Source: Chthoniobacteraceae bacterium
GTDB lineage: Bacteria > Verrucomicrobiota > Verrucomicrobiia > Chthoniobacterales > Chthoniobacteraceae
Assembly (NCBI GenBank): GCA_031409655.1
Contig: JANNXQ010000062.1
Coordinates: 1 to 34,624 of the forward strand
Reading direction: 5' to 3'
DNA: 34,624 nt
In this document: positions 1 to 34,624 of the stretch, one piece after another
Numbering within the stretch: the first letter of the stretch is position 1
Layout: each line of letters begins with the position of its first letter
Made by a program: the position numbers and the translations under genes
The notes under the pieces: generated by a model
Told to the model about the DNA's origin: nothing
The model's input: only the letters and a program-made list of their open reading frames with translations
Databases searched by the model: none

Positions 1-100
1 CCCGGTTGTCCGGCAGCGCGGCAATGACGCGGTCGAGCATTTGCCCCGCCGGCGCCCCCCAGTGCAGCTTAGGATTCCAAGGTTGGGTAGGGGGGAACAT
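1..100 (-). CDS. 5' part of a gene running off the left edge (MFPPTQPWNPKLHWGAPAGQMLDRVIAALPDNR...), possibly a nucleotidyltransferase-like protein
   Basis: Manual translation: ATG at 98-100, frame open to the edge, overlapping the end of the 73-aa ORF. Function is a weak resemblance only. Confidence 0.35.
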   Translation of the reverse strand, partial: MFPPTQPWNPKLHWGAPAGQMLDRVIAALPDNR

Positions 101-290
101 AAAGGCCGCGCCTCCGTTTCTCGACGCGAATGTTGGCCAGCGCCTGGTCAATCAACCGGTCCTCGACGCCCCGGTCTGCACCAAAGCGCCGCGCCAGCCG
201 GATGTCCCGGGCCGTCAGCTTCCCCGCCTCGGCCCGCAGCAGAATCCGCGCGCCGATTCGGGACTTCACCCAACAGAGGTCACGCAACAT
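69..290 (-). CDS. Small basic hypothetical protein (73 aa, MLRDLCWVKSRIGARILLRAEAG...)
   Basis: ATG at 288-290, TAA at 69-71. It is the non-overlapping tail of the 69..1820 shadow ORF and is divergent from thrC. Confidence 0.5.
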   Translation of the reverse strand: MLRDLCWVKSRIGARILLRAEAGKLTARDIRLARRFGADRGVEDRLIDQALANIRVEKRRRGLYVPPYPTLES

Positions 291-359
291 ACGGGCGCAC
301 AATGTCGCTGGCGGCAGGGTTTTTCCAGCCTCAAGTTCGCCGGATAGATTCCCACTGAG

Positions 360-1721
360 ATGAGCCAACTCCTTTTCCGCTCCACCAACGGCCAGTCTCC
401 CGCCGTCAACCTGCGTGAAGCCTTCCTCGCTGGGCAGGCGCCCGACCGCGGCCTGTATCTGCCCGAGCGCTTCCCACAGCTTTCGCGTGAGGAAATCGCC
501 GAATTCGCCGAGCTGCCTTATCGCGAGGTCGCTTTCCGCGTGCTGCGCAAGTTCACCGAAGGCGTCATCCCCGACGACGCCCTCGCCGCGATGTGCAACT
601 CCGCCTACGACTTCGGCGTCCCGCTCGAAGTCATCCAACGCGGCGTGTATCTGATGCGGCTGGACCAAGGCCCCACGGCGTCCTTCAAGGACTTCGCCGC
701 GCAGATGATGGCGCAGATGTTTGGACGCTTTCTTCAGGAGAACCACGGCGAAGTCACCATTCTCACCGCCACCAGCGGCGACACTGGTGCGGCCGTCGCG
801 CACGCCTTCCACGAGATTCCCGGTGTCCGCGTAATCGTGCTGTTCCCCATTGCCGAGGTCAGCGAGAGCCAGCGCAAGCTCATGACCACGCTCAAGGAAA
901 ACGTCCGCACCGTGGCCGTGGACGGCAAGTTCGACGACTGCCAGGCGATGGTGAAGCGCGCCTTCACCGACCCCGCGCTCGAGCACATCCACCTCTCCTC
1001 GGCCAACTCCATCAACATCGGCCGGCTCCTGCCTCAGAGCGTTTACTACTTCTATGCTGCCTCGCGCCTCGCGCAGCCGGGTGAGCCGATGGTCTTCAGC
1101 ATCCCGAGCGGCAACTTCGGCGACATGATGGGCGCGGTCGTCGCGCGCGAGATGGGCTTGCCCGTGCGGAAAATTGTGGCCTCGGTCAATGACAACGACT
1201 CCTTCCCGCGCTACCTCGCCAGCGGCAGCTACGAAAAGGTTGTCCCCTCGCGCAACTCCGTTTCCAACGCGATGAACGTGGGCCACCCGAGCAACCTCGC
1301 CCGGCTCGTCGCGGTCTATGGCGGCCAGATGGACGAGACCGGCAAGCTTCACCGGCAGCCCGACCTCGTCGCCATGCGCCGCGATGTCTTCTCCAGCTCC
1401 ATCACCGACGAGCGCACGCGCACGTCGCTGCGGGAGTTCTGGAACAAGTATCAAATCCTCCTCGAACCGCATGGCGTCGTTGCGTGGCAGGGCTTCCTCG
1501 ATTGGAACGCCGTCGAGCCGCTGGGCAACTCGCCCGCCGTCATCGTCGAGACCGCGAACCCAGCGAAGTTCCCGGAAGAAGTGGAGAAAGTCGTGGGCTG
1601 GGCACCCGACGTGCCCGCCGCGATGACCGCCGGCATCGCCCTCCCCGAGGACTACGACCGCATGGGCGCAGACTACGAACAGTTCCGCACCTACCTGATT
1701 GCAGCGCACGCCGCAGCCTGA
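360..1721 (+). CDS. thrC: Threonine synthase
   Basis: Motifs GxAPDxGLY, GPTASFKD (PLP lysine), TATSGDTG, SANSINIGR, PSGNFG, SNAMNVGHPSN. Confidence 0.95.
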   Translation: MSQLLFRSTNGQSPAVNLREAFLAGQAPDRGLYLPERFPQLSREEIAEFAELPYREVAFRVLRKFTEGVIPDDALAAMCNSAYDFGVPLEVIQRGVYLMRLDQGPTASFKDFAAQMMAQMFGRFLQENHGEVTILTATSGDTGAAVAHAFHEIPGVRVIVLFPIAEVSESQRKLMTTLKENVRTVAVDGKFDDCQAMVKRAFTDPALEHIHLSSANSINIGRLLPQSVYYFYAASRLAQPGEPMVFSIPSGNFGDMMGAVVAREMGLPVRKIVASVNDNDSFPRYLASGSYEKVVPSRNSVSNAMNVGHPSNLARLVAVYGGQMDETGKLHRQPDLVAMRRDVFSSSITDERTRTSLREFWNKYQILLEPHGVVAWQGFLDWNAVEPLGNSPAVIVETANPAKFPEEVEKVVGWAPDVPAAMTAGIALPEDYDRMGADYEQFRTYLIAAHAAA

Positions 1722-1816
1722 ATAGAGGGCTTCCCAGCGCGCGCCACTGCTGCGAGGAAGTCGAAATTTTAACCGCAGATGAACAGGGTTGGCACTGACC
1801 CCGGCGCGTTTCCGCC

Positions 1817-2470
1817 TCACTTTCGCTCATTCAATGCCGGCAGCGCGTTCACGATCTTCATCGTTTCCAGGCTTACGCGGACGAGGCGTTTGAGGAGATC
1901 GAGGATGTAGCGGGGTTGATTGTGCTCGCGCGCCCAATCGTTCGGGTCGTTGCGGAGGCCGCTGTCTTTGTCCACGGTGATCTGGTAGCGCTCCATGATC
2001 CATTCGAGGGCGGGCTTGCCGTTCACCACGTAATCGTAGGCTTCGAGCGGAATGCCGGTGAGCGTGATGCGCGCGTTGTAATGGATGGTCGTCTTGTCCA
2101 CCTGCTTGTCCTTCCGGCCAAAGGTCATCTTCTGCACGAGGAAATTCTCCACCGACGGGAGCGCCGAGCATTGCTCGGCCAGAGCCGCGTCTTGCGCCAA
2201 AGCCGAGCGATGCTCGGCGCTCCGGCCCAGCGGGAGTTCGCTGGCGAATTCCTGCACGGGCCACGGCTCGACGGTTTCGTAGTTCAGATGCCATTGCGCG
2301 AGGTCGCGGCCCGCCTGGCTGAAGCGCCAGAAGTCCGCCGTCTCCCGCGTGAAGGGCAGGCGCGGCAGCATCTTCTTCAAGTCGCTGGCGAAGCGCGTGC
2401 GATACTCCGGCGAATGCAGCACGCCATACACGTAGTAAAAGATGTCCTCCTTCCTTCGCTGCAGGGCCAC
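1817..2470 (-). pseudogene. C-terminal fragment of a Type ISP (LlaBIII/LlaGI-like) restriction-modification enzyme
   Basis: KEDIFYYVYGVLHSPEYRTRFASDLKKMLPR, HLNYETVEP, YVVNGKPALEWIMERYQ and SGLRNDPNDWA are characteristic of the Type ISP C-terminus. Only 217 aa, with no helicase or methyltransferase domain. Confidence 0.85.
2158..2223. repeat. Paired REP-like palindromes forming an inverted repeat inside the Type ISP fragment
   Basis: GGAGCGCCGAGCATTGCTCGGC (2158-2179) and GCCGAGCGATGCTCGGCGCTCC (2202-2223) are 21/22 reverse-complementary, and each arm is itself a hairpin. Confidence 0.85.
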
Positions 2471-3652
2471 TCAGTTCGCAGTCGCGAACAATGCGGCATC
2501 CGCCTGTGATTTCCAATCGCTGTCCAGCACGAGCCGGAAGCGCATCGGGCGGGGCGCGTCGCCCAAAAGAAACTCGCCGACGGGAACACCGCCGTCGCGG
2601 TGTCGTTCCAGCGTCTCGAAGAGCTTCCGCTTGTAGGCGGTGTCCTCGTTCATGAGGTGCAAGCCCTTCGTCTCCACCACGACCAGCTTGCACGGTTTGC
2701 CCTTCGTTTCTTCCAGCGCGACGAGGAAGTCCGGGAAGACCTTTTTCTTCTTCCAGCCGTCGAGATACCAGTCGGCCTGCACGGCGATGCGATGCCACCA
2801 GCGCACGGCAGGCACACCATCGAGATACAGCGCGACGGGCTCCTTGAGTTTGTTGAAGTGTTTGCTCCACACCTGCTCGAATGGCGATTTCTCCACCGGC
2901 TGCCCATTCGGCCTATGCAATGGATGGTCCGGCGGTTTCGTCACCTCGAAGGCCAGCTTCTCCACCAACTCCCAGCTCAGCCCTTTGCCTTCCAGCCGGA
3001 ATGACAGCCAGCCCTCCGCGAGCAGGTCGCAGAAAATCCGCTCCGTCTGCACATGGATGTCGGCCAGCAGGTCGGCGCGCATTTTCTCGATGAGCCGGTA
3101 GCGGCTGGCGAGCAACTGGTCTTCGGTGAAGTCCCGGGCCCGCAGCGCCGCCAGGGCGCCGCGCAGGATGCGTGCGGCCTGCCACGGATTCGGAATCACG
3201 TCACACAGCAGCCGCACCAGCGCGGGGAAATCGAGGTCTGGCTTGCCACCCGCTTCCGCAACGCCGAGCGGCTTCTTTGGGTCGGGGCCGAGTTGGTCCA
3301 CATCCACGGCGACGCGCGTGGGGGCCAGCGAAGAAGCATCGTCCGGGGAAAACTCCGACGCCTTCGACCAATCCAGTGCTTCCCAATCCACCTGCGGGAA
3401 AAGGTCGCTCTCGTAATCGAACAACCGCCAGCCGTCGCCTTCGCGGGCGAGGATGCGCGGGAGAAAGATGCGCCGACGAAACGCCGCTCGCCGCTCTGCT
3501 TCCACCGTCACCACGTTGGCGCCCATCGAGGTCGTGCCCGCCGCGCGCACCAGTTTGCCGAAGTCGTCCATGCCCTCGCTGGAGAGGCCTTCGCGCACTT
3601 TGGCGACGGCATCCGCCACGTTCTGACGGTGGACGAAGACATGGCTCTGATA
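2471..3652 (-). pseudogene. C-terminal part of a Type III restriction enzyme Res-like subunit, 5'-truncated at IS630
   Basis: Endonuclease motif VRWWHRI...FPDFLV...VVETKG (PD-(D/E)xK). The frame stays open to the IS end (QSHVFVHRQNVADAV) and helicase motifs are absent. Confidence 0.75.
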
Positions 3653-4847
3653 CCATCTTTCACAAATAAAGGGACATGTGGATGGAGATCGGGCGGAGGA
3701 GTGGGATGGCCGGAATAAAGCTCAAACTTGGAATGCCTGAAGTCGCCGCGCGCATCGACGAGATGCACGCGCGGGAACCGGACGGATGGGGCAAGACCCG
3801 GCTGCTGGCGGTGAAGCTTGCGGCCCGCGGGGAATCGACCTCGGCGCAGATCGCCGAGGTCTGCGGGATCGCGCGGGGGCATGTGTTTGTCTGGCTGAAG
3901 ATCGTGCGCCAGCGGGGGCTCGACGCGCTCTTGGAACGCGGCAAGCCCGGGCCGAAGGAGGGCGTGGGCCGGGGCGTGAAGCCGAAGGTCATCGCGGCCT
4001 TGCGGGCGAAGCTGGAGGCCAACGAGTTCACCACGGCCGAGCAGGCGCGGCGCTGGCTCAAGAAGCAGCACAAGGTGGAGCGGCCTTACCTCAGCGTCTG
4101 GCGATGGTTAAAAAAATTCGGCGGAGTGCTGCGAGTGCCGCGTCCCAGTCACTCCAAGAAAGAGCCGGGAGCGGAACAGGAGTTCAAAGAGGCGCTGGGC
4201 GAAAAGCTCGAGGCCCTCGGTCTTGAGGCCGGGAGCCAGGTGCAGGTGTGGATGATGGATGAGGCGCGCTTTGGCCTGCACACGGAGCTGCGGCGGGTGT
4301 GGACGCGGCGCGGCCAGCGCCGCTGCTCGCCCGCCCACCGACCCCCGCTATTCCCCTCCTCCTCCTCCTCGGTGGTGGCCCGGCAGATCAAGTACGAGTG
4401 GGACTATCTCTACGGGGCGCTCTCGGTGATCGGCGGAGAGGCGCACTTTGCCCGCGTGCCGGGCGTGAGCCTGACTGGGACGAGGGCTACCTGCGCGACC
4501 TCGCGGCGAACGCCGCCGCAGCCGTCCATGTGCTCATCCGGGACCAGGCCGGCTTCCACCTCCGCGACGACGATGCCCGGCTGCCGGCACGGGTGCGGAT
4601 CATCGACCTCCCGCCCTACTCGCCCGAGTTGAACCCCTGCGAACAGCTCTGGGACATCGTCAAGGACGACCTCGCCAACCGGATTCACGCCACCGTCGCC
4701 ACGCTGCGCGCCGGGATGAAGGCCACCTTGCGGAGATTTTGGGACGATCCAGGAACGGTCCTCAGCTTGATCGGCCGGGACTGGTTGCAGGTTCAACTAA
4801 ACGCTTCGCCAAAAACACAGGTGTCGTCTTAATTTAGAAATATAGTA
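3651..4847 (+). mobile_element. IS630-family insertion sequence (degenerate), about 1.2 kb
   Basis: TA at both ends (3651-3652, 4846-4847). Imperfect terminal IRs: TACCATCTTTCACAAATAA vs revcomp right end TACTATATTTCTAAATTAA (14/19). Confidence 0.85.
3706..4832 (+). pseudogene. IS630 DDE transposase with a frameshift near 4473 and a 48-nt in-frame insertion
   Basis: N-terminal HTH, then MDEARFG, DQAGFH and LPPYSPELNPCEQLW (DDE triad) split over two frames. GGAGGAG upstream of ATG 3706. Confidence 0.9.
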
Positions 4848-5007
4848 TTACTACTATCAGCGCGATGCCCGCCTCGGCACCGGATGGCGCAAGACCGGTG
4901 ACCCGCACACCGATGTGAGTAACACCGAGATTCCCGGCGGAAACGCCGTGGGCATCATGCGTCGCAGCGCCCCCTTTAACTGGAAGATCCCAATCCACCC
5001 GCTCTAA
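4846..5007 (+). pseudogene. 3' remnant of a gene truncated at the IS630 right end (YYYYQRDARLGTGWRKTGDPHTDVSNTEIPGGNAVGIMRRSAPFNWKIPIHPL*), reminiscent of verrucomicrobial TIGR02597-type C-termini
   Basis: Manual translation: open frame from the IS boundary to TAA 5005-5007 with host-like codons. Family resemblance is from memory only. Confidence 0.45.
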
Positions 5008-5036
5008 GTGGTAACGTAAGGACTTACAAAGAGAAG

Positions 5037-5678
5037 TTATTCACCGGACTGGAGCGGGAGCGCGATCGCGAGTTGGCGGATGAGAATGGCGGGCACGATT
5101 TGCGCGATGCCTTCGACGCGGCACTCCACGTTCGCTTCGCGCTCGAGGCTCGTCATTTCCACGCCTGCGATGCCGCAGGGCGTGATGTGGCTGTAGGGTG
5201 CGAGATCGCCGCAGACATTCAGGGCGAAGCCGTGCATCGCCACCCAGCGCCGCACCCCGACACCGATCGAGGCGATCTTCCGCTCGCCGATCCACGCACC
5301 GGTGAGGCCTTCGCGCCGGCTCGCGTTGACTCCCTGCGTCGCACACAGCTCGATGAGCGTCTCCTCGATCATCCGCAGATACCGGTGCAGATCCTGCCCG
5401 CGACGGCGCAGGTCGATGAGCGGGTAGCCGACCAATTGTCCGGGACCGTGATACGTGGCCTGACCGCCGCGATTCGTTTTCACGACGGGGTGGGGGAGCC
5501 GTAGTTCGTCGCCGAGGCTCGTCTGGTCGGGCGTTCGGCCGATGGTGTAAATGGGTTCGTGTTCGAGCAGCAGGAGTTCGTCGGCGGCGTCGGGCGCCGC
5601 AATTTTCCGGGTGACGATTTCCTCCTGCAATGCGAGCGCCGCAGGGTAGTCCACGCGGCCGAGCCAGCGCGTGATCAT
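5037..5678 (-). CDS. lipB: Lipoyl(octanoyl) transferase
   Basis: LLEHEPIYTIG, RGGQATYHGPGQLVGY, KIASIG, HGFALN, ITPCGI. Confidence 0.95.
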   Translation of the reverse strand: MITRWLGRVDYPAALALQEEIVTRKIAAPDAADELLLLEHEPIYTIGRTPDQTSLGDELRLPHPVVKTNRGGQATYHGPGQLVGYPLIDLRRRGQDLHRYLRMIEETLIELCATQGVNASRREGLTGAWIGERKIASIGVGVRRWVAMHGFALNVCGDLAPYSHITPCGIAGVEMTSLEREANVECRVEGIAQIVPAILIRQLAIALPLQSGE

Positions 5679-6178
5679 ATCCGCTGCAGCTCGGCGATGC
5701 CGCGGCTCGCCGTCTCCGCGACTTGGAAATGGGTGAGGCCGATGGCGAGCGCGTCCGCGGCATCCGACGACGGCGTCTCCGTGAGCCCGAGCAGCGCCCG
5801 GATCATGAAGCTCACCTGCTCCTTCTGCGCGCCGCCGCGACCCACGACGGCCTGCTTCACGCGACGCGGCGCGTATTCATACACGGCGAGTCCGCGTCCC
5901 GCCGCCGCGAGCAAGGCGGCACCGCGCGCGGCTCCCAGGGTGATGGCGGTGCGGTAGCTTTGCACAAAGATGACCGCTTCAAATGCCGCGCACTCCGGCT
6001 GATGCGCCGCGATCAATTCCACCACGCGTTCGTGGATCGTGACCAGGCAACCCGACGGCAGCAGCGTGGGCTTGTTTTTGATCGTCCCGTAATCGAGCGC
6101 CTGCACTTTGCTGCCGATCTTCTCGAGGATCGCGTAGCCGGTGCCGCGGAGGGAGGGGTCGATGGCGAGGACTCGCAT
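5675..6178 (-). CDS. ruvC: Holliday junction resolvase RuvC
   Basis: IDPSLRGTGY, LGAARG, VKQAVVGRGGAQKEQV, DAADALAI. ATGA overlap with lipB. Confidence 0.95.
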   Translation of the reverse strand: MRVLAIDPSLRGTGYAILEKIGSKVQALDYGTIKNKPTLLPSGCLVTIHERVVELIAAHQPECAAFEAVIFVQSYRTAITLGAARGAALLAAAGRGLAVYEYAPRRVKQAVVGRGGAQKEQVSFMIRALLGLTETPSSDAADALAIGLTHFQVAETASRGIAELQRI

Positions 6179-6253
6179 GTTTTGCCAAGGTAGCGGGCCA
6201 GCGGCGGGAGCGTGAGGGAAAAGCGCGCCGACTCCGCATCCGCGGCGGAGTGA

Positions 6254-7426
6254 TTACTTCCAGACTCGCGGGAGGACGTGGATGCCGTAGGCGATCAGCC
6301 CGATGATGAGGATCGCGAAGATCACGTAGAGCATGCGCGTCGCCAGTTCGGCCTTCTTCAGCCGGCGCAGTTCCGAGTAGCGCTCGTCGAGTTCGACTTT
6401 CTGGCGTTCGAGCACGCCGCGCAGGACTTCGTTCACCTGCTGCAAGCCGGTGGCGGAGCCCACCTCCAGCTGGCGCACGGCTTCGTCTCTGGTGGCGCGC
6501 ATCGCTTCGAATTGCGTCAGCCATTCCTTGCCGGCTTCCGTCTGCTTCGCGAGCTCGCTCTTGGCCTCCGCGAGTTCCGTCTCCAGGCGTTTGCGTTCCG
6601 CGTCGCGGCTTTCGACTCGCGCCCGGAGATCGAGCAGCACGCGTCCAGACTCCGTCTGCGAAAATTCCCGGCGCATCGTCTCGCTTTCCTTCGCCAGCGT
6701 GCTCGTCCGCTGTTCCGCGGCGGCGAGTTTTTCCCGGGTGTCGCTCAGTTCTTTGCCCCGCGCCTCCGCCCGAGCGACTGCCTGCTCATTGACCGCGAGC
6801 TTCGCGCGCGCGTCGTCGTAGTTGTGCCTGTGCAGATCGCTCTCGTCCTGCAGCCGGGAGATCTCGGCCTTGGCGTCACTCTGCTCCCGCTCGAGCACCG
6901 TCACCCGCACCCGCACGGCTGCCAATTCCTTCTCCCGCGCCGCGACATCCACGCCCAGCGCCTTGGCCTTTTCCCGGGAGAGTTCGAGATCCTCCTCCGT
7001 CTGCTTGCGCCTTGCCGAGTGCTCGGTCGCTTCGGCCTCGAGCATCGCGAGGCTCTGGGCGAGTTGGGCGATCTCCGTCTTCGCCTGTTTCAGCTCCATG
7101 CCGCTCGGCCCTGCTTCCGCCCGGAGTCGGTTGCGTTCCGCGGTGATTGCCCGCGTCGATTCCGGGGCGGGAGTCGGCATCTTCCCTTCCGGGATTCCCC
7201 CGTGGAGCCGTTCGCCGCTGCCCCGGCGCTCCGCGACCGGCCCCGCCGCCCGGGCCACATATTCGCGGTCCATCATCGAGCCGATCGCCGGGACGATGAG
7301 ACTCTGCTGACATCCGGCGCACTGCGTCTCCACCCCGGCGCCGGACGCATCTACCACGAAACGCTGCCCGCAATGCGGACAGGAAAAACGAATGTCTTGT
7401 CTCCCGGCGGTCTTTCCTTGGCTCAC
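6254..7426 (-). CDS. Zn-ribbon + long coiled-coil protein with C-terminal transmembrane anchor
   Basis: N-terminal CPHC...CAGC, about 270 aa E/K/R/A-rich heptad region, C-terminal hydrophobic MLYVIFAILIIGLIAYGIHVL. Confidence 0.75.
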   Translation of the reverse strand: MSQGKTAGRQDIRFSCPHCGQRFVVDASGAGVETQCAGCQQSLIVPAIGSMMDREYVARAAGPVAERRGSGERLHGGIPEGKMPTPAPESTRAITAERNRLRAEAGPSGMELKQAKTEIAQLAQSLAMLEAEATEHSARRKQTEEDLELSREKAKALGVDVAAREKELAAVRVRVTVLEREQSDAKAEISRLQDESDLHRHNYDDARAKLAVNEQAVARAEARGKELSDTREKLAAAEQRTSTLAKESETMRREFSQTESGRVLLDLRARVESRDAERKRLETELAEAKSELAKQTEAGKEWLTQFEAMRATRDEAVRQLEVGSATGLQQVNEVLRGVLERQKVELDERYSELRRLKKAELATRMLYVIFAILIIGLIAYGIHVLPRVWK

Positions 7427-7505
7427 GAAGCGGACGTTTTAGACGCTGCGCTTTGGAGGGTCAAAGTAGTTTTCCCTCCGTCTTCCCTGAGCACTCGTAA
7501 GCTTA

Positions 7506-7976
7506 TCAAAATTGTTGCGGATGCGCGTCCTGCCAGGCCCGGCGGGCAGATTCAAAGATCACGCGCACGGTCTGCCCGCTGGCTTCCGCGGCGGCGCGCA
7601 CGGACTCGTACTCCGGCGCCACCTGCACCACCCGATCGCCCTTCAGCCCGAGCTTCACCGCGATCTCGCCGAAAGCAGTCGTCACCGTCTCGATCCGCCG
7701 CGCAAGCTTCACGCGTTCGATCTTTTCCACGCGCACCCCGAAGGCGCTCGTCTCCGTCAGCACCAGATCGATGAGCCGCTGGCGCGTGTTTTCCTCGGAG
7801 AGCACCGAGAGCATCGTGCCGGGTCGATGTTTCTTCATCTGGATCGGTGTGAACCACACGTCCAGCGCGCCCGCAGCGAGCAGGCGTTCCATCGCGGACC
7901 CGAGGACTTCCGCGGAGCAATCGTCGAGATTTGTCTCCAGCCGATAGACCACGTCCGTCTCGTAGCCGTCGGGCAT
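7506..7976 (-). CDS. larC2: Nickel pincer cofactor insertase LarC, C-terminal part (LarC2)
   Basis: LETNLDD, GALDVWFTPIQMKKHRPG, ETSAFGVR, PEYE. Confidence 0.9.
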   Translation of the reverse strand: MPDGYETDVVYRLETNLDDCSAEVLGSAMERLLAAGALDVWFTPIQMKKHRPGTMLSVLSEENTRQRLIDLVLTETSAFGVRVEKIERVKLARRIETVTTAFGEIAVKLGLKGDRVVQVAPEYESVRAAAEASGQTVRVIFESARRAWQDAHPQQF

Positions 7977-7981
7977 CGCGT

Positions 7982-8932
7982 CTAGTCTGGGGCGAGCGTG
8001 CCGAGCACGGCGCGCAGCACATTGGGCCGGTTGGCGAGATCGCGGGCACCGACTCCGTAGCCAATCCTCTCCACCTTCAGCGCCGGCATGAGGCCAAAGG
8101 ACGCGCCAAACTCCGCCACGATCGCCGCCCCCGTGGGCGTGATGAGTTCGTGCGGTTCATCGATCTGCCCGAGCGCGATGCCGTGCAAAATCTCCAGCGT
8201 CGCCGGCGCGGGGACGGGGAAAGTGCCGTGCGCACATTCCACCGTGCCGTGGCCGTCTTGCAGCTTGGAGACATAGACCTTCCCGACGCCCAGCGCTTCG
8301 AGCCCCGCGCAGACCATCACGATGTCCGCGATGGAGTCGAGCGCGCCCACTTCATGAAAACCCACGTCCTCCACTTTCACCCCGTGGATCTTCGCCTCGG
8401 CGACGGCGATGCGGTGAAAAATTCCGAGCGCATGTTTCTTCACAAAGGCGGAAAGCTCGCTGTGCTCGATCAGTTCCCGGATCTCCCGATGGTTGCGGCC
8501 ATGTGTGTGGTCAGGCGCGTGCCCGTGGGCGACTTCGTGGCCGTGGCCGTGATCGTCATGATGCCCGTGCTCATGCTCGTGAGCGTGCTCCTCATGTTGG
8601 TGTCCATGGTCATGGCCGTGAGAGCAATGCTCCCCATGGACGTGCGGCTCGTGGCTGTGGCCGTGCTCGGATTCAGGCCCGTGGGCATGAGAGTGCCCGT
8701 GCTCCTGCGGGGCGTCCTGATCGTGCGTATGCGTCGTCCCTTCATGGATGGTGAAACGGACGCCTTCGATCTCCTTCCGTTTCGCGCGCTCAAAGTGCAT
8801 GTGAAAGTCGCCGATCGCGAGCTTCGAAAGCTCCCACTCGAGCGTCGAAGGTTTCACCCCGAGATCGACGAGCGCGCCGACCGTCATGTCGCCGCTAATG
8901 CCAGAGATGCAGTCGAGGTAGAGAGATTTCAT
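7982..8932 (-). CDS. larC1: Nickel pincer cofactor insertase LarC, N-terminal part (LarC1) with long His-rich insert
   Basis: YLDCISGISGDM, FHEVGALDSIADI, CAHGTFPVPAPAT, TPTGAA, GYGVG...PNVLR. Confidence 0.9.
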   Translation of the reverse strand: MKSLYLDCISGISGDMTVGALVDLGVKPSTLEWELSKLAIGDFHMHFERAKRKEIEGVRFTIHEGTTHTHDQDAPQEHGHSHAHGPESEHGHSHEPHVHGEHCSHGHDHGHQHEEHAHEHEHGHHDDHGHGHEVAHGHAPDHTHGRNHREIRELIEHSELSAFVKKHALGIFHRIAVAEAKIHGVKVEDVGFHEVGALDSIADIVMVCAGLEALGVGKVYVSKLQDGHGTVECAHGTFPVPAPATLEILHGIALGQIDEPHELITPTGAAIVAEFGASFGLMPALKVERIGYGVGARDLANRPNVLRAVLGTLAPD

Positions 8933-9036
8933 TTGGATTTCGGATTTCAGATTTCAGATTTCAGATTTCAGATTGGAAGACAGCGAGCGCACGACGATCG
9001 ATTTCAATCTGAAATCTGACATCTGCGATCTGAAAT
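8931..9036. repeat. Heptamer tandem repeats (ATTTCAG)n facing an inverted, degenerate (CTGAAAT)n array
   Basis: ATTTCGG then ATTTCAG x4 at 8937-8971; CAATCTGAAATCTGACATCTGCGATCTGAAAT at about 9005-9036. Confidence 0.85.
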
Positions 9037-9735
9037 GTCCTTCAGCGTGACCGCCCCATCGTAGAGCGCCTTGCCGATGATGCAGCCGTAGAGGCCAGGC
9101 ATCTTCCCCAGCCGCCGGACATCGGCCGCGCTGCTCACCCCGCCGCTGGCGATGAGCTGACAGCGCAGCGCGCCGAGCATCGTTTCCATTTCGCCAAAGT
9201 TCGGCCCGGTGAGCATCCCGTCGGTGGCGATGTCCGTGTAGATGATCGTCCCCGCGCCCGCGTCCTCGGCCCGCCGCGCGAGATCCAGCGCGGAGAGCTT
9301 CGATTCCTCCGTCCAGCCTTTCACCGAGACCATCCCGTTCTTCGCGTCGATGCCCACCGCGATGCGTTCCCCGCCAAACTCCCGCGCCATCTCACGCACA
9401 AAGTCCAGCGACTCCGCCGCCCGCGTTCCGATGATCACCCGCGCCACCCCCGCCGCAAAGGCGCGCCGGATCGCTGCCTCACTGCGCATCCCGCCGCCGA
9501 GTTCGCACGGGATCTTGATCGCCGCCGTGATCGCCGCCACGGATTCCAGATTCCGCAATTCGCCGCTGAACGCCGCATCCAGATCCACGATGTGCAGGTA
9601 GTCGCCCCCTTCCGCCTCCCACCTCCGGGCAAAGGCCGCCGGATCACTGGAGTACACCGTCTTCTGATCAGCTTTTCCCTGGCGAAGTCGGACGACTTCG
9701 CCGGACATGAGGTCGATGGCGGGCAGGAGGATCAA
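9004..9735 (-). CDS. hisA: ProFAR isomerase HisA
   Basis: LPAIDL..G.VVRL.QG, LHIVDLDAA, LGGGMR, YTDIATDGMLTGPN, ASGGVS, GKALY. Likely TTG start at 9733-9735. Confidence 0.95.
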   Translation of the reverse strand: MILLPAIDLMSGEVVRLRQGKADQKTVYSSDPAAFARRWEAEGGDYLHIVDLDAAFSGELRNLESVAAITAAIKIPCELGGGMRSEAAIRRAFAAGVARVIIGTRAAESLDFVREMAREFGGERIAVGIDAKNGMVSVKGWTEESKLSALDLARRAEDAGAGTIIYTDIATDGMLTGPNFGEMETMLGALRCQLIASGGVSSAADVRRLGKMPGLYGCIIGKALYDGAVTLKDISDRRCQISD

Positions 9736-9929
9736 GGGTCGGAAAATGAGCGTGAGAAAGGAGAGCGATGGGCGCGTCCCGGAGCGCGCGCACTGTCCAC
9801 GAAACCCCCCGGCCGGCAAAACAAATATTCCACGGTGAGCGGTCCCGCGGGTTTGAGAATCCCTTTGCCTTTCGCCGGGGAAGTCGGTGACTGTTTCACA
9901 GGAAGGCCGACACTTTTACCGATCACGCC

Positions 9930-11726
9930 ATGGGTTTATTTTCTCCCGAACTGATGCTCTTCGACTGTAGGTCGGGGGAACATACTGCGGTGGACAAGAC
10001 GCCCTTTACCATCGGAAGCGGGGCGGAGTGCGATTGGCGGATCGACGATCCGGCGGTGTCGGCGGAGCACTGCGTGATCCAGCGGAAGGGGCGCGCGTTT
10101 TTTCTCCTGCCGGCGAATGGCACGGGCGAGCTGCTGCTCGATGGTGTGGAGAGTCCGGGCGGGGAGCTGGCGCCGGATGAAGATCACACGCTGATCATCG
10201 GCGGACATCTCCTGGCGCTGCGCGGGCCGAGTCATTTGAAGAAGTGGGTGGAGGGGATCAATCACCAGGAGTGGTTCATCTACGACAAGACGGAGCAGAA
10301 GAAGTATGGGCCGCTCGACTTTGCGGATCTCGCGGGGGCGCTGGAGGCGCGGCCTTCGGGCGCGAGTGAAGCGGTGGTGCTCTGTCGCGGTCTGACGACG
10401 ATGGGATTTTTCGCCGAACATCTGCTGCCGTGGCTTCCGCGTCCGGTGGGGGCGGCGGAGCGCCCGGAGGCCGCGGAGTTGCCGCCCGTGCCCAATCATT
10501 CGCCGGTGCCGGAGATCGATACGGAATACGGGGAGTTCACGTGCCCGGTCTGCTGGCTGCGGTTTGATCGCGGAGATGCGATGAACATCGCGGTGCATGC
10601 TTCGCTGCGGGGCGATCCGCTGCTCGGGGAGCAGCACATGCAGCGTTTTCACGCGATCCGCTTCAATGACCGCGGTCAGGCCGTGGATGCCCTGAATGTG
10701 CCCGCGCCGGACCTCGCCTGTCCGCATTGCCGGCGCAAACTGCCGCAGGGTTTCCTGGATCTGCCGCATCACATTTTCTCGATCGTCGGTGCGCCGTCGT
10801 CGGGGAAATCCTACTTCCTGAGTGTGCTCGTGAAGATGCTCCAAGGGACGCTCTTTCAAAACTTCGGGATCACCTTCCGCGACGCGGACCCTTCGGCGAA
10901 TGTGATCCTGAATCAGATGAAGACGCAGCTCTTCTCGGCGGCAACGCCGGAGGAGGCTTTCCTGGCCAAGACGGAACTCGAAGGCGCGATGTATGAAACG
11001 CTACCGCGACTCGGGCGGAAGGTGCCGCTGCCGAAGCCGTTCATCTTCAATCTCTCGAACCCGCGCGACTCGGCGCAGGATTTCTCGGTGGTCTTTTACG
11101 ATAACGCGGGTGAGCACTTTGAGCCGACGCGAGACAGTGCGGACTCGCCCGGCGCGCAGCACATCGCGGCCGCGGCGGGGATTTTCTTTCTCTTCGATCC
11201 GCTGCACAGCGCGGAATTCCGGACGCTGCTCGCGGGGATCAAGGATCCCCAGATCGAAGCGCGGCGGATGGATCAGCAGGATGTGATTTTGGCGGAGACG
11301 GAAGTGCGGATCAAAAGTCTGCTGGGCCTCGATGCGCGGCAGAAGATCGCGACCCCGCTGGCGGTGATCGTGGGGAAGAGCGACACTTGGCTGGAGCGCA
11401 TCACGGATGAGGAAATCCTCGATCCGGTGCGCGCTGGCGTGCTGGACCTCTCGATCGTGCGGCGAAACTCGTCGCTGGTGCGGCAGGTGATGCTGGCGGT
11501 CTGCCCGGCGATCGTGGCGAATGCCGAGGCGATCTCCTCGGAGATCATGTACTTCGCGGCAAGCCCGCTGGGGTGTTCGCCGGTGGAATTTACCGATGCG
11601 CGCGGGGTGAAACTGATCGGCCCCGATCCGCAGAAACTCGCGCCGCGGCATGTGGAGGTGCCGACGCTCTGGGTGCTCTCAAAGGTCGCACCGGCAATGG
11701 TGCCATCCGTGGAGGGGACCACGTGA
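9930..11726 (+). CDS. FHA + GYF-like + Zn-finger + TRAFAC-class GTPase (double-GTPase 2-like)
   Basis: FHA-like TIGS..CD..IDD..VSAEH...NGT; GYF_2-like WFIY......YGP; CPVC and CPHC; G1 GAPSSGKS, G3 DNAGE, G4 GKSD, G5-like ASPLG. Confidence 0.85.
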   Translation: MGLFSPELMLFDCRSGEHTAVDKTPFTIGSGAECDWRIDDPAVSAEHCVIQRKGRAFFLLPANGTGELLLDGVESPGGELAPDEDHTLIIGGHLLALRGPSHLKKWVEGINHQEWFIYDKTEQKKYGPLDFADLAGALEARPSGASEAVVLCRGLTTMGFFAEHLLPWLPRPVGAAERPEAAELPPVPNHSPVPEIDTEYGEFTCPVCWLRFDRGDAMNIAVHASLRGDPLLGEQHMQRFHAIRFNDRGQAVDALNVPAPDLACPHCRRKLPQGFLDLPHHIFSIVGAPSSGKSYFLSVLVKMLQGTLFQNFGITFRDADPSANVILNQMKTQLFSAATPEEAFLAKTELEGAMYETLPRLGRKVPLPKPFIFNLSNPRDSAQDFSVVFYDNAGEHFEPTRDSADSPGAQHIAAAAGIFFLFDPLHSAEFRTLLAGIKDPQIEARRMDQQDVILAETEVRIKSLLGLDARQKIATPLAVIVGKSDTWLERITDEEILDPVRAGVLDLSIVRRNSSLVRQVMLAVCPAIVANAEAISSEIMYFAASPLGCSPVEFTDARGVKLIGPDPQKLAPRHVEVPTLWVLSKVAPAMVPSVEGTT

Positions 11727-11735
11727 TGAAGACCC

Positions 11736-11862
11736 CGGATGCCTCAGAAGGTGCGACCACAGATGACGCAGATAGCACAGATGGGGAGTGCGGACGGCGT
11801 GGCTTCCTCCCGCTTCATCTTTGTTATCTGTGTTATCTGTGGTCCACCCCTCTGCGGTATCC
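11736..11862. repeat. Long imperfect inverted repeat built on 9-mer units (CACAGATRR)
   Basis: GACCACAGATGACGCAGATAGCACAGATG (11755-11783) pairs with CATCTTTGTTATCTGTGTTATCTGTGGTC (11816-11844). Outer arms GGATGCCTCAGAAGGTG / CACCCCTCTGCGGTATCC extend the stem. Confidence 0.8.
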
Positions 11863-11887
11863 GAGAGGGCCTATCTAAGTAGGAGCG

Positions 11888-14782
11888 ATGGCTTGGCAAT
11901 TGATCTACACCAGCGCGCCGCGTGCGCTCGAAGCCGGGCGCTCGGGCTTCGGCACGGTGGCGCGGCATCGGGAGATCAGTCCGCTGCTCGTCACGGCGAT
12001 CGAACGGACGAGCCAGTTCTCGCGGTTGCCGGGGTTGGATAATGCGCGCGTCATTTTCAGTCACCGCATCGTGACGGTCGCCGGAGGGCGCTTTCATGTG
12101 CTCGGCGCGATCCGCGATGCCGGGGCGGACTATACGGGACGGACCAATCACCTCGCGCATCACCTCATCGTCGAGGCGCGGGAGATCGCGCGGCTCGGGC
12201 CGGATGGTCCCTCGCCCGCCGAGGTGCTGCTGGCGATGCCGTGGACGGAATCGTGGAGCGAGGCCCCGCGCTATCTGGACGCGGCGGAGGAGGTGGATCT
12301 CGCGGCGGTGCATCCGCCGCGCAGCAGTGCCTGGGCGGCGCTCACGGGAGACGCGGCGCACGCTTCGCTCCTGGCGAGTGGAGAGGCGAGCCGGGGCGCT
12401 TACGTCATCGCGCCAGCGGCCACGGATCTGCGCCAGATCTTCGCCGAGTCCCTGCGCCTCGCGCCGGACCGGCTCTGGCAGATCACTTTCACCACTTCAC
12501 TCCAGCCTAGCGATGAGCCCGCTGATTTCCGCTGGATCGGGATCGAGGCAAATTCGCCGATCGTCTCGCAGGCCGCGACCAGTGGCCGGCCAGTGCTCGA
12601 TTTCTCCACGCGGGCCAGCGTCCTCGCCGCCATCGCCGCACCCGCGGCCGAGCGGGCGACCGCGAGTGCGCCGACCCCTGCGCAGATCCCCGCCAGCCTT
12701 CCCACGGCCCCCGCTCCGGCCGCGCGCAGTGCGCCGGCGCCGGCCCCGCGCCGGGCAGAGGTCGCATCGGCACCCGATCCCTTTGCCGGGTTCACGCCGA
12801 CACGCGTTTTCCCGTGGAAGAGGGTCGCGATCGCGGTCTCGGTCGGAGTGCTGCTCCTGGTGGTCGCGGCGGTCACGGTCCCGCGGCAACTCGCCGGGCG
12901 AGATCGGGAGCGCGCCCGTGCGGCGCTGCTGGCGCCGGTGAAGAGTGCGTTTTTCGAAAGTGCGGAGATCCCGCGCGAACTTGAGGCCGCGATCAAGCAA
13001 CCCGGCGTGAACCTCGCCAAGGCGGGACCGCTGGCGCAGTTCGTCGCTTCGCTCGGGGGCGCGCTGCGGCGTCCGGATTTTCCCGCGCTGAGCCGGGAGC
13101 CGCAGCAGGCGAGACTGCACGATCTCGCCATCGCCGCCGGGATGAACAATCACCCGCCGGAGATGGGGCGGATGGCGGATGCGCTCGATCAAGCCGCTGC
13201 CCTCGCTGGCCAAATCACGACCGCAGCCAGCGCCAACAATTTTCCGGAACTCCACCAACTGCGGGCGAAGATTTCGGGAATCGGTGGAGCGGAGTTTAAG
13301 ACCGTGCGGCAGGCGCTCGAGCGGATTGCGAATACCGCCGGAGCGCAGGCCCTCGCATTGCAGCTCAAGGGCTCGGCGCATCCGGGGAATCGCGCGCTGC
13401 TTCAGGAAGCGGCGGCCGATCTACGACCGGAGGACTCCGATGCGGAGACGCAGAAGATCGTCGGCGAACTCCGGGCGTTGCTGGCGGACTGGGAGTTTGT
13501 GGAGGCGCAGAGCGGGCCCGCGGATATCGCCCCGAGGTTTGAAGTGCGCGGCGAAAAGTGGCCCGAGTGGCTGCGGGCCGTGGCGCAGCGGAAAATTTCG
13601 CCGGCGCGGGAAAAGACGGCGGATCGTCCCGCCGGTCCGGCCTCCGCCAGCACCGCGACGTTTTACTTTTTCGACAGCAAAGAGAAGTTGCCGACCGTCG
13701 AGATCGCCGAACTGATCCCGGAGCTGGATTTTGAAACGCGGACGCCGGCCGGCGAAGTCACGCGGCTCGGCTTCAAATACGAGCACACCGTGCGCAAGGA
13801 TCTGCGGTCCGGCAAAGACGGCTTCCAGGTGCAGAAGGGTCGGCTGACCGCGGAAGCGGGAGTGTCAGGCACGCCGTTCATTTTCGCCGGACGCGATCCG
13901 AAGGACGGCCCGCGCGAGGTGGTCGCGGTGCATGTCGGCCTTTTGCCGGGACGAGAAGCGTGGCTCGGAAATGCGGCACTCCAGCTCGAACGCCGCGGGC
14001 CGGTGCTGCGTGTCAAGGGATCGCTGCCGCGCATCGCGCCCGTGCTCGAGCCGAGCCTCACGTTGCTGGTGCCAGGTGACTTTGCGGGCAGCGGAATGCC
14101 CCGCCAACTGCCGATGAACACGGCCGGTGAGTGCGATCTGGAGGCGGCGATCGCGGACCTGACCAAGCGCATCCTGGACAAGCGGGGCGCGGCGAATCAG
14201 CTCGCTCAACAAGCGAGTGAAAAGCGCGGCGACGCCCGATCGTTTGATGCCTTGCGGCTGCGGACCTTGGAGTACGCAAAAATCCTGAAGGTCGATCGGC
14301 GAACGAAGAGCTTTGCGACGAAGGGGAAGTCGGGGCCGGAGTTGGTGGGTGAATTTACCCGCATCCTGGCGGAGCAGTGGGGCGCGGGACCGAACGGTGG
14401 TTTCGGCGCACTGGCGGAGACGGGGCGCCTGCTCGCGACCACGGGCGAGGATCTCCCGCAGGCGCGGATCGTGAATCGGCAGCTCCTCGAAGAAGTGCAG
14501 GGGCTCGAGCAGAAGTTCCGCGCGCCCGACAAGGCGGATGGACTGAGCAAGGTGCGGAGCTTGAGCAAGAGCCTCGACGCGTCCTTCGGCGACGCGACGA
14601 TGATGGACGCGGAAAGCGAACGGCTGAATACCGCGGCGGAGGCGGCGGAACGCGAAGCCATGGTGCTGGAGAAACTGCCGCTTTTCCGCGGGACGATTCC
14701 GCCCGGCGAATACGCGGTGCTCGTGAAAGTGAAAGGGACGGCGGCCCCGGTGCGGCTCTACAACATCCTCGTGAAAGAATGA
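11888..14782 (+). CDS. GAP1-N2-like (GTPase-associated protein 1) N-terminal domain, Pro/Ala linker, single TM and large C-terminal region
   Basis: N-terminus QLIYTSAPRALEAGRSGFGTVA...DYTGRTNHLAHH, W.ITFTT; TM at about 12824-12880; AGGAG RBS at 11881-11885. Confidence 0.8.
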   Translation: MAWQLIYTSAPRALEAGRSGFGTVARHREISPLLVTAIERTSQFSRLPGLDNARVIFSHRIVTVAGGRFHVLGAIRDAGADYTGRTNHLAHHLIVEAREIARLGPDGPSPAEVLLAMPWTESWSEAPRYLDAAEEVDLAAVHPPRSSAWAALTGDAAHASLLASGEASRGAYVIAPAATDLRQIFAESLRLAPDRLWQITFTTSLQPSDEPADFRWIGIEANSPIVSQAATSGRPVLDFSTRASVLAAIAAPAAERATASAPTPAQIPASLPTAPAPAARSAPAPAPRRAEVASAPDPFAGFTPTRVFPWKRVAIAVSVGVLLLVVAAVTVPRQLAGRDRERARAALLAPVKSAFFESAEIPRELEAAIKQPGVNLAKAGPLAQFVASLGGALRRPDFPALSREPQQARLHDLAIAAGMNNHPPEMGRMADALDQAAALAGQITTAASANNFPELHQLRAKISGIGGAEFKTVRQALERIANTAGAQALALQLKGSAHPGNRALLQEAAADLRPEDSDAETQKIVGELRALLADWEFVEAQSGPADIAPRFEVRGEKWPEWLRAVAQRKISPAREKTADRPAGPASASTATFYFFDSKEKLPTVEIAELIPELDFETRTPAGEVTRLGFKYEHTVRKDLRSGKDGFQVQKGRLTAEAGVSGTPFIFAGRDPKDGPREVVAVHVGLLPGREAWLGNAALQLERRGPVLRVKGSLPRIAPVLEPSLTLLVPGDFAGSGMPRQLPMNTAGECDLEAAIADLTKRILDKRGAANQLAQQASEKRGDARSFDALRLRTLEYAKILKVDRRTKSFATKGKSGPELVGEFTRILAEQWGAGPNGGFGALAETGRLLATTGEDLPQARIVNRQLLEEVQGLEQKFRAPDKADGLSKVRSLSKSLDASFGDATMMDAESERLNTAAEAAEREAMVLEKLPLFRGTIPPGEYAVLVKVKGTAAPVRLYNILVKE

Positions 14783-17700
14783 GCACGCCCGCCGCCAAAC
14801 TCGTCCTGCGCATCCGCGACGCCCTCGCCGTCGAGGGGCGGATGGCGCCGGTGGAAAGTCTCGCCGCGGACTACGCGAAGCTCTGTCACGAAGCTGGCCA
14901 GCGGTTGGATTCGTGCGCCGCGATGATCGAAAAGGGGAGCGACTACCAGGCGCTGCAACTCGCCGAGAACGAGCCCGCATTGCTCGATCTCCTGGCGACG
15001 CTCAGCTTCGCCGAGGCGCGGGAGTGGGCGGCCTTTTGTCTCCGGGACGGCCTCGCGACGGCGCTGCGTTTTGACCCGAAGGCAGTGCAACTGCTCGATG
15101 CTCTCTACGCGCAGGGGATCAGCCCGAATCATCCACTGTACAAGGATTGCCGGGCGGCGATCACGGCGCATGATGACGCGCGCGCCATCCAGGCGATCCG
15201 CTCCATCGCCCGGCTGAATCCGCATGACGAAAACGCGCGCGCAGAACTCGCGCGCTTCGAAAACAAACTCTACCAGGCCGGCGTAAAGGAACTGCGCGCG
15301 GCGCTGCACGGGTCCGACGAAGCGAAGGTGCGCTCGGTGCTGACGGAACTCGAACGACTCGCGACCCCGGCCAGGCTGCGCGAGTCGCCCGACTACGCCG
15401 CGGCCCTGCCGATTCGCCGCGAAGCGGAAAAGCGCGAGGCCCTGGAGCTCGCGGCGCGGCTCGTGGATTCACTCGGCGAAGAACGCGAGGCCGGCGCCTG
15501 GCGGATGATCGGCGACCTGCTCGCGCGCATCGCCTCCCTCCAGGCGGAGCACGGATTTGATCTTTCTCCGGACCACGCGGCGGTGGTGGCGGAGACGCAG
15601 GCCGCGTTTGCCGCCGAGCGGCGGGCCGTGGATGAAGCGACGCGATTCTCCGCCGGCCTCGCCGCCATCGGCACGGCCTGCGAGCGCGTCGAGACCCGGC
15701 TGCTCACGCCCAGCACGCTCACTCTCGCCGAGACGCGGAATCTTTACGCGGACTTGAATGGGCGCTGGAAAGAGCTGGAGTATTTTCAAAAGCCAGTACC
15801 GGAGGAACTCGGACTACGCGTGGAGGCAAAGATCGCGGACTTGCGGGCGGAGGTGGATCGCTTGCAGCGCCAGCAGCGGGTGAAAGTGATCGCGTCATGT
15901 TTGGCCGTGCTCGCGGCGTCGGCTAGCGCGGCATGGTTTGCCATCGGCGCGGTGCGGATGCAGGAAAATGCGAGTCGGCTCGCGGAGATGCGCAATGGCG
16001 GGCAGGTCGAAGCGGCGGAGAAATTGATCGCGCAACTGCGCGCGGACGGCAGCGGGCTCACTGGCCAGAGCCGTCTTGCGGCGCGCGTGGCAGAGGTGGA
16101 CCGGTGGACCCGTGATGAACGGGTGATGCTCGGACGGGCGGAAGCGAAAATGACGGAACTCGAAGCTGCCGCCGCCACGGGTTTCACCGGCACTGATCCC
16201 ATGAGCCTGCACAACTCCGCCGAGGAAGCTGGCGAACTCGTGCAATCGCTCGCCCAAGGCCTGCGCACGACGCCTGCCGCGCGCCTGACCGCGGTGCGCA
16301 ACCGCGTGGACGAGCGCTTTGCCGTCTTGCAGGAAAACCTCGTCGCGGACGCCGAGCGGAGCTTGACGGCGATCGAGACGCTGTCCGCGGCGAAGCTCGG
16401 CTACGACCAGCCGCGGGAGACGATTGCCGAAGCGCTCACGGAGATCGATCCGCCGATGCACATTCTCGAAACGCGCGTCCAGACCTCGGTCCCCGCGCTC
16501 GCGCTTCCGGCGGCGCAGGTCGCGCGACTCGAGGTGGTGCGGAAGCGCTGCCAGCTTTTCCGGGAGGAGCTCGAAGGTCTGCAAAAGGTCAGCGAAGGGC
16601 TGGTGCTGGCGACTTCGCTGGACGCATACCGCCAGGCGCTCAATGGCTACAAGACTTCGCGCTTGAGCCAGGTGCGGGAGGTCAATGAAGCACGCAAATT
16701 GCTCGCCGGTTTTCCGACGGTCGATGCCCTGCTCGCAAGTCTGCTCGTGGCCGGCGACGCTGTCGCGTGGCCCGCGCTGCGGGATGATGCGGCGGGGGGG
16801 CGCTTCGTTCCGGAGAATGTTCAGCCAGCAGAGATGGCGAAACTTTTCGCCCTGCGCGACGACCCAAATCTCAATGACGTCCTGGAGGCAACCGTGATCG
16901 ATTACCGGCGCGGAAAGGAAAAGCGCGACGTCTATGTGCGCGGCGAAGTGCAGAAATCCGGACCCAGTGAATCGAGCGCCGGACTGACCACGCAGTGGAC
17001 CGCGGCCATCTATGAGCCGACGAGCAAATCCGAAGTGGTGTCCTTTGTGCCGATGACCTTCGTTTCCACGTGCTCAAGCTTCGGCACGGGAGGCTCCGGG
17101 GAAATCACGGAGACGCGGCGGAGTGCGGTCTCGGAACTCCTCAGCCGACTCGAACTGCCGCGCGTGACCGACGCCACGGGCGAAAAGTATGAGCGTTCCG
17201 TGCTCCGGCTCTTCGACGAAGTGGTGCGGGAGAAATCCGCGAACGTCGTGGCGAAGGCGTTCGTGCTCCAGCAACTCGCGGGCTTGCTGAATCTGCGGCC
17301 AGAGCACTGGGGCCTCGCCCACTGCGCCAGCCTCGGCAAGGATCTCGCAGAACTCCAGCGACTCTGCGGCGGCGCGACGCTGCGCGGTGATGATTGGCTG
17401 TCCGAACGGCGCCGCGCGCAACTCGCGCCGAAGCTCGCGCCTTTCTTCACCAGCCTGCAAAACCGCTCGTACCTCGCGGAAGCGCGCTTGCATCGGGAGA
17501 TCGTGCGCGCCGTGCTCCAGGCTGGCCTGCAATACGGCGGATACATCGATGGCAACAGCCAGATGCATCTGCTCGGTGAAGCGCGCCGCGCCAAATCGCT
17601 GTGGACCTTTCCCGCGGAAGGCGCCGGTCTGATTCGCCTGGTCCTCGCTCCCGATGGCGGGGCGATGACCCCCGCAGCGTCCGCGCCGCTTTCCCCGATC

Positions 17701-17814
17701 CTCTTTGTACCGCTCGATCCAGAGGCCCTCATCGCCGATGCGACCCGTCGCATCGCGGACGATCTCGCGGCGAAACCGAAACGCCCGGCGATTCCATGGT
17801 TGGAGGCCCAGTGA
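14779..17814 (+). CDS. 1011-aa helical/coiled-coil bitopic membrane protein of the GTPase operon
   Basis: ATGA overlap with the upstream gene; N-terminal Y...C.EA..RL..C......G...AL.LA..EP.LLD block; TM at about 15880-15954. Confidence 0.75.
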   Translation: MSTPAAKLVLRIRDALAVEGRMAPVESLAADYAKLCHEAGQRLDSCAAMIEKGSDYQALQLAENEPALLDLLATLSFAEAREWAAFCLRDGLATALRFDPKAVQLLDALYAQGISPNHPLYKDCRAAITAHDDARAIQAIRSIARLNPHDENARAELARFENKLYQAGVKELRAALHGSDEAKVRSVLTELERLATPARLRESPDYAAALPIRREAEKREALELAARLVDSLGEEREAGAWRMIGDLLARIASLQAEHGFDLSPDHAAVVAETQAAFAAERRAVDEATRFSAGLAAIGTACERVETRLLTPSTLTLAETRNLYADLNGRWKELEYFQKPVPEELGLRVEAKIADLRAEVDRLQRQQRVKVIASCLAVLAASASAAWFAIGAVRMQENASRLAEMRNGGQVEAAEKLIAQLRADGSGLTGQSRLAARVAEVDRWTRDERVMLGRAEAKMTELEAAAATGFTGTDPMSLHNSAEEAGELVQSLAQGLRTTPAARLTAVRNRVDERFAVLQENLVADAERSLTAIETLSAAKLGYDQPRETIAEALTEIDPPMHILETRVQTSVPALALPAAQVARLEVVRKRCQLFREELEGLQKVSEGLVLATSLDAYRQALNGYKTSRLSQVREVNEARKLLAGFPTVDALLASLLVAGDAVAWPALRDDAAGGRFVPENVQPAEMAKLFALRDDPNLNDVLEATVIDYRRGKEKRDVYVRGEVQKSGPSESSAGLTTQWTAAIYEPTSKSEVVSFVPMTFVSTCSSFGTGGSGEITETRRSAVSELLSRLELPRVTDATGEKYERSVLRLFDEVVREKSANVVAKAFVLQQLAGLLNLRPEHWGLAHCASLGKDLAELQRLCGGATLRGDDWLSERRRAQLAPKLAPFFTSLQNRSYLAEARLHREIVRAVLQAGLQYGGYIDGNSQMHLLGEARRAKSLWTFPAEGAGLIRLVLAPDGGAMTPAASAPLSPILFVPLDPEALIADATRRIADDLAAKPKRPAIPWLEAQ

Positions 17815-18422
17815 CGACTCCGGACTCCGAAAAATATCTGCTCCGCTGGAAAGGCCGCGCGCTCGGTCCGTTCACGTTTGTGGAGATCACGGACCAGCTC
17901 CAGGCCGGTGAGATCAGCCGGCTGCATCAGGTGCAGCAGCGCGGTGGGTGGATGCTCCTGGATGACTTTCTCGAGAAACGCGAAGTGCGGTCCAGCGCGG
18001 CTTCGCGCGGTGCTCCGACGCCAGCAATCGCCGAATCCGAACGCGGGTCCGGCGCAGAGCCTTCACCACTCGCTCATTTGCTCCCGAAGGAGCATCGGCG
18101 GGAAGTCGCGCCCCTCACCCACCCAGCGGCGCCCCGTGCTCCCCAGCCACCGCTGCCTCCTCTCGCTCCCGGCGCGCTGCCTCGCACCAGTCGTCTGGCG
18201 ATGGCCGCGCTGATCCTGAGCTTTTGCAATGTCATCCCCTACGTGCTCTTCGTCGCGTGGCTGCCGTCGCTCATCTGCGGGCACCTTGCGCTGGCGCGGA
18301 TGAAGCGCGACCCGGCGCTCGGTGGTTACGGGATCGCGATCACCGCGCTCACGATCACGTACTTCCTCCTCGTCGTCGGCGCGACTTTCGGCGTCCTCTG
18401 GCTCCTGCACGAGAAGCCGTGA
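17811..18422 (+). CDS. GYF_2-like + Pro-rich linker + DUF4190-like membrane protein
   Basis: GTGA overlap with GGAGG upstream; YLLRWKGRALGPF...L.AGEI; TSRLAMAALILS...ICGHLAL......GYGIAITAL. Confidence 0.8.
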   Translation: MTTPDSEKYLLRWKGRALGPFTFVEITDQLQAGEISRLHQVQQRGGWMLLDDFLEKREVRSSAASRGAPTPAIAESERGSGAEPSPLAHLLPKEHRREVAPLTHPAAPRAPQPPLPPLAPGALPRTSRLAMAALILSFCNVIPYVLFVAWLPSLICGHLALARMKRDPALGGYGIAITALTITYFLLVVGATFGVLWLLHEKP

Positions 18423-18459
18423 GTTGAGCTGAGCTTCGCTTCTCAGACCTTCGAGAAGA

Positions 18460-19503
18460 TCAGGGATGCGCGCGGGATTCTTCGGCGATCCGGCGCGCGA
18501 TGAGGCGGCTGAAAATTTTCGAGCCCTCGGTATTCAGGTGATCGGTATCGAGGCGGTGCTCGAGGCGGTAGAGTTCGGGAAATTTCTCGATGTCGGAAAA
18601 GTCGAGGATGAGCGAGCGACTCACCGTGGCAGGGAGCGGAACGAAGTTTCGTTTGGAGGTCGTCGGCGGCACGACGAGGACCGCGCGCGCCCCGAGACTC
18701 TCGATCTTGCCAATCATCCGGGTGAGCGCCTCCTGACTGACGGCATCGCTGGGGTATTCCGCGGCGGGTTTCGCGCTGCGCTCAGCGAGTTCGCGTTCGT
18801 ATTCCTCGAGGTCGCTCCCGCCGATTTGCTCGGCGCGATCCGCGCGCTCCCAGCCGCCATCCTCGAAGGTGCTTTCCTGGACGGGTGCCGTGGGCTTGAG
18901 GAGACGATCCGTGAAGGGCGTGCCGCGACCGAGATGCGTCGCCCGCTCGCCCCACATCTTGAGGAAATCCAGGAGCCGTGGCCATTCCTCGACGAGGCGT
19001 TGTCGCGTGAATTTCCAACCCGTCTTTTTGGCGTCGAATCGGGGCGCGAGGAGGCGGCGGAAAACCAGCGCCGTGCGCTCCCAGTCGCGCCAATACACGG
19101 AGCGAATCGTGCCGCGAGTGCGATCCACACCGGTGCCGAGGCTGGCCAGTTCGAGCACCACCCAGCGCAGAGATTTGGGCGGGTGCCGGAGGATCGTGTC
19201 GAGGAAGTAGGCGTCCTCGGGCGGGTTCATGCCGGCGACCGCGGCATTGAAGGTCCGCGTGGGGAGCGCTCGCGCGGTCGTCTCGGCATCGAAGATGGAC
19301 GGGATGATCTGGTAGGCGATGCGACTCGAGCCGATGAGCAGCGTGTCGTATGCGTCGTGATGAAGTGCGAGGTGCTCGATCTTGGGCCGCGCGATGGGCA
19401 CATCGGGAAAGGGGAGCCAGCGGCCGATGATCTGGCAGACCCCGACGAAGGCCACCCCGAAAGCCAGCGCGCTGAGCCAGGAGTGGAGGTGGGGGAACTT
19501 CAT
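18460..19503 (-). CDS. SGNH-like hydrolase/acyltransferase (DUF1574/DltD-like), N-terminal anchor
   Basis: DTLLIGSSR, TFNAAVAG, DTDHLN (DxxH). Confidence 0.65.
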   Translation of the reverse strand: MKFPHLHSWLSALAFGVAFVGVCQIIGRWLPFPDVPIARPKIEHLALHHDAYDTLLIGSSRIAYQIIPSIFDAETTARALPTRTFNAAVAGMNPPEDAYFLDTILRHPPKSLRWVVLELASLGTGVDRTRGTIRSVYWRDWERTALVFRRLLAPRFDAKKTGWKFTRQRLVEEWPRLLDFLKMWGERATHLGRGTPFTDRLLKPTAPVQESTFEDGGWERADRAEQIGGSDLEEYERELAERSAKPAAEYPSDAVSQEALTRMIGKIESLGARAVLVVPPTTSKRNFVPLPATVSRSLILDFSDIEKFPELYRLEHRLDTDHLNTEGSKIFSRLIARRIAEESRAHP

Positions 19504-20531
19504 GGCGCGGCCTGCAAGATCAGACCGAAGCGCTCGGCGAGAAGGTCGGTAAAAAGCGCGGCACCGCGCGGGTTGAAATGCCAGGTGTCATACCGGAGCT
19601 CCGGATCATAGAGCTGCGGATATTTCTGCGGATCATTGAAGGCGATGAAATGCGCACCCGAAGGTGGCGGGGCGAAGAACTCGCGGGCAAGCACGGTCGG
19701 AGAGAGGACGAAGATCGGCTGCGCGCCCGCGGCGCGAACTTCCGCGATGAGGTCACTCATCGCGGTGCGGAGGACTGGACTGAGTTGCGCGAGTGGTGGG
19801 TCCGTCTGCAAGCTGCTGACCCTTTGAGCGTAGTCTCCGCGAGCCTCGGCGGGCAGTACATCGGCGGGCCCGGCCTTGTAGCCAGCGGTCTCGCGCCAGT
19901 CCTTCGGGGGTGCCCAGTCTTTCTTTTTCCAGGCGAGCCTTTCCTCGAACCACACTGCGCCGCGGCCGAAGTTCAGGAGCTGTTTCGCGAAGAGCGCGGC
20001 GTGATCGGCGAGCAACCGGAAGCGGACGCGCGTCGGTTCGGTGGAGCGCAGGATTTCCTCCACGGCCATGCGGGTGTGGCGCCAGTCGTGCCAGTAGGCC
20101 ATGCGCATGGTGCCGGTGTATTGCTCGTTCAGTTGCGGGTCGATATCCATCATGTCGATGAAGACCCAGCGGAGCCGCGTGGGGCGCAGGGCAAGGATCT
20201 GGCGCAGCATGAAGTAGCTCTCCGGCGGCCACATCGCGTCGTAGCCGAAATTAAAGGAGCGCAAGGGCTGTCCGGTGCTGGCGGTGACCGCGGCGTCAAA
20301 CTGCCGTGGAATGATGTGGTGATAGAACCGGCTCGAGCCGAGGAAGAGCGTGTCGTAGGCGTCGCGCTGCTCGGCGAAGTGGAGGTACTTCTCGGCGATG
20401 CCCGGCGGACGCGGAAAAGGGAGCGCGTGATAAATCGCCGCGCAGACGAGCACGCAGGTGCCGCAGAAAAGCGCGGCGTCGCGAGCGGCGCGGAGGGCGC
20501 TCGGGAGCGGTCGGAGCGGCGAGGCGACCAC
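19500..20531 (-). CDS. SGNH-like hydrolase/acyltransferase, paralogue of the downstream gene
   Basis: DTLFLGSSR, SFNFG, DTWHFN; ATGA overlap. Confidence 0.65.
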   Translation of the reverse strand: MVASPLRPLPSALRAARDAALFCGTCVLVCAAIYHALPFPRPPGIAEKYLHFAEQRDAYDTLFLGSSRFYHHIIPRQFDAAVTASTGQPLRSFNFGYDAMWPPESYFMLRQILALRPTRLRWVFIDMMDIDPQLNEQYTGTMRMAYWHDWRHTRMAVEEILRSTEPTRVRFRLLADHAALFAKQLLNFGRGAVWFEERLAWKKKDWAPPKDWRETAGYKAGPADVLPAEARGDYAQRVSSLQTDPPLAQLSPVLRTAMSDLIAEVRAAGAQPIFVLSPTVLAREFFAPPPSGAHFIAFNDPQKYPQLYDPELRYDTWHFNPRGAALFTDLLAERFGLILQAAP

Positions 20532-20540
20532 GCTTCCGAG

Positions 20541-21470
20541 CTACGGCACTTTCTTCGGGGCCGGTGGCTTGGGCTCGATGTAGGGGGGATTCGTCAGTGC
20601 TTCCGGCGCGGTGTTCTTGAGGTTCGGGGGCACCTCGGCCGACACTTCGCCGAGCGCCCAGCGGATGCCGCCGACGAGGATGTCTTGGAAGATGGGATTG
20701 GTCCAAACGTCCTCCCGATGCCCCATCGACGTGTACCAGACGCGCCCGCGGCCTTCCTTGCGTGCCCAGGTGTTGGGGTAAGGTGGACGCTGATATTCCA
20801 CGCCTTTCATCGTCGGTGCATTGATGACGGTGAGGACGTGGATGTCGGACGTGAAGTCCTTCAGCGAGTACCATTCTTCCTGAAAGGAGAACTCGGGGCC
20901 GACGTTCTCGAAGCCTGGAAATTTCGGATTCGTGACGGTGTTTTTGGCCTGCTGTTGCGCGCCGTGTTTGATGAATTCGCCACCGAGGAAGCGCACATAG
21001 GCGTCGGCCTTTTCCCCGTGATTCACATAACGCTCGGGTCCCTTCTTGTCTTCGTTGTCGGTGTGAAAGGTGTCGCTCGCGGAGTGCGTGCCGATGAAGC
21101 CACGACCGCCTCGGACGTAATCAAAGAGCGCCTGCTTGCCGGCGGGCGACATCGGCGGCTGGTGATCCGTGCCTGCGGAGCAGAGGTCGCCAGTGGTGTA
21201 GAAAAAGACGCTGTCGAACTGCGCGAGATAGGCGGGATCAAACTTCGAGCCGTCTTTGGAGAAGGTAAATTCCCAGCCATGCTTCGCGCCGAGTTCGAGG
21301 AGGATTTTCTCCGTGTGGCTCGGCTGGCCGCTTTTCCACGAAATCACCGGGTGCTCGAAGCCGCTCGATTTGCTGAAGAAGAGGATCTTCTTCGGTGCGG
21401 CTGAGGCCGTGGAAACGGCGGCGGCGAACAGGGCGAAGGTGAGGACGGAGGGGAGGAGTTTTTTGAGCAT
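20541..21470 (-). CDS. Secreted ThuA-like domain protein
   Basis: Signal peptide MLKKLL...ASA; KILFFSKSSGFEH, GGEFIKH, EEWY, GRGRVWYTSMGH. Confidence 0.85.
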   Translation of the reverse strand: MLKKLLPSVLTFALFAAAVSTASAAPKKILFFSKSSGFEHPVISWKSGQPSHTEKILLELGAKHGWEFTFSKDGSKFDPAYLAQFDSVFFYTTGDLCSAGTDHQPPMSPAGKQALFDYVRGGRGFIGTHSASDTFHTDNEDKKGPERYVNHGEKADAYVRFLGGEFIKHGAQQQAKNTVTNPKFPGFENVGPEFSFQEEWYSLKDFTSDIHVLTVINAPTMKGVEYQRPPYPNTWARKEGRGRVWYTSMGHREDVWTNPIFQDILVGGIRWALGEVSAEVPPNLKNTAPEALTNPPYIEPKPPAPKKVP

Positions 21471-21578
21471 GGCGCGGCGGAGGTTGGGAGCGGAGGGATT
21501 CGCAAAGCAGGGGAGAAGCGATAGCCGCAACCGGCTGAAGCCGGAACCAAAAAAGTCCGGCATTCCGGAGCGCAGGAA

Positions 21579-22841
21579 TCACCAACCCGCCGGCAAGTCG
21601 GGGAGCGTTGTTTTTAAGATCCCGCGGATGGCCTGCTTCTCGGTGGCGGGCAGGTAGCTGTATTCGCGGTCGGGGCGCTCGACGCTGAGCGCTTCCCGGA
21701 GGCGGCGGTAGATGGACTGCTTCATCAAGGGCGATAGACCCGTGAAGACCGGACTGTAAATCATGTAACTGCAACGCTGCCGGAAGAGCCGCGTCCGCAG
21801 ATCGAAATCCTTGAGCGAAAGACCGGCGGCGGTCGGGCGGCGGGTCTGGAGGAAGTCGCGTTTGAAAGCGGTGTCGCCCTGAAGACCGGCGGCGGGGAGC
21901 GGGACTTCATCGGCGAAAAGCAGGTAGCGGGTGACGAGGCGCGCCTGCTCGGCGAGTTCGGCGGTGTGAGCCGGGGTGAGGCGATCGCCATCGGTGTGCA
22001 GCGCGGCGCGGGTCCGGTAGTTGGCTTCGACCACGCGATTCACAAAGCCCGTCTGATGCTCAAGGAGCAACTGCGGGAGCACATCGCTCGTCGCCACGGG
22101 ATACTTCGCAAAATCAAAAAGCCGGCCGGGTTCGAGGGCGGTCTTCGACACTTTGCCCTCCGACATCCGCCCGATGGTGTTCCCCCAATGCTCCGCGAAG
22201 CCGCTCGCTCCGGTGACGTACCAACCGCCGAAGCGCTGCTCAAAGGGGATGCCGTGCCCGCTCTGCGCCTGGCGGAAACTGATGAGACTCCCGCCCGTCG
22301 GGCCGGGCACCACGGATTTCACGAGGAGGCCGGGGATGTGGCCGGTGTCCTCGCCGATGTGGCAATTTGCGCAGCGATCCGAACGCTCGATGCGGATGGG
22401 CTGCCCGCCCCGGGGGATATCGAAGATGTAGAAAACCGCACCCGCTTCCGGGTCGAGCGAGACGATCTCGAGCCGGGCGCCGGGGATGTAGCCGATGTAG
22501 AGATCCTCGTTGAAAAAGAGGGCGCGCGGATTGCTCGGCGTGATGTAGCGCAGTTGCAGGCTCGTGGTGGAGAAGACGAGCATCTGCGACGAAGCGGGCA
22601 CACCGAAGACTTTGAGCAGGCTGAGGAGGAAGGCTTTCTCGCTGCTGTTGTCGAGCGGGATGCGGCCGGCCTCAAAGTCGCCCTTCATCTTGGTGAAGCG
22701 ATCCTGCAAGGGCCGCTGGCTGTAGTTGTGCGGAGGCTGCTCGACGTCGCCTTTGAAGGGCTCGGGAACAGCGGCTGACAAGGCGCCGCTGAGGCTGAGC
22801 AGGAGGACGATCGAGAGGTGAGGGATCAGGCGATGGGACAT
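21579..22841 (-). CDS. Secreted hypothetical protein with a single CxxCH motif (putative c-type cytochrome)
   Basis: Signal peptide; SQMLVFSTTSLQ, NPRALFF, RCANCH, RFGGWYVTG. Confidence 0.65.
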   Translation of the reverse strand: MSHRLIPHLSIVLLLSLSGALSAAVPEPFKGDVEQPPHNYSQRPLQDRFTKMKGDFEAGRIPLDNSSEKAFLLSLLKVFGVPASSQMLVFSTTSLQLRYITPSNPRALFFNEDLYIGYIPGARLEIVSLDPEAGAVFYIFDIPRGGQPIRIERSDRCANCHIGEDTGHIPGLLVKSVVPGPTGGSLISFRQAQSGHGIPFEQRFGGWYVTGASGFAEHWGNTIGRMSEGKVSKTALEPGRLFDFAKYPVATSDVLPQLLLEHQTGFVNRVVEANYRTRAALHTDGDRLTPAHTAELAEQARLVTRYLLFADEVPLPAAGLQGDTAFKRDFLQTRRPTAAGLSLKDFDLRTRLFRQRCSYMIYSPVFTGLSPLMKQSIYRRLREALSVERPDREYSYLPATEKQAIRGILKTTLPDLPAGW

Positions 22842-22944
22842 GGACGATGGAGCGAGCGGGAGGAACGCGCGGGTCGTTGCTTTCCTCCAGTCCAATAGTC
22901 CGCGAGCGCGCCCGTCCATTAGTGTCTTCGTCGCAGGGATCGAC

Positions 22945-24762
22945 TCAGCCGTGGATGATGAGCTGGATGCTTTCCGGCAGGCCCGAGGCGACTTGGGTGA
23001 TGACGTCGCCTTTCAGGAGGCGCGCCATGGAGAGGCGATGCGAGGCGCCGAGCATTAGGTAATCGACGCCGAGGGTGGCGGCGGAATCGAGGATCGTCGA
23101 AGCGGGTTCGCCGCTCACGGCATAGACCGGGAGCACGGGGACGCCGAGTTCCTCGCCGAGCTTCAGGCAGAGCGACATGATCGCGGCGGCTTCGGGATCC
23201 TCCTGCCACTTCGGTCGCCCGGAAGCGCCCGCGGGGCCGCTCAGGAAGACGGCGACCTCTCTCACATAGAGCACGCAAAGGGTGGCCTTTTTCAGGGCCG
23301 CATACTCGAGCGCAAAGCGCAGGACGGGCGTCACCCCGCGCGCGGCCACCATCACCTTCTGCCCTTCCTCACAGCGCGGGCGCAGCATCTCGATGGACTC
23401 GGGCGAGACGAGCTTCGCCGCCTCCGCGGAGACGGTGACGGTCTTGAGTCCCACTTTCTTGTGCGAATACGCCCGCACCGCGAGGCCGATGCCGAGCACG
23501 CAGATCGCGAAGAAAAGCGCGTGATCCATGACGTAGGCGATCGTCAACCAGACGGCGGCCAGCACCACGGCCGTGAGGGTGAGGAGGACGCGCTCCCAAC
23601 CAGCGATGACCAACTTCCGATTCATCGAGCAGGAGCCGAGATTCACGGTGATCGCACCGACCACGCCGATGGCATAGAGGGCGGCCAGGGCGTCGAAGTC
23701 TTTCGTCAACGCCAGGATGAGCACGGGCAGCGCCGCGGAGAAAAAGAGCGGCAGTGTCGGGACGCCGTAGCGATTCAGTTTCGTCATCGGGCGCGGAAAT
23801 TCGCCGTCCAGCGCCATCATGTAGAAGACGCCGATGAGGGCGACGATCGACGTATTCACCGCACTCAGGAGGAGCACCCCGAAGACGATGCCCACGACCA
23901 TCCCGAAGGCCGAACCCACGGCTGCATTCGTCAGCTCGGTGGCGAAATGCTCGCCGAGGAAACGCAGCATGTCCTCCTTGTGCGAGAGCAACTCGGGCTG
24001 GAGGGATCGATCCAGGGAGAGCATCGCCCAGCCGAGCACGACGGTGGCGAGGACGACTTCGACCGCCACGATGAAGAGCGCCTTCGAGGCCGTCTTCGAA
24101 ACCTGCGGCGTCGAGGGGTCCGTGCCGGGGTTCGTTTTCATGACCCCAGTCATACTGGCGATCGCCTCGACACCGCTCAGCGCCAGGATCACCTGGACGA
24201 ATTGCGTCCACATCGTCCCGAAGCCGCCGACGGGTGCGGCGAGATGCACGGTGGTCAGATGCGGGATGCTGATCGCCATGATCACGACCACGCAGATCGC
24301 CGTGGGGATGGCCATGGCGATGGACATGCTGCCGCTGTGTTTTGGGCCGAAGTAATTGACGGCGCCCAGGAGCACAATCGAGCTCATCGTGGCGATGGCG
24401 ACGGAGTCTTTCGGCACGCCGAAATAGCTCATCGCCGCCCAACCGCTGAGTGCCGCAGTGACGAGGAAATTTGCGATCAGCAGCAACGCCCCAACGGCAG
24501 CGAGCAGGCGGCTCTGCTCCCGGGCCGCGGAGTAAACTCCGCCGCCATCGGGGAAATTCCGGCAGACGATCGAGTAGTTAAAGCCGACGATCGCCGTGAG
24601 CACTGCGACCGCGATGATGATCGGCAGCGAAGCGTAACCCGCGGCGACAAAGGCGAGGCCGAGGACGTAGGCCTTGCTCGTGCCCCAGTCGCCGTAGAGC
24701 AGCGCTGCGGCGCGCTTCCAATCCACATTCCGGGGTCTATGCGCGTCGATCGAGATGGCCAT
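22945..24762 (-). CDS. APC-family permease fused to a C-terminal universal stress (USP) domain
   Basis: About 12 hydrophobic segments, FPDGGGVY, ALSGVEAI; C-terminal VDYLMLGAS...LLKGDV. Confidence 0.85.
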   Translation of the reverse strand: MAISIDAHRPRNVDWKRAAALLYGDWGTSKAYVLGLAFVAAGYASLPIIIAVAVLTAIVGFNYSIVCRNFPDGGGVYSAAREQSRLLAAVGALLLIANFLVTAALSGWAAMSYFGVPKDSVAIATMSSIVLLGAVNYFGPKHSGSMSIAMAIPTAICVVVIMAISIPHLTTVHLAAPVGGFGTMWTQFVQVILALSGVEAIASMTGVMKTNPGTDPSTPQVSKTASKALFIVAVEVVLATVVLGWAMLSLDRSLQPELLSHKEDMLRFLGEHFATELTNAAVGSAFGMVVGIVFGVLLLSAVNTSIVALIGVFYMMALDGEFPRPMTKLNRYGVPTLPLFFSAALPVLILALTKDFDALAALYAIGVVGAITVNLGSCSMNRKLVIAGWERVLLTLTAVVLAAVWLTIAYVMDHALFFAICVLGIGLAVRAYSHKKVGLKTVTVSAEAAKLVSPESIEMLRPRCEEGQKVMVAARGVTPVLRFALEYAALKKATLCVLYVREVAVFLSGPAGASGRPKWQEDPEAAAIMSLCLKLGEELGVPVLPVYAVSGEPASTILDSAATLGVDYLMLGASHRLSMARLLKGDVITQVASGLPESIQLIIHG

Positions 24763-25014
24763 GAAAGTGGGAGCAGGAGAGATGGCTCGGAGGGGCCGCG
24801 AGCGCTGGGGCCAAAATACCGGGGTCAGCGCAAGGGGCTTGCGGTGGAGGCGGTCAGGGGAAAGAGGGCGTTCACAAAAGCGGCTGCGGGCGACGATCTA
24901 GGCGAGCCGGGAAGGTGCGTCAAAGACATAGTCGTCGATCCGCCGCCGCCTCCCTGCGGTCGGCGGCTTCTTCCTTTGCATCCTAGCCCCAATGCGTGGA
25001 CGATCTTCGTTCTT

Positions 25015-25596
25015 ATGAGTTCACCAAAGATCGTTGCCTTTGCCGGCAGCACCCGCACCGGTTCCTTTAATAAACAACTCGTCGCCATCGCCGCCGACGC
25101 CGCCCGTTCGGCGGAGGCCGAAGTCACCGTCGTCGATCTTCGAGACCTCGCCCTGCCGCTTTTCGATGAGGATCTGGAAGCCGCGGATGGCTTGCCCGCG
25201 GGCGCGAAAAAATTCAAGGCGCTGCTGCGCGCGGCCGATGGCTTGCTCATCGCGTCCCCGGAATACAACAGCTCCATCACGAGTGCGCTGAAGAATGCCC
25301 TCGACTGGGCGACCCGTTCCGAGAGTGACGACGAGCCGCCACTTGCCGCCTTCCGGGGCAAGACGGCCGCGCTCCTGGCCGCCTCGCCTGGTGCTCTTGG
25401 GGGCTTGCGCGGGCTGGTCCAGCTCCGCGCGATCCTGGGCAACATCGGCGTGCTGGTGCTGCCCGACCAGGTCGCGATCTCTGGGGCGCATGAGGCCTTT
25501 GATGAAGCCGGGAAACTGCGGGATGAGCGCAAGGGCAAGCAGGTCGCAGATCTGGCGCGGAATCTCGTCGCGACGATCAGTAAGCTGCGCCGCTAG
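25015..25596 (+). CDS. NADPH-dependent FMN reductase
   Basis: FAGSTRTGSFN, SPEYNSSI...LKNALDW, ASPGALGG. Confidence 0.92.
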   Translation: MSSPKIVAFAGSTRTGSFNKQLVAIAADAARSAEAEVTVVDLRDLALPLFDEDLEAADGLPAGAKKFKALLRAADGLLIASPEYNSSITSALKNALDWATRSESDDEPPLAAFRGKTAALLAASPGALGGLRGLVQLRAILGNIGVLVLPDQVAISGAHEAFDEAGKLRDERKGKQVADLARNLVATISKLRR

Positions 25597-25616
25597 CCGA
25601 GCCGCGGCGGCCCGGG

Positions 25617-26174
25617 CTACGGTGCCGCGACTTCAGTCGCCGAGCCGCTGGTCCACTCGCGGGTGGAGGCGTCAAATTTCAGCACCGCCTGCCAGGCCGC
25701 GGGGCGGGGGACGCCCTGCGAGTCGATGATCTCGCCGCGGAGGAGGACCTTGGCGCGGTCGGGTGGCTGCATCTCCACGGCCGCTTTCTTGAGTTCCGCA
25801 AATTCCACCAGCGAGCCTGGCGGCAAGGCCCCGGTGCGCACGGCATCGCGGGCGCGCCAGTAGGCCGCGCGGGGCGTGAAATCGTGCTGATTCGTCTCGC
25901 GCCAGCCAGTGATCGTGATCGGGCCGAAGAATTGCGCGAGCACCAGCAGGACAAGACCCACGGCGAGGGCGATCACCGGCTTGCGCCAGCGATTCGGCAC
26001 TTCGCGCCGGACGACCAGCGTCGTCACGGGCTGCCATTGTTCGAGCCCTTCGCGCCAGTAGAGCGTTTCCTCCGCGATCAAGCCGGAGTTCAGCAAATGA
26101 TCCACTTGCGGCGCGGTGTAGGGCCCGCGCTGTTCGCCGTGGATGTGGAGATAGAAGATCTCGGGGGAACTCAT
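25617..26174 (-). CDS. GYF_2 (DUF4339-like) domain membrane protein
   Basis: FYLHIHGEQRGPY...GLIAEETLYWREGLEQW, followed by a TM segment. Confidence 0.85.
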   Translation of the reverse strand: MSSPEIFYLHIHGEQRGPYTAPQVDHLLNSGLIAEETLYWREGLEQWQPVTTLVVRREVPNRWRKPVIALAVGLVLLVLAQFFGPITITGWRETNQHDFTPRAAYWRARDAVRTGALPPGSLVEFAELKKAAVEMQPPDRAKVLLRGEIIDSQGVPRPAAWQAVLKFDASTREWTSGSATEVAAP

Positions 26175-26292
26175 CGTGGCGCGGGCTTTGGGAACGGCGC
26201 TCGGAAAATCATGGCACGCTCAGGCTGGATACTAGCAGGTCCGCCGCCCGCCGAGCGGAGAAAGCCAGGGGTGATGGCGAGGACGGCCGCCT

Positions 26293-27699
26293 TCATTTCG
26301 TGCGCTCCTTCAGATAGCGTTCCGCCAGCGCCCTCCGGCTGATCTTGCCCCGTTCATTGACGGGAATCTCCGGGACGATCCAGACATCGCGCGGCACCTG
26401 CCAGGCGCTGAGCCTCTCGCGACACATCCGCAGCACCGCCTCTCTGGTGAGTCTGGCGCTGGCGACGCAAGCGATCGCCTCCTCCCCACGCGCTGCCGAC
26501 CGCACCCCGAAGACCACCGCCTCCAACTCCCCGGGGAACTCCGCGAACCGCGCCTCGATCTCGAGCGGATTGAGTTTGCGGCCCGCGATATTGATCACCT
26601 CCGAGACGCGGCCCGCGAGGTGCATGCCACCGTCCGTCTGCCGGATGAGATCGGCGGGGATAAAGCGCCCGCCGCCGAGCACGGCTCCGTCTTCCTCGGG
26701 AAAATAGCCATCGCCCACGGCGGCACTCTGGACCTCGATCGCCGCCCCATCCTCGCTCCCCCCGGTGATCGTGACGCCGCACATCGGCGTCCCGACAAAG
26801 CCCTCGAAGTAGTCGCCCTCGTCGGCTTCGTCGTAGGCGATGCCGCCACATTCGGAGGCACCGTAGAAAGTGTGGATACGGCGGGCAAATTTCGCGGTGA
26901 ACTTCTCGCCGACCGCTCGGGGCAATGGTGCGCCAGCCGAAATACAGAGCCGGAGCGCGGGCAGGGCGGGCACATTCTCCAGATCGGCCAGCTTGGCGAA
27001 AAACACCGGCATACCGGGAAAGACCGTGGCTCCGGAGCGCGCGAGACCAGCGAGAATCGCGCGCGGCATGCAGTCTCCACTCGCGACGAGCGCCACGCCG
27101 CGGCAGAGCAGGGGAGTGAGCAGATTGCTGAAGCCGTAGCTGTGCGAAAAGGGGATCACGCCGTAGTTCCGATCGCGCTCCGTGATCCCCATGGTCGCGC
27201 AGATGGCTTCGCAGTCGGCCACGAGTTGTGCGGCGCGAAAGCGGACGGCCCGTGGTGCGTTCGTCGTGCCCGAGGTCAGCTTGAGGAAATGCGGCGCGGG
27301 ATTTGGCCAGCCTGGCTCGGCGTCAGCGCCCGGGAGTCCTTGCAACGCGAGACCATGGCGGTCGGTCGTCACGAGCGCCGTCGCGCGGCACGTCTTCACG
27401 GCCAGATCCAATTCCACCTCCTGCATGTGTCCGCCGAGGGGGAGCGGGATCAGGGCGCGGCGAAACAGCGCGAGCAGCAGCGCCGGCCAGCGTTCGCTAT
27501 TTCCGATTTGCACCGCCACCACCTGGCCTGGCGCCAGACCGGTCAGGGATTCCTCCGTCTGGCGCGCCTCGGCTTCGATGTCGTTGAAAGTACGCAGCAC
27601 GGACCCATCCGGTCCGAAGATCGCCGCGCGGGCCGCATTGCGCGCCAGCGTTTCCGACCACGCGACGAGGATGCCATTTGCCAACGCCGGCTCCGTCAC
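26293..27699 (-). CDS. Class I adenylate-forming enzyme (acyl-CoA ligase-like)
   Basis: TSGTTNAPR, PFSHSYG, FYGASE, GRVSEVINIAG, P.NERGKISR. Confidence 0.85.
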   Translation of the reverse strand: MTEPALANGILVAWSETLARNAARAAIFGPDGSVLRTFNDIEAEARQTEESLTGLAPGQVVAVQIGNSERWPALLLALFRRALIPLPLGGHMQEVELDLAVKTCRATALVTTDRHGLALQGLPGADAEPGWPNPAPHFLKLTSGTTNAPRAVRFRAAQLVADCEAICATMGITERDRNYGVIPFSHSYGFSNLLTPLLCRGVALVASGDCMPRAILAGLARSGATVFPGMPVFFAKLADLENVPALPALRLCISAGAPLPRAVGEKFTAKFARRIHTFYGASECGGIAYDEADEGDYFEGFVGTPMCGVTITGGSEDGAAIEVQSAAVGDGYFPEEDGAVLGGGRFIPADLIRQTDGGMHLAGRVSEVINIAGRKLNPLEIEARFAEFPGELEAVVFGVRSAARGEEAIACVASARLTREAVLRMCRERLSAWQVPRDVWIVPEIPVNERGKISRRALAERYLKERTK

Positions 27700-27769
27700 G
27701 GAAGAAACTGGGAGTTTTTGATTGCGGGGCGAAACACGGTGGCTAGTCTCCTACCTCCTTTTCCCAGCC

Positions 27770-27991
27770 ATGAAAGCCGATATTCATCCCAACTATAAAG
27801 AGTCCGCCATCCACTGCGCGTGTGGTGCCGTTTATCACACCCGCTCGACGAAGCAGGACCTCCGCATCGGCATCTGCGCCGCCTGCCATCCCTTCTTCAC
27901 TGGTGAGCATAAGTTCGTCGATACTGCCGGACGGATCGAGAAATTCTCCCGCCGTTACGCAAACGCGCCGACCCGCAAAAAGTCCGCCTAG
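27770..27991 (+). CDS. rpmE: 50S ribosomal protein L31 (Zn-binding type)
   Basis: [32 protein letters not shown]. Confidence 0.97.
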
Positions 27992-28011
27992 CTCCCAGAA
28001 ACGAATTCCCG

Positions 28012-28054
28012 AAACGGTGAAGGTGCCTCGCGCATCTTCACCGTTTTGTTTTTT
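28012..28054 (+). terminator. Intrinsic terminator after rpmE
   Basis: AAACGGTGAAGGTGC / GCATCTTCACCGTTT stem (one G-U pair), then TGTTTTTT. Confidence 0.8.
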
Positions 28055-28080
28055 CCCCGCCCTTCCACCGCTCCGCTCTC

Positions 28081-29160
28081 ATGGACTTTTCCCAACTTAT
28101 CGCCCGTAAAACCGATCGCTTCCGCGAACTGGACGCCATCGTCTCGTCGGCCGGCCTTTACGATGACCCGAAGAAAGCGCGGGAGACGCTGCGGGAACAT
28201 ACCCGGCTGAAAGAGCTGCTCGCCCAGTGGGACGCGCTGCACAAAGCCGAGCGCGATCTCGCAGAAAATCGCGATCTCGCGAAGGGCGACGACGCCGAGT
28301 TCGCCGAGATGGCCCAGGCGGAAATCCCTGCGCTCGAAAAGCGCATCGCCGAAACGCAGCAAGCCGTGCAATACGCCCTGCTCCCGCCGGACCCGAACGA
28401 AGATCGCGACGCCATCGTCGAGCTTCGCGCTGGCACCGGGGGCGACGAAGCCGGGCTTTTCGCCGCCGATCTCTACCGGATGTACCTGCGTTTCGCGGAA
28501 GCGAACGGCTTCAAAGTCGAGACCCTGGAATCCAGCCCCTCCGGTCTCGGTGGCCTGAAGGAAATGATCTTCAAGGTCACGGGCGACCAGGTCTTCCGCA
28601 CCCTGCGTTACGAGAGTGGCGTGCATCGCGTCCAGCGCGTCCCGGCTACGGAAGCGCAAGGCCGCATTCACACCAGCGCCGCGACCGTCGCCGTGTTGCC
28701 TGAAGCCGAGGAAGTGGATCTGGTGCTGAATCCCGACGAGATCCGCATCGAAGTCTGCCGCGCGGGCGGCCCCGGCGGCCAAGGCGTGAATACCACCGAC
28801 TCCGCCGTGCAGGTCATGCATATCCCAACGGGCATGATCGTCCGCTGCCAGGACGGCCGCAGCCAGCAGAAGAACAAAGAGAAGGCCTTGAAAATCCTGC
28901 GCTCCCGTCTGCTGGAAAAAAAGCAGCGCGAGGAAGCCGAGAAATATGCCGCGCATCGCAAGAGCCAGATCGGTTCCGGTGATCGCAGCGAAAAGATCCG
29001 CACTTATAACTTCCCGCAAAACCGCGTCACCGATCACCGCATCAATCTGACCCTCTACAACCTCGACACCTTCATCGGTGGTAACATCGGCGAAATGATC
29101 CAGGCCCTACAGGCCGCCGACATGGCCGAACGCCTCGCCGAAGCGAGCCAGGAGGCGTGA
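28081..29160 (+). CDS. prfA: Peptide chain release factor 1
   Basis: GTGGDEA, ESGVHRVQRVPATE (PxT motif), GGQ, RSEKIRTYNFPQ. Confidence 0.97.
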   Translation: MDFSQLIARKTDRFRELDAIVSSAGLYDDPKKARETLREHTRLKELLAQWDALHKAERDLAENRDLAKGDDAEFAEMAQAEIPALEKRIAETQQAVQYALLPPDPNEDRDAIVELRAGTGGDEAGLFAADLYRMYLRFAEANGFKVETLESSPSGLGGLKEMIFKVTGDQVFRTLRYESGVHRVQRVPATEAQGRIHTSAATVAVLPEAEEVDLVLNPDEIRIEVCRAGGPGGQGVNTTDSAVQVMHIPTGMIVRCQDGRSQQKNKEKALKILRSRLLEKKQREEAEKYAAHRKSQIGSGDRSEKIRTYNFPQNRVTDHRINLTLYNLDTFIGGNIGEMIQALQAADMAERLAEASQEA

Positions 29161-29166
29161 TTTGAT

Positions 29167-29228
29167 CAAGGAGCAGGGGCGCCCTCGCTCCCAGTAGCAA
29201 CTCGGGGCGAGGGCGCCCCTACTCCTTG
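29167..29228. repeat. REP-like palindrome between convergent prfA and mqnA (probable bidirectional terminator)
   Basis: 25-bp arms, 23/25 complementary; second copy at 34539-34591. Confidence 0.85.
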
Positions 29229-30011
29229 CTAGACAAATTCCGGCAGTGATCGTCCGAGTGGCGCGAAGTTATGCTTCGCGAGGAGTTCGGCGAACCTTGA
29301 GAGCCCTGCCTTTTCCCGCTCGCCGAGATCGTAGCGGATATGCTCGCGGAGGTAGCGTTCGCAGAGCTTGGTCGGGAGCGCCTTTTCTTCTGTGACGATC
29401 TCGGGGATTGCGGACACGCCTGCGGTCTTGAGGTGGCGGAAGGCTTCGGCCACGGCGGGAGCGTTGGGGAGGTCCGGACGCAGCGCCCAGACGGCAAAGA
29501 CGAAAGGGAGACCGGTGCAGCGTTGCCATTCTGCGCCGAGATCCAGCAATTGATGGCTCTCGGTGTCCGCGAGGCGGAAGTCGATGGCTTGGTTGCCGAT
29601 CAGGAGTTGCGCATCCGCTCCGGCGGAACACTTGCGCGCGTCGATGCACTCGGGGTGGAGGTGGTGGAACTCTGCGAGCAGCACTTGCAAGAGGTGCGCA
29701 GAGGTCAGCGAGGCGGGATCGAGCGCGATGGTGCGCACTTCCGCGAGCGGCCCACGGTGGGCGAGGAAGACGCTGAAGACCGGCCCATCGCTGGCGATCG
29801 CCACGCCGTCGGCAACGAGGTAGCGCGGGCCGCGCAGCACTTCAAAAACTGGCACGAGCGCGGCGTCGAGTGCGCCCGTAGCGAGACCGCGCGCGAGGCC
29901 CGAGGGATGATCGAACTGCACCGGCCCTGCGTAGTCGTGGATGAGCGGCTTTGAGTTCAGGTACTGCACACAGCCGATGCGCAGTCCGGCCAGCGCCGGG
30001 TAGCGCGTCAC
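29229..30011 (-). CDS. mqnA: Chorismate dehydratase (futalosine pathway)
   Basis: RIGCVQYLNSKPL, IASDGPVFSV, SLTS, DLGAEW...TGLPFVFAVW; GTG start overlapping the mqnE stop. Confidence 0.9.
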   Translation of the reverse strand: MTRYPALAGLRIGCVQYLNSKPLIHDYAGPVQFDHPSGLARGLATGALDAALVPVFEVLRGPRYLVADGVAIASDGPVFSVFLAHRGPLAEVRTIALDPASLTSAHLLQVLLAEFHHLHPECIDARKCSAGADAQLLIGNQAIDFRLADTESHQLLDLGAEWQRCTGLPFVFAVWALRPDLPNAPAVAEAFRHLKTAGVSAIPEIVTEEKALPTKLCERYLREHIRYDLGEREKAGLSRFAELLAKHNFAPLGRSLPEFV

Positions 30012-31150
30012 GCCGTGGCCAGCGCCACTGGCTGGCTCGGTGGTGCGGGCTGGCGCCAGGTGGGCGGCATGCGCCGATACCAGGTGTCCCGCTGCATCGG
30101 TTCGCGCCCCGCTTCGCGGATCGCTTTTTCCAAGGTCGCGCAGCTCTGATGTTGCGGGGTGGTGGCGCCCGCCATGTGAAAAATTTTCTCCTCCATGATC
30201 GTCCCATGCAGATCGTCCACGCCGTAGTTCAGCGCCTGCTGCGCGAGCGGCAGGCCGAGACTCACCCAATAGGCGGTGATGTGGTCAAAGTTATCGAGAT
30301 AGATGCGCGACACCGCGAGGTTCCGGAGTTCCTCAAAAGCGGTGGCCTTGCGGATCCCTTGGAGCACGGGCCGCGCGCCGTCGGGCTCGAAGGCGAACGG
30401 AATAAACGCGGTGAAACCGTGCGTCTGATCCTGCAACTCGCGAAGCCGCCGCAGGTGATCCACCCGATGCGCGTGGGTCTCGATATGGCCAAAGAGCATC
30501 GTCGCCGTGCTCCGCATTCCCAACTCGTGCCAGATGCGATGGACCTCGGCCCATTCCTCCGTACTCTCTTTTCCGCGACAAATTTTCTCCCGGATTTCCG
30601 CGTCGAAGATCTCCGCGCCGCCCCCCGTGATGGCGCCCAGCCCGGCCTCCCGCAGTGCTTCCAGCGTTGCGCGCAGCGGGCGCTTGAAGACCCGCTCCGC
30701 GAGGTGCCGGATCTCCACGGCGGTGAAGGCCTTCACGAAATAGTCCGGGTCGAGCGCCCGGAGGTGGCGGATGAGTTCGAGATACCACTCGGCTGGCAAG
30801 GTCGGATGCAGACCGCCGACCATGTGGATCTCGGTGACCCCGAGCGCCAGCCCAGCGCGCGCCTTTTCCACGATCTCGTCGATGGTCAGCTCAAAGGCGT
30901 GCGCTTCGTGCTTCCGTGCCCCGAAGGCGCAGAACTGGCACTGGAGGATGCAGATGTTCGAATGGTTGATGTACTGATTGTGGATGTAGGTCGCGACGTT
31001 CCCGTTCTTCCGCTCGCGCACCACATTCGCAATGGCTCCGAGCGCGTTCAGATCCTTCGTCGCGTAGAGTGCGAGGGCATCAGCATCCGTGATCCGCTCG
31101 CCAGCCGTTACCTTTTCCAAAATGGAACGCAGGGGCGGTGGGACGAGCAT
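30008..31150 (-). CDS. mqnE: Aminofutalosine synthase (radical SAM)
   Basis: CILQCQFC, EIHMVGGLHP, KAFTAVEI, GGGAEIF, TATMLFGHIE, EEKIFHMAGA. Start could be 31162. Confidence 0.85.
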   Translation of the reverse strand: MLVPPPLRSILEKVTAGERITDADALALYATKDLNALGAIANVVRERKNGNVATYIHNQYINHSNICILQCQFCAFGARKHEAHAFELTIDEIVEKARAGLALGVTEIHMVGGLHPTLPAEWYLELIRHLRALDPDYFVKAFTAVEIRHLAERVFKRPLRATLEALREAGLGAITGGGAEIFDAEIREKICRGKESTEEWAEVHRIWHELGMRSTATMLFGHIETHAHRVDHLRRLRELQDQTHGFTAFIPFAFEPDGARPVLQGIRKATAFEELRNLAVSRIYLDNFDHITAYWVSLGLPLAQQALNYGVDDLHGTIMEEKIFHMAGATTPQHQSCATLEKAIREAGREPMQRDTWYRRMPPTWRQPAPPSQPVALATA

Positions 31151-31265
31151 GGCGGTGATCATGAAGTAAGGACGAATGCAACTGACACCTAGGATACGTC
31201 TCCCTGAGTGGCAAGGCTGCCGCGATCTCGCTTTCGGTCCCGCGGCGCCCGGTCTAAGGTGCCGC

Positions 31266-32375
31266 ATGATCATCGGCGTCCCCAAAGAAATCAAAGCCCA
31301 GGAACACCGCGTCGGCCTGCTCCCATCCGGCGCGTATCAACTCATCCGCCGCGGCCACCGTGTCCTCATCGAGCAGGGCGCCGGAGCGGGCTCAGGCTAT
31401 CCGGACGAAGAGTACACCAAGGCCGGAGCCGAGCTCGTCGCGGAACACGCCGCGGTCTTCGGCCAGGCGGAGATGATCGTGAAAGTGAAGGAGCCGCTCC
31501 CCGAGGAGTACCCGCTGCTCCGCGCCGGGCAGATCCTTTTCACCTACCTGCATCTCGCCGCGAGCCGACCGCTCACCGAGGCCATCGCCAAATCCCGCGC
31601 CGTCGGCATCGCCTACGAAACGCTCGAAGTGAATCGCCGCCTCCCGCTCCTCGAGCCGATGAGCGAAATCGCGGGCCGCATGTCCGTGATCGTCGGCGGT
31701 TACTTTCTCGCCAAACACTGCGGTGGCAAAGGCGTGCTTCTGGGCGGCGTCCCGGGCGTCCTGCCGGGGAAAGTGGTCGTCATCGGTGGTGGCACCGCCG
31801 GCGTGAATGCCGCGCGCATGGCCACCGGCCTTGGCGCGGACGTCACCATTCTCGAAGTCGATGTCGAGCGGATGCGCTTCCTCGATATGTCGATGCACAG
31901 CACCCACACCCTGTATTCAAATCAGGCGAACTTGCTGGAGCTAATGGGGACTGTCGATCTCCTCATCGGCGCCGTGCTCGTACCCGGCGCGCGCGCACCG
32001 AAGCTCATCACCCGCGACATGCTGAAGGTGATGAAGCCCGGCAGCGTCCTCGTGGACATCGCCGTGGACCAGGGCGGCTGCGTCGAAACGACGCGCCCCA
32101 CCACCCACCACGATCCCACCTACGTCGAGGAAGGTGTCATCCACTATTGCGTCGCGAATATGCCGGCCGCCTACTCCCGCACCGCCACGCAGGCCCTGAC
32201 CAATGTGACTTATCGGTACGTGGAAATGCTGGCCGACCACGGCGTCGCCGGCGCTTTCCTGCGCGACGCCAATCTCCGCTCCGGCCTGAATCTCTACGAC
32301 GGCCATGTCACCTGCCGCGGCGTTGCCGATGCCCACGGCATGGAATACCGCGAGCCTTCGACGCTGGCTTTCTGA
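31266..32375 (+). CDS. ald: Alanine dehydrogenase
   Basis: [40 protein letters not shown]. Confidence 0.95.
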
Positions 32376-32456
32376 TCCCCGAGGCCCGCTGGGCGCTCTC
32401 CCGAGGGGGGCTTTTCGGTTCTCAGGATCGGAGAAGATCCGGATGAGCGGCTGGCC

Positions 32457-34406
32457 TTACGGCGACTCCTGATTCGTCCCAATGGCGCGGCCGTTGCCGA
32501 ACTGCAGGTAAGTGTAACCCTTGAGCGCGCGCTCGTAGCTATTGAGCAGGCGGATGGCTTCATTGGGCTTGAGCCGGTCGCTTTTGATCGCGGCATCGAC
32601 CTGGGCTTTCACCTGGCCCGTCAGGTCGCTGTCGCCCCATTGGGTGAGCCGCAGGACTTCGCCGATGGTGCTGCCGGCGATCGTTTCCTCAATGTACCAA
32701 CCGCTCTCTTCGTCGTCGTCGAGGAAGACGTGCGCTTCATTCACGCGGCCGAAAAGATTGTGCAGATCGCCCATGATGTCCTGGTAGGCGCCGATGAGGA
32801 ACATGCCGATGAGGTAAGGTTCGCCGGGCTTTAACTTATGCAGGGGCAGGGTGTCCTTCACGTCCTGAAGGTCGATGAATTTGCTCATCTTGCCGTCGCT
32901 GTCGCAGGTGATATCGACGAGGGTGCCCTGGCGTTCGGGGTATTCGGTGAGGCGGTGGATGGGCATCACGGGGAAGAGCTGGCCGAGCGCCCAGTGGTCG
33001 AGCAGGGATTGGAAGACGGAGAAGTTGCAGACGTATTGATCGGCGAGGGCGACTTCGAGTTGCTTCACTTCCTCGGGGACGTACTTCATGCCGTCGCAGA
33101 ATTTCACGACCTTGTGCGCGATCTGCCAATAGACGGTCTCGATCTTCGCCTTGCTCTCGAGTTCCAGCAGGCCGAGGTCAAACATGGATTGCGCCTGTTC
33201 CTTGATCTGCTGCGCATCGTGCAGCGATTCCATGCGGTTCTGCGGGGCGAGGCCGCTGAGGATTTCGAGAATGTCGGCGAGCAGTTTCGGGTCGGACTCG
33301 CGCGGCTCGACGGCGATGCGCGCGGTATCCTTTTCGATGGAACCGAATGCTTCCACGACGAGCACGGAATGATGCGCGACGATGGCGCGGCCGCTCTCGC
33401 TGACGATGGCGGGGTGCGGGACCTTCTCCGCGTCGCACACGTCCATGACGTTGTAGATAATGTCGCGGGCGTACTCGTTGAGGGAGTAGTTCGTGGAGCT
33501 GTCGAAGGCGGTGCGCGAGCCGTCGTAATCGACGCCCAATCCGCCGCCGACGTCGAGGTAGCCGAGTTCGTGGCCCATCTTCACGAGCTTTGCGTAAAAG
33601 CGCGCGGCTTCGCGCACCGCGCGTTTGATGGTGCCGATGTCGGGCACCTGCGAGCCGACGTGGAAGTGCACGAGCTTCAGGGTATGCGCGAGGCCTTCGC
33701 GTTTCAGGATGTCGCTCGCGGCCACGAGGTCCGCGGTGCTGAGGCCGAATTTCGCATTCTCGCCGCCGCTCAGCGCCCACTTGCCCGCGCCTTTCGCGGC
33801 GAGGCGCACGCGGATGCCGATCATCGGCTCGACGCCCACTTCCTTGGACACACGCAGGATCTCCGCGAGTTCCTCCAGCTTCTCCACGACCATGATGACT
33901 TTCTTCCCGAGCTTGCGGCCGAGCAGCGCATTCTGGATGAAGAGCGAATCCTTGTAGCCATTGCAGATGATCAGCGACTCGGGATCTTTGTGAATGGCGA
34001 GCGCGGCGAGCAGTTCCGGTTTGCTGCCCGCTTCGATCCCGAAGTTGTACGGTTCGCCCGCGGCCATGATCTCTTCCACGACTTCGCGGAGCTGATTCAC
34101 TTTGATCGGGAAGACGCCGCGATAGACATTCTTGTAGTCGGCCTCGGCGATCGCTTCGCCAAAAGCTTTATTGATCCGCACGACGCGGTGATGCAGCAGG
34201 TCCTGAAAGCGCAGCACCATGGGAAAACCGAGCCCGTACTCGCTCCGCGCTTCGGCGATCAGTTCCATCATGTCGATGGCTTTGAGCGGGTCTGCAGTCG
34301 GCGTGACGGAGATGTTTCCCCGTTCATTGATCGTGAAATATCCGAGACCCCAACGATCGATATTGTAGAGAGAGATGGCGGAGGGAATATCCCAGTTTTG
34401 CTGCAT
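32457..34406 (-). CDS. speA: Biosynthetic arginine decarboxylase
   Basis: FPIKVNQ, EAGSKPE, HFHVGSQ, DVGGGLG, ESGRA, DITCDSDG, GAYQDIMGDLHNLFG. Confidence 0.96.
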   Translation of the reverse strand: MQQNWDIPSAISLYNIDRWGLGYFTINERGNISVTPTADPLKAIDMMELIAEARSEYGLGFPMVLRFQDLLHHRVVRINKAFGEAIAEADYKNVYRGVFPIKVNQLREVVEEIMAAGEPYNFGIEAGSKPELLAALAIHKDPESLIICNGYKDSLFIQNALLGRKLGKKVIMVVEKLEELAEILRVSKEVGVEPMIGIRVRLAAKGAGKWALSGGENAKFGLSTADLVAASDILKREGLAHTLKLVHFHVGSQVPDIGTIKRAVREAARFYAKLVKMGHELGYLDVGGGLGVDYDGSRTAFDSSTNYSLNEYARDIIYNVMDVCDAEKVPHPAIVSESGRAIVAHHSVLVVEAFGSIEKDTARIAVEPRESDPKLLADILEILSGLAPQNRMESLHDAQQIKEQAQSMFDLGLLELESKAKIETVYWQIAHKVVKFCDGMKYVPEEVKQLEVALADQYVCNFSVFQSLLDHWALGQLFPVMPIHRLTEYPERQGTLVDITCDSDGKMSKFIDLQDVKDTLPLHKLKPGEPYLIGMFLIGAYQDIMGDLHNLFGRVNEAHVFLDDDEESGWYIEETIAGSTIGEVLRLTQWGDSDLTGQVKAQVDAAIKSDRLKPNEAIRLLNSYERALKGYTYLQFGNGRAIGTNQESP

Positions 34407-34538
34407 GGCGCGTGCGATAGGGGAATCGACTCGCGAAAGCAACGAGCAGTTCAGGAAAACTTCGCGCCGTGAGTCCTTGGAGGGCGATCGCTCCGGGGGC
34501 CCTGGCCGTGTTTGTAAATCTAGGCCGGGCGGCGCTGG

Positions 34539-34591
34539 CAAGGAGCAGGGGCGCCCACGCCCCCAGGCACAACAACGGGCGAGGGCGCCCC
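34539..34591. repeat. Second copy of the REP-like palindrome seen at 29167
   Basis: CAAGGAGCAGGGGCGCCCACGCCCCCAG matches the first copy at 26/28, followed by GGGCGAGGGCGCCCC. Confidence 0.8.
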
Positions 34592-34624
34592 AGCGCCGTG
34601 GGGGTGGGTCGGAACATCGTTTAC

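Follow-up and report, generated by a model that had tools for sequence, protein, structure and literature searches.

A four-gene DO-GTPase/GAP1 operon of a Chthoniobacteraceae bacterium as the likely control core of a cell-envelope machine

The four genes described here, found in a window of 34,624 nucleotides (the whole stretch of contig JANNXQ010000062.1 that was analysed), correspond to the first four genes of a seven-gene operon, the last three of which, a motor-like trio, are missing at this locus. They are likely to form the control core of an unstudied machine of the cell envelope whose usual motor has been lost here. The best reading, held tentatively and at a little under an even chance, is a GTPase-gated envelope scaffold with exchangeable outputs. 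The features of the locus are as follows:

Positions 9930..11726, forward strand: gene 1, 598 aa, with FHA and DO-GTPase2 matches (Pfam).
Positions 11727..11887, no strand assigned: intergenic palindromic repeat copy with a long hairpin (fold z -8.72), from a dispersed repeat family.
Positions 11888..14782, forward strand: gene 2, 964 aa, with a GAP1-N2 match (Pfam) and one TM helix.
Positions 14779..17814, forward strand: gene 3, 1011 aa, of an unnamed family, with one TM helix.
Positions 17811..18422, forward strand: gene 4, 203 aa, GYF-like/DUF4190-like, with two TM helices.

All four ORFs are stop-free, share one orientation and are intact across 8.5 kb, as the original prediction had described, and the overlaps said to couple the last three genes, ATGA at 14779 (genes 2 and 3) and GTGA at 17811 (genes 3 and 4), were both read in the sequence. 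Longer starts at 14377 (gene 3) and 17601 (gene 4) were dropped because homologues align from 14779 and 17811. By hydropathy, genes 2 and 3 carry one TM helix each and gene 4 carries two, in agreement with the two single-TM proteins of about 1000 aa and the small membrane protein expected, and the envelope-spanning layout holds. Genes 1 and 2 are separated by the 161-bp repeat copy, whereas their spacing was 1-20 bp in the eight relatives measured. Similar copies were found on at least 10 other contigs of this genome, with 20 motif matches in the genome against 0 across 3 shuffles, and the copy between genes 1 and 2 is likely a later insertion. The arrangement of the four genes is not due to chance, since relatives keep the same order; the GAP1 gene was directly 3' of the GTPase gene in 61/65 loci, which bears out the predicted linkage.

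Gene 1 encodes, in order, an N-terminal FHA domain (32.2 bits, Pfam cut-off 20.7), a GYF-like domain, a Pro-rich linker, a split zinc ribbon and the G domain of DO-GTPase2 (PF19993, 28.7 bits, cut-off 27), so that the HMM searches proposed for FHA and DO-GTPase2 both ended above the cut-off. The motifs G1 (287-294), G2 (T348), G3 (DNAGE, 391-395) and G4 (GKSD, 482-485) are intact, as had been claimed for G1, G3 and G4, with the correction that G4 is the variant GKSD and not [NT]KxD. Among the GTPase homologues, G1 and DxxGE, with the Walker-B Glu of the DO-GTPase family, were present in 49/49 and KxD in 48/49. The supposed zinc finger is a single zinc ribbon whose four cysteines stand in two pairs (C205/C208 and C264/C267) with an insert between them, all four being invariant across 49 GTPase rows; N-terminal zinc ribbons usually number two in GAP1-N2 systems and number one here. 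The phospho-site of the FHA domain is degenerate, and the domain is likely non-phospho-binding. The GYF-like domain is a putative assignment from its position and the topology of the structure model; a local GYF profile matched 16 of the 49 GTPase homologues and left the window GTPase unmatched.

The GAP1-N2 family (PF20013) was matched by gene 2 with 70.8 bits (E 1.6e-19, Pfam cut-off 24), confirming both the proposed HMM search and the pairing of a DO-GTPase with GAP1-N2. GAP1-N2 covers residues 1-131 and is followed by a conserved middle to about 248 at the GAP1-M position, a Pro/Ala linker, the TM helix (313-331, hydropathy 2.88) and a fast-diverging, predicted periplasmic outer part (335-964). 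GAP1-M, also expected, gave no match in the window protein at E 0.001 and was found in 20/40 GAP1 homologues, while GAP1-C was found in 0/40. No fn3 family was detected in the four genes of the window or in the 40 GAP1 homologues by a family search at the sequence level. In GAP1 proteins the linker before the TM helix contains 14.7% Pro against 6.6%, and Pro was higher there in 31/38.

Gene 3 belongs to a large family without a name; it is modelled with confidence, and no solved structure is specifically related to it. The family comprises 1772 clusters at 50% identity (E up to 1e-30), and gene 3 itself matched no Pfam family (best E 0.06), GASH included. The structure model (pLDDT 89.5) is mostly helical, with a cytoplasmic helical half (1-365) containing a TPR-like segment, the TM helix (374-392), a three-helix-bundle rod at about 395-690, and then a beta and alpha/beta C-terminal part. 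The hydropathy of the TM helix is weak here (1.96), with a mean of 2.32 over 85 homologues, and an N-in bias was observed in 81 of these 85. Against solved structures, Foldseek TM-scores were at most 0.16, and the best Z by VIA was 10.1 over 80 residues, given by generic three-helix bundles and spectrin-like/TPR-like pieces with the C-terminal domain barely covered. Only unnamed clusters were returned by the ESM Atlas, and a scan of metagenome contigs with gene 3 as query gave no relative. A conserved TM histidine of the TonB/TolA type was not found, with His near the TM helix in only 11/85 gene-3 and 2/38 GAP1 rows.

Gene 4 consists of a GYF-like N-terminal domain, a Pro-rich linker and two DUF4190-like TM helices. 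The GYF_2 and DUF4190 matches that had been expected are present, at 16.1 bits (cut-off 25.8) and 32.3 bits (cut-off 35), both below the Pfam cut-off. This slot is variable, with CD225, PrsW or trypsin domains in relatives.

The synteny survey recovered the four-gene linkage of the original prediction and also a continuation beyond it, a trio of one MotA/ExbB gene and two TM-Asp genes after the four-gene core. In the long loci (those with at least 10.5 kb downstream, n=46), GAP1 was present in 46, a gene-3-like gene in 42, the motor trio in 21 and PilM in 5, and 25/46 were motor-free. Gaps between adjacent genes of the seven-gene operons were mostly -22 to +38 bp. The MotA-like gene of the relatives passes Pfam MotA_ExbB, with T225 and T267 invariant, and a search with its alignment hit no PDB sequence at E 0.01. 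By pattern, the TM Asp was found in 19/19 of one partner gene and 18/21 of the other; this residue and the gene position suggest a motor-subunit role for both. The two genes matched no ExbD, TolR or MotB model in Pfam or PDB. The PilM linkage was limited to a single clade of 5 loci, where PilM matches the PilM of PDB 3jc8 (E 1e-12) and PilO was not detected for the gene after it.

In a family survey of 151 genomes, gene 3 was found in 16, all 9 full-length cognate MotA genes were within 2 kb of gene 3, and 7 of the 16 gene-3 genomes, including this one, were without a cognate motor gene. In a phylum survey of 401 genomes, the core was present in 55; 27 of the 29 genomes with a cognate MotA also had the GTPase, and one further cognate-MotA genome has gene 3 at a contig start. 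The operon is split in some relatives, with parts retained elsewhere in the same genome. The dependence is one-way, as the motor genes of this clade are almost never found without the core and the core is often found without the motor.

No cognate motor was found in the window or elsewhere in this genome, which carries a paralogous zinc-ribbon MotA trio (C139). A role of the C139 trio as dedicated motor in trans was rejected, since it scored 191 bits against at least 412 for cognates and showed no association with gene 3. Trios of this type were found in 6/16 gene-3 genomes and 43/135 others, and without enrichment this trio is not an evident stand-in. The motor-like trio behind the core in many relatives indicates that the four genes are likely a motor-less control core, and since motor-free forms are common and the window has no motor, the motor cannot be the whole function.

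As a mechanism for the GTPase-gated scaffold, gene 1, with its intact motifs, would bind and hydrolyse GTP and may dock on the cytoplasmic GAP1-N2/M head encoded by the adjacent gene 2. Binding of the Pro-rich linkers by the GYF-like domains in genes 1 and 4 may join the parts, by analogy with Myxococcus GltJ-AglZ. Gene 3 is predicted by its model to cross the membrane and span the periplasm as a rod of helices, with the lineage-specific outer part of gene 2 next to it, and given the gene linkage the nucleotide state would switch an output on or off at an envelope site. The ancestral output may have been a pentamer of MotA/ExbB plugged by two TM-Asp subunits, and one lineage would use a PilM/N alignment complex instead. 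This genome has probably lost the cognate motor; its core would either work with a partner encoded at another site or serve purely as a signalling scaffold.

GAP1-N2 systems are a computational prediction of Kaur, Burroughs, Iyer and Aravind 2020 (PMC7159879), and the literature search gave no experimental paper on any member and no text linking a DO-GTPase to MotA/ExbB (figures may show the link). The main text of PMC7159879 describes several elements seen here: a DO-GTPase with the Walker-B Glu and a zinc ribbon upstream of GAP1-N2, a TM-fused GAP1, a GYF-TM or GYF-trypsin partner gene, and Verrucomicrobia within the range. A single GTPase had been put forward as special to this version, whereas that text has it in most systems (two in only 38%), and two of the three membrane components, the TM-fused GAP1 and the GYF-TM partner, are likewise known from there; the family, linkage and envelope layout of the original prediction stand. 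The main text mentions neither gene 3 nor the lack of an FNIII sensor, and it does not describe the usual continuation of the operon, the terms MotA/ExbB and PilM/N being nowhere in it. In place of the FNIII component, the window has the helical TM protein of 1000 aa, and it differs further in its one split zinc ribbon with an FHA and GYF-like head and in having no detected GAP1-C.

The anti-invader role put forward by Kaur et al., with the variable GAP1 outer part as sensor of incoming phage or plasmids, a switch of the GTPase and a response by the membrane proteins (joined by a Zorya-like motor where there is one) that blocks entry or depolarises the cell, is rather unlikely, and draws on family membership and the published prediction. 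Defence is also compatible with the patchy presence of the system and the fast divergence of the GAP1 outer part. The operon was absent from three same-genus genomes searched, and one genome (G001) has a syntenic hisA neighbourhood without it. Across five loci the GAP1 outer part was 14-24% identical against 73-82% for the head and 74-82% for the G domain, and it had only one homologue among 8000 candidates scored. A MotAB-like motor is also used by Zorya defence. However, the outer part of one near relative (82-92% identity) was barely more diverged than gene 3 (89-93%). The four genes were unmatched in PADLOC at E 0.1, and 9/119 flanking proteins (raw count) were matched, mostly by generic domains, with one convincing case (PDC-S01, locus L042); the flanks are not defence islands. 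There was no match among 72,556 plasmids or in viral contigs, no nuclease or toxin gene travels with the core, and a quick tree broadly follows taxonomy, so that descent is largely vertical. Together with the FNIII result, this leaves the phage sensing of the original prediction with little support, and its other option, envelope remodelling, fits better.

An envelope-stress or quality-control hub, in which intramembrane or periplasmic proteases and a ubiquitin-like tagging system would receive damage signals through the core and the motor would extract substrates, is improbable. The PrsW or trypsin domains in the gene-4 slot of several relatives are in line with it, as is a divergently encoded Ubl/E1/E2-FHA/JAB-TM/RING-GYF-CD225 cluster at locus L008, and one passage in the literature ties a DO-GTPase to PSP operons. 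However, this cluster was seen at 1 locus, close homologues of its Ubl, E2 and JAB genes are absent from this genome, and Pfam matched no protease domain in gene 4 of this locus. That the four genes are a decaying remnant, no longer functional after motor loss, is very improbable: the motor is gone, a repeat lies between genes 1 and 2 and the FHA phospho-site is degenerate, but the four frames are intact, the G domain shares 97% identity with its nearest relative and about 80% with family members, and whole clades have kept a motor-free form, as has a genome of 99% completeness (G228).

With Zorya, whose ZorAB is a MotAB-like ion-driven unit, the operons have in common a unit of this kind and a proposed action at the envelope. 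They differ in having two coiled-coil B subunits without an OmpA-like Pfam match, and a GTPase core instead of nuclease effectors; no PADLOC family for ZorA/ZorB or ZorC/D/E matched the four genes of the window at E 0.1. Agl-Glt, as described in passages of PMC11761067 and PMC11135422, combines a MotA/TolQ-type pentamer and two different B subunits with a small GTPase switch (MglA/MglB). FHA, ZnR and GYF domains, a small GTPase and a MotA motor with a heterodimer would make up a shared parts list, to which Pro-rich ligands, a TPR scaffold and single-TM periplasmic arms may be added. This likeness is an analogy only: no Pfam or NCBIfam family for Glt, TonB-C or MglA/MglB was found in the four genes or the GAP1 homologues, and the operon has no conserved outer-membrane partner gene. 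AglRQS-type motor genes were found neither in the window nor in the rest of the genome; relatives have a trio with a comparable layout.

DO-GTPase/GAP1 systems are cited as immune on prediction alone, whereas the branch of the window has no proposed sensor and no toxin, is largely vertical in descent and is linked with force generators of the envelope. The one-way motor dependence makes hosts of the four-gene and seven-gene forms directly comparable, and a cultured host is on record, as one GTPase homologue (P0131) is assigned to Prosthecobacter fusiformis by NCBI. A wider reading, unlikely as it stands, is a phylum-wide, so far unstudied PVC envelope machine in which a GTPase-gated scaffold (DO-GTPase, GAP1, the 1000-aa rod and a GYF adaptor) would serve interchangeable force generators. 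In most lineages the generator would be a proton motor plugged by a coiled-coil heterodimer, in one the T4P alignment complex and in this genome a partner encoded at an unlinked site. The machine would be a second system of the kind of the Myxococcus focal adhesion, built independently of it. If true, part of the 'DO-GTPase conflict systems' would move from immunity to cell biology.

The four-gene operon is real and intact, and it is of a GAP1-N2 kind known by prediction only. The open reading frames of all four co-oriented genes were confirmed, and the ATGA and GTGA overlaps claimed in the original prediction are present.

9930-11726: gene 1, intact, co-oriented with genes 2-4; FHA/zinc-ribbon DO-GTPase2
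11888-14782: gene 2, intact, co-oriented with genes 1, 3 and 4; GAP1-N2 with one TM
14779-17814: gene 3, intact, co-oriented with genes 1, 2 and 4; helical single-TM protein
17811-18422: gene 4, intact, co-oriented with genes 1-3; GYF-like membrane protein

The block is flanked by a divergent gene, which we take to be hisA-like, on one side and by a convergent gene at 18460 on the other, and its GC content is usual for the window, which is contig C62 of a 6.85 Mb genome (94.9% complete, one GAP1-N2 gene). Other features were observed in the window.

6254-7426 (-): zinc-ribbon protein, hydrophobic segment at its C-terminus; 2.5 kb upstream of the operon
11727-11887: long palindromic hairpin between genes 1 and 2 (fold z -8.72)
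18460-20531 (-): two tandem paralogous single-TM genes of no Pfam family, tandem in genomes G002 and G012 too
25617-26174 (-): second gene encoding GYF_2 and a single TM, 7 kb downstream of the operon

The hairpin belongs to a dispersed repeat family, of which at least 10 further contigs carry similar copies, and we read it as REP/MITE-like. The gene at 25617-26174 may be a member of the system because in locus L081 a homologue (49% identical) is placed two genes before GAP1.

For gene 1, the closest named relatives (13 loci, 56-74% identity) were from Chthoniobacteraceae and other Verrucomicrobiota MAGs, and the expected FHA and DO-GTPase2 domains both scored above the Pfam cut-offs. The four zinc cysteines (C205, C208, C264 and C267) do not vary across 49 homologues, and neither do G287, G292, K293, T348, D391, G394, E395, K483 and D485; by pattern, the G1 and DxxGE motifs were found in 49/49 and KxD in 48/49. 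The structure model (mean pLDDT 64) best matched FHA structures, with weak matches to GTPases. Phospho-binding FHAs have a motif Arg at a site where gene 1 has Ser, and this phospho-site varies between close relatives, which suggests that the FHA of gene 1 is likely a plain adaptor. GYF domains were matched in 16 of the 49 homologues, with residues 110-168 of the window protein at the same place, where the local GYF profile gave no match in gene 1 itself. The Pro-rich linker of the GTPase was richer in Pro than its own G domain in 39/47, and the GAP1 linker was richer than its own head in 31/38.

The GTPase was present in 55 of 401 phylum genomes. Of the 65 GTPase loci examined (13 named records, 50 of 62 other phylum-survey places, G013 and the window), 61 have GAP1 next after the GTPase; in three genomes with a lone GTPase, GAP1 was kept elsewhere, and gene 3 was shown beside it in two. 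Among 40 gene 2 homologues, GAP1-N2 was found in 39 and GAP1-M in 20, and no FNIII or any other further domain was found. In five close loci the head of gene 2 was 73-82% identical and the post-TM part 14-24%, and the latter as query gave one homologue among 8000 candidates scored. In that near relative, the outer part was 82-92% identical and gene 3 89-93%, assuming that the nearest proteins belong to one organism, so the outer part diverges between lineages without marked excess at short range.

Gene 3 has no family in Pfam, NCBIfam or PADLOC, and its own family is large (67 close clusters, and 1772 when E values up to 1e-30 are admitted). The model built from 85 rows (pLDDT 89.5, pTM 0.55) is locally confident, and runs from a helical head through the TM and long helical bundles to a beta and alpha/beta end; fold searches gave generic bundle, spectrin-like and TPR-like matches only. 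Charge bias placed the N-terminus inside in 81/85. For gene 4, the proposed GYF_2 and DUF4190 fell below the Pfam cut-offs, both being above them in its relatives; a local GYF profile matched gene 4 at E 5e-16. In relatives, this slot also holds CD225, PrsW or trypsin domains.

Among the 46 loci with at least 10.5 kb downstream, GAP1 was found in 46, a gene-3-like gene in 42 (in four of them the profile behind the call has no demonstrated kinship to gene 3), a MotA and two-partner trio in 21 and PilM in 5. The MotA-like gene of relatives was above the Pfam MotA_ExbB cut-off, with T225 and T267 invariant. Its partners, which we infer to be ExbD, have one TM with Asp by pattern (19/19 and 18/21), plus a coiled coil and, at the C-terminus, a small domain; an ExbD match was not detected for either. 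The PilM-like gene matched PDB PilM at E 1e-12, and such a gene is present on contig C274 of the window's own genome. In L028, L029, L030, L032 and L034, the operon runs into a PilM-fusion gene and then a PilO-sized TM gene, GAP1 is short and without TM, and the FHA looks canonical; in the two PilM-linked loci that were aligned, neither the TM nor the outer part of GAP1 is present. G191 has one PilM-linked and one motor-linked copy. Reduced forms in small genomes of family f20 (L018-L027, L069-L071) combine GTPase and GAP1 with a gene 3 that is shortened or absent, and they have no motor. In nine loci (L033, L035, L037, L038, L040, L044, L046, L047 and L063) a TM gene matched by a local vWA profile follows the trio, and one member of this group has Pfam vWA. 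At L008, a membrane-linked ubiquitin-like cluster (1525-8014, -) is divergent from the GTPase gene and encodes trypsin-TM, YukD-like Ubl, ThiF E1, JAB-TM, TM-FHA, RING-GYF-CD225 and E2-FHA.

The dependence is one-way: the cognate motor is rare without the core, and the core often occurs without the motor. In the phylum sample, cognate MotA (at least 324 bits) was found in 29 genomes and the GTPase in 27 of them, 17 of the 29 having given rows to the profile and the GTPase being present in 10/12 of the rest; in G087 gene 3 stands at the start of a contig, and in G400 no core was found within 20 kb of the trio. Of the 151 genomes in the window's family, many of them incomplete, 16 have gene 3, and each of the nine full-length genes for cognate MotA (412 bits or more), some of which supplied profile rows, lay within 2 kb of it. 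G006 gave a partial MotA match (243 bits) and no gene 3 match. Cognate MotA was absent from 7 of the 16, the window's own genome included; in G228 (99% complete) the four genes occur and MotA gave no match.

A paralogous trio on C139 of the own genome (~26900-30491, L089; a zinc-ribbon MotA/ExbB gene and two TM-Asp coiled-coil genes) was rejected as a dedicated stand-in motor, since this type, found in 49/151 family genomes, is not enriched in genomes with gene 3 (6/16, against 43/135 without it; Fisher p 0.78, kin not being independent). It is independent of the GTPase core.

In a quick GTPase tree (62 rows after exclusion of L013 and two cut loci; rooted at the midpoint, with SH-aLRT as the sole support), 30 rows comprising the window's class and named records formed one branch (100), 12 rows of one family another (96) and five PilM rows a third (99). 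The window fell in a 16-row branch (95) with seven motor-bearing rows, the label 'none' including truncated loci. Early-branching rows are among the seven, so motor loss in the window's lineage is the simplest reading of this midpoint-rooted tree. The GTPase and gene 3 were not found in searches of three same-genus genomes, and G001 keeps the hisA neighbourhood with the operon absent. Searches of plasmids and viral contigs found no copy. PADLOC matched 9 of 119 flanking proteins, mostly through generic domains, one match being convincing. The GTPases of L011 and L012, MAGs labelled Akkermansia muciniphila, group with Chthoniobacteraceae, and these labels or bins may be wrong.

Literature searches found no experimental study of the system; related preprints are bioRxiv 10.64898/2026.10.19.760177 and 10.1101/2020.09.24.301986. 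PMC7159879 covers forms with a single GTPase, GAP1 fused to a TM, and partners of the GYF-TM or GYF-trypsin type; MotA, ExbB, TolQ, ExbD and PilM appear nowhere in its main text. The window operon shares the DO-GTPase/GAP1-N2 core with those systems and differs in the FNIII component required in their definition, for which it gave no match. A defence system, though the less likely reading, stays a serious rival because presence is patchy and the GAP1 outer domain variable.

Our tentative preference, held at slightly under even odds, is a GTPase-gated scaffold that controls at which sites, and at what times, an envelope force generator acts. The sequence data show motifs that are intact, the order of the genes, signals of topology, linkers rich in Pro, and linkage to the motor trio or PilM. 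GYF binding to a Pro-rich linker is described for GltJ and AglZ (PMC11135422; Agl-Glt comparison from PMC11761067), and by analogy the GYF domains would bind the Pro-rich linkers here. Likewise putative are the turnover of GTP, every contact between the proteins, the coupling of energy, and whatever output this motor-less genome has. In such a system, the GTPase-gated inner-membrane scaffold would set the place and timing of the envelope force generator.
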